Below are positions 1 to 64,000 of a DNA stretch of 64,000 nt, one piece after another. Position numbers and translations under genes: made by a program. Within the stretch, counting starts at the first letter, position 1, and each line of letters begins with the position of its first letter. This DNA comes from an uncultured Clostridia bacterium (GTDB lineage: Bacteria > Bacillota > Clostridia > Oscillospirales > Ruminococcaceae): assembly GCA_947304245.1 (NCBI GenBank), contig CAMZAK010000002.1:4977-68976 (forward strand). Direction: 5' to 3'. Under the pieces are notes generated by a model. It was given only the letters and a program-made list of their open reading frames with translations, was not told where the DNA came from and searched no databases.

Positions 1-425
1 TCTTTAACATCAACAGCGTCTTTAACAACAGTATTCCACAAATTTGCTTCCTTAACTTCACTATCATATAAAACATTACCCATTTCATCTTTTAAGTTAA
101 CAATTATAGCATTTTTTCCGTCTTCTTTGGCCTTCTTCAAAAAATTCTTAAACTGTTTTTCTTTAAAAATTATATTTTTAGGAAGCTCCACACCCTTAAC
201 ATCTAAAATATTTTGTACTTTATTATTTTTAAAATCATCAATTTTTTCTTTTTTTTCTTCTCCATAATTTTCTGGAATTTCAACACGTTCCACATGTTGC
301 CTATTCTTATAACTTTGTATGAAAAGACAGGTAACATATGAAATTAAAGAAATAATTAAAAACAAACCAGAAAATTTAAACAACATAATCTTCTTGTTTC
401 TTTTCCTATTGAACTTTGAATACAT
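1..425 (-). CDS. Partial CDS (N-terminal part, continues past the window start): membrane-anchored protein, possibly DUF4015-type glycoside-hydrolase-like
   Basis: My own reverse translation from ATG at 425-423 gives MYSKFNRKRNKKIMLFKFSGLFLIISLISYVTCLF..., one TM helix followed by an open frame to position 1. The segment ...GKNAIIVNLKDEMGNVLYDSEV weakly resembles the start of DUF4015 TIM-barrel proteins. Confidence 0.4.
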   Translation of the reverse strand, partial: MYSKFNRKRNKKIMLFKFSGLFLIISLISYVTCLFIQSYKNRQHVERVEIPENYGEEKKEKIDDFKNNKVQNILDVKGVELPKNIIFKEKQFKNFLKKAKEDGKNAIIVNLKDEMGNVLYDSEVKEANLWNTVVKDAVDVK

Positions 426-563
426 TTTAAACTTTTTTCTTCTAATAATTTTATTTCCTTTATTCTTCAAATAAAACCCCCAAATTGTAAATTTAATGGC
501 ATAAGCAAACATAAAAACACATAAAATTAAAAATCTAAAATTTTAAGAAAGATGTGGTCTTAA

Positions 564-1133
564 TTGGAAATTAAACTTTTAAATAATAACACCGTAAAAT
601 TAACTCTTTCAAATAAAGATATGAAGGAACACAACATAACATACGAAATATTAAATTCTAATAAAAAAATCACTAAAACTTTAAGTTTAAATCTTTTAAA
701 AAGCATAGGTAAATTAATTTCTATAAATCCTGAAAAAAATAAAATTTTTGTAGAATCCTTCAAAACAAAAGAGAAAGGTTGTATATTATATCTTAGCACT
801 TCTTGTAATAACATAATCCCAATATCCAAAAAAATTAAAACAACAATTCCATTAATTGCAACATTCAAAAAAAAATCTAATATGAATAATTTTTGCAAAA
901 ATATCTCAAATTTAAACGAAAACTTTAAATTTAAAAGTGAATTATATAGTTTTAATGATGAATTTGTTTTAATTATCTTCGTACCACAAGAAAAAAAAGA
1001 AGAATCTTTAGCTTTAATTAAAGAATTTGGAAAAGTTTACGGAAAAGGTAATGTTAAATATAGCATAATTAAAGAACACTGCAAACCAATTTTTAAGAAA
1101 AATTCAATAGAAAATATTTTAAAACTAACCTAA
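564..1133 (+). CDS. MecA-like adaptor protein (TTG start)
   Basis: The N-terminus MEIKLLNNNTVKLTLSNKDMKEHNITYE resembles the MecA N-terminus (MEIERINEHTVKFYMSYGDIEDRGF). The length (189 aa) fits a short MecA paralog. Confidence 0.5.
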   Translation: MEIKLLNNNTVKLTLSNKDMKEHNITYEILNSNKKITKTLSLNLLKSIGKLISINPEKNKIFVESFKTKEKGCILYLSTSCNNIIPISKKIKTTIPLIATFKKKSNMNNFCKNISNLNENFKFKSELYSFNDEFVLIIFVPQEKKEESLALIKEFGKVYGKGNVKYSIIKEHCKPIFKKNSIENILKLT

Positions 1134-1766
1134 AACTTCTTTTAAACTAAAGATGGCTTGTTTAATGTCTTTAGAACAAAAAATGTAAGACCCCACAACA
1201 GCATAATAAATTCCAGAATCTTTAATTTGTTTTGCTATGTTTAAATTAATTCCTCCATCTAACTGAATTTTCAAAAAATTATTTTTATTTCTTAAAATCT
1301 CAACTTTTTTTAAAGAATCTTTAATAAATTCTTGCCCTCCAAAACCTGGTTTAACACTCATTACAACAACCATATCCAAATAATCTAAAAATGGAAATAT
1401 TTTTTCAACAGGAGTTTCAGGGTTAATGGCAACGCCACATTTACAATTTAAAGATTTAATTTTATTAATGCAATCTAAGATGTTATCTTCACACTCAACA
1501 TGAAAAGTCATGCTAAAAGCTCCCGCTTTAGAAAATTGCTCTAAAAATTTTAAAGGCCTTTTAACCATTAAATGAACGTCCATTAGCATTTTAGAAGCTT
1601 TTTTAATGGAATTTAAAATTAAAGATCCAAAAGATAAATTAGGAACAAAATAACCATCCATAACATCAAAATGCAGCATTTCTATTTTTGATTCTTCTAA
1701 AAATTTTAATTCCTTTTTTAAATTTAAAAAATCTGCAGATAATATTGAAGGACAAATTTTAATCAT
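1125..1766 (-). CDS. rpe: Ribulose-phosphate 3-epimerase
   Basis: MIKICPSILSADFLNLKKEL...HFDVMDGYFVPNLSFG...VMSVKPGFGGQEF are canonical Rpe motifs. Confidence 0.9.
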   Translation of the reverse strand: MIKICPSILSADFLNLKKELKFLEESKIEMLHFDVMDGYFVPNLSFGSLILNSIKKASKMLMDVHLMVKRPLKFLEQFSKAGAFSMTFHVECEDNILDCINKIKSLNCKCGVAINPETPVEKIFPFLDYLDMVVVMSVKPGFGGQEFIKDSLKKVEILRNKNNFLKIQLDGGINLNIAKQIKDSGIYYAVVGSYIFCSKDIKQAIFSLKEVLG

Positions 1767-2064
1767 AAAATTTCACCGTTATCTTTTAAAATAGCTTATT
1801 AAACAATACCATAATATTTTAAAACAAAAAAAGTTTTAAGTCAAATTATACTAATTTTTTATTTTAAGTTTCATATTTAAAATTTAAACTTGCTTTTTGT
1901 TATTAATGCAAATATAATTATAATTAAATGTGAAATTATAATTATAATTAAAATTATAATATTATTATTAAAATTAAAGTCTTTAAATTTAATAATTTAA
2001 TATTTTATTAACAATTTCTAAAAAATTAGAAAAGGATGTTTTATTAACAAAGGAGAAATTAAAA

Positions 2065-4959
2065 ATGAGTTTAAACATATTAGAAAAAGTTTTTGGTTCT
2101 TATAGTAAAAAAGAAATTAGAAGAATTATTCCAATAGTTAACAAAATTTTAAAATTAGAATCTAAGTATGCAAAAATGAGTGACGAAGAACTTAAAAACC
2201 AAACACAGGTTTTAAGAAAAAGGTTAAAAAATAAAGAAACCACAAAAGATATTTTACCAGATGCTTTTGCTGTTTGCAGAGAAGCTTCAAGTAGAGTTTT
2301 AAACATGAAACACTTTAAAGTTCAACTAATTGGAGGAATTGTTTTAAGCCAAGGCCGTATTGCAGAAATGAAAACTGGTGAAGGAAAAACACTAGTTGCA
2401 ACACTACCAGCATATCTTCATGGTTTAACACAAAAAGGCGTTCATGTGGTTACAGTAAACGACTATTTAGCAAAACGTGACGCAGAATGGATGGGAAAAG
2501 TTTACAAATATCTAGGCCTAACAGTTGGAATTGTTTTAAACGGAATGCAAAGCGAAGAAAGAAGAAGAGCCTACGCATGCGATATAACCTACGCCACAAA
2601 CAACGAAATAGGGTTCGACTATTTAAGAGATAATATGTGTATTTATAAACACCAGATGGTTCAAAGAGGTTTTAACTTTGCTTTAGTTGACGAAGTAGAC
2701 TCAATTTTAATTGACGAAGCAAGAACACCATTAATAATTTCCGGGCCAGGAGACAAATCCACAGAGCTCTATACACACACAGAAGAACTAGTTAAAACAT
2801 TTAAAATGTTTAAAACAAAAGAGTTAGATGACAAACAAGAACACGATGACGTGGACGCAGACTACATTGTAGACGAAAAAGCAAAAACCTCAACCTTAAC
2901 TCCAAAAGGGGTTAAAAAAGCAGAAAAATATTTCAACATTACCAACCTAATGGATGGAGAAAACATAACCTTACTTCACCACATAAACCAAGCCATTAGA
3001 GCTCATGGAATTATGAGAAAAGACATAGACTACGTTGTTAAAAAGGGTGAGGTTTTAATTGTAGACGAGTTCACAGGAAGAATAATGAATGGAAGAAGAT
3101 ATAGCGACGGACTACACCAAGCAATTGAAGCAAAAGAAAATGTTAAAATTGCTAGTGAATCTAAAACTTTAGCCACAATAACATTTCAAAACCTTTTTAG
3201 AATTTATAAAAGACTTTCAGGAATGACAGGAACAGCAATGACGGAAGAAGGAGAATTCCGTGAAATTTATAAATTAGATATTGTAGAAATTCCACCTAAT
3301 AAACCCACAATTAGAAAAGACCACCACGATGTTGTTTTTAAAACAGAAGCAGCAAAGTTTGAAGCAATAATTAAACAGGTTATTAAATGCCATAAAAAAG
3401 GCCAGCCAGTTTTAGTTGGAACAGTTTCAATTGAAAAATCTGAAATTTTAAGCGATATGTTGGTTGCCAATAAAATCCGCCATTATGTTTTAAACGCTAA
3501 ATATCACGATTTAGAAGCAATGATTGTTGCTCAAGCTGCAAAATTAGGAGTTGTAACCATTGCAACAAACATGGCAGGAAGAGGAACAGACATAGTCCTC
3601 GGGGGAAATGCAGAATATATGGCAATTGAAGAAATGCGCGAATTTGGTTTTTCTGAAGAATTAATAAACGAAGCAAATTCTTATGGTGAAACAGATGACG
3701 AAATAGTTTTAAAAGCTAGGAAAATTTTTAAAGAATTATATGAAAAACACAAAGAAATAACATCTAAAGAAGCAATTGAAGTTAAAAAAGCGGGAGGACT
3801 TTTCATAATAGGAACAGAACGCCATGAATCTAGAAGAATAGATAATCAGCTGCGTGGACGTGCAGGAAGACAAGGAGACCCAGGAGAAAGCATGTTCTTT
3901 CTTTCTTTAGAAGACGACCTAATGCGCCTTTTTGGAGGAGACAGAATAGAAAAATTAATGAATTTTTTAAAAGCTCCTAACGATGCACCAATTAAGAACA
4001 AATTTTTAACAAAATCCATAAAAAATGCACAGGCAAAAATTGAAGCCATGCACTTTGGGACTAGAAAAAATGTTTTAAAATTTGATGATATTATGAATTC
4101 ACAACGTGAAATTATTTATAAGCAACGTTCCGAAGTGTTAGAAGGCAAAAACATGAAAAATCACTTTTTAAACATGATGAAAGATTCTCTTAAAAGAACT
4201 GTTGAAAGATATCTGCCAGACCCAATAACCCATGAACACTGGAACATTAAAGGGCTTAAAAGCCATTTTATGGGTTATTTGCTAGAAGAAACAGATTTAA
4301 ATTATACTGAAGAAGAAATTCTAAATTTAAAAAGAGACGATATAACAAAACTTATAACAAAAAAAGCAACCGACTCATATGCAGAAAAAGAAAAACATTT
4401 TGGCGAAGAACATATGCGTGAATTTGAGAGAATGGTTATTTTAAAAGTTGTAGACTCAAAGTGGACTGAACACATAGACAACATGGATGAACTAAGAAGA
4501 GGAATATATCTTCGCTCATATGCGCAAAAAGATCCAATAATTGAATATAGAATTGAAGGATTCGACATGTTCGACGAAATGGTTGAAAACATTAAAGAAG
4601 AAGTAACACACATTGTTCTTTCTAAAAGTGTTAATAAAAAAGAAAAAATTGAAAGAGAAGAAACTAAAAGAATTCCAGATTATGTTAAAAGCAATAAAGA
4701 CATAAAAAATAAACCTGTGCGCAAAATAAATAGAAAAAATTTAACTGAAAAATTAAAAAAAATATATGAAGAAGACACTGAAAATTCTACTGATGCTGAA
4801 GATTCTAATTATGAAAAAAACAATGAAAACACAAAAAGTAAACCTATACGCAAAATAAATAGGAAAAATTTAACTGAAGAATTAAAAGATATTTATGGAG
4901 AAAACACTGAAGATTCTACTGATGCTGAGAGTTCTGAAGAAAATTTGGAGAATAATTAA
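2065..4959 (+). CDS. secA: Preprotein translocase ATPase SecA, with an atypical repeat-containing C-terminal tail
   Basis: Full-length SecA motifs are present (MKTGEGKTLVATLPAYL, DEVDSILIDEARTPLIISG, TNMAGRGTDIVLGG, RIDNQLRGRAGRQGDPG). GGAG-type SD upstream (aaaggagaaattaaaaATG). Confidence 0.95.
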   Translation: MSLNILEKVFGSYSKKEIRRIIPIVNKILKLESKYAKMSDEELKNQTQVLRKRLKNKETTKDILPDAFAVCREASSRVLNMKHFKVQLIGGIVLSQGRIAEMKTGEGKTLVATLPAYLHGLTQKGVHVVTVNDYLAKRDAEWMGKVYKYLGLTVGIVLNGMQSEERRRAYACDITYATNNEIGFDYLRDNMCIYKHQMVQRGFNFALVDEVDSILIDEARTPLIISGPGDKSTELYTHTEELVKTFKMFKTKELDDKQEHDDVDADYIVDEKAKTSTLTPKGVKKAEKYFNITNLMDGENITLLHHINQAIRAHGIMRKDIDYVVKKGEVLIVDEFTGRIMNGRRYSDGLHQAIEAKENVKIASESKTLATITFQNLFRIYKRLSGMTGTAMTEEGEFREIYKLDIVEIPPNKPTIRKDHHDVVFKTEAAKFEAIIKQVIKCHKKGQPVLVGTVSIEKSEILSDMLVANKIRHYVLNAKYHDLEAMIVAQAAKLGVVTIATNMAGRGTDIVLGGNAEYMAIEEMREFGFSEELINEANSYGETDDEIVLKARKIFKELYEKHKEITSKEAIEVKKAGGLFIIGTERHESRRIDNQLRGRAGRQGDPGESMFFLSLEDDLMRLFGGDRIEKLMNFLKAPNDAPIKNKFLTKSIKNAQAKIEAMHFGTRKNVLKFDDIMNSQREIIYKQRSEVLEGKNMKNHFLNMMKDSLKRTVERYLPDPITHEHWNIKGLKSHFMGYLLEETDLNYTEEEILNLKRDDITKLITKKATDSYAEKEKHFGEEHMREFERMVILKVVDSKWTEHIDNMDELRRGIYLRSYAQKDPIIEYRIEGFDMFDEMVENIKEEVTHIVLSKSVNKKEKIEREETKRIPDYVKSNKDIKNKPVRKINRKNLTEKLKKIYEEDTENSTDAEDSNYEKNNENTKSKPIRKINRKNLTEELKDIYGENTEDSTDAESSEENLENN
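4711..4935 (+). repeat. Two copies of a 129-nt (43-codon) unit inside the secA 3' end
   Basis: 4711-4806 and 4840-4935 align base for base with few differences. Both encode KP[VI]RKINRKNLTE[KE]LK.IY.E.TE.STDAE.S. Confidence 0.85.
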
Positions 4960-5260
4960 ATTAAATTAGAAATTTAACTCAAAAATTTAAAGTGCTTTTG
5001 GCTAATTAATTCGAAAATTTTTATTTTATTCATAATTTTTTTTTAAAATTTATAATAAAAATTGAATTATTTTTACAATTCTTTCCTTCACATATTCAAA
5101 ATATCATTAAATAACATCAAAATATGTAGATTTTATTAAAATTTTATAAAAATTACCATTAATATTTTTTGGTAAAAAGGTCAAAATATTACTACAAACA
5201 TGTTTTACTAAATTAATGATTAAATTAGAAATTATGATTTAACAATATGAAGGAAAGGAT

Positions 5261-5518
5261 GTGCTATTTAAAGTGGCTAAAAATAATAAAACCGTGAGTT
5301 CTAAATCTAAAACACATAAAACAAGAAAAACACACAGAAAAACAGCAACTTCAATCGCAAGATCTTCCATGGAAAGATTTAAAATGGAAGCTGCAAAAGA
5401 AGTTGGCGTGCATTTAAAAGCAGGCTACAACGGACATTTAACAGCAAAACAAGCCGGCTTAATTGGTGGAAGAATGGTTAAAAAAATGATAGATTCATAT
5501 AAAAACTCCCATAAATAA
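5261..5518 (+). CDS. Small acid-soluble spore protein, alpha/beta type (GTG start; a later start is possible)
   Basis: ...SSMERFKMEAAKEVGVHLKAGYNGHLTAKQAGLIGGRMVKKMI matches the alpha/beta SASP core (K.E.A.E.GV...lT..q.G.vGG.m.k.m). SD gaaggaaagga lies upstream. Confidence 0.75.
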   Translation: MLFKVAKNNKTVSSKSKTHKTRKTHRKTATSIARSSMERFKMEAAKEVGVHLKAGYNGHLTAKQAGLIGGRMVKKMIDSYKNSHK

Positions 5519-5608
5519 AGAAATTTATAAACTATTTTTTATTGTTTAATTTTTGCTCATATTAAAAAAAAAACCTTTTTTAAAATATTAGAATACAGTC
5601 TTGTTTGT

Positions 5609-5640
5609 GTCACCATTAAATTTGGTGGCATTTTTTATTT
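5609..5640 (+). terminator. Rho-independent terminator after the SASP gene
   Basis: Hairpin gtcacca-ttaaatt-tggtggc (7 bp including one G-U pair) followed by attttttatttt. Confidence 0.5.
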
Positions 5641-5679
5641 TAAAAAAAATAAAAATAACCATAAAATTTGAGCTTATAT

Positions 5680-6492
5680 TTATTTCAAATGCTTTTTTAA
5701 AAAACCCAAAACCTTTAATGAACTCGTAAAATTACTAAATAAATTTAAAATTTTTAATAAGATTGATTCATCCTCAATTTTTATTCTAAAGCTTAAAATC
5801 AAACTATTTTCTTCTTTAATTAAATTTAAAACTTTAATTTTAAAATTTTGTTCAACATAGCTTAAAAATAACAAAATATTGTTTAAATCTTTAAATTTTA
5901 ATTTAACAGTTAAGATGTTGTTTCCTTTCTTAAAATAAATGTTTTTTGAAAAAACAAGATAGTTGTCATTTTTGAAATTAATAACCTCACTAGCAATAAC
6001 ACCATATTTTAAAGCTGTTTTAAAAACATTAAACACATCTTTTTTAATTTTTAATATTAGTAAACTTTCGCATTTAGACTTTTTTAATTTAAAAAAAGCC
6101 GAATCTAAATTGAGTAAATTGTGCACATCAAATTTTAAAAATTTCTTTAAATTAAAAAATTCATTTTCAACATTAACAGCAAAAACCTTAATTTTTCTAT
6201 TATAATAATTTTTCTTTATTAAAGTTTTTTTAAAACCATAATTTAGTTTTTCATATTGCAAAATTTTAGAAATATTAATAATATTTTTAAATAAGAGAAT
6301 ATTAAATTCATAAAAAGAAGAAGAGTTTTTTAAAACATTATTTAAAACCTCTTCTTCCCTTTTAAAATTTTCAATTAAAAGCCCTTTTTCTTTTTTAAAC
6401 CGTAAAATTTTTAAAACTAACTGCAGCCTTTCTTCAAAAAACTGCAGAATTTTTTCATCTTTATCATTAATTTTTTTTCTTATTTCTTCCAT
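5680..6492 (-). CDS. Chorismate mutase (CM_2) domain protein with a divergent C-terminal region
   Basis: The N-terminus MEEIRKKINDKDEKILQFFEERLQLVLKILRFKKEKGLLIENFKREEEVL fits the AroQ-type chorismate mutase helix pattern. I cannot assign the C-terminal ~180 aa; it may be a degenerate PDT/ACT region. Confidence 0.45.
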   Translation of the reverse strand: MEEIRKKINDKDEKILQFFEERLQLVLKILRFKKEKGLLIENFKREEEVLNNVLKNSSSFYEFNILLFKNIINISKILQYEKLNYGFKKTLIKKNYYNRKIKVFAVNVENEFFNLKKFLKFDVHNLLNLDSAFFKLKKSKCESLLILKIKKDVFNVFKTALKYGVIASEVINFKNDNYLVFSKNIYFKKGNNILTVKLKFKDLNNILLFLSYVEQNFKIKVLNLIKEENSLILSFRIKIEDESILLKILNLFSNFTSSLKVLGFLKKHLK

Positions 6493-6508
6493 GTTAAACC
6501 TTAAACGT

Positions 6509-7612
6509 TTATTTTAAAACATAAACAGGAAGAGTTTTTCTTCCCCATACTCTGCATTCCTTTTCAGTGCTAAAGCAAACATCAACCAAAACCTTGCCCT
6601 TGCAAGCAGCACCACAAAGGTCTCCCACAACACAAATTCCATAACCAGGAATGTAAAGTCTAGTGCCATAGGGAAACTTTTTAGGGTCTGCTGCAACAAC
6701 TCCTCTTCTTGCATGCCCCATTCTAGAAGTGTTACCTAAAGTTGCAGGGTACGCAGTAATTGCACCCGTCATTTTTCTAGTGTATTCATAAGTTTTTCCA
6801 TCAATCGTGATGGTGTTAGGCCCTTCAGATTGCACAGCAGCATTATTGTTAATGGGATGGTTTTTTTTGTTTTCTTTTTGCTTTTCATTTTTTTTGTTAA
6901 GGTTAAGGTCTCCAACATGAAATATTTCATCAACCGCCGGAGTAATAATTATTTCTTTTGGTTCTTTTTTAATTAAGTTTCCATTAGAATAAATTTCTTC
7001 AACAAAAACCTCTTTTTTTCCTTTAACCCCTTTTTGCCCCAACTTTTTTTCTTCTTTTTTAAGAGAAGCATCTAAAACATATTTAGTTTCAAAAGGCAGC
7101 TCAACTTCACGAACTTCTTGCTTTTTTCTTTCAACCTTAATAACTTCAATTTTTGTATTTGGTTCAACCACGGTCTCTAAATCTGGAGTTATATATAAAT
7201 CTTCCTTTGGTTCAACATTTAACTCTTTTAAAACATCTAAAACTTTAGTTCCTTTTGCAACTTTAACATTTTTAGTTTCTCCAAGAATGTTAACATTTAA
7301 ATTAAAACCTCTTTTAACGTTAATTTCACATAAATTATTATTCTTTTCGTTAACATCATAAGAATCTTTTTCTTGAAATGGTTTAGCAGGCAAATTTTCT
7401 TTAACAATCTTTTCAAAATCGGAACTAGATGTATGCAGACTACAAACCTTTATTCCTTCGTCATATATTACAACTTCTCTTTTTGGAAAAATAGCAGCCA
7501 TACCTGTTAAAAATGCTACAGTAATTATTAATAATAAAGATAATAAAACGGTTGGCATCATCTTAAAATGCGGGCTATTTCCAACCTTGTTAAATTTTTT
7601 ATTAAATAACAT
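6509..7612 (-). CDS. YabE-like cell-wall protein (N-terminal TM, DUF348/G5-like repeats, C-terminal 3D domain)
   Basis: C-terminus ...TGAITAYPATLGNTSRMGHARRGVVAADPKKFPYGTRLYIPGYGICVVGDLCGAACKGKVLVDVCF is a 3D (MltA/RlpA-like) domain. G5-like EVELPFETKYVLD lies upstream, and there is a TM helix near the N-terminus. Confidence 0.7.
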   Translation of the reverse strand: MLFNKKFNKVGNSPHFKMMPTVLLSLLLIITVAFLTGMAAIFPKREVVIYDEGIKVCSLHTSSSDFEKIVKENLPAKPFQEKDSYDVNEKNNNLCEINVKRGFNLNVNILGETKNVKVAKGTKVLDVLKELNVEPKEDLYITPDLETVVEPNTKIEVIKVERKKQEVREVELPFETKYVLDASLKKEEKKLGQKGVKGKKEVFVEEIYSNGNLIKKEPKEIIITPAVDEIFHVGDLNLNKKNEKQKENKKNHPINNNAAVQSEGPNTITIDGKTYEYTRKMTGAITAYPATLGNTSRMGHARRGVVAADPKKFPYGTRLYIPGYGICVVGDLCGAACKGKVLVDVCFSTEKECRVWGRKTLPVYVLK

Positions 7613-8007
7613 AACCTAAAAAAAACTCCTTTTTAAATTGTAAATAAAACATATAATAATTAATATTTGTAACTAAATAGAAACAAATTGTAACTATTAC
7701 ATAAGTATTTTAAACAATATTTAATAAATTGTCAAGTTTTTACTAAACTCTTACATTGTTTAACATTAACAAATAACATTAACAATAAGCATATTTTTTT
7801 AGAAAATAAACCCAAATACTGCTCGTATTTTGTAAAATAATCCCTAAATGTTCAAGCTATTTGAATAAAAATTAACAAATTATAATTTTAATTAATTAAA
7901 AATATTTAGCAAAATTAAAATAAATTTATTTGCAAAAAATAAAATTTTAAAAATAAAAATTTATTAAATAATTTATTTAAAAATTTAAATAAAAGAGGGT
8001 AACAATA

Positions 8008-8667
8008 ATGTTTTTTAAAATTTTTGTTTCTATTTTAACCTTTTACATTACTCATTTTTTAATAATAATGCTAAATTTCAAGTCTTTATTAATTCCAATT
8101 TTAATTTTAAATTTTAGTTTCATAACATATCCAATTTATTGTTCTTTGTTTTACGGTAAGATTTTTTATTGCTTTAAACATAACTATTTTAGAACAATAA
8201 CAACAGGTTTGTTTTCAGGTTTACTTTTAACCGCATCTGGAATGTTACTCTTTTTGCCTTTTACAGTAATATTAAATTTTAACAAAATTCTAGCTAATTT
8301 AACTGCAGCTTTAGCTGCAACCATGTGGCTTTTTTTAGCTTCAAAATTTTCATTTACACCTCTAATTGAAAATGAAAACCCTATTAACAAAATATTAATT
8401 TCTTTTAAAATTGCAAAAAAAAATAGCCACAAAGTTTTTGCAGCAACATTAATTCAATATATTAGCATCATTTTAATTATACCTTCATTTTTAACAGTTA
8501 AAAAACATATAAATAAACTTAAATTTTTATATGAAGAAAATTATGGTGGAGACGATGGGGTTCGAACCCACGACCTTTTGAATGCCATTCAAACGCGCTC
8601 CCAACTGCGCCACGCCCCCGAAAAAACAGCCATATTTAGCATTCCTAGTAATTATAACAAAAATTAA
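8008..8667 (+). CDS. Hypothetical polytopic membrane protein; the 3' part of the ORF reads antisense through tRNA-Ala
   Basis: 219-aa ORF with several hydrophobic helices. The last ~40 codons (GGDDGVRTHDLL...) translate the opposite strand of the tRNA at 8544-8619, so the true C-terminus is uncertain. Confidence 0.35.
   Translation: MFFKIFVSILTFYITHFLIIMLNFKSLLIPILILNFSFITYPIYCSLFYGKIFYCFKHNYFRTITTGLFSGLLLTASGMLLFLPFTVILNFNKILANLTAALAATMWLFLASKFSFTPLIENENPINKILISFKIAKKNSHKVFAATLIQYISIILIIPSFLTVKKHINKLKFLYEENYGGDDGVRTHDLLNAIQTRSQLRHAPEKTAIFSIPSNYNKN
8544..8619 (-). tRNA. tRNA-Ala (anticodon GGC)
   Basis: Reverse complement GGGGGCG-TG-GCGC-AGTTGGGA-GCGC-G-TTTGA-ATGGCAT-TCAAA-AGGTC-GTGGG-TTCGAAC-CCCAT-CGTCTCC-A-CCA folds as a 76-nt cloverleaf. 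The G3:U70 Ala identity pair is present. Confidence 0.8.
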
Positions 8668-8674
8668 AATAATA

Positions 8675-9430
8675 TCAAATTTTTTTAATAAAAACTAACT
8701 TAAAACTAGAAAATTTAAAATTATTCTTAAACTTAAATTTAATAACTAAAATTTTAAAATCTCCCAATTCTTTTATTTTAACCATTGCCAAACTTTTTGT
8801 TTGTTTCACTAAAGCCAAATAAAAACCATTCTTTAAATTAAAATGTTTTTTATTAATTATTTTGGTTACTAATGCAAAATTGTTTTTAAAAACCAACCCA
8901 TCAGCATTAATTCTAACATAAAACCAATAACCCAACATTTTGCTTAAATTTTTAAAATTCCCCTCTTTTAAGGCTTTTCTAATTCTGGTTGAAGAAATAG
9001 GTTCTTTTAAAAAATTTAAAAGTTTTATTGATCTAACATTCACATCATAATTTTTAGCTAAGTTCCTTAAAGAGAAAACATCTCCTTTTTTATTCTTCCC
9101 AAATTTTAAGTTTTCTCCACAAACAATCAATTTAGCATTTAACCTTTCAACCAAAACCTTTTTAAAAAATTCCTCAAACCCCAAATTTTTAATTTTTTTA
9201 AAATTAAGCCTAACAATTAATTTAACACCCAATTTAAAAATTAATTTAAATTTTTCGGTTTCTGGCAATATGTAGCAAAAATTTTTTTTAGAATTTGGAG
9301 TCTCCTCTTCAAAATTAAAGGTTAAAACAACAGGGAATAGCCCACTAAAAACAGCATTTAAAATTACAGCTCTATGCCCTAAATGAACTCCATCAAAAAC
9401 TCCAATTGCAACTGCAGTCTCTTTTTTCAT
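8675..9430 (-). CDS. ribF: RibF-like FMN adenylyltransferase with a degenerate riboflavin-kinase domain
   Basis: The N-terminus AIGVFDGVHLGHRAVI is the FAD-synthetase nucleotidyltransferase motif. In the C-terminal third I cannot find the GxPTAN flavokinase motif. Confidence 0.7.
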   Translation of the reverse strand: MKKETAVAIGVFDGVHLGHRAVILNAVFSGLFPVVLTFNFEEETPNSKKNFCYILPETEKFKLIFKLGVKLIVRLNFKKIKNLGFEEFFKKVLVERLNAKLIVCGENLKFGKNKKGDVFSLRNLAKNYDVNVRSIKLLNFLKEPISSTRIRKALKEGNFKNLSKMLGYWFYVRINADGLVFKNNFALVTKIINKKHFNLKNGFYLALVKQTKSLAMVKIKELGDFKILVIKFKFKNNFKFSSFKLVFIKKI

Positions 9431-9490
9431 TTTAATTAAGCCATTTAAAATTTAAAATCCCGCCTTCCAAAAAGTTCAAAACCAATTTAA

Positions 9491-10375
9491 CTAAACCCTA
9501 TTAAAAATTTTGTTAACACACAAAAACCCTTCCTTAAAACTAGCAATTCCTAAAAATTCTTCTTTGTAAACTCTAACAAGCTCATTTTCTTTAATTTTTT
9601 CTTCTATTTTAATTTTTTCTCCATTTAAAAGCTTTTCTTTTTCTTTTAAACTAATGTTAACCCTTTTTAAATTCAAAAAAATATCCTCAACAGGTTTAAA
9701 GGCCAAATTAAGCTCATTTTTTTCTTTTAAACTTTCAAGCTCTTTTAAACTAAAACATTCTTTTAAAAAAAAACCGCATGCCATGGTTCTTTTTAAACTA
9801 GTCATAACTGCAACAGTGCCTAATTTTTTCGCAACATCTTCAATTAAACTTCTAACATATGTTCCACTAGAACACAAAACTTTAAATTTTGCTGTTTGTT
9901 CTTTTTCGTTAAATTCAATTAATTCTAAACTATGAATTTTAACAATTCTTTTTTTTCTTTTAACGGTTTCACCTTTTCTTGCAAGTTTATATAAAGCAAC
10001 ACCATTAAACTTAACGGCAGAAAACATGGGCGGAGTTTGCTCAACTTCTCCAATAAAACTTTTAAGAATTTTAGCTAATTCATCTTTTTTAACATTTGTT
10101 TTTTCTTCAACTAAAATTTTTCCTGTTAAATCTTTAGTGTTTGTTTTAACTCCAAACTTTAAGGTGGCTAGATATTCTTTATCTGTGTTTTGCAAAAAAC
10201 TAATAGCTTTTGTTGCATTTCCAAAAAAAACAGGCAAAACCCCGGTTGCAATTGGGTCTAACGTGCCTGTGTGCCCCATTTTTTTAATGTTTAAAATTTT
10301 TCTCAAATTGCTAATAACTTTAAAAGAAGTAATCCCGTAAGGTTTGTTAACAAGCAAAATGCCATAACTTAAAAT
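9491..10375 (-). CDS. truB: tRNA pseudouridine-55 synthase TruB (probable ATT start at 10375-10373; the ORF-track TTG is at 10357)
   Basis: GILLVNKPYGITS...GHTGTLDPIATGVLPV are catalytic TruB motifs. The conserved GIL lies upstream of the TTG. GGAGG (10387-10383) sits 7 nt before an in-frame ATT. Confidence 0.88.
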   Translation of the reverse strand: MLSYGILLVNKPYGITSFKVISNLRKILNIKKMGHTGTLDPIATGVLPVFFGNATKAISFLQNTDKEYLATLKFGVKTNTKDLTGKILVEEKTNVKKDELAKILKSFIGEVEQTPPMFSAVKFNGVALYKLARKGETVKRKKRIVKIHSLELIEFNEKEQTAKFKVLCSSGTYVRSLIEDVAKKLGTVAVMTSLKRTMACGFFLKECFSLKELESLKEKNELNLAFKPVEDIFLNLKRVNISLKEKEKLLNGEKIKIEEKIKENELVRVYKEEFLGIASFKEGFLCVNKIFNRV

Positions 10376-11367
10376 GAAAATTCCTCCTTTAAATTTTTAA
10401 GCAATGTTTTTCTAGCAAACTCAATATCTCCTTTAATTAAACAACCAGCAGCTCTTTTGTGCCCTCCTCCACCAAGCCTTTTGCAAAAACAATTAGCATC
10501 ACAATTTTTCTTAGTTCGCACAGAAATTTTAAACCCATCTAAAACTTCAACTGCAGTAATAGCAATCACTGCAAAATCCACACAAGAAGCAATATGGGCT
10601 ATGGAATCTTGCTCTTTTTTTAAAACTCCTGCTTTTTTTAAAATTTCATTTGTTACAAAAACCATAACACATTTTTCTTCATAATAATATTCTAAATTTT
10701 CTATTATTTCTTTTTCTAAACTTAATCTTTCTTTACTTTTTTTGTCAAACATAACATAGTTTATGTAAGTATGGTTCGCTCCATTTAAAATTAAATCTGC
10801 AGCTATTATGTGCGTTTTTGCTGTTGTGTTCTCATATTTAAAACAACCAGTGTCTGTTGAAATCCCTAAATATAAACAATCTGCAATCTTTTTAGTAAAA
10901 TTTAAATTTAGCTCTTTTAAAATGTGGTAAACAATTTCACAACTAGCAGCCTTAGTAAAATCCACACATTTTAACTTAGCATTTATGTTGTTTGTTTTGT
11001 GGTGGTCTATGCATAAAGAAAATTCTTTATTGTGAAATTCATCCTCCAAAAGTTTAAAGTCTGCAACGTCAACCGTAACATAATGCTCAACCTTAAAATT
11101 TTCATCTTTAGATTTTTCTTCTTCTGGGTAAACAAACGAAAACTTTTCTGAAAACTCATTCTCAAAAGTTTTAACAATACTGTTTTTATTTAAACCTTTT
11201 AATGCATAATGTAAAGCAAAACTTGCCCCTATTGTGTCTCCATCCAAATTTTTATGGCATAAAAAACAAAAATTGTTCTCTCTTTTTAAAAATTCTGCTG
11301 CTTTTCTAACCGCTTCTTCAAAATTAGTTGTTTCTTCTTTTTTTAATTCAAATTTTAAATTCATCAT
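10369..11367 (-). CDS. nrnA: DHH/DHHA1 phosphoesterase NrnA (oligoribonuclease / pAp phosphatase)
   Basis: HKNLDGDTIGA (DHH motif I-II), DHH (CIDHHKTN) and GGGHKRAAG (DHHA1). Positioned between rbfA and truB, as in Firmicutes. Confidence 0.8.
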   Translation of the reverse strand: MMNLKFELKKEETTNFEEAVRKAAEFLKRENNFCFLCHKNLDGDTIGASFALHYALKGLNKNSIVKTFENEFSEKFSFVYPEEEKSKDENFKVEHYVTVDVADFKLLEDEFHNKEFSLCIDHHKTNNINAKLKCVDFTKAASCEIVYHILKELNLNFTKKIADCLYLGISTDTGCFKYENTTAKTHIIAADLILNGANHTYINYVMFDKKSKERLSLEKEIIENLEYYYEEKCVMVFVTNEILKKAGVLKKEQDSIAHIASCVDFAVIAITAVEVLDGFKISVRTKKNCDANCFCKRLGGGGHKRAAGCLIKGDIEFARKTLLKNLKEEFSF

Positions 11368-11396
11368 TCACCCCTTTTTTAACCCACGCATTAAAC

Positions 11397-11747
11397 TTAT
11401 TTTTCTTTTTCTTTAATTTTAGAAAAAAGTTCTTCTAAGTGCTCTGAATATTCTAGAGAATCGTCCGCTAAAAACTCAATTTGTGGCACAACTTTTAAAG
11501 ATAAATTCTTAGAAATTTCGTGTTTAATAAACCCCAAAGCATTGTTTAAAAGTTTAATTGCTTGTTTTTTGTAAATGCTCCCTTTTAAAGAACCAACATA
11601 AACCTTAACTTTAAGCCTGTTTTTGCTCATTTCAACCCTGTTAACGCTAACCTCTTTAGAAGCTAAAGATTTATTTTTTAGTTTTCTAATTATTAAACTA
11701 AGTTGCCTTTTTATGTCTTCTTCCACATGACTTTTTTTAAAATTCAA
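11397..11747 (-). CDS. rbfA: Ribosome-binding factor A
   Basis: 116 aa. The RbfA pattern is present (...VSVNRVEMSKNRLKVKVYV...LKVVPQIEF..D.S) and the gene lies directly downstream of infB. Confidence 0.85.
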   Translation of the reverse strand: MNFKKSHVEEDIKRQLSLIIRKLKNKSLASKEVSVNRVEMSKNRLKVKVYVGSLKGSIYKKQAIKLLNNALGFIKHEISKNLSLKVVPQIEFLADDSLEYSEHLEELFSKIKEKEK

Positions 11748-11773
11748 ATTAAACTTCCTTTCAAATTAAAAAA

Positions 11774-14110
11774 TCACTCATCAACATATTCTTCAATTGT
11801 GAAAGATTCTAAAACATCTCCAACTTTAATGTCATTAAAATTCATAAGCCCAATCCCACACTCAAACTCTTTTAAAACCTCTTTAGCATCTTCTTTAAAC
11901 CGTTTTAAAGAGCGAATTGAGTCTTCGCAAACAACAACGCCATCTCTTACAACTCTAACATTTGCTTTTCTTAAAATTTTTCCATTTGTTACATAGCAAC
12001 CTGCTATTGTTCCCACATTAGAAATTTTGTAAACCTTTCTAACTTCTGCAGAGCCTAGTTCAACTTCTCTTGTTTTAGGCTCTAGCATTCCTTTCATTGC
12101 CTTTTCAACGTCTTCTATAACGTCGTAAATTACTCTATATAACCTCAATTCAATGTTTTTAGATTCTGCTAAATTTTTAACCATTGCATTAGGTCTCACA
12201 TTAAAACCAATAACAATGGCATTAGAAACAGCAGCAAGGTTTACATCTGCCTCATTTATTGCACCCGACGCCGTATGAATTACGTTAATTTTAACATCTT
12301 CATTGGAAAGTTTTTCTAAAGAGCTTTTAATTGCTTCAACAGAGCCCTGCACATCTGCTTTAATTATTATGTTAACAACCTTACTTTCTCCCTTGTCTAT
12401 GTTACTAAATAAATTATCTAAACTTATTTTGTTTTCTTCAAATCTTTTATTTTTTTCATTAAATTTTCTCTTTTCAACAAGCTCTTTTGCCAACTTCTCA
12501 TTAGCAACAACATTAAAAATGTCTCCCGCTAGAGGAACCTCAGCCAAACCAGTTATTTCAACAGGAGTTGAAGGCCCAACAGAAGAAACTTCTTTGCCCT
12601 TGTCATTTAGCATTACTCTAACACGTCCAAAACAAACTCCAGCAATTAAAGAATCTCCCACATTTAAAGTTCCAGACTGAACCAATAACGTTGCAACAGG
12701 GCCTCTTCCTTTGTCTAAGTACGCTTCAATTACAGAACCTTTAGCAGCCTTATTTTTAACAGCTTTTAACTCCTTCATTTCAGCCACTAAATCAATCATC
12801 TCCAAAAGTTGAGGAATTCCTTCTCCCGTTTTTGCAGAAACCAAAACACAAACAACGTCTCCCCCCCACTCTTCTGGAACTAAACCATGCTCTGTTAGCT
12901 GTTTTTTAATTCTTTCAACATCAGCCTGAGGTTTATCTATTTTATTTATAGCAACCATTATGGTAACATTAGCAGCTTTAGCGTGGTTAATTGCTTCAAT
13001 TGTTTGTGGCATAACTCCGTCGTCAGCAGCAACAACCAAAACAGCAATATCTGTTATGTTAACCCCTCTCATTCTCATAGATGTAAATGCTTCATGCCCT
13101 GGTGTATCTAAAAAAGTTATTCCTTTGTTTTTATTTAAAAAAACCTTATAAGCTCCAATATGTTGAGTTATTCCACCAGACTCTGCTGCTATTATGTTTG
13201 TGTTTCTAATTTTGTCTAAAAGGCTTGTCTTCCCGTGGTCTACATGCCCAACAACAACAACTACAGGGTCTTTTTTAACCATCTCCCCTTTTTCTTCATT
13301 CTGCTCTTCAAAAAGCCTTTCTTCAATTGTTAATGTAACTTCATGTTCAACTTTTGCTCCTAGTTCTTGCGCCACAACGCAAGCAGTGTCAAAATCTATT
13401 GTTTCATTAACATTAGCCATAACTCCAAGTGCCATTAGTTGTTTAATAACCTGCGCCACATTAACTTTAAGCCTTGATGCAAGTTCGCTTACAACAATAT
13501 TGTCTGGTATGCTAACCTTTAGCTTTTGCTGCCTTGCTTTTTCTAAAGCCAAACGCTGCAATTTTTGTGCTTCTGTCTCTTTTTTTCTTAAGCTTTTCTG
13601 GCTATTCTTTTTCTTAAATTTTTGCTTGTTTTGAAAACTATCTTTAAATTTATTGTCTCCTGCAATTTTTTCATAACGTTCGTTATACTTTTCAAAATTC
13701 ATTTGTGAAGTTTTAGTTTCCACAAAGTTTCTCTTTTTTTCTTCATGTAAAAAATTTGTTGAAGAAGATTGTTTTTGGGGTGTTAATTTAATTGTCTTAA
13801 CCTTTTTTTCCTCTTTTTCTTTTAAATTAATAACTTTTTCTTTTTTAGGGATGTTTTGTTTTTCACTATTTAACTCTTTAGGTTTTTTAGGTTTAGGACT
13901 TTTATTTAATGCAGTTTTAAAATATTCATCAAAACTTTCCACCTGGTTTTTTTGAGAATAAACCTCTAACACAACATTTATCTCTTCTTCTGTTAGCGTT
14001 GTTGTTGTTTTTAAAGGCTTATCTAAATAATTCTTTAAAGTTTCCAATAAATCTTTAGAATCTATGTTCAAATCTTTAGCAAGCTCGGAAAGTTTATATT
14101 TTTTAATCAT
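11774..14110 (-). CDS. infB: Translation initiation factor IF-2
   Basis: G-domain [29 protein letters not shown] and a conserved C-terminal domain. 778 aa. Confidence 0.95.
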
Positions 14111-14163
14111 GTAAAAACATCACCCCTATTAAACTATAAATAAATTTAAAATTAAATTTATTT

Positions 14164-14406
14164 TTAGTTATTATTTAAAATTTCATCTTTTAAATTAAAA
14201 TAAATTTCTTCTCCAACTTTACATTTAAAATTTTTTTCTAAACCTTTTTTCTTTTTTAAAACATCATAACAATTTTCATTACAACATAAATACGCACCAC
14301 GTCCTTGAGCTTTTTTAGAATAATCTAAAAAAATTCTTCCGCTTTTTTCTTTTACAATTCTAATTAAAAACTCTTTTAGGTTCCTTTTTCTGCATGCAAT
14401 ACACAA
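14164..14406 (-). CDS. ylxR: YlxR/RnpM-family (DUF448) RNA-binding protein
   Basis: (R)LCIACRKRN...GRGAYLC motif between nusA and infB. The exact start is unclear: TTG at 14406, with no in-frame ATG or GTG upstream. Confidence 0.75.
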   Translation of the reverse strand: MCIACRKRNLKEFLIRIVKEKSGRIFLDYSKKAQGRGAYLCCNENCYDVLKKKKGLEKNFKCKVGEEIYFNLKDEILNNN

Positions 14407-14434
14407 TCTAACAGGAACTTTTTTTTCACTTACA

Positions 14435-15670
14435 CTATTTTGCGTTTTTTTCTGCCTCCCTTAACATTTTTTCAACTTCTAATGCATGTATGTCTTCTTC
14501 TTCATCTATTTCCTCTTTTGTTTTAAGTTCTTTTTTCTCTTCAGCATTTTGTGTGTATTTATTAATTCTTTCATCAAACTTCTTTTGAGCAATTTTTTTA
14601 AATTCTTCTTTGCTCAAACCATCACTAGAATTAACATCAATTTTAAAACCAACCAACATTGCAGCCAACTTAACATTCAAACCACTAGCTCCAATTGCAA
14701 GAGAAATTTGAGAACTTAAAACTCCAACATAAGCAACCTTTTCAAGCCCTTTAACTTCTTTAATTTCAACAAATTTAACCTCTGCGGGTGCTAATGCTGC
14801 TTTTACAAATTCCTTTTCATCTTCACTATAATTTATTATGTCAATCTTCTCTCCATTTAATTCTTCAACAACAGACTCAATTCTCGTTCCTTTAGAACCA
14901 ATACAACAACCCACAGCATCAATATTTTCATCTTCACAAGAAACAGCAATTTTAGTTCTAATTCCTGCTTGCCTTGCAACTTTATTTATTTTAACCTTTC
15001 CTTCTTCAATTTCAGGAACCTCTAACTCAAAGAGCCCCTTAACAAAATTAGGATGCGTTCTAGAAATTTTAATTAAAGAACCAGAACTTGAAGAATCTAG
15101 CTCAATTGCATAAACCTTAACCAAATCTCCAACAGAAAAATTATCGTTAATTAACTGCTGATTTTTAAACAAAATAACTTCACTATCGTCAATTTTAAAA
15201 ATGACGTTACCAAAAACAGGGTCTAACATTTCAACCTTAACCGTTAATATTCTCCCTATTTTGTCTCCTATTTTTTCAATAACATTTTCTCTTTCAATCT
15301 CTCTAATACCCTGCATAATTTGCTGTTTTGCTGCTTGAGCTGCAAGCCTTCCAATTTTTTTAGCATCTACATATATTTTAACATATTCACCTAATTTAGC
15401 ATCACTTCTAATTTTTAAAGCATCTTCTAGTAAGATTTCATTTGCAGGATTTTTAATATTTTGCACAATAAGCTTTGAAAAAGAAACATTAAAATTCAGC
15501 TTTTTAGGGTCTATTACAACATCAATTTTTTCAACCTTGCCATACTGCTTTTTAACGGCTAAAATTATTGCATTTTCAAGTTTTTTAATTAAAGAATCTG
15601 GTTGCACTCCTTTTTCTGTTGTTATATAATTCAAAGCATCAAAAAATTCTTTTGTTTGTTTTGCTTTCAT
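14435..15670 (-). CDS. nusA: Transcription termination/antitermination factor NusA
   Basis: NusA N-terminal, S1 and tandem KH regions are present (...RTHPNFVKGLFELEVPEI..., CIGSKGTRIESVVEELNGEKIDII). Confidence 0.95.
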   Translation of the reverse strand: MKAKQTKEFFDALNYITTEKGVQPDSLIKKLENAIILAVKKQYGKVEKIDVVIDPKKLNFNVSFSKLIVQNIKNPANEILLEDALKIRSDAKLGEYVKIYVDAKKIGRLAAQAAKQQIMQGIREIERENVIEKIGDKIGRILTVKVEMLDPVFGNVIFKIDDSEVILFKNQQLINDNFSVGDLVKVYAIELDSSSSGSLIKISRTHPNFVKGLFELEVPEIEEGKVKINKVARQAGIRTKIAVSCEDENIDAVGCCIGSKGTRIESVVEELNGEKIDIINYSEDEKEFVKAALAPAEVKFVEIKEVKGLEKVAYVGVLSSQISLAIGASGLNVKLAAMLVGFKIDVNSSDGLSKEEFKKIAQKKFDERINKYTQNAEEKKELKTKEEIDEEEDIHALEVEKMLREAEKNAK

Positions 15671-15784
15671 TTTGTGGTTTCCTTTCTTTTAAAAACTTTT
15701 GTTTTATTAATTTCTTAAATGCTAACAGTATAATTTAAAATTATATTCCAAAATGCAATAAAATATTACAATAAAACTGCAACC

Positions 15785-16252
15785 TTAAACTTCTTCACTT
15801 TCTCCATCTAATTTAACAAACGAACAATTTTTAATTGGTATGTTAAAAATTTCATCCATGGTTTGCAGTTCTATTTCACCATCCTTAAAATTTTTCAAAA
15901 TTCCCTTTAAATATTTTTTTCCTTCAAAAGTTTTTTTAAATTTTATGTTAATATGTCTTCCAATTGAATTTTTAAAATGTATATCTTTTGCAAGTTTCCT
16001 ATCTATTCCAATTGAAGAAACCTCTAAGAAATATTTTTCTTTTATAACGTCTATTTCATCTAGTTTTTTTGAAACTTCATAAGAAACCATCTCACAATCG
16101 TCTAAAGTGACACTAGCTCCATTTTTTTTAAATATATAAACTCTTAAAAATTTACTAATTCCTTCTTTTTCAAACTGAATATCCCAAACATTTAAACCCA
16201 TATTTAAAATTATTGGTTCTAAATTTTCCTTAACAACATTTAAAACACTCAT
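15785..16252 (-). CDS. rimP: Ribosome maturation factor RimP
   Basis: 155 aa, directly upstream of nusA. RimP pattern ...FLRVYI...VTLDDCEMVSYEVSKKLD...YFLEVSSIGIDR. Confidence 0.85.
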   Translation of the reverse strand: MSVLNVVKENLEPIILNMGLNVWDIQFEKEGISKFLRVYIFKKNGASVTLDDCEMVSYEVSKKLDEIDVIKEKYFLEVSSIGIDRKLAKDIHFKNSIGRHINIKFKKTFEGKKYLKGILKNFKDGEIELQTMDEIFNIPIKNCSFVKLDGESEEV

Positions 16253-16384
16253 ATTTCTCCTTCTCCCATTAAATTTTTAAATACAAAAGACTAGGCTTAA
16301 AAAACCCAGTCTCTAAACTTTTTCAACCTATTTAAAATTTACCACATATATTTTAATTTGTCAAATTTTTAGTTTTTTACAAAA

Positions 16385-16413
16385 TTGACATTAAACCAAA
16401 ATTTTAATATAAT
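16385..16413 (+). promoter_or_regulatory. Consensus sigma-70/SigA promoter for tRNA-Leu(CAG)
   Basis: TTGACA (16385-16390), 17-nt spacer, TATAAT (16408-16413), 25 nt upstream of the tRNA 5' end. Confidence 0.6.
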
Positions 16414-16438
16414 AACTTAGTTTTTAAAAATTTAACTA

Positions 16439-16528
16439 GCGGTTATGGCGAAATTGGCAGACGCGCCAGATTCAGGTTCTGGTTGAACTTTAAGTTCAGT
16501 GGAGGTTCAAGTCCTCTTAGCCGCACCA
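16439..16528 (+). tRNA. tRNA-Leu (anticodon CAG)
   Basis: GCGGTTA-TG-GCG..CGC-G-CCAGA-TTCAGGT-TCTGG-long variable arm-GGAGG-TTCAAGT-CCTCT-TAGCCGC-A-CCA. Confidence 0.85.
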
Positions 16529-16579
16529 ATTAATTTTATTTTCCCATACATTTTAATAAATAATTTTCATCAACTTAAA

Positions 16580-17782
16580 TTAAAAAGGAAACTGCGAAAC
16601 TTTAACTTTGTTTTCACAAACTTTTTTAATTTGTTTAGAAACAACAGAAATATTAAACTTAGATTCTTCGGTTTCTATTTTTTCTTTAAACTCTTTTCTA
16701 ATTTCTTTTAAATAATCCTCTCTCGCTTTCTTTTCTTTAATCCCCTTTGCTCTTTCTTTTTCTTTTTTACCGGTTTCATCATCCATATCAAGTGTTTCTA
16801 TGATATATAGATATGTGTCTGTTTCAAAAATTTTCTTTTTTTCTTTCTTTTCTTCCATTTCTTTCAAAAATTTCTTTACACCTTCGTTGAATTTGTAGTC
16901 TTCATCAGGGTTAAAACTTTGTTCATCTTTTTCATTTAAATAAGATACTTTCTCTTCCAGTGAAGCAATATCTTTTCCCAAACCATCTTGTAACTCTTTT
17001 TTAACATCTTCTAAACTTTTTTTCTTTCCATTAATTTTTTTCAACATGTTTTCTGCAAGTTCTTTAGAATTTTTAACAGAAAATTTCTTTTCTAATTTTT
17101 CCTGAATGCTCTCTTCTTTGTCTTTTTTATCTTTACTCTCTTCTTTATTTTCTTCTTTTTTAAGTTCTTTTGGAATTTTTAAAAATTTAAACCGCATAAC
17201 ATTTTTCTTATCTTTAAGAAATTTCATAACATCCTCTTCTTTAATTTCTCCTGGCTTTCCTTTCCCATAAAGCTGTTCTCCAATTTTATTCTCTAACAAG
17301 TCCCACAAAACAAGGTTTTCACAATCTTTTAAAGAAATCCCTATCTTGCTTGCCTTAAAACTAGAATTTAAACTTTTAAACCTTTCATATCCATTCTTTT
17401 TTATTCCTTCTTTTTCTTGTTCTGTTAAACTAACATTTAACTTTTTTGCTGCAATGCGTTTAATTAAAATTTCTTCCATTTCATCGCTAACCTGATTTTT
17501 AATATATTCTAAAGCAGCGCCTCCATCAATTTCCCCTTCTTTGAAAACTTCAAAGCTAAAATCATCATAAGCAAAGTCTCCTTTAATGCTGCCTCTAGAT
17601 GAAACTGCCTTTAACGAAGTTAACAATAAAAATTCTGAAAAATTAATTTCTTCATCTCCTAGTTTTTTAACACAATCTTCACCATTCCATCCACAACTAA
17701 CTAAGTTAAAAACTATTAGCAAATTACACAATAAAGCTAAAATTATTTTTTTAAAATTTTTTTTCTTAAAACTAACCTGCAT
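16580..17782 (-). CDS. Lipoprotein, possibly SurA/PrsA-N-terminal-like chaperone, with a K/E-rich C-terminal half
   Basis: Signal peptide plus lipobox (LIVFNLVSC). No PPIase motif is recognisable, and the functional call is weak. Confidence 0.45.
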   Translation of the reverse strand: MQVSFKKKNFKKIILALLCNLLIVFNLVSCGWNGEDCVKKLGDEEINFSEFLLLTSLKAVSSRGSIKGDFAYDDFSFEVFKEGEIDGGAALEYIKNQVSDEMEEILIKRIAAKKLNVSLTEQEKEGIKKNGYERFKSLNSSFKASKIGISLKDCENLVLWDLLENKIGEQLYGKGKPGEIKEEDVMKFLKDKKNVMRFKFLKIPKELKKEENKEESKDKKDKEESIQEKLEKKFSVKNSKELAENMLKKINGKKKSLEDVKKELQDGLGKDIASLEEKVSYLNEKDEQSFNPDEDYKFNEGVKKFLKEMEEKKEKKKIFETDTYLYIIETLDMDDETGKKEKERAKGIKEKKAREDYLKEIRKEFKEKIETEESKFNISVVSKQIKKVCENKVKVSQFPF

Positions 17783-17841
17783 AAAATTAAACTCTCCTCG
17801 TTTGTTTAAACTTTAAACTAAAACCATAAAGTTTTTTTAAT

Positions 17842-18147
17842 TCAAACACTAACCTTTTTTTTATATCTCTCAATCCATATTCCTGCTATGTCTAGAGCTT
17901 CATATAAACTGTTTTTAACAGTGTGTTTTACAACAACTTCTTCGGGTGCTGTTTTAGGGTCTGTTGAAATTAACTGCAAAAAAACCTTATTACCAATTTT
18001 GATGTCTTTAAAACTCTTATGCGAATTAATTGTAAGCATAGCAACAAAATCTTCGTTCATTTCCCCATAATAAATTACATTGTCTTTTCTAACTAAAGGC
18101 TTATTTTTATAGGAAAAAAATTCACTTTTCAAAATAAAAACCCCCAT
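17842..18147 (-). CDS. Hypothetical protein (101 aa)
   Basis: ORF tightly packed 3 nt downstream of pduL on the same strand. I recognise no family. Confidence 0.4.
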   Translation of the reverse strand: MGVFILKSEFFSYKNKPLVRKDNVIYYGEMNEDFVAMLTINSHKSFKDIKIGNKVFLQLISTDPKTAPEEVVVKHTVKNSLYEALDIAGIWIERYKKKVSV

Positions 18148-18150
18148 TCT

Positions 18151-18732
18151 TTAATTTAAATTAACAATTTTTGCTTTTGCTGTTGTTATTACGTTTGCAG
18201 CATTAGCTTCGTCTGTGTCTATGTGCATTGCAAGAGTAAACTCATTAGAAACCCTAACAACAACATCTTTAAAAATTAAACTTCTTTCTTCTGTTAAAAC
18301 CTCAACCGAAACATTGTCACCATTTTTAACCCCTAATTTTAAAGCGTCTTCATTGGAAGCATGAATATGCCTTTTTGCAACAATTACTCCATTTTTTAAT
18401 TCCATTTCTCCTTTAGGGCCAACTAATTTACAAGCAGCAGCACCATTTAAGTCTCCAGATTCTTTAATTGGTGCTTCAACTCCAATTGTTCTCGCATCTG
18501 TTTTAGAAATTTCAACCTGAACATTTTTTCTTTCCGGCCCTAAAACAGAAACCTTTTTAAAAGAACTTTTTTCTCCAACAACAGCAACCTTTTCTTCACA
18601 AACAAACTGCCCTTTTTGAGATAATTCTTTTTTAAATGTTAATTCATATCCTTCTCCAAAAAGAATTTCAACTGCTTCTCGGTTTAAATGAACATGCCTT
18701 GCAGAAACTTCAACTAAAATTTCATCTTTCAC
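18151..18732 (-). CDS. pduL: Phosphate propanoyltransferase PduL
   Basis: Duplicated PduL signature: VEVSARHVHLNREAVEILFG... and ...VIVAKRHIHASNEDALKLGVKNGD. Confidence 0.8.
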   Translation of the reverse strand: MKDEILVEVSARHVHLNREAVEILFGEGYELTFKKELSQKGQFVCEEKVAVVGEKSSFKKVSVLGPERKNVQVEISKTDARTIGVEAPIKESGDLNGAAACKLVGPKGEMELKNGVIVAKRHIHASNEDALKLGVKNGDNVSVEVLTEERSLIFKDVVVRVSNEFTLAMHIDTDEANAANVITTAKAKIVNLN

Positions 18733-18885
18733 AAAAATTCACCCTTTTTAACTTCTTTAAAATTAACAACTTAACATGTTAACCTATTCATTATATTTAA
18801 TTTTAAATTTAATTGCAACTAAATTAAATATTTAATTTTATTTAAAACTAAAAAAATGTTGTTTTAAAACCAATTTTGCAAAATC

Positions 18886-18914
18886 TTGAATTTTTTTGCA
18901 AAATACTTTATAAT
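18886..18914 (+). promoter_or_regulatory. Candidate SigA promoter upstream of prs
   Basis: TTGAAT (18886-18891), 17 nt, TATAAT (18909-18914). Confidence 0.4.
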
Positions 18915-19041
18915 AAAATAAAAATTATACATACACTCAATCCATCAACAAATTTTAATTTTTTGTTAAAACATATAAAATTACTATTCATCCTTCAATG
19001 AATGTTTGTTTTTTAAATTTAAAAAAAGGAATGTTAAATAT

Positions 19042-20001
19042 ATGGATTTTTATAATAACAAAATTAAGATTTTTTCTGGTAATTCCAATGAAGATTTGGC
19101 TAATTTAATTGTAAAAAATTTAAACCTAGAAAAAGGAAAATGTTCTGTTGAAAAATTTAGCGATGGAGAAATTTCTGTTTCAATTAAAGAATCTGTTAGA
19201 GGCTGCGATTGTTTTGTTGTGCAGTCCACATCTCACCCTGTTAACACAAATTTAATGGAGCTTTTAATTTTAATTGACGCTTTAAAAAGAGCCTCTGCAG
19301 GAAGAATAACAGCTGTAATTCCCTATTTTGGCTATGCCAGACAAGACAGAAAAACAAAAGCAAGAGACCCAATTTCAGCAAGACTTTGTGCAAACATAAT
19401 AACAACAGCAGGAGCAGACAGAGTTCTAACAATGGATTTACACGCGCCACAAATTCAAGGTTTTTTTAACATTCCACTAGACCATTTAATTGGCATACCT
19501 GTTTTAATGGAATATTTTAAAAATATGTTTAAAGAAACCAAAGAAGAGCTAGTTATTGTAGCACCAGACTTAGGCTCTGTAACAATTGCAAGAAACCTTG
19601 CAGAAAAATTAGATGCTTCAATTGCAATAGTTGAAAAAAGAAGACAAAAAGCAAATGTTTCTGAAGTTTTAAACATAATTGGAGATGTGAAGAACAAAAC
19701 AGTTATAATGGCAGACGACATGATTGACACAGCAGGAACTTTGTGTAACGCTTCTAAAGCATTAGTTGAAATAGGAAAAGCTAAAAAAATTTATGCTTGC
19801 GCAACACATGGAATATTGTCAGGCCCTGCAATTGAAAGAATAAAAAACAGTGCAATAGAACAATTAATTGTAACAGACACTGTTAAACTTTCAAACTCAG
19901 AAAAATTAGAAAAAATAAAAACAGTAACAGTTTCAAACACATTTTCTAAAGCAATAGAAAAAATTCACAATAACGAATCTGTTTCTTCTCTTTTTGCGTG
20001 A
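19042..20001 (+). CDS. prs: Ribose-phosphate pyrophosphokinase
   Basis: MDFYNNKIKIFSGNSN..., YFGYARQDRK, and the PRPP-binding loop VIMADDMIDTAGT. ATG at 19042 is preceded by aaagga; the ORF-track start at 19006 is a less likely TTG. Confidence 0.92.
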   Translation: MDFYNNKIKIFSGNSNEDLANLIVKNLNLEKGKCSVEKFSDGEISVSIKESVRGCDCFVVQSTSHPVNTNLMELLILIDALKRASAGRITAVIPYFGYARQDRKTKARDPISARLCANIITTAGADRVLTMDLHAPQIQGFFNIPLDHLIGIPVLMEYFKNMFKETKEELVIVAPDLGSVTIARNLAEKLDASIAIVEKRRQKANVSEVLNIIGDVKNKTVIMADDMIDTAGTLCNASKALVEIGKAKKIYACATHGILSGPAIERIKNSAIEQLIVTDTVKLSNSEKLEKIKTVTVSNTFSKAIEKIHNNESVSSLFA

Positions 20002-20631
20002 GTGTTAACTATGAAAATATTTGAACTTTTTAAAAAAATTCAAAATAAAAACCAGAATAATTCTAAAATAAGTAAACTAATTGTGGGCCTTGGAAACCCA
20101 TTTCCAAAATACAACAACACAAGGCACAATGCAGGGTTTGAAGCAATAGACCATTTAGCAAAAACTCACAACATTGAAATTAAAAAACAAAAGTTTTCTT
20201 CTCTTTTTGGAGATGGAATAATAAGCAATGTTAGATGCCTTTTATTAAAACCATTAACCTTCATGAACAATAGCGGGTTTGCAGTTGAAGATTTTAAAAA
20301 TTACTATAAATTAGAAATTGAAGATGTAATAGTACTATTCGACGACATTTCATTTTCTCCCGGCAAAATTAAAATTAAAAAAAAAGGTAGCTCTGGAGGG
20401 CACAATGGAGTTAAAAGCATAATAGAACAAACAGGAGAAGAAAATTTTATTAGAATTAAAATTGGAGTTGGAGAAAAACCAAATAAAAATTACGATCTTT
20501 CTAAATGGGTTCTCGCAAGGTTTAGTGAAGAAGAAAAAAAGTTAATGCAGGAAGGTTTTAAAAAAACAACAGCTGCTTTAGAATTAATCTTAAACGGAGA
20601 AATTGAAAAAGCAATGAACAAGTTTAATTAA
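20002..20631 (+). CDS. pth: Peptidyl-tRNA hydrolase (start GTG 20002 or ATG 20011)
   Basis: LIVGLGNPFPKYNNTRHNAGF, GGHNGVKSI and LSKWVLARFSEEE are Pth motifs. Confidence 0.9.
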   Translation: MLTMKIFELFKKIQNKNQNNSKISKLIVGLGNPFPKYNNTRHNAGFEAIDHLAKTHNIEIKKQKFSSLFGDGIISNVRCLLLKPLTFMNNSGFAVEDFKNYYKLEIEDVIVLFDDISFSPGKIKIKKKGSSGGHNGVKSIIEQTGEENFIRIKIGVGEKPNKNYDLSKWVLARFSEEEKKLMQEGFKKTTAALELILNGEIEKAMNKFN

Positions 20632-20661
20632 CAAAATCCAAATTAATTCTTGTAAAATTTA

Positions 20662-20766
20662 ATGAAAAAGTAAAAAGTTGATGCAAAAAAACTTTAAAAA
20701 AACAACAGCTCTTTAAAATTAATTTTAAACGGAGAAATTGAAAAAGCTTTCAATAAATTAATTAGT
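20662..20766 (+). pseudogene. Decayed direct duplicate of the pth 3' end
   Basis: 20662-20766 aligns by eye with 20525-20631 (...atgcaaaaaaactttaaaaaaacaacagctctttaaaattaattttaaacggagaaattgaaaaagc... versus ...atgcaggaaggttttaaaaaaacaacagctgctttagaattaatcttaaacggagaaattgaaaaagc...). The copy has stops and indels. Confidence 0.7.
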
Positions 20767-20781
20767 TTAATTAAGGTGTTT

Positions 20782-21813
20782 ATGAAAAATTCTAGTTTTT
20801 TATATGATTTTTTTAAAAAAGGAAATATTTCAAACGAAAACTTAAAATTACTACTAGAAACAGAAGATTTTAACGAAATTCTTTTCAAATTAGCAAAAAT
20901 TAAAAGAAATGAACACCACAAAAATTATGTAAACTTAAGAGGACTAATAGAATTTACAAATAACTGCGAAAACAACTGCTACTACTGCGGAATAAGAAAA
21001 AGTAGCAAAATTTTTAGGTATAGATTAAGCAAAAAAGAAATTTTAAAGTGTTGTGAAAAAGCAGATAAACAAGGCATAAAAACATTTGTTCTGCAAGGAG
21101 GGCAAGACCCAAACTACAAAGATGAAGAATTGTGCCAAATAATTAGAGAAATTAAAGAGAATTTTAAAGATTGCACAATAACTTTAAGCATTGGAGAAAA
21201 ATCTAAAAAAAGTTATGAATCTTTCTTTAAAGCAGGGGCTAGAAGATTTCTTTTAAGACAAGAAACAGCTTCTAGTTCTCATTATGAAATGCTTCACCCT
21301 AAAAACATGAGTTTAAAAAACAGAAAAAATTGTTTATTCACACTAAAAGAAATTGGTTTTAAAGTTGGAGCGGGTTTTTTGGTTAATTCTCCACATCAAA
21401 CAACAAACAACATAATAAAAGATTTAAACTTTTTAAAAGAATTAAACCCGTTCATGATTGGAATAGGCCCTTTCATTCCTCAAAAACAAACTCCATTTAA
21501 AAACCATAAAGCGGGCAGCTTTAAATTAACGGTTAAACTAATTTCAATTTTAAGGTTAATGTTCCCTTTCGCCATGATTCCTTCCACAACTTCTTTAAAC
21601 ACATTAAAAGAAGAAAATTCTTTAAAAATTTCTTTAGATGCCGGCGCTAATGTTTTAATGCCAAACATGACACCTAAAAAATACCAGATTCACTATAATT
21701 TATATGACAATAAACCCATTAGAACAAACAAAACAATAAAGAGTTTGAAGAAAAAATTATATACTATGGGTTATAAATTTAAAGTTTATGAAAATATATT
21801 GCAAAAAAATTAA
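20782..21813 (+). CDS. hydE: [FeFe]-hydrogenase maturase HydE (radical SAM)
   Basis: LRGLIEFTNNCENNCYYCGIRKSS..RYRLS..EIL, VLQGGQDP, RFLLRQETAS, GAGFLV, IGIGPFIP and GANVLMPN are collinear with HydE as I remember it. CX3CX2C cluster present. ATG at 20782 follows aagg. Confidence 0.75.
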   Translation: MKNSSFLYDFFKKGNISNENLKLLLETEDFNEILFKLAKIKRNEHHKNYVNLRGLIEFTNNCENNCYYCGIRKSSKIFRYRLSKKEILKCCEKADKQGIKTFVLQGGQDPNYKDEELCQIIREIKENFKDCTITLSIGEKSKKSYESFFKAGARRFLLRQETASSSHYEMLHPKNMSLKNRKNCLFTLKEIGFKVGAGFLVNSPHQTTNNIIKDLNFLKELNPFMIGIGPFIPQKQTPFKNHKAGSFKLTVKLISILRLMFPFAMIPSTTSLNTLKEENSLKISLDAGANVLMPNMTPKKYQIHYNLYDNKPIRTNKTIKSLKKKLYTMGYKFKVYENILQKN

Positions 21814-21898
21814 AAACCATTATATTAATAAGTGAGATATAACAAATTTTTCATTATTTTAAACACAAAAGATTAAAATTAATTTAAGCGAGGAGTTT

Positions 21899-23419
21899 AT
21901 GCATAAAAAAATTAATAAAATATTGCTAACATTAATTGCTAGCATAGTTTTTATTTTAACTTTTAGTTTAACATGTGGTGCAAAAAGTAACGAAGAAATT
22001 AAAAGTTTTAAAACACTAGAAAAAGGCGTTTTAACAGTGGGAACAAATGCAACTTTCCCTCCTTTTGAATTTAAAGACAAAGATGAAGACCAAGAAATTA
22101 AAGGGTTTGACGTAGACCTTATAAATAAAATAGCTAAAAAATTAAATTTAAAGGTTAACATTGTGGACATGCCCTTTGAAGGCCTCTTGCCAGCTCTGGG
22201 AAACAAAATAGATTTAGTAATTGCAGGCCTTACCAAAACAGAAGAAAGAGAAAAAATTGTTGATTTTACAAAACCCTACTTTTACGGAAAACAAAGCATT
22301 TTAACATTAAAAAATGTGAATATTAAACAAAAAGAAGACTTAAACAATTTAACAATTGCAACACAAATTGGAACAACAGCAAACGAATTTGTTAAAAAAC
22401 TGCAAGAAGAAGAGTTAAATAACATTAAAATTAAAGAATATGATGAGTACGACATAATGACGCAAGACCTCGTAAGAAAAAGAGTGGATTGCGTTGTTTT
22501 AGATGACATTGTTGCAAAAAACCAGTTTAACAAACATTTTCCAGAACTCAATTTAACTCAAGGTTCTGTTTTAAATTGCCCAACAGAAAATTATTGCATA
22601 GCTTTGCCTAAAGGTAATGAAAAACTTTTAAGTTCAGTTGACGAAATTTTAAATGACATAATTAATTCTAAAGAATACACAGAATTACAAGAAAAATATA
22701 TTAACATTAAGCTAAAAAGTGAAGAAAACGAAGAGACAAAAAGTAATAATAGCATAGTAAACCAATTCTTAACAACTCTAGTTGAAAAAGAAAGATATAA
22801 GCTATATTTAAAAGGAATTACAACAACACTAGTTATTTCAGTTTTTGCAGCACTATTAGGCTTTTTTTTAGGAATTGTTTTAGCGGTTTTAAAATTAACA
22901 AAAAACAAAAACGGCAAAAGAAGTTTAATTGGGAAAATTGCAAACTTTTACATAAACATAGTTAGAGGAACTCCAATTTTGCTGCAACTTTTAATTATGT
23001 GGCTTGTTGTTTTCAAAAACTTTAAAAATGGAGTGTTTGTTGCAATAGTTGCATTCGGGCTAAACAGTGCCGCTTATGTTGCCGAAATAATACGAAGTGG
23101 AATTAATTCTGTTGGAGTTGGCCAAAAAGAAGCAGCAGAGTCTTTAGGTTTTGGCAAGTTTGGCGTTATGTTTTACATTGTTCTCCCACAAAGCATTAAA
23201 AATTCAATCCCTTCTCTTTGCAACGAATTTATAAGCCTAATTAAAGAAACTGCAATAGTGGGCTACGTAGCACTAAACGACTTAACAAGAGCAGCTTTTT
23301 CAATTTCTGCCGCATCCTACCAAACATTTATGCCACTAATTATTGCAGCTTTAATATATTACATAATAACAAAAACAATAAGTTTCATTCTAGAAAAAGC
23401 AATGAAAAGGATGAATTAA
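21899..23419 (+). CDS. Polar amino-acid ABC transporter, fused substrate-binding and permease protein
   Basis: Signal/lipobox-like N-terminus (TFSLTCGA), SBP family-3 motifs (GTNATFPPFEF...GFDVDL) and a His/Glu/Gln/Arg-type permease C-terminus (...LIKETAIVGYV...). Confidence 0.85.
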   Translation: MHKKINKILLTLIASIVFILTFSLTCGAKSNEEIKSFKTLEKGVLTVGTNATFPPFEFKDKDEDQEIKGFDVDLINKIAKKLNLKVNIVDMPFEGLLPALGNKIDLVIAGLTKTEEREKIVDFTKPYFYGKQSILTLKNVNIKQKEDLNNLTIATQIGTTANEFVKKLQEEELNNIKIKEYDEYDIMTQDLVRKRVDCVVLDDIVAKNQFNKHFPELNLTQGSVLNCPTENYCIALPKGNEKLLSSVDEILNDIINSKEYTELQEKYINIKLKSEENEETKSNNSIVNQFLTTLVEKERYKLYLKGITTTLVISVFAALLGFFLGIVLAVLKLTKNKNGKRSLIGKIANFYINIVRGTPILLQLLIMWLVVFKNFKNGVFVAIVAFGLNSAAYVAEIIRSGINSVGVGQKEAAESLGFGKFGVMFYIVLPQSIKNSIPSLCNEFISLIKETAIVGYVALNDLTRAAFSISAASYQTFMPLIIAALIYYIITKTISFILEKAMKRMN

Positions 23420-23421
23420 CT

Positions 23422-24144
23422 ATGATTAAAATTAAAAATTTAAACAAATATTTTAACGAAAGGCATGTTTTAAGAAACATAAACTACAACATAATAAAAA
23501 AAGACAGAATAGCAATAATTGGCCCTTCTGGCTCTGGCAAGAGCACATTTTTAAGATGTTTAAACCTTTTAGAAAAACCAACATCGGGGCAAATTTATTT
23601 TAACGATGCTGAGATAACAAACAACAAAACAGACATAAAAAAAGTGCGCCAGAAAATGAACATGGTTTTTCAATATTTTAACCTTTTTGAAAATAAAACA
23701 GTTCTAGAAAACATAATTTTAGCGCCAACAAAACTTAAAAAAATTAATGTTAAAAAAGCAATTGAAAATGCTGTAGTTTTATTAAAACGTTTTAACCTAG
23801 AAAAACAAAAAGATCTATACCCCAAACAGCTTTCCGGAGGGCAAAAGCAAAGAATTGCAATAATAAGGTCCATTGCAATGAACCCAGAAGTTATTTTATT
23901 CGACGAACCAACCTCATCACTAGACCCAGAAATGATTGATGAAGTTTTAAATGTAATTTATAGTTTAACGAGAAGCAAAATAACAATGGTTTTTGTAACT
24001 CATGAACTGAATTTTGCTAGAAAAATTGCTAATAGAGTTGTTTTTATGTGTAACGGCAAATTTTTAGAAGAAGGCACACCAGAAAAAATTTTCAACAACC
24101 CAGAAACAGAAAGACTAAAAAATTTTTTAAAAAATTTTAAATAA
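23422..24144 (+). CDS. Amino-acid ABC transporter ATP-binding protein
   Basis: Walker A GPSGSGKST, signature LSGGQKQR, Walker B ILFDEPTSSLD. Confidence 0.9.
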   Translation: MIKIKNLNKYFNERHVLRNINYNIIKKDRIAIIGPSGSGKSTFLRCLNLLEKPTSGQIYFNDAEITNNKTDIKKVRQKMNMVFQYFNLFENKTVLENIILAPTKLKKINVKKAIENAVVLLKRFNLEKQKDLYPKQLSGGQKQRIAIIRSIAMNPEVILFDEPTSSLDPEMIDEVLNVIYSLTRSKITMVFVTHELNFARKIANRVVFMCNGKFLEEGTPEKIFNNPETERLKNFLKNFK

Positions 24145-24171
24145 AAACAAAGAAAAAAGAGAAGGATTAAA

Positions 24172-24813
24172 ATGAAAAAAGTTTTTTTAAATGAAAATTA
24201 TGAAATTTTAATGTTTAAAGTTGGAGTTATGCCAACAAACTGCTATTTAATTTTAAATGTTAAAGAAAAAAAAGCTGTTGCTTTAGACCCTGGTTTTTAT
24301 GATGAAGAACTTTTAAATTTTGTAAAAGAAAATAAAATAACAATAGAATTTATTCTTCTAACACATGGCCATTTCGACCATATTCTAGGAGCAAATTCTT
24401 TAAACGCTAAAGCAACATACATTAACGAAGAAGACAAAGAAATGTTGCAAGATTCTTTTAAAAACGCAGGTTTTATGGCAGGGATTTTAAAATTAGAAGA
24501 AATAAAAAACCTTAAAACTTTTAAAGATTGCGATGAAATAAATTTTTTAAAAGAGCATTTTAAAGTAATTGCAACTCCGGGCCACACAAAAGGAAGCAGC
24601 TGTTTTGTTTTTTTAAATTAAATTATTTTCACAGGAGACACTTTATTTAAAGAAAGTGTTGGCAGGACTGATTTATATGGCGGAGACAGCAAAACACTAA
24701 AAAACTCCCTATTAAAACTAAAAAATTTAAAAAAAGACTACATAATTCTACCGGGCCACGGCAAAGAAACAACTTTAAATTATGAAAAAAATAATAATTT
24801 AAACTTAATGTGA
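24172..24813 (+). pseudogene. MBL-fold hydrolase (YcbL/GloB-like) interrupted by an in-frame TAA at 24619-24621
   Basis: The HxHxDH motif (LLTHGHFDHILG) and PGHTKGS lie upstream of the stop. The same frame continues [30 protein letters not shown]...[11 protein letters not shown], the conserved C-terminal half, up to TGA at 24811-24813. Confidence 0.75.
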
Positions 24814-25464
24814 AATTAATTAAAATAAGGTTGTAATTAATAATAAATTTTTTGCAATATTTTTTTTTGAAAAAAATTTAACTTGTTGGCTTAATCTACA
24901 ATTTAACATAGATAAAATAAATTTTAAAGTAAACTTTAAAATATTTAATTATTTTAAAAATTTTAACGTAAAATATTATTTTTTATATTTAAAATAACAC
25001 TAAATATATTTGTTTTACCTATATTTATTGATATCTATACTTTAATTTAATCCGTTTAATTCTAATTAAATTTCCTTAAATTATTTTTGAATTTGTGCAC
25101 TATATTTTAAATAAAAATAATTAACATCATAAAAATATTATACTTATTTTAATAAACACTTAGCTGCATTTCAAACGATATATTCTAAAAACAATCTTTT
25201 ATAGATGCATAACTAAATATTTTGTGTTTTAATTACAAAATATTACTTTAAATAATGCTTTAAAATTTTTATGTAGCTTAATTAAAATTATACTCCAATT
25301 TTATGTTAAATTAAACTATAACATCTTATATTATTTAAATAATATTGTTTAATATAAAATTTTTAAAATTTCTATTAACTCAATATTACTTAGTTTTTGC
25401 AATATTTTTTAAAGATAAAAATTTTCTGTAGTTTATTTTAAAAAACTAAAATTACTAAATTAAA

Positions 25465-27702
25465 TTAATTTTTAATGTAAACCTTAATACTAACCATTCC
25501 AAAACTTTTCTTTAAACTTCTAACAATGTTGCCTAATTGCCTTAAATGAACAAGGTAAACCGAAATAACTAAAGAAACTTGTTTTTCATTTAATAAATCT
25601 GCTTTAAAACTATTTATTGGAATTTTAAATTCTGCAAATTTGGAAGTAAAGTTTGCTATTATGTTTTTTTTCCTAACCAAAACCATTTCTAAAAATAACA
25701 AATATGGCTTTAATTTTTCGCCTTGCCATTGAACAGAAACAATTCTGTCTAACTTGTCTAAATTATCTTTAACAGGAAAAATGTTTTTGCAAAAAACGTT
25801 ATGAATGGAAATTCCGTGCCCTCTTGTAATAAAACCCACAATTTTTCCGTGTTTATTTAAATCACAACATTTAGGAAAATTAATAAGGCAATCTTCAACG
25901 CCTTCAACAACAACACCAAAAGGCTTATTTAAAACCTCTTTTTCTTCTAGTTTAACATTATTATTTTTATTTTGCTCTTCCTTTTGGCAACTAACATATA
26001 GTCTTTTAACACCAGGCATAATTTTTAAAATGCTAATTCCACCGTAACCCAAAGCAGCGTAAAAATCTTCAACTTCTTTAAAATTGTTTTTTTCAGCAAC
26101 CGTTTTAATAAATTTTTTAAATCTGCTTTTTGTTAACTGAATTCCACTTCTAACAAACTCTCTTTTAATTTCATCTTTCCCGCGTTCAATGTTTTCACTA
26201 CGTCTTTCTTTTTTAAACCAAGCCCTAATTTTGTTTCTTGCTTCACTTGTTTTAACAATGTTAAGCCAACGTCTTGAAGGACCATGATTATGCGCTTTTG
26301 TTGTTATTATTTCAATAACCTGATTGTTTTCAACAACATTTTCAATTTGTGTCATCTTGCCGTCAACCTTTGCACCAATCATCTTGTTCCCAATTTGTGA
26401 ATGAATTGAGTAAGCAAAATCTATTATGGTGCTGCCTGCTGGCAAAGTTTTAACTTCCCCGTTGGGTGTGAAAACGTAAACCTCTTCATCTCCAAGCCCT
26501 GTTTTAATAACCTGCAAAAATTCATCAGCAGACTCAGATTCTTTTTGTGTCTCAATTATTCTTCTAATCCATGAAAGCTTTTCTTCTAGGTTTTCTTTTC
26601 CTTTAACATTTTGCTTATATTTCCAGTGTGCCGCAATACCATATTCAGCAGTGTAGTGCATATCTTTTGTTCTAATTTGAATTTCAAAAGAAACCCCGCC
26701 AGGGCCAATAACCGTTGTGTGCAAACTCTGATACATATTAGGTTTTGGGGTTGAAATGTAGTCTTTAAACCTGTTGGGCAGTGGTGTGAAAATGTCATGC
26801 ATGGCTCCTAAAACAAAATAACATTCCGAAACGGTGTTCACAATAATTCTAATGGCATAAATATCGAAAACCTCATCCCAATCTTTTCCGTTAACGTAAA
26901 CTTTAAAATAAATCCCGCAATGGCTTTTCAGCCTACCACTAATTGAAACATCTTTAACAGAACCTTTAATTTTTTCAAATGCTATGTTTTCAACATATTT
27001 AATGTAAGATTCACCTTTTAAAAATGTGGAGTTTTCCTTCTCTTTTTTTTTAAGCATCTGCGTTATTTCTTCATAACCTATTGGGTCTAAATAAAAAATT
27101 GCAATGTCTTCTAATTCTTCTTTAATTAAACGCATGCCTAGCCTTTGTGCAATTGGTGCATAAATTTCCATTGTCTCTAAAGATTTATTACGCCTTTTTT
27201 GTTCTGGCCAACCCCTTGCAGTGCGCATATTATGAAGCCTGTCTGCTAGTTTTATTATAATAACTCTAATATCTTTAGACATGGCGAAAAGCATTTTTCT
27301 AATGTTTTCAACCTGTCTTTCTTTTTGTGTTGTTAATGAAACATTAGTAAGTTTAGTTACTCCGTCAACCAAAGTTGCAACATCTTCACCAAAATTAAAA
27401 GCAATTTTGCTTTTAGAGGTTTTAGTGTCTTCTAAAACATCATGCAAAATTCCCGCAACAACAGAATTAATGTCCATTCCAAAATCTATTAAAATTAAAG
27501 CAACACTAGTTGGATGAGTGATGTATTCCTCCCCTGAAAGCCTAAATTGCCCCTTGTGAGAAATTTCAGCAAACTCATATGCCTTAGTAATTAAATTAAC
27601 ATCATAGTCTCTATTAGAATTTTTAGCTGCTTTTAATAAATCTTTCAAACCAACATATTTAAATTTATCTTTCTCTTTTAAAAAATCTTTTAACTCTGCC
27701 AT
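25465..27702 (-). CDS. relA: Bifunctional (p)ppGpp synthetase/hydrolase Rel (RelA/SpoT family)
   Basis: HD domain (HPTSVALIL...GILHDVLEDT), synthetase domain (YQSLHTTVIGPGGVSFEIQIRTKDMHYTAEYGIAAHWKYK), and TGS and ACT-like C-terminal regions. Confidence 0.92.
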   Translation of the reverse strand: MAELKDFLKEKDKFKYVGLKDLLKAAKNSNRDYDVNLITKAYEFAEISHKGQFRLSGEEYITHPTSVALILIDFGMDINSVVAGILHDVLEDTKTSKSKIAFNFGEDVATLVDGVTKLTNVSLTTQKERQVENIRKMLFAMSKDIRVIIIKLADRLHNMRTARGWPEQKRRNKSLETMEIYAPIAQRLGMRLIKEELEDIAIFYLDPIGYEEITQMLKKKEKENSTFLKGESYIKYVENIAFEKIKGSVKDVSISGRLKSHCGIYFKVYVNGKDWDEVFDIYAIRIIVNTVSECYFVLGAMHDIFTPLPNRFKDYISTPKPNMYQSLHTTVIGPGGVSFEIQIRTKDMHYTAEYGIAAHWKYKQNVKGKENLEEKLSWIRRIIETQKESESADEFLQVIKTGLGDEEVYVFTPNGEVKTLPAGSTIIDFAYSIHSQIGNKMIGAKVDGKMTQIENVVENNQVIEIITTKAHNHGPSRRWLNIVKTSEARNKIRAWFKKERRSENIERGKDEIKREFVRSGIQLTKSRFKKFIKTVAEKNNFKEVEDFYAALGYGGISILKIMPGVKRLYVSCQKEEQNKNNNVKLEEKEVLNKPFGVVVEGVEDCLINFPKCCDLNKHGKIVGFITRGHGISIHNVFCKNIFPVKDNLDKLDRIVSVQWQGEKLKPYLLFLEMVLVRKKNIIANFTSKFAEFKIPINSFKADLLNEKQVSLVISVYLVHLRQLGNIVRSLKKSFGMVSIKVYIKN

Positions 27703-27737
27703 TTTTTTGGCTCCTTATTTTTAAAACAAAAAATATT

Positions 27738-29753
27738 TTAATTTTTAATAATCTTTAAAATTTCTTCTTTTAAATTAATCTTCTCTTTTTTTTCTTTAAA
27801 ATATAGCCCATCTAGTTCTTTTTTTAAAATTCCTTCTCTTAAAAAAATTTTTAAAATTACAGCAAGTTTAAAATAACTAATTTTTCTGTGAATTAATAAA
27901 TATAGCTCATAACAATTCCCATAAAAAACCTTAATATTTTTTAAAATATTGTAAACATATGAAAAATCTTCTCTTTTTGGTTGCTCTAGTTCTTTAGAAA
28001 GCTCAAAATCTTCTTTTTTATTTTTAACTAATCTTTCAAATTCAAACCATTCTAAAATTAAGCGCTTTTGTTTTACCTCAATAGGCCTAAAGTCCACCAT
28101 TTTAAAACTAACGCTAGAAATTCCTCTAAAACAGTTAACATAAACATTAACCAATAAATTAAAACAACTGCCAACTTTAAAATAAAACCTAGAAGGTTTT
28201 TTGTTAAAAAGCAAAACTTCAAAATAAAAATCTTTAAACAAAAAACCTAGTTTCGTGTGTTTGTCTTCACTTAAGGCAAACTTTTTAGTTAAAACTGCAT
28301 TTTTTATTAAAAATATTGGTTCATTGTTTTTTTGCCCAAAAGGAGCTAACTTATTTAATTCTTCAACATCTTTAACGTTAATTTTAGAAGGGTTAATTTC
28401 GCAATCCAGATAAATTTCTTCTAATTTTGGTTTATTAATTTTAGAATAGTTTAAAATTTTTTGTTTAAATTTTAAAAAATTCTCAAACTTTAAACTAAAT
28501 CCTCCTGCTAAATTGTGCCCTCCCCATTTTAAAAAAAATTCACTAGCAAATTTTAATGCCTCGTAAACAGAAAATCCTTCAAAAGAACGCGCAGAACCAG
28601 TTAAAATCTCCCCTTCCTTAACAATAACAAAACTTGGTTTTTTAAAAAAATTTAAAAGCCGTGCTGCAACAATTCCCGCTAAACCAGAATTCCAGTTTTC
28701 TTTGTAAACTACTATAACATCTTGTTCATCTTCTTCCATTGCTTTTTCAACTGCTTCTTTAAACATGAGTTCACCAATTTTTTTTCTGTTAGCATTATGT
28801 TTTAAAACCTTGTTTAAAAAAAATTCTACTTCTTTTTGTGTTTTTGCAGTTAAAAGTTTAAAAGAATCTTTAGCAGAATTAAGCCTTCCAGAAGAATTAA
28901 TTAAAGGGCAAACATAAAAAGAAACATCTAAAGAAGAAATTTCTTTTTTGTTTTTAAATAGTGCATTTATAATGTTTTTTAAAGCTAAATTTTTAGTCTT
29001 TTTTAAATTTTCTAGCCCTTTTTTAACAACCATCTTGTTTTCACAAACCAACGGCATAACATCCCCAATTGTGGAAATTGCTAAAAGTTCTGAATAGTTC
29101 CCCAAAATTTCTTCACATTCTTTTTTTTCTAACGCAGCAACTAGTTTAAAAGCAACAAACGCGCCAGAAATTTCTTTAAATTTTGTTAAATCATCTTTTC
29201 TTTTTGGGTTTAAAACAGAAAATGCATTAGGAATTTGCTCTAAAGCATTGTGATGATCTGTTATTATAACATCTATTCCTAACTTTTTTGCATACTCAAC
29301 TTCATTAAAAGAAACAATTCCGGTGTCTACTGTAATTATTAAACTAACACCTTTTAGTTTAAATTCATCGATGCAGTTAAAATTTAAACCGTAGCCTTCA
29401 TTCCTTTCGGGGATGTGAAAAATTACATCTTTTGCCTTGTCTTTAAAAAATTCATGTAAAATTGCAGCAGCACAAATTCCGTCGCAATCGTAATCTGCAA
29501 AAACAGCAATTTTTTCTTTTTTTTGCAGCGCTTCATCAATTCTTTTAACTGCTTTTTTAACATCTTTTAACGAAGAATATGGCTCAATTTCTCTTTTAAA
29601 AAATCTTTCTTTTAAACTAAAATTTTCAAACTCTTTTTCATAAGCTCTAGAAAGTAAAACATTTAAACTAAGCCCTAAAACTTTAAATTTTTTTTTTAAT
29701 TCTTCTTCTTTTTCTTTTGCTCTTTTTCTCATTTTCCAAATGTTTAAATTCAT
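27738..29753 (-). CDS. recJ: Single-stranded-DNA-specific exonuclease RecJ
   Basis: DHH family motifs are present: ADYDCDGICAAAIL, ITVDTGI, ITDHH, and DHHA1 GGHNLAGGFSL. Confidence 0.85.
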   Translation of the reverse strand: MNLNIWKMRKRAKEKEEELKKKFKVLGLSLNVLLSRAYEKEFENFSLKERFFKREIEPYSSLKDVKKAVKRIDEALQKKEKIAVFADYDCDGICAAAILHEFFKDKAKDVIFHIPERNEGYGLNFNCIDEFKLKGVSLIITVDTGIVSFNEVEYAKKLGIDVIITDHHNALEQIPNAFSVLNPKRKDDLTKFKEISGAFVAFKLVAALEKKECEEILGNYSELLAISTIGDVMPLVCENKMVVKKGLENLKKTKNLALKNIINALFKNKKEISSLDVSFYVCPLINSSGRLNSAKDSFKLLTAKTQKEVEFFLNKVLKHNANRKKIGELMFKEAVEKAMEEDEQDVIVVYKENWNSGLAGIVAARLLNFFKKPSFVIVKEGEILTGSARSFEGFSVYEALKFASEFFLKWGGHNLAGGFSLKFENFLKFKQKILNYSKINKPKLEEIYLDCEINPSKINVKDVEELNKLAPFGQKNNEPIFLIKNAVLTKKFALSEDKHTKLGFLFKDFYFEVLLFNKKPSRFYFKVGSCFNLLVNVYVNCFRGISSVSFKMVDFRPIEVKQKRLILEWFEFERLVKNKKEDFELSKELEQPKREDFSYVYNILKNIKVFYGNCYELYLLIHRKISYFKLAVILKIFLREGILKKELDGLYFKEKKEKINLKEEILKIIKN

Positions 29754-30000
29754 AAGTTTTACTCTTCTTTCTAAATGTGAAAAATTAAATCTTTTTTATT
29801 TTAAATTAACTTTTAAATTTAAATAAAAATTCAACACATTAAAAAATTATATAATAAACATAAAATTATTGCAATTTTTTAATTATGTTTATTTCTTACT
29901 TTTTTCATATTTATTTATATTAATTCATGCAAAATTAAATTATAATAAAAACAGCACAACAAAATATTAATTATTTATTTGAAATAGTTAATAAAATAAC

Positions 30001-30028
30001 TTGACAAATATTTTATAGATATTAAAAT
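30001..30028 (+). promoter_or_regulatory. Candidate SigA promoter for tRNA-Leu(CAA)
   Basis: TTGACA (30001-30006), 16 nt, TAAAAT (30023-30028), about 20 nt upstream of the tRNA. Confidence 0.4.
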
Positions 30029-30049
30029 TATATAGGTGACGTTAAATTA

Positions 30050-30135
30050 GCCGGTGTGGCGGAACGGCAGACGCGACGGACTCAAAATCCGTTAACCATC
30101 TGGTTGTGTGGGTTCAAATCCCACCACCGGCACCA
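30050..30135 (+). tRNA. tRNA-Leu (anticodon CAA)
   Basis: GCCGGTG-TG-GCG..CGC-G-ACGGA-CTCAAAA-TCCGT-variable arm-GTGGG-TTCAAAT-CCCAC-CACCGGC-A-CCA. Confidence 0.85.
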
Positions 30136-30244
30136 GTTTTCAAATTAACTAAAATAAATCACTAAAATTTGTTTTTAATTTAAAATAAACATCAGTATAG
30201 TAAAATATTTTAAAAATAATTTAATAATTTCAAATTTTTTATAA

Positions 30245-30700
30245 CGGCGAAATAAACTTTTAAAGATTGAGTCTTACTTAATATGTTTAAATTAATAGTA
30301 ATTTAATAAGAAATTAATGAAATTAACAAAAAGATTGGATAAGATTTTCAAATATTTATGATGTTAAAATTATTGTAAACACCATTTAAAAATGCTATTT
30401 TATTTTATGGGCCATACACAACATTTTACTCCACTACCCAACAGATTTAAAAACTAGATTTCAACCCCAAAACCTAATACACACAACGGTTATTAACCCT
30501 AGAGAGGTCTCATTTGAAATTAAAATTAGAACAAAAGATATGCATTACACTGCTGAATACGGTATTGCGGCACACTGGAAATATAGGTGAAACATTAATT
30601 AAAAAAACCATAAGAAAAGCTTTCATGGATTAGAAGAATAATTGAAACACAAAAAGAATCCGAGTCTTATGATGAATTTTTTAAATCTATTAAGACGTGA
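30245..30700 (+). pseudogene. Decayed fragment of rel (synthetase-domain region), inverted relative to the intact gene
   Basis: It aligns by eye with the reverse complement of about 26520-27040. For example, ...tttcaaccccaaaacctaata...cacacaacggttatt...tttgaaattaaaattagaacaaaagatatgcattacactgctgaatacggtattgcggcacactggaaatata... matches the region encoding [47 protein letters not shown]. It has deletions and stops. Confidence 0.75.
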
Positions 30701-31218
30701 TGCCAAAAATCATATTTATTATTAAAAAACATAAAATTTCTATTTTAATGTGCTTATTATATTTAAATAAAAGTTTTAAAATAACTAATATTAAACTTTA
30801 CATAACAACATAAATGCATTTAGTAATTTAAAAACCTTAACTGGTTGAACAAAAAAACATACTTTTAATACTAAATTAAAAGATAAACTTTATTTGTAAA
30901 ATTAAGCATTTAAACTGTTTTTTAATTAATTTTTTAGTTTTAATAACAAACTACTTAAAACATTTGAGTTAAATTTAAGTTTTTTAAAAATTTATTATTA
31001 ATTGATTTTTTGTTTTGTTTTAATAGACTTTAAAACTTTTCTTAAAAATTTAACTATTTTTTTAATTAATAAATTAAGTTTTCAAAATAATAACAGTTTT
31101 TTTATATATTTTTAATTTTAGTTAAAATTAACATGTTTTTTAATAATAATATTTTTAAAATTTTAATTTAATTTTTTACATTAACTTTAAATTATTAATT
31201 TTTTAGTAATTTAAAATT

Positions 31219-31512
31219 GTTTCTTTACCATGGGCTGAGTTTAAATTACTTTGAAATGTTCTTTTAAAAAATTTATTTCTTCTAATTTTAAAATTCCTGC
31301 CATCAAGCCTGCGTTTTTAAAAGAATCTTGCAGCATTTCTTTATCTTCAGGGTTAATGTATGTTGCTTTAGCATTTAAAGAATTTGCCCCTAGAATGTGG
31401 TCGAAATAGCCATGTTGTTAGAAGAATAAATTCTATTGTTATTTTGTTTTCTTTTATAAAATTTAAAAGTTTTTCATAATAAAAACCAGGGTCTAAAGCA
31501 ACAGCTTCACTC
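31219..31512 (-). pseudogene. Decayed fragment of the MBL-fold hydrolase gene, inverted relative to the copy at 24172-24813
   Basis: The reverse complement aligns with about 24250-24775 (gctgttgctttagaccctggttttta..., aataacaatagaatttattcttctaaca..., gattcttttaaaaacgcagg...). It has internal deletions and frame breaks. Confidence 0.75.
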
Positions 31513-31534
31513 TAAATTTAAAATGATAATCTCC

Positions 31535-31610
31535 TGGCGTCCCAGGAAGGATTCGAACCTCCGACACCTGCCTTAGGAGGGCAGTGCTCTGTCCCCTGAG
31601 CTACTGAGAC
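31535..31610 (-). tRNA. tRNA-Arg (anticodon CCT)
   Basis: Reverse complement GTCTCAG-TA-GCTC-AGGGGACA-GAGC-A-CTGCC-CTCCTAA-GGCAG-GTGTC-GGAGG-TTCGAAT-CCTTC-CTGGGAC-G-CCA. Confidence 0.85.
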
Positions 31611-31660
31611 AACATTAAATTGCAAAACCATTATTACTATAACAAAAATTTAAAGTTAGT

Positions 31661-33043
31661 TCAACCATTATCGTTACTTTTAACCACTTTTTTAGAATTT
31701 TCTTTTATTTTTAATTTATGTTCTTTAGTTATTTTAAAAATCTTCGGGCTTAAAATTAATATTGCAATTAAATTAGGGTATGCCATTAAAGCATTAAAAA
31801 CATCAGATAAATGCCAAACAAGTTCCATTGCGCAAACTCCGCCAACTCCAATTGAAATTATGTAAATTATTCTATAAATTAAAACAAATTTATTGTTTTT
31901 AGTAATATATTTAATGGATTGTTCGGCGTAATAACACCAGCTCATTGTTGTTGTAAAACCAAAAAGCGCAGTCCCAATTCCTAAAATAATGTTGGAAAAA
32001 AAACCAACTTCTTTAGAAAAAGCAAACATTGTTAGTTGTTCTTTGTTTTCACACAACTCTAAAGCTCCAGTTGAAATAATAACTAATGCAGTCATTGTGC
32101 ATAAAACTATTGTGTTAAAAAACACTTCAAAAATTCCCCACTCACCCTGCTTAACCTTAGACTTAACATTAGAAGCAGCATGAGCAATAGGAGAAGAGCC
32201 AAGCCCAGCTTCACTAACAAAAACACTTCTAGAAATTCCATACTGCATAGCAGCATTAACACAATAACCAAGCCCCCCTCCAACAGAAGCTTTAAAATTA
32301 AATGCACTATTAAAAATTAACCTAAAACATTCTGGTATTACTGCAATATTTTTAAATATTATAAATAAAGAAATTAATATGTATGTTAAAGACATAAAAG
32401 GCACAATTCTTTCAGAAATTGCACCAACTCTTTTAATTCCTCCAATTATTATAACAAAAAAAACAATCATAACAACAATTGAAGTAATATATTTCGGAAC
32501 TCCAAACCCTTTTTCCAAGGCTATTGCAGCAGAATTAGTTTGCGTTGTGCTGCCTATTCCAAAAGAAGCTAAAATGCAAAAAACAGAGAAAATCTTTCCT
32601 AAAAACTTAAAATTAAGCCCTTTCTCCATAACATACATAGGGCCCCCGCAATAAAGCCCATCTCTACCTAAAACCCTATATTTAACAGAAAGCAAAACCT
32701 CGGAATATTTAAGCATCATTCCAAAAAAAGCACTAACCCACATCCAAAAAATGGCACCTGGCCCTCCTGTTACTAGTGCAGTTGCCACTCCGAAAATGTT
32801 CCCTGTTCCAATGCTTCCCGCTAAAGCTGTTGAAACAGCCTGAAAAGAAGAAATACCATCACTAGATTTTTCATCTTTTTTTATGCTTCCTATGGTGTTT
32901 TTTAAAATATCTTTCACATTAAATATTTGAAAAAAACCTGTAAAAACTGTAATATAAATCCCCACTCCTAAAATTAATGCTATTGTGCAAGGTCCCCATA
33001 AAAAATTTCTAAAATTTTTAACTAAAATTAAAAAAAACTCCAT
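31661..33043 (-). CDS. Alanine/glycine:cation symporter (AGCS family)
   Basis: 460 aa and about 11 TM helices. AGCS-like segments are present: ...GISSFQAVSTALAGSIGTGNIFGVATAL..GGPGAIFWMW.... Confidence 0.85.
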   Translation of the reverse strand: MEFFLILVKNFRNFLWGPCTIALILGVGIYITVFTGFFQIFNVKDILKNTIGSIKKDEKSSDGISSFQAVSTALAGSIGTGNIFGVATALVTGGPGAIFWMWVSAFFGMMLKYSEVLLSVKYRVLGRDGLYCGGPMYVMEKGLNFKFLGKIFSVFCILASFGIGSTTQTNSAAIALEKGFGVPKYITSIVVMIVFFVIIIGGIKRVGAISERIVPFMSLTYILISLFIIFKNIAVIPECFRLIFNSAFNFKASVGGGLGYCVNAAMQYGISRSVFVSEAGLGSSPIAHAASNVKSKVKQGEWGIFEVFFNTIVLCTMTALVIISTGALELCENKEQLTMFAFSKEVGFFSNIILGIGTALFGFTTTMSWCYYAEQSIKYITKNNKFVLIYRIIYIISIGVGGVCAMELVWHLSDVFNALMAYPNLIAILILSPKIFKITKEHKLKIKENSKKVVKSNDNG

Positions 33044-33154
33044 TTTAACGCCTCTCTTTTAATAAACTATTGAATTATATATATTAAAAATATTAGAATA
33101 GTTTAAAAAATATTCAAAAAACTAATACTATAGCCATTATAAAATCTTTTAAAT

Positions 33155-35041
33155 TTAACTTTTACTCCCTATTAAATCGTAAGCTAAATTGTTTTCTTTA
33201 GGAGAAGACCCATCAACACAATACCCCTGACTCTCATGTTCACCAGTTAAACTTACACCTCTTTTTATTGTTTTAAACATAATTCCAGTTGGAGAAGAAT
33301 TTCCTTCATTGAGTTTAAATGTTATTTTATATACATGTTCGGGAATAATTTTAATGTCTCCTAGTTTAAACCTTGTGGGTAAATCGCTTTTAAAGTCACA
33401 AGTGTTAAATTTTTCTTTAAACAAAATTTCTTTGCTTTTTTCATCACTAATTAAAACCTCTAGTTCGTGGTTAATTGGTCTATCTATCATAACATCTTTA
33501 AAAAATGTAACTCGCAGTTCATTTAAACTACTCATATCTTTAGCAGCTTTAAAATGTTGTTCTATTACACTGTCCCCATTTAAAGGTTCAAGGTAAACAT
33601 CATGAAAATAAATAAAATCATTTCTAACATAATATTTATTCCCACTAAAAAAAGACACTAAAAAACATAAAATGCAAGGCCCAACAAAAAATAAAAATAC
33701 GCTTAAAAATCTTAATCTAAATACTACGTTTTCCTGCTGAAAATTTTCATTAAAATTTGTTATTGTGTGTTTTGGGTGTTTAAACACAGCTCCTACTAAA
33801 AGTAATGCTGAAAAAAATGTGAAAAATAAATTGTAAGAATTTCTATCTTTTAAAAAGAAAAACAAATCTTTTAATCCATAAATTACATCTGTTGTGAAAG
33901 GAATGATTTTTTCTAATATACCTCTGAAAATTAATTTTTCGTCAACATTGCATTCATAAAATGTTATATTAATTAAACATAAAAACAAAAACAAAAATAT
34001 ATCTACTATGTAAAACACTCTGGCGTTTTTATTAATAACTGCAGAAAACAAAGTAAAAGGCACCATGAAAAGTAACCATTGTGGGTGCCAAAAACTAAGC
34101 CCAAAGGTTAAACAAACAACAACATTGCTAAAATACATCCCCCATTTGAAAACTTCTTCTTTTTCCACTAAGCTAACTTTTTTTAAATATGCCCACACAA
34201 CAACAAAAACCCATGCCACTAAAAATATGCTAATTTTAAAATATCCAGTGTTTAAACCACACCTTGTTAAATAGTTCGTGGCATAAAAACCTAAAACACC
34301 CAACTTAAATGCAGGAGAATGAACATAAAATAAAACCTCAATTGAAATTGGAATTAAAAAAATTAAACAATGCTTAATTATTTTTAAAACCTTCTTCTCT
34401 TTTAAAAAAAGCAATGGAACATAAACTAATAAAGCGAAATATTTAAAAGTCATTGCTATTCCAAAAAACACTGAAAACTTTAACATGTGGTTTTTAAAAT
34501 AGTAATATGTTCCAAGCAAAACAAAAAATAATGTGAAACTATCGTGCTGACTAAAAATTAAAGAGCTAAAAAATGCTAAAGGGGTTGTTAAGAACAAAAA
34601 AGAAATAACCCTACACTTTTTCTCACTAAACCCCATTAATTTAGCTATTTTAAAAATTAAATAAGCACTTCCAAAGAAAAACAAAACAGGCAAAGCCTTA
34701 TACCACATGGTTGCAATAAACGAGGTAGTGTTTATTGCATTCGTCATGGGAGCAGCCACAATTCCTAATAAATATATTGGAATATTCCATATTGCAAATA
34801 GTAAATATGCACTTGGCATGTAAACATTGTAAACAGGCTCAACCTTGTTAGCATAATTAAAATCGTAAAAATCTTTAAAATGCCCACCTAAAAATGAAAT
34901 TGAAGAAGCACCAGTTAGTAAAATATCTACATGAACAAAAACAAAAAAACACAACACCGCCATAAAGCCAAAAACAAACCAATCTAGTTTGTTTATTCTA
35001 GAATTTAAAAGATTTTCAATTTTTTTTAACTTCTCTTTCAT
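33155..35041 (-). CDS. Array paralog P1: unassigned membrane protein, about 13 TM helices plus a ~170-aa C-terminal non-membrane domain
   Basis: 628-aa ORF, collinear with P2-P5. Hydrophobic helices run from residue ~20 to ~460, followed by a hydrophilic beta-rich tail. Confidence 0.8.
   Translation of the reverse strand: MKEKLKKIENLLNSRINKLDWFVFGFMAVLCFFVFVHVDILLTGASSISFLGGHFKDFYDFNYANKVEPVYNVYMPSAYLLFAIWNIPIYLLGIVAAPMTNAINTTSFIATMWYKALPVLFFFGSAYLIFKIAKLMGFSEKKCRVISFLFLTTPLAFFSSLIFSQHDSFTLFFVLLGTYYYFKNHMLKFSVFFGIAMTFKYFALLVYVPLLFLKEKKVLKIIKHCLIFLIPISIEVLFYVHSPAFKLGVLGFYATNYLTRCGLNTGYFKISIFLVAWVFVVVWAYLKKVSLVEKEEVFKWGMYFSNVVVCLTFGLSFWHPQWLLFMVPFTLFSAVINKNARVFYIVDIFLFLFLCLINITFYECNVDEKLIFRGILEKIIPFTTDVIYGLKDLFFFLKDRNSYNLFFTFFSALLLVGAVFKHPKHTITNFNENFQQENVVFRLRFLSVFLFFVGPCILCFLVSFFSGNKYYVRNDFIYFHDVYLEPLNGDSVIEQHFKAAKDMSSLNELRVTFFKDVMIDRPINHELEVLISDEKSKEILFKEKFNTCDFKSDLPTRFKLGDIKIIPEHVYKITFKLNEGNSSPTGIMFKTIKRGVSLTGEHESQGYCVDGSSPKENNLAYDLIGSKS
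34533..35026. repeat. ~490-bp tract with no visible differences from 36442-36935 (P1/P2 5' regions)
   Basis: A line-by-line visual comparison found no differences across the tract. Flanking sequence has scattered substitutions. Confidence 0.8.
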
Positions 35042-35078
35042 TAAACACTCCCATAAATTTTGTTTTTTATAAATTAAC

Positions 35079-36950
35079 CTAGCTCTTTTTCCCTATTAAG
35101 TCTAAAGCTAAATTGTTCTCTTTTTCTAAAGAACCATCAACAAAATAATATTCACCTTCTTTAAATTTAGCTGTTGTTTTAAATAATATATCGGTTAAAT
35201 TTGAATTTCCTTCGTTAAGCCTAAATGTTATTTTATATTCATTTTCAGGAATAATTTTAATTTCTCCTAATTTAAATCTTGTGGGAAACCCATTTTTAAA
35301 ATCACATGTGTTGAATTTTTCTTTAAACAATAAATTTTCATAATTTAAATCTTCAATTGAAATTTCTAGTTCATGGTTAATTGGGCGTTCCATTGAAACG
35401 TTTCTTGCAAATGCAACTCGCAGTTCATTTAAATTGTTCATTTCTTTTAGCGCTTTAAAATGTTGCTCAATTAGGCTATTTCCTTTTAATGGTTCTAAAT
35501 AATTAGAATAACAAGCTGAATTAATATTTTTAAAATAATAATATCTATTTCTACTCCCCAAAGAAATTAAAAAACATAAAATGCAAGGCCCAACAAAAAA
35601 TAAAAATACGCTTAAAAATCTTAATCTAAACACTACGTTTTCCTGCTGAAAATTTTCATTAAACTTTGTTATTGTGTTTTTTGGATTTTTAAACACCACT
35701 CCTACTAAAAGTAATGCTGAAAATAGTGTGAAAAATAAATTATAAGAATTTTTATCTTTTAAAAAGAAATACACATCTCTTAAACTATAAATTACATCTG
35801 TTTCAAAATCTAAAAATTTTCTTATAATTCCAAATCTTGCTAACCACTCATTCATATTTGTTTCAAAATATGTTATTCCTATTAAACACAAAAGCAAAAA
35901 CAAAAATATGTCCGCTATGTAAAACATTCTAGAGTTTTTGTTAATAACTGTAGTAAACAGTGTAAAAGGAACCATGAAAATTAACCATTGTGGATGCCAA
36001 AAACTAAGCCCAAAGGTTAAACAAACAACAACATTGCTAAAATACATCCCCCATTTGAAAACTTCTTCTTTTTCCACTAAGCTAACTTTTTTTAAATATG
36101 CCCACACAACAACAAAAACCCATGCCACTAAAAATATGCTAATTTTAAAATAGCCGGTGTCTAAAACGCATTTTATTAAATAATTTGTTGCTTGAAAACC
36201 TATAACACCAATTTTAAAAGCTGATGAATTAATGTAGCACAAAATTTCTATTGAAATTGGAATTAAAAAAATTAAACAATGCTTAATTATTTTTAAAATT
36301 TTCTTCTCTTTTAAAAAAAGCAATGGAACATAAATAAGTAGTGCAAAATATTTAAAAGTCATTGCTATTCCAAAAAACACTGTAAACTTTAACATGTGGT
36401 TTTTAAAATAGTAATATGTTCCAAGTAAAACAAAAAACAAAGTGAAACTATCGTGCTGACTAAAAATTAAAGAGCTAAAAAATGCTAAAGGGGTTGTTAA
36501 GAACAAAAAAGAAATAACCCTACACTTTTTCTCACTAAACCCCATTAATTTAGCTATTTTAAAAATTAAATAAGCACTTCCAAAGAAAAACAAAACAGGC
36601 AAAGCCTTATACCACATGGTTGCAATAAACGAGGTAGTGTTTATTGCATTCGTCATGGGAGCAGCCACAATTCCTAATAAATATATTGGAATATTCCATA
36701 TTGCAAATAGTAAATATGCACTTGGCATGTAAACATTGTAAACAGGCTCAACCTTGTTAGCATAATTAAAATCGTAAAAATCTTTAAAATGCCCACCTAA
36801 AAATGAAATTGAAGAAGCACCAGTTAGTAAAATATCTACATGAACAAAAACAAAAAAACACAACACCGCCATAAAGCCAAAAACAAACCAATCTAGTTTG
36901 TTTATTCTAGAATTTAAAAGATTTTCAATTTTTTTAAATTTTCCTTTCAT
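35079..36950 (-). CDS. Array paralog P2
   Basis: 623-aa ORF. The N-terminal ~190 aa are identical to P1 except for the first few residues, and part of the C-terminal domain is shared with P3. Confidence 0.8.
   Translation of the reverse strand: MKGKFKKIENLLNSRINKLDWFVFGFMAVLCFFVFVHVDILLTGASSISFLGGHFKDFYDFNYANKVEPVYNVYMPSAYLLFAIWNIPIYLLGIVAAPMTNAINTTSFIATMWYKALPVLFFFGSAYLIFKIAKLMGFSEKKCRVISFLFLTTPLAFFSSLIFSQHDSFTLFFVLLGTYYYFKNHMLKFTVFFGIAMTFKYFALLIYVPLLFLKEKKILKIIKHCLIFLIPISIEILCYINSSAFKIGVIGFQATNYLIKCVLDTGYFKISIFLVAWVFVVVWAYLKKVSLVEKEEVFKWGMYFSNVVVCLTFGLSFWHPQWLIFMVPFTLFTTVINKNSRMFYIADIFLFLLLCLIGITYFETNMNEWLARFGIIRKFLDFETDVIYSLRDVYFFLKDKNSYNLFFTLFSALLLVGVVFKNPKNTITKFNENFQQENVVFRLRFLSVFLFFVGPCILCFLISLGSRNRYYYFKNINSACYSNYLEPLKGNSLIEQHFKALKEMNNLNELRVAFARNVSMERPINHELEISIEDLNYENLLFKEKFNTCDFKNGFPTRFKLGEIKIIPENEYKITFRLNEGNSNLTDILFKTTAKFKEGEYYFVDGSLEKENNLALDLIGKKS
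36442..36935. repeat. Partner of the 34533-35026 tract
   Basis: Same comparison as above, at an offset of 1909 bp. Confidence 0.8.
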
Positions 36951-37002
36951 TGAGCCCCCATGAATTTGAAATTTGTTTATTTAATCTAGCACATTTACTA
37001 AA

Positions 37003-38931
37003 CTAATCTTTTTCACCCTTTTTTCCTATTAAGTCGTAAGCTAAATTGTTTTCTTTAGAAGAAGACCCATCAACACAATACCATTGATTGTTAACATCCC
37101 CTATTAAATTAAAAATTTTTTCTTCAATACCACGAATTGAATCTTTTTTTGTTGTTTTAAACATAATTCCAGTTGGATTAGAATTTCCTTCATTGAGTTT
37201 AAATGTTATTTTATATACATGTTCGGGAATAATTTTAATTTCTCCTAATTTAAATCTTGTGGGAAACCCATCTTTAAAGTCACATGTGTTGAATTTTTCT
37301 TTAAACAATAAATTTTCATAATTTAAATCTTCAATTGAAATTTCTAGTTCATGGTTAATTGGGCGTTCCATTGAAACATTTCTTGCAAATGCAACTCGCA
37401 GTTCATTTAAATTAGTCATTTCTTTTGGAGCTTTAAAATGTTGCTCTATTACGCTGTTTCCGTTTAATGGTTCTGTGTAAACATCATAAAAACAAACGTT
37501 ATTATTTCTAACGTAATATTTATTCCCACTAAAAAAAGACATTAAAACACATAAAAAACACGGCCCAACAAAAATTAAAAATGTGCTTAGAAATCTTAAC
37601 CTGAACAATCCATTCTCTCTTTTAAAATTTTCATTAAACCTTGTTATTGTAAATTTCGGATGTTTAAACACAGCTCCTACTAAAAGTAGTGCTGAAAATA
37701 ATGTGAAAAATAAATTATAAGAGTTTTTGTCTTTTAAAAAGAAAAACACATCTTTTAAACCATAAATTATCTCCGTCTTAAAATCTAAAAATTTATTTAT
37801 TACTCCCAAACACATAAGCCATTCATCAACATTCATTTCAAAAAATGTTACACTTATTAAAGACAAAAACAAAAATAAAAATATATCTATTATGTAAAAC
37901 ACCCTAGCGTTTTTATTAATAACTGTAGAAAACAAGGTAAAGGGAACCATAAAAAGTAACCATTGTGGGTGCCAAAAACTAATTCCAAATATTAAACAAA
38001 CCACACCATTACTAAAATACATCCCCCATTTGAAAACTTCTTCTTTTTCCACTAAGCTAACTTTTTTTAAATATGCACACACGACAACAAAAACCCATGC
38101 CATAACAAATATGCTAAGTTTAGCATAACCAGTGTTTAAGAAACATTTTGTTAAATAATTCGTTGCTTGAAAACCCAAAACACCCTGCTTAAAAGCCGGT
38201 GAACTAATGTAGAACAAAGTCTCTATTGAAATTGGAATTAAAAAAATTAAACAATGCTTAATTATTTTTAAAATTTTCTTCTCTTTTAAAAAAAGCAATG
38301 GAACATAAATAAGTAGTGCAAAATATTTAAAAGTCATTGCTATTCCAAAAAACACTGTAAACTTTAACATGTTGTTTTTAAAATAATAATAAACACCCAA
38401 CAAAACAAAAAACAAAGTGAAAGAGTCATACTGACCAAAAATTAGTGAGCTGAAAAATGCTAATGGTGTTGTTAAAAACAAAAAAGCAATAATTTTAGCT
38501 TTATTTTTAGTAAACCCAATTAATTTAGATATTTTAAAAATTAAATAACCACAACCTAAAAAAAACAAAACAGGCAAAGCCTTATACCACATCGTTGTTA
38601 AAAAACCCCAACCTCTAAATTTATAACTTGAATTTATAGGGCATACAACTATTTTTAATAAATATAACGGAATATTCCATATTGCAAATAGTAAATATGT
38701 GCTTGGCATGTAAACATTGTAAACAGGTTCAACCTTGTTAGCATAATTATAGTCATAAAAATCTTTAAAATGTCCACCTAAATATGAAATTGAAGAACCT
38801 CCAGTTGCCACAATATCTCCATGGGCAAAAACAACAAAACATATCATTACCATAAAAAAAATAATAAACCAATCTAATTTATTAATCTCATAATTTAAAA
38901 TTTTTCTAATTTTTTTAAATTTTCCTTTCAT
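37003..38931 (-). CDS. Array paralog P3
   Basis: 642-aa ORF. It shares long tracts with no visible differences with P5, a central block with P4 and P5, and a C-terminal tract with P2. Confidence 0.8.
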   Translation of the reverse strand: MKGKFKKIRKILNYEINKLDWFIIFFMVMICFVVFAHGDIVATGGSSISYLGGHFKDFYDYNYANKVEPVYNVYMPSTYLLFAIWNIPLYLLKIVVCPINSSYKFRGWGFLTTMWYKALPVLFFLGCGYLIFKISKLIGFTKNKAKIIAFLFLTTPLAFFSSLIFGQYDSFTLFFVLLGVYYYFKNNMLKFTVFFGIAMTFKYFALLIYVPLLFLKEKKILKIIKHCLIFLIPISIETLFYISSPAFKQGVLGFQATNYLTKCFLNTGYAKLSIFVMAWVFVVVCAYLKKVSLVEKEEVFKWGMYFSNGVVCLIFGISFWHPQWLLFMVPFTLFSTVINKNARVFYIIDIFLFLFLSLISVTFFEMNVDEWLMCLGVINKFLDFKTEIIYGLKDVFFFLKDKNSYNLFFTLFSALLLVGAVFKHPKFTITRFNENFKRENGLFRLRFLSTFLIFVGPCFLCVLMSFFSGNKYYVRNNNVCFYDVYTEPLNGNSVIEQHFKAPKEMTNLNELRVAFARNVSMERPINHELEISIEDLNYENLLFKEKFNTCDFKDGFPTRFKLGEIKIIPEHVYKITFKLNEGNSNPTGIMFKTTKKDSIRGIEEKIFNLIGDVNNQWYCVDGSSSKENNLAYDLIGKKGEKD

Positions 38932-38982
38932 TGCGCCCCCATGAATTTGAAATTTGTTATTTAATGTAGCACATTTACTAAA

Positions 38983-40923
38983 CTAATCTTTTTCACCCTT
39001 TTTTCCTATTAAATCGTAAGCTAAATTATATTCTTTAGGAGAAGATCCGTTAACACAATACCACTGCTCATTAGGGTTCCCCACTATTTCTGTTTTGGTT
39101 TCTTCCATGTTTGGGTTTGGTCCTTTTCTTGTTGTTCTAATAATAACATTGGTTAAATTAGAATTTCCTTCGTTAACTTTAAATATAATCTTATATTCAT
39201 TTTCAGGAGTTATTTTAACATCTCCTAGTTTAAACCTTGTTGGGAAATTATTTTTTAAAAAACTCATACTGAAATTTCTTTTTAATAAAATTTCTTCACT
39301 TTTCACATCTTGGATTAAAATTTCTAGTCCGTTGTTAATTGATTGAACTCCTGCAGGGTTTTTTAAAAAAACAACTCTAAGCTCGGTTAAATTGTTCATT
39401 TCTTTTGGTGCTTTAAAATGTTGCTCTATTACACTGTCCCCGTTTAAAGGTTCAATGTTGGTTGTAAAACAATATGCATTAGTATTTCTAAAATAATATT
39501 TTTCCCCACTCACCAAAGACATTAAAACACATAAAACACATGGCCCAACAAAAAATAAAACCAAACTTGAAAACCTCAACCTGAACAGTACATTTTCTCT
39601 TTTAAAATTTTCATTAAACCTTGTTATTGTAAACTTTGGGTGTTTAAACACCACTCCAACCAAAATTAAAACCGAAAACAATGTAAAAAGAGCACTACAA
39701 ATTTTTTTATCTCTCAAAAAAAAGAATATATCTTTTAAACTAATAATTAATTCTGAATTATAGTTAACAACTTTTTTTAAAATGCCCCCTCTTAGCAATC
39801 TGTCGTCCACATTATATTCAAAATAAGCAACATTAATTAAGCTCATAAACAAAAATAAGAATATATCTATTATGTAAAACACCCTAGCGTTTTTATTAAT
39901 AACTGCTGAAAACAAGGTGAAAGGAACCATAAAAAGTAACCATTGTGGATGCCACATACTAAGCCCAAAGGTTAAACAAACAACAATATTACTAAAATAG
40001 ATTGCCCACTTGAAAAGTTCTTCTTTTTCTTTAACTTCAATATTTTTTAAATATGCCCACACGACAACAAAAACCCATGCCATTAAAAATATGCTAAGTT
40101 TAGCATAACCAGTGTCTAAGAAACACTTTGTTAAATAGTTCGTTGCTTGAAAACTCAAAACTCCCAATTTAAAGTCTGGTGAATGAATGTAGCACAAAGT
40201 TTCAATTAAAATTGGAATTAAAAAAATTAAACAATGCTTAATTATTTTTAAAATTTTCTTCTCTTTTAAAAAAAGCAATGGAACATAAATAAGTAGTGCG
40301 AAATATTTAAAAGTCATTGCTATTCCAAAAAACACTGAAAACTTTAACATGTTATCTTTGAAATAGTAATATATTCCCAACAAAACAAAAAACAAAGTGA
40401 AAGAATCATACTGACCAAAAATTAGTGAGCTAAAAAATGCTAGTGGTGTTGTTAAAAACAAAAAAGCAATAATTTTAGCTTTATTTTTAGTAAACCCAAT
40501 TAATTTAGATATTTTAAAAATTAAATAACCACAACCTAAAAAAAACAAAACAGGTAAAGCCTTATACCACATTGTTGCAACAAATGGAGTGGCATTTATT
40601 GCATCCGTCATGGGAGCAGCCACAATTCCAAGTAAATATATTGGAATATTCCATATTGCAAATAAAATATATGTGCTTGGCATATAGTTATTGTAAATGG
40701 GATATGGCTCTACTTTGTTTAACCTGTTGTAGGTGTATGCGTCTTTAATATGCCCATCTAAATAGGAAATTGAAGAGCCCCCTGTAGACATAATATCTCC
40801 ATGCACAAATGCAACAAAACAAAACATTGCTATGAAAAAAAACATAAACCAATCTAGTTTATTAATTTCATGATTTGGAAAGTTTTTAATTTTTTTTATA
40901 ATATTAAAAAAATATTTCTTCAT
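38983..40923 (-). CDS. Array paralog P4
   Basis: 646-aa ORF. It has the most divergent ectodomain (…NPAGVQSINNGLEILIQDVKSEEILLKRNFSMSFLKNNFPTRF…). Confidence 0.8.
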   Translation of the reverse strand: MKKYFFNIIKKIKNFPNHEINKLDWFMFFFIAMFCFVAFVHGDIMSTGGSSISYLDGHIKDAYTYNRLNKVEPYPIYNNYMPSTYILFAIWNIPIYLLGIVAAPMTDAINATPFVATMWYKALPVLFFLGCGYLIFKISKLIGFTKNKAKIIAFLFLTTPLAFFSSLIFGQYDSFTLFFVLLGIYYYFKDNMLKFSVFFGIAMTFKYFALLIYVPLLFLKEKKILKIIKHCLIFLIPILIETLCYIHSPDFKLGVLSFQATNYLTKCFLDTGYAKLSIFLMAWVFVVVWAYLKNIEVKEKEELFKWAIYFSNIVVCLTFGLSMWHPQWLLFMVPFTLFSAVINKNARVFYIIDIFLFLFMSLINVAYFEYNVDDRLLRGGILKKVVNYNSELIISLKDIFFFLRDKKICSALFTLFSVLILVGVVFKHPKFTITRFNENFKRENVLFRLRFSSLVLFFVGPCVLCVLMSLVSGEKYYFRNTNAYCFTTNIEPLNGDSVIEQHFKAPKEMNNLTELRVVFLKNPAGVQSINNGLEILIQDVKSEEILLKRNFSMSFLKNNFPTRFKLGDVKITPENEYKIIFKVNEGNSNLTNVIIRTTRKGPNPNMEETKTEIVGNPNEQWYCVNGSSPKEYNLAYDLIGKKGEKD

Positions 40924-41069
40924 TTAGCTATGCCGTCCTGCCATATTATACAACTAAAAATTTAAACTAATGCAATGCAAACAAAATAATAATAAATTAT
41001 AAAATATTTCTTAATCTCTAAAATATTTAAATAAGTAAAATTTAAATAAAACAATTTTAAAACGCTTAC

Positions 41070-41098
41070 ACAATATCATTAAATTTTATTGTTGTCAA
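41070..41098 (-). promoter_or_regulatory. Candidate internal promoter in the 230-bp P5-P4 spacer
   Basis: On the minus strand: TTGACA (41098-41093), 17 nt, TATTGT (41075-41070). Confidence 0.3.
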
Positions 41099-41153
41099 CC
41101 GCAAAATTTACTATAACTATCTTCAAAATATAAAATATTTTATTACGCTATTT

Positions 41154-43118
41154 TTATCTTTCCTTTTTTCCTATTAAATCGTAAGCTAAATTATTGTCTT
41201 TAGGAGAAAACCCTTTAATACAATACCATTGATTTTTAAAATCACCAACTAAACTAGATTTTTTTCCGTCTAACCCTGGGTTTGGCCCTTTTTTTGTTGT
41301 TTTAAACATAATTCCAGTTGGATTAGAATTTCCTTCATTGAGTTTAAATGTTATAACATATTCATTTTCAGGAATAATTTCAACATCTCCTAATTTAAAT
41401 TTTGTTGGAAACTCATTTTTAAAATCACATGTATCATATTTTTCACTAAACAAAACTTCATTGTTGCAAATATCTTCAATTGAAATTTCTAGTTCATGAT
41501 TAATTGGACGTTCTATTGAAAGATTCTTTAAAAATACAACTCGCAATTCATTTAAATTAGTCATATTTTTAGGTGCTTTAAAGTGTTGCTCTATTACACT
41601 ATCCCCATTTAAAGGTTCATTGTGAACATCATAAAAATATCCATTACTGTTTCTAAAATAATATTTTTCTCCACTTGCTAAAGACATTAAAACACATAAA
41701 ACACATGGCCCAACAAAAAATAATACTAAACTTAAAAATCTTAACCTGAACAATCCATTCTCTCTTTTAAAATTTTCATTAAACCTTGTTATTGTAAATT
41801 TCGGATGTTTAAACACAGCTCCTACTAAAAGTAGTGCTGAAAATAATGTGAAAAATAAATTATAAGAGTTTTTGTCTTTTAAAAAGAAAAACACATCTTT
41901 TAAACCATAAATTATCTCCGTCTTAAAATCTAAAAATTTATTTGAAAGCCCAAAATACATAAGCCATTCGTCAATATGCGTTTCAAAAAATGTTACACCT
42001 AATAAACAAAAAAACAAAAACAAAAGTATATCTATTATGTAAAACAACCTAGCGTTTTTATTAATAACTGCAGAAAACAAGGTGAAAGGAACCATGAAAA
42101 TTAACCATTGTGGATGCCAAAAACTAAGTCCAAAGGTTAAACAAACAACAACATTACTAAAATAGATTGCCCACTTGAAAAATTCTTCTTTTTCTTTAAC
42201 TTCAACATTTTTTAAATATGCACACACGACAACAAAAATCCATGATATTACAAAAATACTAAGTTTAGTATAACCAGTGTCTAAAACACATTTTTTTAAA
42301 TAATTTTTTGCATTAAAACCAAAAACTCCTAATTTAAAATCTGGTGAATGAATGTAGCCTAAAATCTCTATTAAAATTGGAACTGAAAAAATTAAACAAT
42401 GCTTAATTATTTTTAAAATTTTCTTCTCTTTTAAAAAAAGCAATGGAACATAAATAAGTAGTGCAAAATATTTAAAAGTCATTGCTATTCCAAAAAACAC
42501 TGTAAACTTTAACATGTTGTTTTTAAAATAATAATAAACACCCAACAAAACAAAAAACAAAGTGAAAGAGTCATACTGACCAAAAATTAGTGAGCTGAAA
42601 AATGCTAATGGTGTTGTTAAAAACAAAAAAGCAATAATTTTAGCTTTATTTTTAGTAAACCCAATTAATTTAGATATTTTAAAAATTAAATAACCACAAC
42701 CTAAAAAAAACAAAACAGGCAAAGCCTTATACCACATTGTTGCAAAAAACGGAGTGGTGCTTACTGCATCTTTCATAGGACATTTTACAATATTTAATAA
42801 ATATATGGGAATATTCCATATCGCAAATAATAAATATGTGCTTGGAAAATAGTGATTTGATGTAATTGATGGTTCCACTTCATTAACTATATTATAATAA
42901 TAAGGATCTTTTATGTCTCCCCATAAATAAGATATTGAAGATCCTCCTGTTAACAATATATCTGAATGAACAAAGTTTAAAAAACAAAATGCCACAAAAA
43001 TAAAAAAAACAAACCAATCTAATTTGTTAATTTCATGGTTTGGAAAGTTTTTAATTTCATTTTTTTTATATAATTTAGTATTATTTAAATTAAAGATATT
43101 ATTTTCATTAGACACCAT
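41154..43118 (-). CDS. Array paralog P5 (first gene of the array)
   Basis: 654-aa ORF with a longer, distinct N-terminus (MVSNENNIFNLNNTKLYKKNEIKNFPNHEINKLDWF...). Confidence 0.8.
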   Translation of the reverse strand: MVSNENNIFNLNNTKLYKKNEIKNFPNHEINKLDWFVFFIFVAFCFLNFVHSDILLTGGSSISYLWGDIKDPYYYNIVNEVEPSITSNHYFPSTYLLFAIWNIPIYLLNIVKCPMKDAVSTTPFFATMWYKALPVLFFLGCGYLIFKISKLIGFTKNKAKIIAFLFLTTPLAFFSSLIFGQYDSFTLFFVLLGVYYYFKNNMLKFTVFFGIAMTFKYFALLIYVPLLFLKEKKILKIIKHCLIFSVPILIEILGYIHSPDFKLGVFGFNAKNYLKKCVLDTGYTKLSIFVISWIFVVVCAYLKNVEVKEKEEFFKWAIYFSNVVVCLTFGLSFWHPQWLIFMVPFTLFSAVINKNARLFYIIDILLFLFFCLLGVTFFETHIDEWLMYFGLSNKFLDFKTEIIYGLKDVFFFLKDKNSYNLFFTLFSALLLVGAVFKHPKFTITRFNENFKRENGLFRLRFLSLVLFFVGPCVLCVLMSLASGEKYYFRNSNGYFYDVHNEPLNGDSVIEQHFKAPKNMTNLNELRVVFLKNLSIERPINHELEISIEDICNNEVLFSEKYDTCDFKNEFPTKFKLGDVEIIPENEYVITFKLNEGNSNPTGIMFKTTKKGPNPGLDGKKSSLVGDFKNQWYCIKGFSPKDNNLAYDLIGKKER

Positions 43119-43184
43119 GATGAAACATCACACCCTTTTTTAAATGAAGTAATTCTTAAATATTTGCATTAATTCCACACCCGC

Positions 43185-43213
43185 TTGACAAAACATATTT
43201 ATAATTTTAAAAT
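43185..43213 (+). promoter_or_regulatory. Candidate SigA promoter of the potABCD operon
   Basis: TTGACA (43185-43190), 17 nt, TAAAAT (43208-43213), about 45 nt upstream of the potA ATG. Confidence 0.4.
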
Positions 43214-43259
43214 TATTTTAATTTTATAAATATATTTATATTTTATTTTTTTGGAAATT

Positions 43260-44651
43260 ATGAATATGAAAAATTTTAAGCACATAATTGAATTAAAAAA
43301 TATTTCTATTTCTTTTAATAAAGAAGTAATATTAGAAAATTTTAATATAAAAATTAAAAGTGGGAAATTTGTTACACTTTTAGGCCCTTCTGGGTGTGGT
43401 AAAAGCACCATATTAAAAATAATAGCTGGCCTTTTAAAACCAGACTCCGGTGAAACCATTTTTAACGGGGAAAACATAACAAATTTGCCGCCATACAAAA
43501 GAAACATAAACACTGTTTTTCAAAGGTATGCTCTTTTTTCACACCTTAATGTTTTTGAAAATATTGCTTTTGGTCTTAAAATTAAAAATTTGCCAAAAGA
43601 TGAAATTAAAGAAAGAGTTTTAAACATTTTAAAAACAGTTAACCTAAAAGGTTTTGAAAAAAGAAAACCATTTCAGCTTTCAGGAGGCCAACAACAAAGA
43701 GTTGCAATAGCAAGAGCACTAGTAAACAGGCCAAAACTGCTCCTTTTAGACGAACCCCTTTCTGCCTTAGACGTAAACCTTAAACAGGAAATGCAGTTTG
43801 AACTAAAAGAAATGCAGCAAAATTTAAACACAACATTTGTTTACGTAACGCACGACCAAGAAGAAGCACTAACAATGAGCGATTTTGTTGTTGTAATGAA
43901 CGAAGGAGAAATTCAACAAATTGGAACACCTCAAGAAATTTACAATGAACCACAAAATGCCTTTGTGGCAGATTTTATTGGCCAAAGTAACATTTTAAAT
44001 GGAACCATGGTTAAAGACTACAGAATTTCTTTTGCTAACGAAGTTTTTGAATGCGTGGACAAAGGCTTTGAAAAAAACCAACCAGTGGACCTTGTAATTA
44101 GGCCTGAAGACATTTTAATTGTACCTGAAGGAGAAGGAAAGTTTAACGGAGTAGTAGACACCATTGTTTTTAAAGGTGCGCATTTTGAGTTGGAAATTTT
44201 AGCAAGAAACATATATTGGCTTGTGCACACAACAAAATATTACGAAAAAGGAAAAAAAGTTGGGCTTAATTTTTCTCCGGACGACATACACATAATGCCA
44301 AAACTTTTTGAACAATCCACAAACATAATAAAAGCTGTTGCAGTAGATGAACAAACAATTAGTTTTTTAGATGTGGAATTTAAAACAAATGAGTTTAAAT
44401 TAAAAGCTAATTCTAAAGTTAAATTAATTATTCCTCCTAAGAGCATAAGTCTTGTTTCAACAGATTCAGCAGACTTGGTTTTAACGCTAGACTCCATAAT
44501 TTATAAAGGTTCTTACAATGAAATGTATTTTTACTATGAAGATGAAGATGAAAACGATGGCTACATTTTAGTTAATTCGGAATATGAAGAAGAAGTTGGA
44601 ACAAAACTAGGGCTTAAATTTAATTTTAATGAGGTGAAAATTTTAAATTGA
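43260..44651 (+). CDS. potA: Spermidine/putrescine ABC transporter ATPase PotA, with an extra C-terminal domain
   Basis: GPSGCGKST, LSGGQQQRVAIARAL, LLLDEPLSALD and TOBE-like regions. The protein is ~460 aa, longer than the ~370 aa I recall as typical. The ORF-track TTG at 43251 is also possible. Confidence 0.85.
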   Translation: MNMKNFKHIIELKNISISFNKEVILENFNIKIKSGKFVTLLGPSGCGKSTILKIIAGLLKPDSGETIFNGENITNLPPYKRNINTVFQRYALFSHLNVFENIAFGLKIKNLPKDEIKERVLNILKTVNLKGFEKRKPFQLSGGQQQRVAIARALVNRPKLLLLDEPLSALDVNLKQEMQFELKEMQQNLNTTFVYVTHDQEEALTMSDFVVVMNEGEIQQIGTPQEIYNEPQNAFVADFIGQSNILNGTMVKDYRISFANEVFECVDKGFEKNQPVDLVIRPEDILIVPEGEGKFNGVVDTIVFKGAHFELEILARNIYWLVHTTKYYEKGKKVGLNFSPDDIHIMPKLFEQSTNIIKAVAVDEQTISFLDVEFKTNEFKLKANSKVKLIIPPKSISLVSTDSADLVLTLDSIIYKGSYNEMYFYYEDEDENDGYILVNSEYEEEVGTKLGLKFNFNEVKILN

Positions 44652-45466
44652 AAAAGCATTATTTAACTTTTACTCCTTATTGCATTTGGATTTTTCTTTT
44701 CATTTTAACTCCAACTTTTGTTGTTTTAATTTTTGCTTTTTTAAATGAAAACTCTAACTTCACATTAGAAAATTTTTTAAACATTAAAAACTATTTTGGA
44801 GTAATTTTAAAATCTTTAGGCTACACCACAGCTGCAACTTCTTTGTGCTTTTTTCTAGCATACCCAATTTCATATTTTGCAAGCAAAATTAAAAGTAACA
44901 TGTTTAAAAAAATATTCATAATAGCAATTTCTCTTCCAATGTGGACAAATCTTCTTCTAAGGACATATTCCTGGATGACCATTCTAGAAAACAACGGCAT
45001 TTTAAACAACATTTTAAAATCTTTAAACTTAAGCCCACTAAAAATAATGAACACTCCAATTGCAGTAATAATTGTTATGGCTTACGACTTTTTGCCTTTT
45101 ATGATAATCCCTATCTATAATTCTATTTGTAAAATAGATGAAAATTTAATTCAAGCGGGAGAAGACCTAGGAGCAAACAATTTTAAAATATTTAAACTAA
45201 TTATTCTGCCACTCTCCATGCCGGGAATTTTATCTGGTTTTTCAATTGTTTTTGTTTCTTGTGCTTGTTGTTTTTTCATTCCTCGTCTTTTAGGAGGAGG
45301 TTTTAATGTTTTAATTGGAGAATTAATAGAGTCTCAGTTTATGGGCAGTGTTTATAACCCTTGGTTTGGCTCTGCCATTTCAATTTTCTTTATGCTTTTA
45401 ATTATATTAATAATTAAAATAACTCAAAAATTTAATAAAACAGAAACAGAAAATCTAACAATTTAA
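44648..45466 (+). CDS. potB: Spermidine/putrescine ABC permease PotB (TTG start overlapping the potA TGA)
   Basis: 6-TM permease with an EAA-like loop (…IQAGEDLGANNFKIFKLIILP…). Its position is consistent with a pot operon. Confidence 0.8.
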   Translation: MKKHYLTFTPYCIWIFLFILTPTFVVLIFAFLNENSNFTLENFLNIKNYFGVILKSLGYTTAATSLCFFLAYPISYFASKIKSNMFKKIFIIAISLPMWTNLLLRTYSWMTILENNGILNNILKSLNLSPLKIMNTPIAVIIVMAYDFLPFMIIPIYNSICKIDENLIQAGEDLGANNFKIFKLIILPLSMPGILSGFSIVFVSCACCFFIPRLLGGGFNVLIGELIESQFMGSVYNPWFGSAISIFFMLLIILIIKITQKFNKTETENLTI

Positions 45467-45497
45467 AATAAATAAATTACGGAGAATTTTTTTTATT

Positions 45498-46304
45498 ATG
45501 TATAATGTTTCATCTAAAATTGTTTCTAAAATGTCTTTTGCTTTCATCTTTCTTTTTTTATATATCCCAATTTTCATTGTAATTATTTTTGCATGCAATA
45601 GCAGCAAATCTCGCTGTGTTTTTGAAAGCTTTACTTTAAAATGGTTTTCAGAACTTTTTAAAGATAAAATAATTTTAGAAGCTTTTTTTAATTCTTTAAT
45701 TTTAGCTTTAATCTCTGCCATTATTGCAACGGTTATTGGAACACTAGCCGCTTTAAAAATAACTAAATTAAAAAAAAGTAAACAAAACATTTTCACAGGT
45801 TTAAACTATATTCCAATAATTAACTCAGACGTTATAACTGGTGTTTCTTTAATGCTGTTTTTAAAATTTTTTCTAAATATTTTTAATAAAGATTTTGGCT
45901 TTACAACAGCACTAATAGCTCACATAACAATTACCATGCCCTATGTTGTTCTTTTCGTTATGCCAAAAATTAAACAAATTGAACCAAACACACTAAATGC
46001 AGCGCTAGACCTTGGCTGTTCCCCTAACATGCTGTTTTTTAAAATAATTCTGCCAAACATAGCACCTTCAATTGTTGGAGCTTTTATGATGGCTTTTGCC
46101 ATTTCTTTTGATGATTTTACAATTTCATATTTCACAGTAGGGGACTCTTTTCAAACTTTGCCGGTTTTAATATATTCCATGGTTAGAAGAAGAATAACTC
46201 CAAAAATTAATGCCCTTTTTGCAATAATATTTATTTTAGTTATTTTAATTTTAATATTAATTAACATTTTAAACATAAATTCAAATAAGTCTAAAGAAAT
46301 TTAA
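45498..46304 (+). CDS. potC: Spermidine/putrescine ABC permease PotC
   Basis: 6-TM permease with an EAA-like loop (…LNAALDLGCSPNMLFFKIILP…). Confidence 0.8.
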   Translation: MYNVSSKIVSKMSFAFIFLFLYIPIFIVIIFACNSSKSRCVFESFTLKWFSELFKDKIILEAFFNSLILALISAIIATVIGTLAALKITKLKKSKQNIFTGLNYIPIINSDVITGVSLMLFLKFFLNIFNKDFGFTTALIAHITITMPYVVLFVMPKIKQIEPNTLNAALDLGCSPNMLFFKIILPNIAPSIVGAFMMAFAISFDDFTISYFTVGDSFQTLPVLIYSMVRRRITPKINALFAIIFILVILILILINILNINSNKSKEI

Positions 46305-46316
46305 TTGGAGAAAACA

Positions 46317-47420
46317 ATGAAAAAAATTATGCTAGCATCGTCAACATTATTTCTAATAATTGCAGTAATAATAACTATAAATTTAACTCAAAAAAACAAT
46401 AATTTTAAAAACGGCGAGATTAAAATTTTTTGTTGGGGACAATACATAGCAGACGGAACAGAAAACTCACTTTCTGTTTTAGATGAATTTGAAAAAGAAA
46501 ACAAGGTTAAAATTAAATCTTTCAACACATTCGAATCTTGTGAGCAGATGTACACAAAACTAAAAAGCAAAAATTGCTCCTACGACATTGTTTTTTCTTC
46601 AGACTACATGGTTAAAAAACTAATTGACGAAAATTTAATTATGCCAATTGAAAAGTCTTCTCTTAAAAACTATGAAAACATTTCAGATGATTTTAAAGGA
46701 GAAAGATGGGGGTTTGACACAACAAATTCCTATAGTGTTCCCTACTGTTGGGGGCATATAGGGCTAATATATAACAAAAAACTAGTTGAAAAGTTAACAG
46801 GAGAAGAAGCAGAAAAAGTTGTAAAGGGCTGGGATGCACTATGGAATGAAAAACTAAAACAAAACATTTTAATGTTTATTAATGCAAAAGACAGCTTTTC
46901 TGTTGCCTTAAAACTTTTAAATAAATCTTTAAACACAACAAATGAAGAAGACATTTTAAAAGCTGCAGAAATTTTAAAAAAACAAAAACCTCTAGTTCAG
47001 GCCTACGTAATGGATGAAATGTTCGACAAAATGGAAAACAACGAAGCTGCAATTTCTGTTGCTTATTCTGGAGACATTGTTAAAATGCTTAAAAACAATA
47101 AAAATTTAAAATATTGCTTTCCAAAACAAGGCTCTAACATTTTCATAGATGCAGTATGCATTCCAAAAAACTCTAAAAACAAAGAAAACGCTTTAAAATT
47201 CATAGATTTTTTATGCAGAGAAGACATAGCTCTAGAAAATGCAAAATTTTTAGGCTACTCCACACCAAACAAAAAAGCTTACAGCAATTTAAGCGAAAAC
47301 TTTAAAAATGAAATATCTTACCCCAAAAAAGAAATATTAAATAAATGTGAAATTTATCTGCCAACTCCCAAAAAACTAACAAACTTAATAGAAACACTAT
47401 GGGTTAAAATTAGAAGTTAA
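46317..47420 (+). CDS. potD: Spermidine/putrescine-binding protein PotD (lipoprotein/secreted)
   Basis: MKKIMLASSTLFLIIAV signal anchor and PotD-like body (…YDIVFSSDYMV…YSVPYCWG…). ATG at 46317 follows ggag. Confidence 0.8.
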   Translation: MKKIMLASSTLFLIIAVIITINLTQKNNNFKNGEIKIFCWGQYIADGTENSLSVLDEFEKENKVKIKSFNTFESCEQMYTKLKSKNCSYDIVFSSDYMVKKLIDENLIMPIEKSSLKNYENISDDFKGERWGFDTTNSYSVPYCWGHIGLIYNKKLVEKLTGEEAEKVVKGWDALWNEKLKQNILMFINAKDSFSVALKLLNKSLNTTNEEDILKAAEILKKQKPLVQAYVMDEMFDKMENNEAAISVAYSGDIVKMLKNNKNLKYCFPKQGSNIFIDAVCIPKNSKNKENALKFIDFLCREDIALENAKFLGYSTPNKKAYSNLSENFKNEISYPKKEILNKCEIYLPTPKKLTNLIETLWVKIRS

Positions 47421-47421
47421 A

Positions 47422-47461
47422 TAAAAAAAATATTATGAATTGCTAAAACAACTCATAATAT
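47422..47461. terminator. Bidirectional hairpin terminator between convergent potD and coiled-coil gene CC1
   Basis: atattatgaattg-ctaaaa-caactcataatat (13-bp stem with one mismatch), flanked by an A8 run on the left, which reads as a U-tract for the minus-strand transcript. Confidence 0.5.
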
Positions 47462-47482
47462 TAACTAATATTTAATTTAAAC

Positions 47483-48532
47483 CTATTTACGTTTCTTTTT
47501 ATGTTTTTTAGTTTGTTTAATTTCTTTATTACCTTCTTTGTTTTCTTTGTTTTGTTGTTTTAATTTTGCGAGTTCTTCTCTTAACCTTGCTATTTCTTCT
47601 TCATTTTCTTTAATTGTTAAATTGTTTTTTTCAATATATTCTTCTTGTTCTTTTAATTCAGATTCTTTTTTTTTATTAGCATCATCATAATTTAAAATTT
47701 TTACACCATTATCTATGCTTATTTGTTTAGACATCTTATTTAAATTTTTTAATTCAGTATTTTTAGCTTTTAATTCATCGTTACTATGTTGTTTAGAAAA
47801 ATTCAACATAATATTGCTCTTTTGTTTAATTTCTTCATCTATTTTTTTAGTTTCATCTTCTAGGCTTTTTAGTTCCAACTCTTTTTCTTTTAATAATTTG
47901 TTTTCTTCATTTTCTTGTTTTATTCTTTCTAGTTCTTCTTTCAGCCTCTTTATTTCTTCTTCATTTTCTTTAATTACTAAATTGTTATTTGCAATATCTT
48001 TTTCTTGCTTTTTTAAAATAATATTGCTCTTTTGTTCAATTTCTTCATCTGTTTTTTTAACTTCATCTTCTAATCTTTTTAATTCCAACTCTTTTTCTTT
48101 TAATAATTTGTTTTCTTCATTCTGTTTTTTTAATTTTGCGAGTTTTTTTCTTAACCTTGCTATTTCTTCTTCATTTTCTTTAATTACTAAATTGTTTTTT
48201 TCAATATATTCTTCTTGTTCTTTTAATTCAGATTCTTTTTTTTTATTAGCATAATCATAATTTAAAATTTTTACACCATTATCTATGCTTATTTGTTGAG
48301 ACATCTTATTTAAATTTTTTAAACCGGCATTTCTACGTTTTAATTCATCGTTACTATGTTGTTTAGAAAAATTTAACATAATATTGCTTTTTTGTTTAAT
48401 TTCTTCATCTATTTCTTTAAGTTCCTCTTCTAGGCTTTTTAGTTCCAACTCTTTTTCTTTTAATAATATGTTTTCATAATTACTACTAAAATTAAAATTC
48501 ATATTTTTATTAAAATTATTAATACTAGACAT
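47483..48532 (-). CDS. CC1: K/E/N-rich coiled-coil protein with large internal repeats
   Basis: 349-aa ORF with no signal peptide or TM helix and heptad-like KE-rich sequence. A ~115-aa unit occurs twice. Confidence 0.65.
   Translation of the reverse strand: MSSINNFNKNMNFNFSSNYENILLKEKELELKSLEEELKEIDEEIKQKSNIMLNFSKQHSNDELKRRNAGLKNLNKMSQQISIDNGVKILNYDYANKKKESELKEQEEYIEKNNLVIKENEEEIARLRKKLAKLKKQNEENKLLKEKELELKRLEDEVKKTDEEIEQKSNIILKKQEKDIANNNLVIKENEEEIKRLKEELERIKQENEENKLLKEKELELKSLEDETKKIDEEIKQKSNIMLNFSKQHSNDELKAKNTELKNLNKMSKQISIDNGVKILNYDDANKKKESELKEQEEYIEKNNLTIKENEEEIARLREELAKLKQQNKENKEGNKEIKQTKKHKKKRK
47560..48475. repeat. Intragenic direct repeats in CC1 (~345-bp units at 47560-47905 and 48130-48475, with a shorter related unit between them)
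   Basis: The units align at an offset of 570 bp with few substitutions (ttaattttgcgagtt...cttaaccttgctatttcttcttcattttctttaatt...). Confidence 0.8.
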
Positions 48533-48559
48533 TGCATCACCCCCTTTTTTTAATTAACA

Positions 48560-49546
48560 CTATTTATTTTGTTTTTTAGCTTCTTCAATTTCAGCTTTCA
48601 ATTTTTTAATAATTTCTTCTTGATCTTTAATAGTAGCATATTGTTCATCTAATTTTTTGCTATTTTCATCTAAACTAACACTAGTTTTTATATAAATTTC
48701 TTTTACTGCTATAAGTGTATTTGTTTCTTTTTCAATTAATTTTTCATAACATGCATTTTCTTTATTTAAACGTTCATTCTCTTCATTTAAAAGTTCTCTC
48801 TCTTTTAAAAATTCTTCTTTTTTTGATTCGAATTTTTTCTTTTGTTTTTCAATATAATTATTCCTTGCCTCTAATTTTTTTCTTTTTTCTTCTAACTCTT
48901 TTCTTTTTTCTGCAATTTTTTTGTTTAATTCATCCAATTTGCTTTGGTTTGAATTTTTGTTTTGATTTAAATCTTTATTTTGGTTTAAAGGCTCGTTTTC
49001 AACTAAAGCATCATTTAACAAAAAGTATTCTTTAGAATCATTATTTTTTTTAGAATCTTTAAAAAAATTAGCGGGTAAAATTTTATTTTTATCATATTCA
49101 ATTTTTTCGTCTATTTTCTCTAAATTTTTATTTTTTTGCTCGCCATTAGTTTCTGATGATATGTTTTTTTTCTCAGATTTAAATAAATTATTAGCAGACA
49201 TTGATGGTTTTAACCGTTTTTTAAAGTTCTCATTTTCACTAGGTTTAACACTTTCACTTATTTTCTCTAAATTTTTATTTTCTTTAGTTTTTAATAAATC
49301 ATTTAATAATGTTTCCATGTTTTTTTTTGTAGACTTCCAAAATTCTGAAGATTTCAACTCCAATTTAAAATTCTTGTTTTCATCCGTTTTTAATAAATTT
49401 TTTTTCGAAATTTTTATTAAATTGTTACTAGAAAGTGTTAATTTCAACTCTGGTTTGTTTTGTTTATTCTCTCTTCTAATTGCTTTTACATTATTATTTT
49501 CAAAAAAATCAAATTTCTTAACATGCATATTACTGTTATTATTCAT
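48560..49546 (-). CDS. CC2: K/E/N-rich protein with a coiled-coil C-terminal half
   Basis: 328-aa ORF. The C-terminal motif IKDQEEIIKKLKAEIEEAKKQNK resembles the CC1 unit end IKENEEEIARLREELAKLKQQNK. Confidence 0.6.
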   Translation of the reverse strand: MNNNSNMHVKKFDFFENNNVKAIRRENKQNKPELKLTLSSNNLIKISKKNLLKTDENKNFKLELKSSEFWKSTKKNMETLLNDLLKTKENKNLEKISESVKPSENENFKKRLKPSMSANNLFKSEKKNISSETNGEQKNKNLEKIDEKIEYDKNKILPANFFKDSKKNNDSKEYFLLNDALVENEPLNQNKDLNQNKNSNQSKLDELNKKIAEKRKELEEKRKKLEARNNYIEKQKKKFESKKEEFLKERELLNEENERLNKENACYEKLIEKETNTLIAVKEIYIKTSVSLDENSKKLDEQYATIKDQEEIIKKLKAEIEEAKKQNK

Positions 49547-49583
49547 TATTTTAAACCTCTCTTTTTTTAAATTATAAATTTAA

Positions 49584-50585
49584 TTAATCATTGTTTTTAG
49601 CTTCTTGTTTTTTAAAAATTTCATCTTCTTGTTCCTTAAAAATTTTAGGATATTTAGAATAAGTTTTTCTTATTTCTTCTTTTTTTTCTTCAAAATTTTT
49701 TAAAAAATCTTTCTCTTCTTTTTCAATATCTTTTTTTAAATTTGAAATTTTAACATTGTTTTCTTTCCATATTGAGTTATATTTTTCTTGTTTTTCATCG
49801 TAAAGTTGAACTAACGGTTTTTCTTTTTCTTCATAATAAGCAAATATTTTAGATACTTTTTCTTCATATTCATCCCAATTTGCATCATTAATTTTTTCTA
49901 TTTTTTCTTTTTCTTCAGCAACTTTGTCTTGATATTTTAAAATTTTATTTTCTAACATATTTGCAATTGTCTTATCAAAAACATTATGCCCTTTAAAATG
50001 CTTTGTCATATATTCTTTAAATTTGTTTAAATATTCAAGTTTAGCGTTATATTCTTCCTCTGCTTCTTTTAATTTTTCAGAATTTTCGTTTTTTAACTCA
50101 TTTTTTATTTGCTCTGCTTTTTTAACTTCTTCCTCCAATGAAGAAAACTGATCTTTTATTTTTTCTTGAGATTTTTCTTTTTGTTTTAATAATTCAATAA
50201 CAACACTTTGGTTATAAAAATTTTCTTTTTTAGAAAACAAACCGGCTTCAAACCGTGCTAATTTTTTAACATATTTCGAAAGTTTATCATACTTTTTGTT
50301 ATATTCTTTTTTAAGCTTTTTACATTCTTCATCGCGTTCTTTTTTTAATTTTTTAATAATTTGTTCATTCTTTTTTTTCACATCTTCAATTTCAATTCTA
50401 GGTTTAACCAATGAATTTTCTGATTGAACCAATAAATTATTTATTTTTTCTTCATTACTTAATTTTAATTTTTTTTCTTCTAATTCTTTCTCCATCTTTA
50501 AATTTAAAAGTTTATCTCTTATTTCTTCACAAACTCTATTTTCTTCAATTTGCTGTTTTTCAACAATATTTGTATTTATAAACAT
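49584..50585 (-). CDS. CC3: K/E-rich coiled-coil protein
   Basis: 333-aa ORF. A strong SD (aggaggg) lies 7-8 nt upstream of the ATG, and a consensus promoter lies upstream. Confidence 0.6.
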   Translation of the reverse strand: MFINTNIVEKQQIEENRVCEEIRDKLLNLKMEKELEEKKLKLSNEEKINNLLVQSENSLVKPRIEIEDVKKKNEQIIKKLKKERDEECKKLKKEYNKKYDKLSKYVKKLARFEAGLFSKKENFYNQSVVIELLKQKEKSQEKIKDQFSSLEEEVKKAEQIKNELKNENSEKLKEAEEEYNAKLEYLNKFKEYMTKHFKGHNVFDKTIANMLENKILKYQDKVAEEKEKIEKINDANWDEYEEKVSKIFAYYEEKEKPLVQLYDEKQEKYNSIWKENNVKISNLKKDIEKEEKDFLKNFEEKKEEIRKTYSKYPKIFKEQEDEIFKKQEAKNND

Positions 50586-50627
50586 ATTAAAATTTCCCTC
50601 CTTTCTAATAATCCAAAATTTACGGTC

Positions 50628-50656
50628 ATTATATATAAAATAAGTAATTTTGTCAA
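50628..50656 (-). promoter_or_regulatory. Perfect-consensus SigA promoter for CC3-CC2-CC1
   Basis: On the minus strand: TTGACA (50656-50651), 17 nt, TATAAT (50633-50628), about 40 nt upstream of the CC3 ATG. Confidence 0.6.
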
Positions 50657-50690
50657 ATTAAGTCGACAAAATTATTAAATTTACCAAAAC

Positions 50691-51397
50691 CACTCCACCT
50701 GCCAAGTTAGAAACCAAACTGCAAACTCTTAAGCAAAGTACCAAAGAAGCTACGAATGGGTTCCCCGCCAGAAAAAATATTTTAATACTGCAAAATTCAA
50801 ATTAACAAAAAAATATCTGTTACCAGTGGCAGTTTTAAACCAACCATTAGCAAAACTTAAAACCTCGTTTAAACATGAAGTTAAAACATATTTTTCAAAA
50901 CTAATCCTTTTTTTGTTCCCTTTTGCAACATCGCTTAAAATTTTTGCTGTGTTAAAATTTTGCTCCAAAGAATTAATAACATTTACGTTTTCTTGCAACT
51001 CTTCCAAACATTTAGAGTTAACAACATTTTTTTAATTAACTGCTTTTTCTTTTTAATTTAAAGTTTCTAATTCTTTAAATCTTCTTTCTAGTTTCTCAAC
51101 ATCTTTTTTTAATTTTTCAAAATCGTTAAAAAGTTTTAAAACCTTCTCAAAAGAAACGTTACATTGTTTTAGTTTTAAATTTAAATTTTCTTTTGAATTT
51201 TCTTATTTTTTCATTAATTTTTTCTTTTAATTTTAAACCTTCTAGTTCAGTAGTTAAATTTTTCTTTTTAACTAAAAATTCTTCGAAATCATATTCATTT
51301 AAAATTTTCAAATCCTTTTCAAGCTGCTTTAGTTTTAAATTTAAAATTTCTGACTCCTTAAAGTTTTTTTCTGCTTTTTCTTTTTAATTTAAAGTTT
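50691..51397 (-). pseudogene. Scrambled, decayed duplicate of the sbcC 3' region, directly downstream of intact sbcC
   Basis: 50691-51035 aligns with 51607-51997 (with an internal deletion), 51083-51205 with ~52150-52285, and 51212-51372 with ~52000-52165. The 85-aa ORF at 50750-51007 is a remnant (…INSLEQNFNTAKILSDVAKGNKKRISFEKYVLTSCLNEVLSFANGWFKTATGNRYFFVNLN…). Confidence 0.8.
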
Positions 51398-54322
51398 CTA
51401 ATTCTTTAATGTTATTTTACTTCCTCCAGTTAAGCTTTTCTTAACAACAATTTGAGCTTTAATTCTGCTTTTTAATTCCGCAATGTGAGAAATAACACCA
51501 ATCTGCCTGCCTGCTTTATTTAAATTGGTTAAACACAAAACAACACTGTCTAAATAGTTTTTATCTAAACTGCCAAACCCTTCATCAATTAACATTGTGT
51601 TTAACTCCACTCCCCCTGCCAGGTTAGAAACCAAACTGCAAAGCCCCAAACAAAGTGCCAAAGAGGCTGCAAATGTTTCCCCACCAGAAAGAGTGCTAAC
51701 ATGACGAATTTTACCACTGTAAGCATCAAACACATTAAAATTTAAGCAATCCTCCACATTCAAGTTAACAAAAAAATATCTATTCCCAGTGGCAGTTTTA
51801 AACCAACCGTTAGCAAAACTTAAAACCTCGTTTAAACATGAAGTTAAAACATATTTTTCAAAACTAATCCTTTTTTTGTTCCCTTTTGCAACATCACTTA
51901 AAATTTTTGCTGTGTTAAAATTTTGCTCTAAAGAATTAATAACCTTTTCGTTTTCTTGCAACTCTTCCAAACATTTAGAGTTAACAACATTTTTTTTAAC
52001 TAGCTCTTTTTCTTTTAATTTTAAACCTTCTAGTTGGGCAGTTAAATCTTTCTTTTTAACTAAAAATTCTTCGAAATCATATTCATTTAAAATTTTCAAA
52101 TCTTTTTCAAGCTGATTTAGTTTTAAATTTAAAATTTCTAACTCCTTAAAGTTTTTTTCTGCTTTCTCAACATCTTTCTTTAATTTTTCAAAATCATTAA
52201 AAAGTTTTAAAACCTCCTCAAAAGAAACGTTACATTGCTTTAGTTTTAACTTTAAATTTTCTTTTGAGTTTTCTTCCTCTTTTTTAGCCTCTTTAAAATT
52301 CAAATTTAAATTTTGAAGCTCTAAATTTAAAAAATCTAGTTTTTTCTCTTCTTCTTCTTTGTTTTTTACTATTGCAGTAATCTTTTCATCTAAACTTTTA
52401 ATCTCTTTAAAAATTTTTTCACCATAGTTTAAAATAGCTGTTTTGTTTTGTAAATTAGCTGGAATTGTTTTTAAAATTTCCTGCTTTTGCTTTTTTAATT
52501 CCAAAAAACCAGTTTCATTTTTCTCTAAAAAAATATTGCAATTTAACAATTCTTCTTCATAGTTTTCCTCTAAATTTAAAGTTTCTTTTCCAATTTTTTT
52601 TCTTAGTAAATTTAAAGTTTCTTCGGCGTTTTTCAATTCTTTATTTAACAAATTCTTAAAATCTTTTAAGTTAGTGAAATGTTTAATGAAAAATTCATCT
52701 TGCTCTAATTTTACTTTTTCTGTTTTAATCTTTAAATGAACCTTGTTTAGTTCGTCTTTTTTATTAAAAATGTTTTTTCTGAGCTCTTCTAGCTTATTTT
52801 GCTCCACAACCTCAAAAGAAGCATTATTGTTAGGAAAAGGATGAACCAAAGAACCACAAACAGGGCACGGCTCGTTTTCTTTTAAGCCTTTTGCTAAAAT
52901 GAAAGCTTGCTGTTCATAAAAATTTTTGCAAGAATTTAAATAATTTACATTTAATTTTTCCAAAGAACTTTTTAACAAATTAAATTCTTCTTTTAGTTTA
53001 ATTAATTTTAAACAGGTTAAATTTAACTGCTTTAGTTGCTGTGTTTTTAAAAAATAATTTTTAAATTCAATTTTTTTTTGAAGCATATTTTTCTTTTCAT
53101 TGGTTTTTAAAATATGTTTTTCAATCTCCTTAATTTTAAAATAAACTTTTTGAGCTAAATTGTAGTTGTTAAGCATAACAGAAAAATTATTATGCTTTTC
53201 AGAAAGTTCATCTTTTCTTTTTTCTAACAATTTAACCTTTTCAAATTCTTTAAAAGCCGCATCTTTTAAAGTTTGCTGTTCTTTTAAGCTTTCTTTTAAT
53301 TTTTTAATTTGTTCTTTTTTTAAAAAAAACTGGTTATTCTTTTCCTGCCAAACACCATAGTAAACCTTTAAACTTTCCAATTTTTCCACAAAATCTTTTT
53401 TCTTTTTAAACTCTTTAGCGTCTGGTGCATTTAAAAAAATCTCTTTTTTTCTAAGTTTTAACCTTTCTTCTTCATTTTTCTTTTGCTTAAATGTTTCTAA
53501 AAAACCCAATTTAATTTCAACTTCTTTTAAAATGCCTTCTTTAACTTTAATTTCTTCTTCAAGTTTTTGCAGCTTCTGCTTTTCTTTAAAATTTTCATCA
53601 ATTAAAAAATTTAGCTTTTCAGAAAAACTAAAATATTTTTCTGAATTTTTAAGTTCATCTTTAATTTCTTCATCTAATATGTAACTTTCAAGTTTTTTTA
53701 AATTATCTTTAACCTTAAAGTCATATTCTTTTTTAATGTTCTGTTTTTCTTCAAAAAGCTTATTAGAAATTTCATCGTAAATTTGTGTTCCAAAAAGTTT
53801 CCTGAAAGTGTTAACCTGCTCCTCTCCTTTTTCTGTTAAAAGTTTTTGAAACTTTCCCTGAGGCAACATAATAAGCTTATTAAAATTTTTCTTGTCCACT
53901 CCAATAACATCTTTAACCAATAAGTCTGCTATTTCTTTTAGGTTTGTTAAAATTTTTCCATTAGGCAAAAAAAGTTCTGCAACATGTTTTTGTTGCTTTA
54001 GGCCTTCTCCTGTTTTTTTAGCAACAAGCTGTTCTGGAATTCTTTTAATCTTATATTTCTTGCCATGAACAAAAAACTCTAATTCAACAAAACAAAGTTT
54101 TTTAGAATCTGCAAAATCACTTTTTAAGGTTTTTGCTTCTTTTCTTTGCCCACTAACTTCACCATACAAAGCAAAGGAAATTGCATCAAAAATTGTTGTT
54201 TTCCCAGAGCCTGTTTCTCCTGTTATTAAAAACAGTTTCTCTTCTCCAAAATTAGAAAAATTAATGAGCTGTTCTTCTTTATAGGGCCCAAACGCAGAAA
54301 TTTTTAATTTTTTTAAAAGCAT
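51398..54322 (-). CDS. sbcC: SbcC (Rad50-like) nuclease ATPase subunit
   Basis: N-terminal Walker A (LITGETGSGKTTIFDAISFALYG), long coiled coil with a CPVCGS zinc hook, C-terminal signature LSGGETFAASLALCL and Walker B MLIDEGFGSLD. Confidence 0.9.
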   Translation of the reverse strand: MLLKKLKISAFGPYKEEQLINFSNFGEEKLFLITGETGSGKTTIFDAISFALYGEVSGQRKEAKTLKSDFADSKKLCFVELEFFVHGKKYKIKRIPEQLVAKKTGEGLKQQKHVAELFLPNGKILTNLKEIADLLVKDVIGVDKKNFNKLIMLPQGKFQKLLTEKGEEQVNTFRKLFGTQIYDEISNKLFEEKQNIKKEYDFKVKDNLKKLESYILDEEIKDELKNSEKYFSFSEKLNFLIDENFKEKQKLQKLEEEIKVKEGILKEVEIKLGFLETFKQKKNEEERLKLRKKEIFLNAPDAKEFKKKKDFVEKLESLKVYYGVWQEKNNQFFLKKEQIKKLKESLKEQQTLKDAAFKEFEKVKLLEKRKDELSEKHNNFSVMLNNYNLAQKVYFKIKEIEKHILKTNEKKNMLQKKIEFKNYFLKTQQLKQLNLTCLKLIKLKEEFNLLKSSLEKLNVNYLNSCKNFYEQQAFILAKGLKENEPCPVCGSLVHPFPNNNASFEVVEQNKLEELRKNIFNKKDELNKVHLKIKTEKVKLEQDEFFIKHFTNLKDFKNLLNKELKNAEETLNLLRKKIGKETLNLEENYEEELLNCNIFLEKNETGFLELKKQKQEILKTIPANLQNKTAILNYGEKIFKEIKSLDEKITAIVKNKEEEEKKLDFLNLELQNLNLNFKEAKKEEENSKENLKLKLKQCNVSFEEVLKLFNDFEKLKKDVEKAEKNFKELEILNLKLNQLEKDLKILNEYDFEEFLVKKKDLTAQLEGLKLKEKELVKKNVVNSKCLEELQENEKVINSLEQNFNTAKILSDVAKGNKKRISFEKYVLTSCLNEVLSFANGWFKTATGNRYFFVNLNVEDCLNFNVFDAYSGKIRHVSTLSGGETFAASLALCLGLCSLVSNLAGGVELNTMLIDEGFGSLDKNYLDSVVLCLTNLNKAGRQIGVISHIAELKSRIKAQIVVKKSLTGGSKITLKN

Positions 54323-54681
54323 TTTTAGTTCCTCAATAATCTTATTAAATTTTTTAAAAAAGATAAAAATATATTTTCAGCATTCCAATGTATTAATCTA
54401 TTTATATTTTAATCTTACGAATGAATAGTTTTTACTTAATTAATCCCTACTTAATTATTATTTTTTAAAAATAAACTATTTCCTCAAGCAATATATTTTT
54501 CAGTTTAACTTTTATTTAATTAATTTTAATCTCACTTTTAATTATAATAAAATTTAAAAATTTAAATAATTTTCTATTCTCTTTATTAATTTTTTATTTT
54601 AACTTTTTATAAAATAACATAACTAAAATTTTTGCCTTCACAATTCAAATATTTTTTTAACCTAACAAAAATTTTTCTTTT

Positions 54682-55812
54682 TCAATTAACTTTTTCTTTT
54701 TTAATTTTTTCTATAACATTGTTTAATAATTTAATTTGCATTTCTTCCAAATCATTGCCAACAACAAACCTATAAAATTTTTTAAACAATAAACCAGGCT
54801 CCATTTTTTTTGAAACTTTAAAACCTTCTTTAACCTCTAAATTTAAATTTAAAAACTCAATTTCTAGTAAGTTAGGAAAATTTTGTTTTAGTCTATTGTA
54901 AGGGTCTATGATGAAATTTTCATCTGTTAATTTAACAGCAACAAAATCTTCAGATTTTTCTCTAATTATTTCGTTAAACTTGCCCTTTTTAATTTTTAAG
55001 TCTCTTAAAGGTTTAAACAAAACATTTTTAACTAAAGGCGTTTTAAATTCATCTTTAAGTTCAATTAAAACAACCTGCTTTTCATTGTTAGCTTCACTAA
55101 TAGAATATTTTAAAGGAGAACCAGAATACCTCGCATTCTCTCCCACTTTTTGTGCTTTGTGAAGGTGCCCTAGTGCTATGTAAGAAAAATTTTCAAATTG
55201 TTTTAAATTAGCAACATCGCACCCTCCAATTTCAACTTCAGAATCTGTGAAACTAAAGCTTTCACTAGAAGAACTAGAAAACAAACCATGAGCACAAAGC
55301 AGATTAAAATTGTATTTCAAACTTTGCTTTAAAAATTTCTCGTAAACAAACTCAATTGTTTCATTAAAATTAGAAATTTTTATGTCTTTAAAAACTTCTT
55401 TAACCATTGAAGGGTTTAAAAATGGCAAAAGTGTTATGCCAACTGAAAAATTATTTTCATTAAACTTTAAAGTTTTAATGCTGTTTAAATCTGTTGCTAT
55501 GAAAAAACCAGCTCTTTCTAAAATTTTTGAAGAAAACCCCAATTTTTCTGGCGAATCGTGGTTGCCGGCTATTATTAAAACCTTTTTTTTAAGTTTTAAA
55601 ACAACTTCACAGAAAAAATCATCCAACAAAGAAACTGCTGCAGCAGAAGGAGAAGCAGAGTTGTAAATGTCTCCCGCAACAATTAAAATGTCCACCTCTT
55701 CTTCTTTTAAAAATTGCAGTAACCATTCCAAAAAATATTTTTGGTCTTCTAATAAGCTATAGCTATTTAAAAATCTGCCTATGTGCCAATCTGACGTATG
55801 AACAATTTTCAA
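54682..55812 (-). CDS. sbcD: SbcD (Mre11-like) nuclease subunit (TTG start)
   Basis: MKIVHTSDWHIGR, VAGDIYN, IAGNHDS and GHLH are calcineurin-like phosphoesterase motifs in SbcD order. Confidence 0.9.
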   Translation of the reverse strand: MKIVHTSDWHIGRFLNSYSLLEDQKYFLEWLLQFLKEEEVDILIVAGDIYNSASPSAAAVSLLDDFFCEVVLKLKKKVLIIAGNHDSPEKLGFSSKILERAGFFIATDLNSIKTLKFNENNFSVGITLLPFLNPSMVKEVFKDIKISNFNETIEFVYEKFLKQSLKYNFNLLCAHGLFSSSSSESFSFTDSEVEIGGCDVANLKQFENFSYIALGHLHKAQKVGENARYSGSPLKYSISEANNEKQVVLIELKDEFKTPLVKNVLFKPLRDLKIKKGKFNEIIREKSEDFVAVKLTDENFIIDPYNRLKQNFPNLLEIEFLNLNLEVKEGFKVSKKMEPGLLFKKFYRFVVGNDLEEMQIKLLNNVIEKIKKEKVN

Positions 55813-55873
55813 TTAATTAATCTCTCCCTAATTTTTATTTTACTTTTAATTTTAATGAAATTTAAATTTTAAC

Positions 55874-56899
55874 TTAAAATTCTAAACCCATTCCCTTTTC
55901 ATATTGCTTTTTTACTTTGTTTTTAAATTCATCAAAAGAAATATTTTTCTCTTTTAATTTTTTAAAACAAAAATTTATCTCTCTTTTTAAGCCTAATGGC
56001 ATATTTTGAGTTTCACTTTTCTTTAAGTTATGTTTAGCCTTACTTTTAATTTTAACTAAATTTAAAAATTCCATTAAATTTTTCTCTTCTTCTTTTGTAA
56101 TGTTTTTATTTAAACAAAAAACATCTTCCTCTTTTAAAATATTCTTATTACCACAAACAGGAAGCGGTAAACATTTTAATTTTCTTTCTCCTTCACCAAA
56201 AATTTCAGAATTTAAAAATCTGCTGCTTCCAATGTAAAAAAGCTTGTCTTCTTTTAAAAGTTTTATGTTTAAATTTTGATCTTTTTTATTAATAAGTTTA
56301 AATATTTCTTTGAATTCATCTGAAATAATCCCTTCTTTAAAACCTAAACTACAAACCAAAGAAGAAATGTCTTCTCCAAAACAAACAACATCTCTCCCAC
56401 CAGCCTTTTTGCAAGAATTTAAAAACCATTCTAAAGAACTTAAATTTTTCTCACTAACCCCCATAGAGTTTAATTTTTCAATGTTTACAAAAACTCCAGA
56501 AAAATATTCCGCTAACTTAAAACCTTCTGTTTCTTTAAATTTAACCGTTAAATTTTCAACATTCTTAAATGGTTTAATTAAATCTTTAAAAAACTTAGCA
56601 TCCATCTCACCATGAACAAAAAAAGCAGAAACATTATTATTTAAAATTTCATTTAAAACATTAAATCTGTAATTTGTGTCATCTTCAATTCTTTTAAAGA
56701 TAAATTTAACATTTTTCTTTCTCTTTTCAAATTCCAAAGCTTTAATTTCAATTTCTTGTGCTGCAAACTTTGGTAAAACAATTTTAACATAGCATTTTGA
56801 ACTGTTAAAACAATTTTTGGTTTCAACCTCTTTTTTTGTTACAACACATCCACAAAAACTAAAAATAATGCTAAAAATAATAACTAAAAGTTTTTTCAC
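55874..56899 (-). CDS. Hypothetical lipoprotein
   Basis: Signal peptide plus lipobox (IIFSFCGC). I recognise no family. Confidence 0.45.
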   Translation of the reverse strand: MKKLLVIIFSIIFSFCGCVVTKKEVETKNCFNSSKCYVKIVLPKFAAQEIEIKALEFEKRKKNVKFIFKRIEDDTNYRFNVLNEILNNNVSAFFVHGEMDAKFFKDLIKPFKNVENLTVKFKETEGFKLAEYFSGVFVNIEKLNSMGVSEKNLSSLEWFLNSCKKAGGRDVVCFGEDISSLVCSLGFKEGIISDEFKEIFKLINKKDQNLNIKLLKEDKLFYIGSSRFLNSEIFGEGERKLKCLPLPVCGNKNILKEEDVFCLNKNITKEEEKNLMEFLNLVKIKSKAKHNLKKSETQNMPLGLKREINFCFKKLKEKNISFDEFKNKVKKQYEKGMGLEF

Positions 56900-56972
56900 G
56901 AAACGCCCCGTTAATTTAACTATATTTATTTTAAAATATTAACCAAACTTTAAATTTTTACGCATTATTAAT

Positions 56973-58158
56973 TTACTTTAACAATTGCTCTATTAAAAAA
57001 TTAGTGAATTCTTCTAAACTAGCGCCATCTTTAAAACCAGTCACCTCAACCTTACTACCCTTTCTAGTGCAAAAATTTAATGCGTTTTCTAATTTTTCTG
57101 CTTTTTTTAAAAAACCAATATGGTTTAGCATTAAAACTGTTGCTCTTAAAATTGAAGTTGGGTTTGCGTAAAGTGCAAGCCCTTGTTGCACCATTCTAGG
57201 AGCAGAGCCATGTATTGCTTCAAACATGGCATATTTTTTGCCTATGTTAGCGCTTCCTGCTGTTCCCACTCCTCCTTGAATTTGAGCGGCCTCATCTGTT
57301 AAAATGTCGCCATATAAATTAGGCAGAATTAAAACTTCAAAGTCTTTTCTGCTGTTTTTGTCCACCAACTTAGCAGCAGCAATGTCCACATACCAATCAT
57401 CTAACTCAATTCCTTCATAATCCTTAGAAACTTCTTTGCAAACCTCTAAAAAATTTCCATCTGTTGTTTTAATTATGTTAGCTTTTGTTATTACAGAAAC
57501 CTTTTTTCTCCCGGTTTTTTTAGCATAATCAAAAGCAAGTTTTGCAATTCTTTTGCTGCCAGCTTTTGTTGTAATTGTAAAGTCCACCGCTAATTCATCT
57601 GTAACATTAAACCCTAAAGAACCTAAAGTGTAGGAGCCTTCTGTGTTTTCTCTAAAAAAAAACCCAATCTATTCCTTCTTCTTCAATTTTAATTGGCCTA
57701 ACATTTGAAAACAAATCTAATTCTTTTCTTAAAATAACGTTAGCAGATTCTAAACTTGGCCATTTGTCCCCTTTTCTTGGCGTTGTTGTTGGCCCTTTTA
57801 AAATAACATTGCAATCTTTAATTTCTTTTAAAACATTTAAAGGAACAGATTGTTTTAATTTTGCCCTGTTTTCAATTGTTAAACCTTCTATTTTTTTAAG
57901 CTCAACTTTTTTTTGTTTTATTTCTTCTTCTAGTAAAATGTTTAAAACCTTTAAAGCAGCAGAAACAATAAAAGGCCCAATGCCGTCCCCTTCAATTATT
58001 CCAATTTTTATTGTTTTAAGTTTGGAGTAATCTGTAAAGTCTTCTTGGTTTTTAATTTCCTCAACCCTTTTTAGTTGACTTTTAAGCAAACTACAAAATT
58101 TTTCACCAGCAAGCTTAATCTCTTCCATTTTTAGTCTCCTTTTCAAATAAAATAACAA
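56973..58158 (-). pseudogene. icd: Isocitrate dehydrogenase-family gene split by a 1-nt frameshift in a T9 run (A9 on the plus strand, 57654-57662)
   Basis: The upstream ORF ends ...EEEGIDWVFF-TAG. The next frame continues RENTEGSYTLGSLGFNVTDELAVDFTITTKAGSKRIA..., joining the conserved RENTEG motif. Other IDH motifs: KGPTTTP...SLESANVILRKELDLFSNVRP, LPNLYGDILTDEAAQIQGG, FEAIHGSAP. Confidence 0.8.
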
Positions 58159-58250
58159 TTTAATTATAACATTATTTCTTTAAAATTTTAATTAATTGAA
58201 AATTAAAAAAATATAATATATAATATTAAAAAAATTAAAAAGGGCAATTT

Positions 58251-59411
58251 ATGAAAAGATTTTTTAAAGAACTCTACTATTCAACAAGCTATTATTTTAA
58301 AACAACAGATAAATTTTTGTTTCTCACTTCAATTGGGGCAAGTTTAATTAGTTTTATTTTAATTTTTTCACTATACCCAAATGCAGTTAGCAGTTTGCGC
58401 CCTTTTCAAATTCAGGTTATTTCCACATTAATAGGGATTTTTCTTGCAATTTTTATTTCAAACATAGACTACCACAAAATAGAAAAATTCATAAAACCTT
58501 TTTCAATTTCTGTAATTGTTTTAAACCTTTTGCCCTTCACCCCTCTAGGCAAAACAAGAGCAGATGAAATGTTAACAAACGCTGGGGCAGGCTCAGCTAA
58601 TTTAAACTGGATTAATTTAGGTTTCACTAAAATTCAGCCTTCAGAATTTTTGAAAGTGGCATTTATTTTAACCTTTTCATACCACTGTTCAAAAGTTTTA
58701 AGGGAAATAAATAAACCCAAAACCTTAATAAAATTAGTTTTACATGCTCTAGTTCCAATAGGAATAATATTCATACAAAAAGACTACGGAACAATGACGG
58801 TTTTTTTATTCATAACCTTTTGCATAGTAATTACAGCAAACACAAACTGGAAGGTTATTTTAGCAATTGCTGCCATGGGTGGTGTTTGTTTGTTGCTGTT
58901 CATAACAGGGCATCTTCCATCCTACCTTTTAAAAAGAATTTATGTTTTATTTAACCTAGAACAAGAAAGATTAGGACTTGGTTTACAGCAATACACAGGA
59001 ATGCTAACTCTAGCAACAGGTGGAATTTTTGGAAAAGGTTTTAATTCTAACGATCTACTATATTTCACGCCAGAACTACACAACGACATGGTTTTTTCAC
59101 ACATAGGCCAAACATTTGGATTTATTGGATGTGTTACAATTTTAATTTGGGTTGTGATATATTGCGTTAGAATTTTGCAGTTAGGGAAAAATTCTAAAGA
59201 TAACCTAGGATGTTTAATTTGTGTTGGGGTATTCGCAATGTTTTTTTTCCAGTCTGCAATAAACATTGGAATGGCACTATGTGTAAGCCCTGTAATTGGA
59301 ATTTCTCTTCCCTTTTTAAGCGCAGGAGGAACTTTTGTTTTTTCAACCTATATTGCTTTAGGTGTTTTGTTAAGCGTTCACAGGCATTCATATAAATTAA
59401 CTCTTTTTTAA
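58251..59411 (+). CDS. FtsW/RodA/SpoVE-family (SEDS) peptidoglycan glycosyltransferase
   Basis: About 10 TM helices and SEDS motifs (…IQPSEFLKVAFIL…, …HNDMVFSHIGQTFGFIG…, …GISLPFLSAGGT…). Confidence 0.85.
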   Translation: MKRFFKELYYSTSYYFKTTDKFLFLTSIGASLISFILIFSLYPNAVSSLRPFQIQVISTLIGIFLAIFISNIDYHKIEKFIKPFSISVIVLNLLPFTPLGKTRADEMLTNAGAGSANLNWINLGFTKIQPSEFLKVAFILTFSYHCSKVLREINKPKTLIKLVLHALVPIGIIFIQKDYGTMTVFLFITFCIVITANTNWKVILAIAAMGGVCLLLFITGHLPSYLLKRIYVLFNLEQERLGLGLQQYTGMLTLATGGIFGKGFNSNDLLYFTPELHNDMVFSHIGQTFGFIGCVTILIWVVIYCVRILQLGKNSKDNLGCLICVGVFAMFFFQSAINIGMALCVSPVIGISLPFLSAGGTFVFSTYIALGVLLSVHRHSYKLTLF

Positions 59412-59505
59412 CCATAATTTAACATAATATTTATGTTGTTTAATTTTTAGTTTTATTATATAATTGTATTTTAATAAATAAAAATAAATAAATTAAAGAG
59501 GAAGT

Positions 59506-60045
59506 ATGAGAGTTATTACTGGTTTTGCAAAAAAAAAACCACTTTTAACACTAAGTGAAAAAACTTTAAGACCAACAACAATGAGAGTTAAAGAAGCAAT
59601 GTTTTCAATAATTCAATTTGAAATTGAAAACAAAGATGTTTTAGACCTTTACTCCGGAACTGGCCAACTCGGAATTGAAGCACTTTCAAGAGGGGCAAAA
59701 AGTTGCACTTTTGTGGATTATTCCCCTAAAGCGCACAAAATTGAAATTGAAAATTTAAAAAACACAAATTTAAAAAAAAATGCTAAAGTTATAGTCTCAA
59801 AAGCTTTAACTTTTTTAAAAAACACTAAAAATATTTATGACATAGTAATTCTAGACCCGCCATATAATGAAAATATGCTTTGTGATGCTTTAAATTTAGC
59901 TCAATTCAAATTATCATCTAACGGTATAATAATTTGTGAGCATTTAAAAAAATTAGAATTAAACGACGATTTTTCAAACATTATTTTGCAAAAACAATAT
60001 GATTATGGTAAAATAAGACTTAGTTTTTTTAAAAACAAAACCTAA
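59506..60045 (+). CDS. rsmD: 16S rRNA (guanine966-N2)-methyltransferase RsmD
   Basis: MRVITG...LRPTTMRVKEAMFSII, DLYSGTGQLGIEALSRGA and ILDPPY. Confidence 0.85.
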   Translation: MRVITGFAKKKPLLTLSEKTLRPTTMRVKEAMFSIIQFEIENKDVLDLYSGTGQLGIEALSRGAKSCTFVDYSPKAHKIEIENLKNTNLKKNAKVIVSKALTFLKNTKNIYDIVILDPPYNENMLCDALNLAQFKLSSNGIIICEHLKKLELNDDFSNIILQKQYDYGKIRLSFFKNKT

Positions 60046-60072
60046 AAAAAACTTTAGAAAGAAGGGGTTAAA

Positions 60073-60540
60073 ATTAAATTAGCAATATTTCCAGGAAGGT
60101 TTGACCCTATAAATAGTGGTCAGTTAGACGTAATAAAAAAAGCATCTAAAATTTTTGAAAAATTAATAGTTTTAGTAACCAGCAGCGAAGATGAATTTTT
60201 TCCAGCAAAAACAAGATTGCGTTTTATTAACTCTGTTATTTCTAATTTTAGTAATGTTGAAACAGATTACTGGCCAAAACAACTAGATGAATATGTTAAA
60301 ATAACACATGCTAAAATTATAGTTAAAGGAATTACAACTAACCTTAATTTACAGGATGAAATTAATTTTAAAACTGTTAACGAAACAATTAATGAAGAAG
60401 TGGAATTTGTTTTCATTATGCCAAATCCTAAAAATATGTATATTAATTCACAACTTGTTAAGGAACTTTGCACTTTAAAAAAAAATTTAAGTTCTGTTGT
60501 TCCTAAAAGCATTGAGAAAGAAGTTAAAGAAGAGGTTTAA
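60073..60540 (+). CDS. coaD: Phosphopantetheine adenylyltransferase CoaD with a probable ATT start codon
   Basis: After the in-frame TAG at 60055, the frame reads K-E-G-V-K-I-K-L-A-I-F-P-G-R-F-D-P-I-N-S-G-Q-L-D, the CoaD N-terminal nucleotide-binding motif. No ATG, GTG or TTG precedes it. GAAGGGG (60061-60067) lies 5 nt before ATT at 60073. The ORF-track start at 60217 would remove the active site. Confidence 0.8.
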   Translation: MKLAIFPGRFDPINSGQLDVIKKASKIFEKLIVLVTSSEDEFFPAKTRLRFINSVISNFSNVETDYWPKQLDEYVKITHAKIIVKGITTNLNLQDEINFKTVNETINEEVEFVFIMPNPKNMYINSQLVKELCTLKKNLSSVVPKSIEKEVKEEV

Positions 60541-60545
60541 AAAAT

Positions 60546-61016
60546 ATGGCTGTTAGTAATCTTTTAGATGAGCTAGAAAACATAATTGCAGGAGCATGGA
60601 GAATTCCCATGACCAAAGGAAGATGTGCTATTCCAACAAAAGAAGTACAAAATTTAATAGACGACATTCGCTTAGCACTGCCAAAAGAAATTAAAGAAGC
60701 TAAAATCATTATTGAAACAAGAAACAACATCTTACAAGATGCAAGAAAAGAAGCACAAAACATTGTTGCTAATGCAAAAAAGCGCGCAAATCACGAAATA
60801 TCTGAAACAAACATAGTTAAACAATCTAAAAAAGCTGCCAAAGAAATAATTTTAGAAGCTAGAGTTAAAACAAAAGAAATGTACAATAAAACTAATTCCT
60901 ATGTGGAAAACCTAATTAGTAAATTAGAAGAAGCAATTAACACAACCACTAAAAATTTTAAAGTTTCTGCAAATGAAATAAAACAAATTACTAAAAAAAC
61001 AAATTTTAGTAGGTAA
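60546..61016 (+). CDS. Hypothetical helical protein (V-ATPase subunit H/G-like coiled coil)
   Basis: 156 aa, LLDELENIIAGAWRIPMTKGRCAIPTKEVQNLIDDIRLALPKEIKEAK.... I recall seeing this conserved small protein downstream of coaD in Clostridia. Function unknown. Confidence 0.5.
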   Translation: MAVSNLLDELENIIAGAWRIPMTKGRCAIPTKEVQNLIDDIRLALPKEIKEAKIIIETRNNILQDARKEAQNIVANAKKRANHEISETNIVKQSKKAAKEIILEARVKTKEMYNKTNSYVENLISKLEEAINTTTKNFKVSANEIKQITKKTNFSR

Positions 61017-61039
61017 AATTTTAAATTACATATTAAAAA

Positions 61040-61075
61040 ACCTTGCTTAAAATTAGCAAGGTCTTTTCTTTGTTT
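61040..61075 (+). terminator. Rho-independent terminator
   Basis: accttgct-taaaatt-agcaaggt (8-bp stem) followed by cttttctttgttt. Confidence 0.55.
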
Positions 61076-61130
61076 AAAATATTTTTTTTTGGCAAAATTT
61101 TAACTATAAATTCAAAAGGAGGAGGGTGTT

Positions 61131-61433
61131 TTGTCTTTAAAAGATGCTGAAAATTTCATTTTAAGCTGCTACAAAAACCAAGATGAAAATTTAAATAAAA
61201 TAATTAACAATATAAATTCCAGTTTTGAATCTAACGAAGCTAAGTTTTTATATATAAGCGAAAAAGCAAAAGAATTAGGGTTTAATTTCACAGCAAAAGA
61301 ATTTAAGGATGAAATTAAAAAAATTAAAAAAAGCCTCACAAAAAACCAGATGGTGGAATTTGCAAAAGAAAACAATTTAATTAGTAATCTAGAAAACAAA
61401 AACAAAAAAAAATTTTTAGACCATCTATGGTAA
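61131..61433 (+). CDS. Nif11-domain small protein (TTG start after GGAGGAGGG)
   Basis: MSLKDAENFILSCYKNQDENLNKI...EKAKELGFNFTAKEFKDEI fits the Nif11 N-terminal domain pattern (...AKE.GF.FT..E...). Confidence 0.5.
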   Translation: MSLKDAENFILSCYKNQDENLNKIINNINSSFESNEAKFLYISEKAKELGFNFTAKEFKDEIKKIKKSLTKNQMVEFAKENNLISNLENKNKKKFLDHLW

Positions 61434-61448
61434 ATTAAAATTAAACCG

Positions 61449-63872
61449 CTATTTAAACTTTAGTGGTTTAATTTTAATTAATTTATTAACTAAAAACATT
61501 AAAAGTTTTAATGTGGGCCTTATTAAAAAACAACCAAAAACTATAATTAAAATAGAAGGCAAAGAGAGTTCAAAAATATTAGAAAAACCTCTAACAAAAA
61601 ATATTGCAATTAACATTAAAAAACTCATTAACCCCACAACAGCTAATTTCAACCTATTTAAAGGTTTGCAAATTTCAAACAAAACAACTAACCCAGTAAC
61701 ACCCAACAAGGTTGCACAAACATGAGAAAGATCAGAAGGCTTAATTGAAAACAGATTAAAAATAACCTGCACTAAAATCATCATAATTAAATTACAAATT
61801 CCGCCTGGCATAGCTTTTTTAAAAACATTTTTAACAAAACTACCACTAACAACAGCTGTTGATGGCTCTAGCGTTAGAAAAAAAGCAGGCAAACCTATTG
61901 TTAACATACTAATTATTGTGAATTGATATGGCACTATTGGAAACCTTAATTTTAAAAACAAAGCTAAAAAAGCAAAAGAAAAAGAAAAAATATTCTTAAC
62001 CAAAAAAAGAGACGCAAACCTTTGAATGTTGTTAATAACCCTTCTTCCCTCAAAAACAATTTTTGGCATAAATTGAAAGTCTGAGTTTAAAAGAACTATT
62101 TCAGCAGCATGATTAGCAGCTTCACTTCCAGAAAGCATGGCCACTCCAACGTCTGAATCTCTTAAAGCTAAAACGTCGTTAACACCATCCCCCACCATTG
62201 CAACAGTGTGCTTTTTCTCTTTTTGCAGTATTTTAACAATTTGCCTTTTTTGATTTGGTGTTACTCTTCCAAAAATATTGTACTCTTCAACAATTTTCTT
62301 TAATTCTTCCTCATCCTTAATTTTAGAAGCATCTACATAACTATTAATATTTTTAATTTTTGCCCTTTTGCAAACATTAAAAACAAAGGCGGGGTTATCT
62401 CCAGAAATAACTTTAATTTTTACTCCTTCGTTTTGAAAAAAGTTAAATGCTTTATAAATTCCGCTCCTAATTGGGTTTTCTAATAAAATTAATGCCAAAG
62501 GGCTAACTTTGCCACTAATTTCACCATCTAAAATTTCTCCATTTAAATTTGCTAAAAGTAAAACTCTCTTCCCTTCTTCAGAGTTTTTTTCAACTTCTTC
62601 TCTAATTTTAAAATATTCTTCTTTTAAAATAAATTCTGGTGCGCCTAAAACAAAATTCCCGCAATCTTCAAACTCAACACCAAACCATTTAGTTGAAGAC
62701 AAAAAAGGATGAATTTTTTTAACACTCCAGCTAGTTTTTTTATTAAATTTTTCTTTTAAAGCTTTAGAAGTGGCATTGTCCGCCGGCATATTAAAAACAA
62801 CAGAATTTAATGCTTCTTCCAAAGAAAATTTAAATTCTTCAAAAGAAAACAACTTTTGCACTCCAACAACCTTCATGTTGGGCTCTGTTATTGTTCCTGT
62901 TTTGTCTATGCATATTACGTCTACTCTAGCAAGAGTTTCTATGCAGCTCATATCATGCACTAAAATTTTAGAATCCATTAATTTAATTACGCTAACAACT
63001 AAAGCAATACTAGTTAAAAGATATAACCCTTCAGGGATCATTCCAATTAAAACTGCAACTGTTGCCTTAATTGAATTAGTATATTGCATATGCATTAAAA
63101 ATGTTTGTTTTAAAAACAATATAATTCCAAAAGGGATTATTAAAAAACCTATTATTTTAATTATTGTGTTAATTGCATGCATCATGCCGGATTTTTTTCG
63201 TTCAACATCTTTTTTAGCTTCCTTAACAAGCTTGTTAGCGTAACAAAAATCTCCAACCTTTTCCACTCTAGCAACACAGTCTCCAGAAAGAACAAAACTA
63301 CCAGACAAAAGCTCACAAGATTCTGTTTTAATTATTGGGTCTGCTTCTCCTGTTAAAAGAGATTCATCCACCTGCACCTGCCCTTTTAAAACAATAGCAT
63401 CAACATTTATTTGGTCCCCTGTTTTAAAAATTATTATGTCATCTCGCACAACTTCACTGTTTAAAATTGTTTTTTTCTTTCCATCTCTTACAACAACAGA
63501 CTTTAATGAAGAAATTAAATTTAATTTTTCTATTTTAATTTTAGATCTAATCTGTTGAAAAATACCTATAAAAATATTAATAACAACAACAAGTAAAAAA
63601 GCCAAATCTTCATAAGCACCAACAAAAATTAAAAGAAAACCCAAAACAAAAAAAATCAAATTAAAATATGTAAAAACATTATCAAAAATAATACTTCCAA
63701 TTGTTTTATAAGGTGCACTAGAAGAAACATTTAAATAACCCGCTTCTTTTAAAGTTTCAACCTCACTAGAAGTTAAACCTTTTTCTGCTGATGCAGAAAT
63801 TCTTTCAATTTCCTTTGTTTCTTTTAATTTTAACTCTTTCATTTTAATTTTTTCTCCTGTTTTCTTTTTCAA
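61449..63872 (-). CDS. Cation-transporting P-type ATPase (P2/unclassified; Ca2+/Mg2+-type architecture)
   Basis: TGE (LLTGEADP), phosphorylation site ICIDKTGTITEPN, hinge MVGDGVNDVLALRDSDVGVAM, and about 10 TM helices. Confidence 0.9.
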   Translation of the reverse strand: MKKKTGEKIKMKELKLKETKEIERISASAEKGLTSSEVETLKEAGYLNVSSSAPYKTIGSIIFDNVFTYFNLIFFVLGFLLIFVGAYEDLAFLLVVVINIFIGIFQQIRSKIKIEKLNLISSLKSVVVRDGKKKTILNSEVVRDDIIIFKTGDQINVDAIVLKGQVQVDESLLTGEADPIIKTESCELLSGSFVLSGDCVARVEKVGDFCYANKLVKEAKKDVERKKSGMMHAINTIIKIIGFLIIPFGIILFLKQTFLMHMQYTNSIKATVAVLIGMIPEGLYLLTSIALVVSVIKLMDSKILVHDMSCIETLARVDVICIDKTGTITEPNMKVVGVQKLFSFEEFKFSLEEALNSVVFNMPADNATSKALKEKFNKKTSWSVKKIHPFLSSTKWFGVEFEDCGNFVLGAPEFILKEEYFKIREEVEKNSEEGKRVLLLANLNGEILDGEISGKVSPLALILLENPIRSGIYKAFNFFQNEGVKIKVISGDNPAFVFNVCKRAKIKNINSYVDASKIKDEEELKKIVEEYNIFGRVTPNQKRQIVKILQKEKKHTVAMVGDGVNDVLALRDSDVGVAMLSGSEAANHAAEIVLLNSDFQFMPKIVFEGRRVINNIQRFASLFLVKNIFSFSFAFLALFLKLRFPIVPYQFTIISMLTIGLPAFFLTLEPSTAVVSGSFVKNVFKKAMPGGICNLIMMILVQVIFNLFSIKPSDLSHVCATLLGVTGLVVLFEICKPLNRLKLAVVGLMSFLMLIAIFFVRGFSNIFELSLPSILIIVFGCFLIRPTLKLLMFLVNKLIKIKPLKFK

Positions 63873-63874
63873 TT

Positions 63875-64000
63875 CTACTGAAAAATTTTTCCCGCAACAA
63901 CACTCTTAACTTTTTTATATATCCCTATTTTATCTAATCCATTTTTTTTAAGCAAAGACAAAACATCACCAGATTCACCAAATTTGTCTTGCACTCCAAT
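63875..64000 (-). CDS. Partial CDS: C-terminal end of a transketolase (C-terminal subunit/domain)
   Basis: My own reverse translation gives IGVQDKFGESGDVLSLLKKNGLDKIGIYKKVKSVVAGKIFQ*, matching the transketolase C-terminal pattern (D.FGESG....L....GL....I). The stop is TAG at 63877-63875. Confidence 0.6.
   Translation of the reverse strand: MGVQDKFGESGDVLSLLKKNGLDKIGIYKKVKSVVAGKIFQ

Follow-up and report, generated by a model that had tools for sequence, protein, structure and literature searches.

A single duplication tree is rejected for the five tandem paralogs, P1 to P5, that lie in the window (the whole stretch of DNA analysed, 64,000 nucleotides), and their sequences form a patchwork in which short blocks are identical between copies that have otherwise diverged. 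Recurrent ectopic gene conversion among old tandem copies of a predicted GT-C glycosyltransferase gene is the best explanation of this pattern, and we regard it as very probable. Every one of the five copies joins in the mosaic, which holds at least seven separate tracts with adjacent as well as non-adjacent partners. Gene conversion is already well known and the array reveals no new mechanism; it is a new example of the known process, both clean and statistically solid.

An array of five paralogs with shared identity tracts

The array occupies about 0.94% of the strongly reduced genome of an uncultured member of the Clostridia (1.06 Mb, 27% GC, a 40-contig draft) and is known from one assembly of that genome in the collections searched. 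All five paralogs are intact, full-length open reading frames with start codons and similar lengths (Table 1). A promoter-like TTGACA-17-TGnTATTGT lies at 41098-41070 in the P5-P4 spacer (a consensus match only); because the other spacers measure just 37-52 nt, against 230 nt for this one, P4 to P1 are probably co-transcribed.

Table 1 Genes and exactly shared tracts of the array (positions in the window)
Feature	Position	Strand	Basis or remark
Na:Ala symporter gene	31661-33043		adjoins P1, the array's last gene
P1, 628-aa GT-C-type membrane glycosyltransferase paralog (predicted)	33155-35041	-	ORF list, alignment; Pfam weak or none
P2, 623-aa paralog	35079-36950	-	ORF list, alignment
P3 (P0001), 642-aa paralog	37003-38931	-	AlphaFold2 model, Foldseek
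P4, 646-aa paralog	38983-40923	-	alignment, sliding-window identity
P5-P4 spacer, 230 nt, with promoter-like site	40924-41153	-	consensus match only
P5, 654-aa paralog, the array's first gene	41154-43118	-	ORF list
potA	43251-44651	+	divergent from P5
P3/P5 208-nt tract	37591-37798 = 41736-41943	-	exact; P3 residues 379-447
P3/P5 352-nt tract	38241-38592 = 42386-42737	-	exact; P3 residues 114-230, membrane core
P3/P5 67-nt tract	37143-37209 = 41288-41354	-	exact match
P3/P4/P5 111-nt tract	38464-38574 = P4 40444-40554	-	sub-stretch of 352-nt tract
P1/P2 494-nt tract	34533-35026 = 36442-36935	-	exact; codons ~6-170
P1/P2 158-nt tract	34086-34243 = 35995-36152	-	exact match
P2/P3 151-nt tract	36247-36397 = 38222-38372	-	exact match
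P2/P3 98-nt tract	35302-35399 = 37280-37377	-	inside C-terminal domain

The tracts were located by exact-match search among the five paralogs. Overall identity between paralogs is merely 77-86%, and within one pair the sliding-window identity ranges from 55% to 100%. The tract borders are sharp: 15-18 mismatches per 30 nt give way to 0. Besides the exact tracts, P2 and P3 share a near-identical stretch (alignment positions 1576-1710, 98-99%, with 1-2 differences), and positions 661-739, part of the 352-nt tract, are identical in four copies. At alignment 1126-1340, and again across the C-terminal domain, P4 diverges most among the copies. Shuffling of sub-blocks affects the outward-facing variable loops and the C-terminal domain.

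The first-pass annotation of this DNA had described two tracts without visible differences between P3 and P5, and the search recovers both as exactly identical and flanked by diverged sequence. For the shorter one its P3 coordinates hold, while the P5 start it gave, 41735, is corrected to 41736; for the longer one the identity stands, but the length of about 300 nt becomes 352 nt. It was also right that P4 departs from the other two in the first tract, where P3 and P5 agree at 100% and the P3-P4 and P4-P5 comparisons give 69-78%, and the alignment bears out that the block KALPVLFFLGCGYLIFKISKLIGFTKNK... is common to P3, P4 and P5, with a different version, FFFGSAYLIFKIAKLMGFSEKK..., in P1 and P2. 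Its description was narrower than the pattern: P1/P2, P2/P3 and P3/P4/P5 tracts are present as well.

Phylogenetic conflict among segments

The longest runs of agreeing polymorphic sites reach 178 for P1/P2, 78 for P3/P5 and 57 for P2/P3, compared with a longest run of 27 for any pair and a mean per-permutation maximum of 13.5 when site order was permuted 5000 times (p <= 2e-4). The PHI test likewise rejects a single tree (z = -19, p < 5e-4), and all 10 of the 10 possible 2|3 splits are present among the 246 informative sites, where they are spatially clustered. Segment trees were built with FastTree and their topologies compared with AU tests. Three segments give ((1,2),3,(4,5)), whereas alignment 401-700 gives ((3,5),4,(1,2)) and alignment 1531-1710 gives ((2,3),5,(1,4)). 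The backbone tree is rejected by the AU tests in two segments, and the alternative trees are rejected in other segments; in segment D (1081-1350) the topologies are not separated, and the tract there rests on the exact-run test. The splits, PHI test, segment trees and AU tests thus agree with the earlier proposal that a serial tandem duplication tree is insufficient and that segments were exchanged. The segment-wise phylogenies and recombination tests that the same proposal called for have been run, and the congruence among trees that it had named as evidence against exchange did not appear.

Synonymous divergence follows the same boundaries, with dS ~1 outside the tracts and ~0 inside. In the N-terminal region dS is 0.9-1.3 for every pair that includes P4 or P5, and among P1-P3 it is 0.03 for P1/P2 and 0.5-0.6 for P1/P3 and P2/P3; in the middle region, pairs including P4 show values of 1.1-1.4. 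Omega lies at 0.2-0.6 throughout, with all five copies under purifying selection. A copy from another organism (X1 of locus L011) groups with P4 in both the middle region and the C-terminal domain (support 0.94). By these sequence comparisons the paralogs are old duplicates, and at least the P4 type is older than the split from the L011 organism.

Probable gene conversion and alternative explanations

We interpret the array as the outcome of old tandem duplication whose five copies have diverged to dS ~1 wherever exchange left them untouched, after which homologous recombination between misaligned copies would have overwritten stretches of ~60-500 nt with another copy's sequence, repeatedly. 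The overwriting would be non-reciprocal, would involve adjacent and non-adjacent partners alike, and would leave a patchwork with a separate tree for each segment. RecA-dependent conversion may be the machinery; RecA, RecJ, SbcCD, MutS and MutL are encoded in the genome, and exact k-mer matching finds similar patchy identity among other local paralogs there. Because sequence at dS ~1 adjoins each tract at either end, the tracts point to conversion patches over simple unequal crossover, although some junctions may be products of unequal crossover as the array expanded or contracted.

Crossover of that kind as the sole process, producing hybrid genes without non-reciprocal patches, is very unlikely in our view. 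Tandem arrays are known to undergo it, and several observations would suit it: genus relatives have 1 copy, L011 has at least 2 and this genome 5; in L011 a complete copy is followed by an orphan segment that codes for C-terminal-domain sequence; and the P3-P2 and P4-P3 spacers are alike. A single event, however, would give identity from the junction through the whole repeat unit, whereas the tracts are short, internal and flanked by divergence on both sides, the non-adjacent P3 and P5 agree while the intervening P4 differs, and the P1/P2 identity ends at codon ~6 without extending into the upstream spacer. It is quite unlikely, too, that tracts or linkage are unreal, the product of a chimeric or consensus-collapsed repeat-graph path through a strain mixture in the bin. 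The draft state of the genome (40 contigs), the fact that the protein collection has the five proteins from a single contig and the breakage of a related array into a 2955-nt contig in a MEGAHIT k141 assembly are in keeping with such an artefact; wrong linkage would nevertheless leave the signal in place, as every tract has diverged flanks whichever are joined, and elsewhere the same assembly runs through numerous further exact repeats (200-888 nt) within contigs and free of Ns. The five reading frames are also intact and alike in length, with omega < 1. Near-identical tracts such as P2/P3 1576-1710 survive with their 1-2 differences, so that the variants were not all flattened by assembly.

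Two further readings concern the cause of the identity rather than its reality. That the tracts simply never diverged, being held by extreme protein, codon or RNA constraint with no exchange at all, is barely credible. It would accord with the coding of the most conserved membrane core by the 352-nt tract and with the four-copy identity at 661-739, but synonymous sites are identical as well, with dS dropping from ~1 to ~0 in the tracts; the P1/P2 version of the shared block has 79-81% nucleotide identity, P4 is just 69-78% identical in the 208-nt tract, and the places of identity differ from pair to pair. A programmed diversification locus, in which targeted conversion of the pilE/pilS or vlsE style would switch a surface phenotype, is highly improbable. 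The exchange is recent and recurrent, it shuffles outward loops and C-terminal domain in sub-blocks, and ~0.94% of a 1.06-Mb genome is devoted to the array, all of which would fit; against this, the five copies are complete, with start codons, short spacers and purifying selection, and no truncated or promoterless cassettes or fragments of the family were found elsewhere in the genome. Nor were invertons detected (the inverted repeats are all low-complexity, with 70-78% complementarity), and the search for slippery repeats returned only the A8/T8 runs of a 27% GC genome, with no simple-sequence repeats. The same patchy identity in unrelated paralog families argues for general recombination and against a programmed system. 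The likeness to variable surface-gene families drawn in the first-pass annotation accordingly extends to the recombination process only; the products here are predicted enzymes, full-length and under purifying selection, with no silent cassettes.

Two other candidates were tried and rejected. Loss of mismatch repair as the cause of exchange at 77-86% identity conflicts with the presence of MutS and MutL. Duplication of a two-gene unit (P5P4 to P3P2) as the source of the P3-P5 resemblance conflicts with the low similarity of P2/P4, which at 77% is one of the least similar pairs, and with the restriction of P3/P5 similarity to patches.

Recurrent gene conversion also agrees with ectopic conversion or concerted evolution described for the tandem lpl lipoprotein paralog cluster of Staphylococcus aureus (PMC2568036), for rRNA operons (PMC8022953) and for antigen families of M. 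tuberculosis (PMC13061034). The array resembles these cases in its identity tracts with diverged borders, its incongruent segment trees and its tandem arrangement, and in that general homologous recombination machinery suffices; it differs in belonging to an uncharacterised GT-C family, with five copies and at least seven tracts in a 1-Mb genome.

Predicted fold and function

An AlphaFold2 model of P3, built on a 97-sequence alignment, has a pLDDT of 90.8 and a pTM of 0.92, with a multi-helix membrane domain at residues 1-468 (~13 membrane helices, in agreement with hydropathy) followed by a C-terminal beta-sandwich at 470-640. The topology follows the positive-inside rule, the N-terminus being K/R-rich. 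Foldseek matches to the PDB are nearly all GT-C enzymes (probability 0.98-1.0, TMt 0.44-0.56), among them EmbC (7bvh), GPI-MT-I (9wno), ALG6 (6snh), ArnT (5f15), ALG3 (9s6r, TMt 0.56) and PimE (9dm5, TMt 0.51); the C-terminal domain matches jelly-roll or lectin-like domains. Asp39, within an HGD motif, and Asp57, both in the first outer loop directly after TM1, are invariant in 97 homologues (31-77% identity). Both traits fit the GT-C superfamily, whose polytopic membrane domain has 8-13 or more TM helices and whose first extracytoplasmic loop carries conserved acidic residues, as DxD or a modified form.

Sequence families give fainter signals. Scores for Pfam GT87 (PF09594, PimE-like/DUF2029) are 24.7 bits for P5, 20.0 for P4, 19.5 for P3 and 16.4 for P2, against a threshold of 25, and P1 has no match to this family; the weak match spans residues ~110-230. 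Pfam EpsG matches likewise fall below the gathering threshold, and neither NCBIfam nor a PDB sequence search, profile included, returned a match. On the strength of the model, we assign the paralogs as predicted GT-C-fold membrane glycosyltransferases with an extracytoplasmic C-terminal beta-sandwich, probably decorating a surface polymer with sugar drawn from a polyprenyl-phosphate donor. Transfer would take place at the outer face of the membrane, onto a cell-surface polymer or protein, and the variable loops together with the C-terminal domain may set acceptor specificity. A widespread unannotated Firmicutes family, whose members are now labelled 'hypothetical' or, weakly, DUF2029/GT87, thereby gains a predicted fold and a likely role.

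For the membrane domain, structural similarity is greatest to PimE/GT87 (9dm5) and the ALG3/ALG6/ALG12-type enzymes (9s6r, 6snh, 9s6t), all at probability 1.0 and with TMt 0.44-0.56, but sequence identity to them is 10-16% and they have no C-terminal beta-sandwich. The EmbC-EmbA-EmbB enzymes (7bvh) share both features of the array, tandem GT-C paralogs and a C-terminal extracytoplasmic beta-rich domain, and EmbC is the strongest GT-C match by E-value (6.3e-4), with a poor overall fit (TMq 0.24). The mycobacterial Emb proteins have C-terminal carbohydrate-binding domains, are ~1,035-1,100 aa long (the 7bvh chain, 1,035) and act on arabinan.

Gram-positive three-component transmembrane glycosylation combines a GT-A enzyme of the GtrB/CsbB type, a GtrA/GtcA flippase and, as third partner, a GT-C enzyme, for instance YfhO or GtlB (PMC8035078). 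The array resembles these systems in its predicted GT-C proteins with invariant acidic first-loop residues and an extracytoplasmic domain, and candidates for both partner types occur in this genome, on other contigs (C29 and C5): a PgfS/ArnC-like GT2 that ends in two TM helices, and a gene of the GtrA family, the GT2 having full-length PgfS and ArnC matches that fall below their cut-offs. Within glycan loci, distant homologues adjoin GtrA and a GT2 of ~320 aa. In contrast, the array has no sequence-level membership in YfhO or other characterised families, stands apart from its presumed partners, unlinked to any glycan-synthesis genes, and comprises five paralogs rather than one.

A more ambitious reading, which we hold only tentatively and think unlikely, is that the array is a module-shuffling toolkit, in which conversion would keep a shared donor-binding or catalytic membrane core matched across the paralogs and recombine the outward loops and beta-sandwich sub-blocks. 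If so, module shuffling would yield new acceptor specificities and strain-level variation of surface glycans, for instance in response to pressure from phages or hosts, and could represent a general, so far undescribed route of bacterial GT-C diversification. For annotation and phylogeny, the lesson is that paralogs of this kind give no meaningful tree unless each segment is treated separately.

Relatives of the array

Among genome contigs, no same or sister array was found, and metagenome contigs gave only distant single matches (28-46%). In the protein collection the only matches were the window's own five proteins and a single relative at 72%, encoded on a 2955-nt contig; with the C-terminal 263 aa alone as query, so that truncated reading frames would also be picked up, nothing was found. 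A single-copy orthologue occupies the same site, next to potABCD and in the order HpcH/HpaI gene, GT-C gene, Na:Ala symporter gene, in a genus relative (G001, locus L006) and in the NCBI assembly behind locus L022.

Mosaic identity among the tandem paralogs

The five GT-C-type paralogs, P1–P5, are consecutive ORFs with products of 623–654 aa, separated by spacers of 37, 52, 51 and 230 nt. Because a promoter-like site lies within the 230-nt P5–P4 spacer and no terminator-like site was found inside the array, the genes are probably co-expressed.

Coordinates of the paralog array and its flanking genes in the window
Feature	Position	Strand	Remark
P1	33155-35041	minus	intact ORF (ORF list)
P2	35079-36950	minus	intact ORF (ORF list)
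P3	37003-38931	minus	intact ORF (ORF list)
P4	38983-40923	minus	intact ORF (ORF list)
P5	41154-43118	minus	intact ORF (ORF list)
Na:alanine symporter gene	31661-33043	minus	flanks the array on one side
potABCD operon	43251-47420	plus	other flank of the array, divergent transcription

Whole-gene nucleotide identity among the paralogs is only 77–86%. The first-pass annotation had described two identical tracts that link P3 to P5 while skipping P4. An exact-match search bore out the 208-nt tract (37591–37798 = 41736–41943), in which P4 is only 69–78% identical to either copy; the second, put at about 300 bp, is real and extends over 352 nt (38241–38592 = 42386–42737), of which 111 nt are also present in P4 (38464–38574 = 40444–40554 = 42609–42719). 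At the left border of the 352-nt tract, mismatches fall from 15–18 per 30 nt to zero. The exchange pattern extends beyond this description, with a third exact P3/P5 tract of 67 nt, tracts of 494 nt (34533–35026 = 36442–36935) and 158 nt between P1 and P2, tracts of 151 and 98 nt between P2 and P3, the shorter falling within the C-terminal domain, and common exact runs of 60–65 nt in P1 and P3. The contrasting peptide blocks, one version in P3/P4/P5 and another in P1/P2, are present in the alignment as described.

Across all pairs, identical runs peaked at 27 in 5000 shuffles of site order among the 675 polymorphic alignment positions, against observed runs of 178 (P1/P2), 78 (P3/P5) and 57 (P2/P3), and the pairwise homoplasy index lay 19 standard deviations below the permutation mean. 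All ten possible 2|3 splits are present among 246 informative sites, clustered along the gene. Segment-wise phylogenies are incongruent: the backbone topology ((1,2),3,(4,5)) was recovered at alignment positions 1–400, 701–1080 and 1351–1530, ((3,5),4,(1,2)) at 401–700, ((3,5),2,(1,4)) at 1081–1350 and ((2,3),5,(1,4)) at 1531–1710. The AU test rejected the backbone in 401–700 (p = 0.03) and 1531–1710 (p = 0.017) and, where the backbone had been recovered, rejected its competitors; in 1081–1350 it did not discriminate, and support there comes from the exact-run test. Run test, homoplasy index, segment trees and AU test thus uphold the proposal that no single duplication tree describes the array; the tracts are real, and segmental exchange among copies is the right reading.

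Outside the tracts the copies are strongly diverged. N-terminal-region dS is 0.9–1.3 for all pairs except those among P1–P3 (0.03 for P1/P2, 0.5–0.6 for P1/P3 and P2/P3), and middle-region dS reaches 1.1–1.4 in pairs with P4; within shared tracts it is zero. Since omega is also 0.2–0.6 for every pair in every region, P1–P5 are old duplicates that have each been maintained as functional genes and have lately exchanged patches of sequence.

Mechanism of exchange

Non-reciprocal gene conversion between copies, or a double crossover, would create internal patches. It fits the tracts better than a single unequal crossover, because the latter would yield identity across the whole repeat unit; the tracts lie inside the genes, flanked on either side by diverged sequence, they also link non-adjacent copies, and the P1/P2 identity ends at codon ~6 without extending into the upstream spacer. 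Copy-number changes probably owe something to unequal crossover. RecA, MutS, a MutS2-like protein and MutL are all encoded in the genome, and the window itself holds RecJ and an sbcDC pair (SbcC is seen in the syntenic locus L022 of assembly GCA_978015915.1). With RecA, RecJ and sbcDC encoded, general recombination is therefore available. Loss of mismatch repair enabling homeologous exchange was rejected, as MutS and MutL are encoded. Constraint alone is likewise excluded as the cause: synonymous sites are also identical inside the tracts, P1/P2 hold another version of the same block, and the identical places differ between pairs.

The assembly is a 40-contig, 1.06-Mb draft (N50 35 kb), and the searched sequence collections (genome, metagenome contigs, proteins) held no second assembly of the five genes, so that the tracts or their linkage might be artefactual. 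We consider this improbable. Mis-linkage through a repeat would leave a shared tract with diverged flanks on both sides intact, the same assembly crosses 48 exact direct repeats, each 100 nt or longer (maximum 888 nt), mostly within contigs and with no Ns, and near-identical tracts (98–99%) survive alongside the exact ones. The likeness to variable surface-gene families that had been drawn holds only for segmental exchange; for a dedicated, programmed variation locus we found no support: all five copies are complete and under constraint, the rest of the genome contains no family fragments, we found no simple-sequence repeats beyond A8/T8 runs and no credible inverted repeats, and other, unrelated local paralog families of the genome show equally patchy identity. 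Such conversion looks like something that tandem paralogs undergo generally; that selection uses it to shuffle acceptor-recognition modules seems unlikely. Ectopic conversion and partial concerted evolution of bacterial paralogs are well known (PMC2568036, PMC8022953, PMC13061034), and the process in P1–P5 is the same; what is new is only one more well-documented case, from a GT-C subfamily that lacks annotation.

Other tandem paralogs in the same genome were also noted. At least four (524–758 aa, N-rich 'MINNINN...' N-termini) occupy contig C1:17103–25502, and form a further mosaic tandem family: copies 1 and 3, offset by ~4430 nt, are identical over stretches of 360, 367, 269 and 135 nt. Adjacent paralogs also match exactly over 888 nt (C9:18886–21047), 639 nt (C1:127498–131468) and 346 nt (C5:8776–14503).

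Origin of the array

The source lineage is an uncultured member of the Clostridia with 27% GC and a reduced genome, whose RelA has its nearest named relatives in Massilioclostridium, Anaerotruncus and Oscillospiraceae (~50% identity). The family is rare in the order (2 of 301 genomes) and occurs in 5 of 11 genomes of the genus; multiple copies are confined to the present genome, and copies in the other genus genomes are at most 46% identical. The array is a local expansion, because a single copy occupies the same site, next to potABCD, in a genus relative (locus L006) and in L022, in the order HpcH/HpaI gene, GT-C gene, Na:Ala symporter gene. The HpcH/HpaI-family aldolase gene, between potA and the GT-C gene in both loci, is missing in the window, where only 132 nt (43119–43250) separate P5 from potA.

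On L011, a contig of 2955 nt assembled from a different metagenome, two or more copies lie in tandem, with ~80% identity to all five paralogs. At least some paralog types predate the split of the two organisms, since X1, a partial copy on L011, clusters with P4 across the middle region and C-terminal domain (support 0.94) and X2 nests among P1–P5; such an age is consistent with the high dS. About 24 nt past the stop of the complete copy, L011 also has an open frame, KFKLGDVKIKSENEYVIMFRLKEGN (2857–2955, where the contig ends), an orphan C-terminal-domain coding piece without a gene body before it, which a deletion may have left behind or which may be an artefact of the contig end.

Predicted fold and pathway

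Pfam matches to GT87 and EpsG were all sub-threshold, and NCBIfam and PDB sequence searches gave no match, which places the paralogs, by sequence, outside every curated family, GT87 included. The AlphaFold2 model of P3 (alignment of 97 homologues; pLDDT 90.8, pTM 0.92) has a ~13-helix membrane domain (residues 1–468) and a C-terminal beta-sandwich (470–640). Foldseek against the PDB matched the former to the GT-C enzymes EmbC, GPI mannosyltransferase I, ALG6, ALG3, PimE, ArnT, ALG12 and ALG9 (TM-scores 0.44–0.56 on target) and the latter to jelly-roll, PHR, GOLD, Cwp84 lectin-like and BcsB-type beta-sandwich domains. GT-C enzymes carry an acidic motif in the first loop (PMC8035078), matched here by Asp39 and Asp57 in the loop after TM1, which are invariant across the 97 homologues. 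The positive-inside rule predicts a cytoplasmic N-terminus and a C-terminal domain outside.

In Eubacterium maltosivorans and one metagenomic lineage, distant homologues (36–37% identity) lie in glycan-synthesis loci, immediately next to genes for a GtrA-family protein and a GT2 of ~320 aa; the same loci encode a priming phosphoglycosyl transferase and enzymes of sugar-nucleotide metabolism. Such a grouping of GT-C, GtrA and GT2 genes characterises multi-component transmembrane glycosylation systems (PMC8035078), and P1–P5 would be the counterparts of the GT-C component in the three-component form. The present genome encodes one GtrA-family protein (contig C5) and, on contig C29, a 324-aa GT2 whose C-terminal part has two TM helices; its full-length alignments to PgfS and ArnC score below the cut-offs of both. 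Because of these homologue loci, and of both partner types being encoded here, the putative function is most likely transfer of a sugar from a polyprenyl-phosphate carrier to a surface protein or a polymer of the cell wall, on the external side of the membrane.

Beside the array, PotA (43251–44651, 466 aa) has the Mycoplasma-type MMSYN1_0197 as its best above-cut-off NCBIfam match, ahead of the model built for E. coli PotA; in a genome resembling those of Clostridia this is unusual. Farther along, three consecutive minus-strand ORFs of 328–349 aa (47483–50585) lack an NCBIfam match; the first contains a 104-nt direct repeat pair (47537–47640 and 47897–48000, 83% identity).
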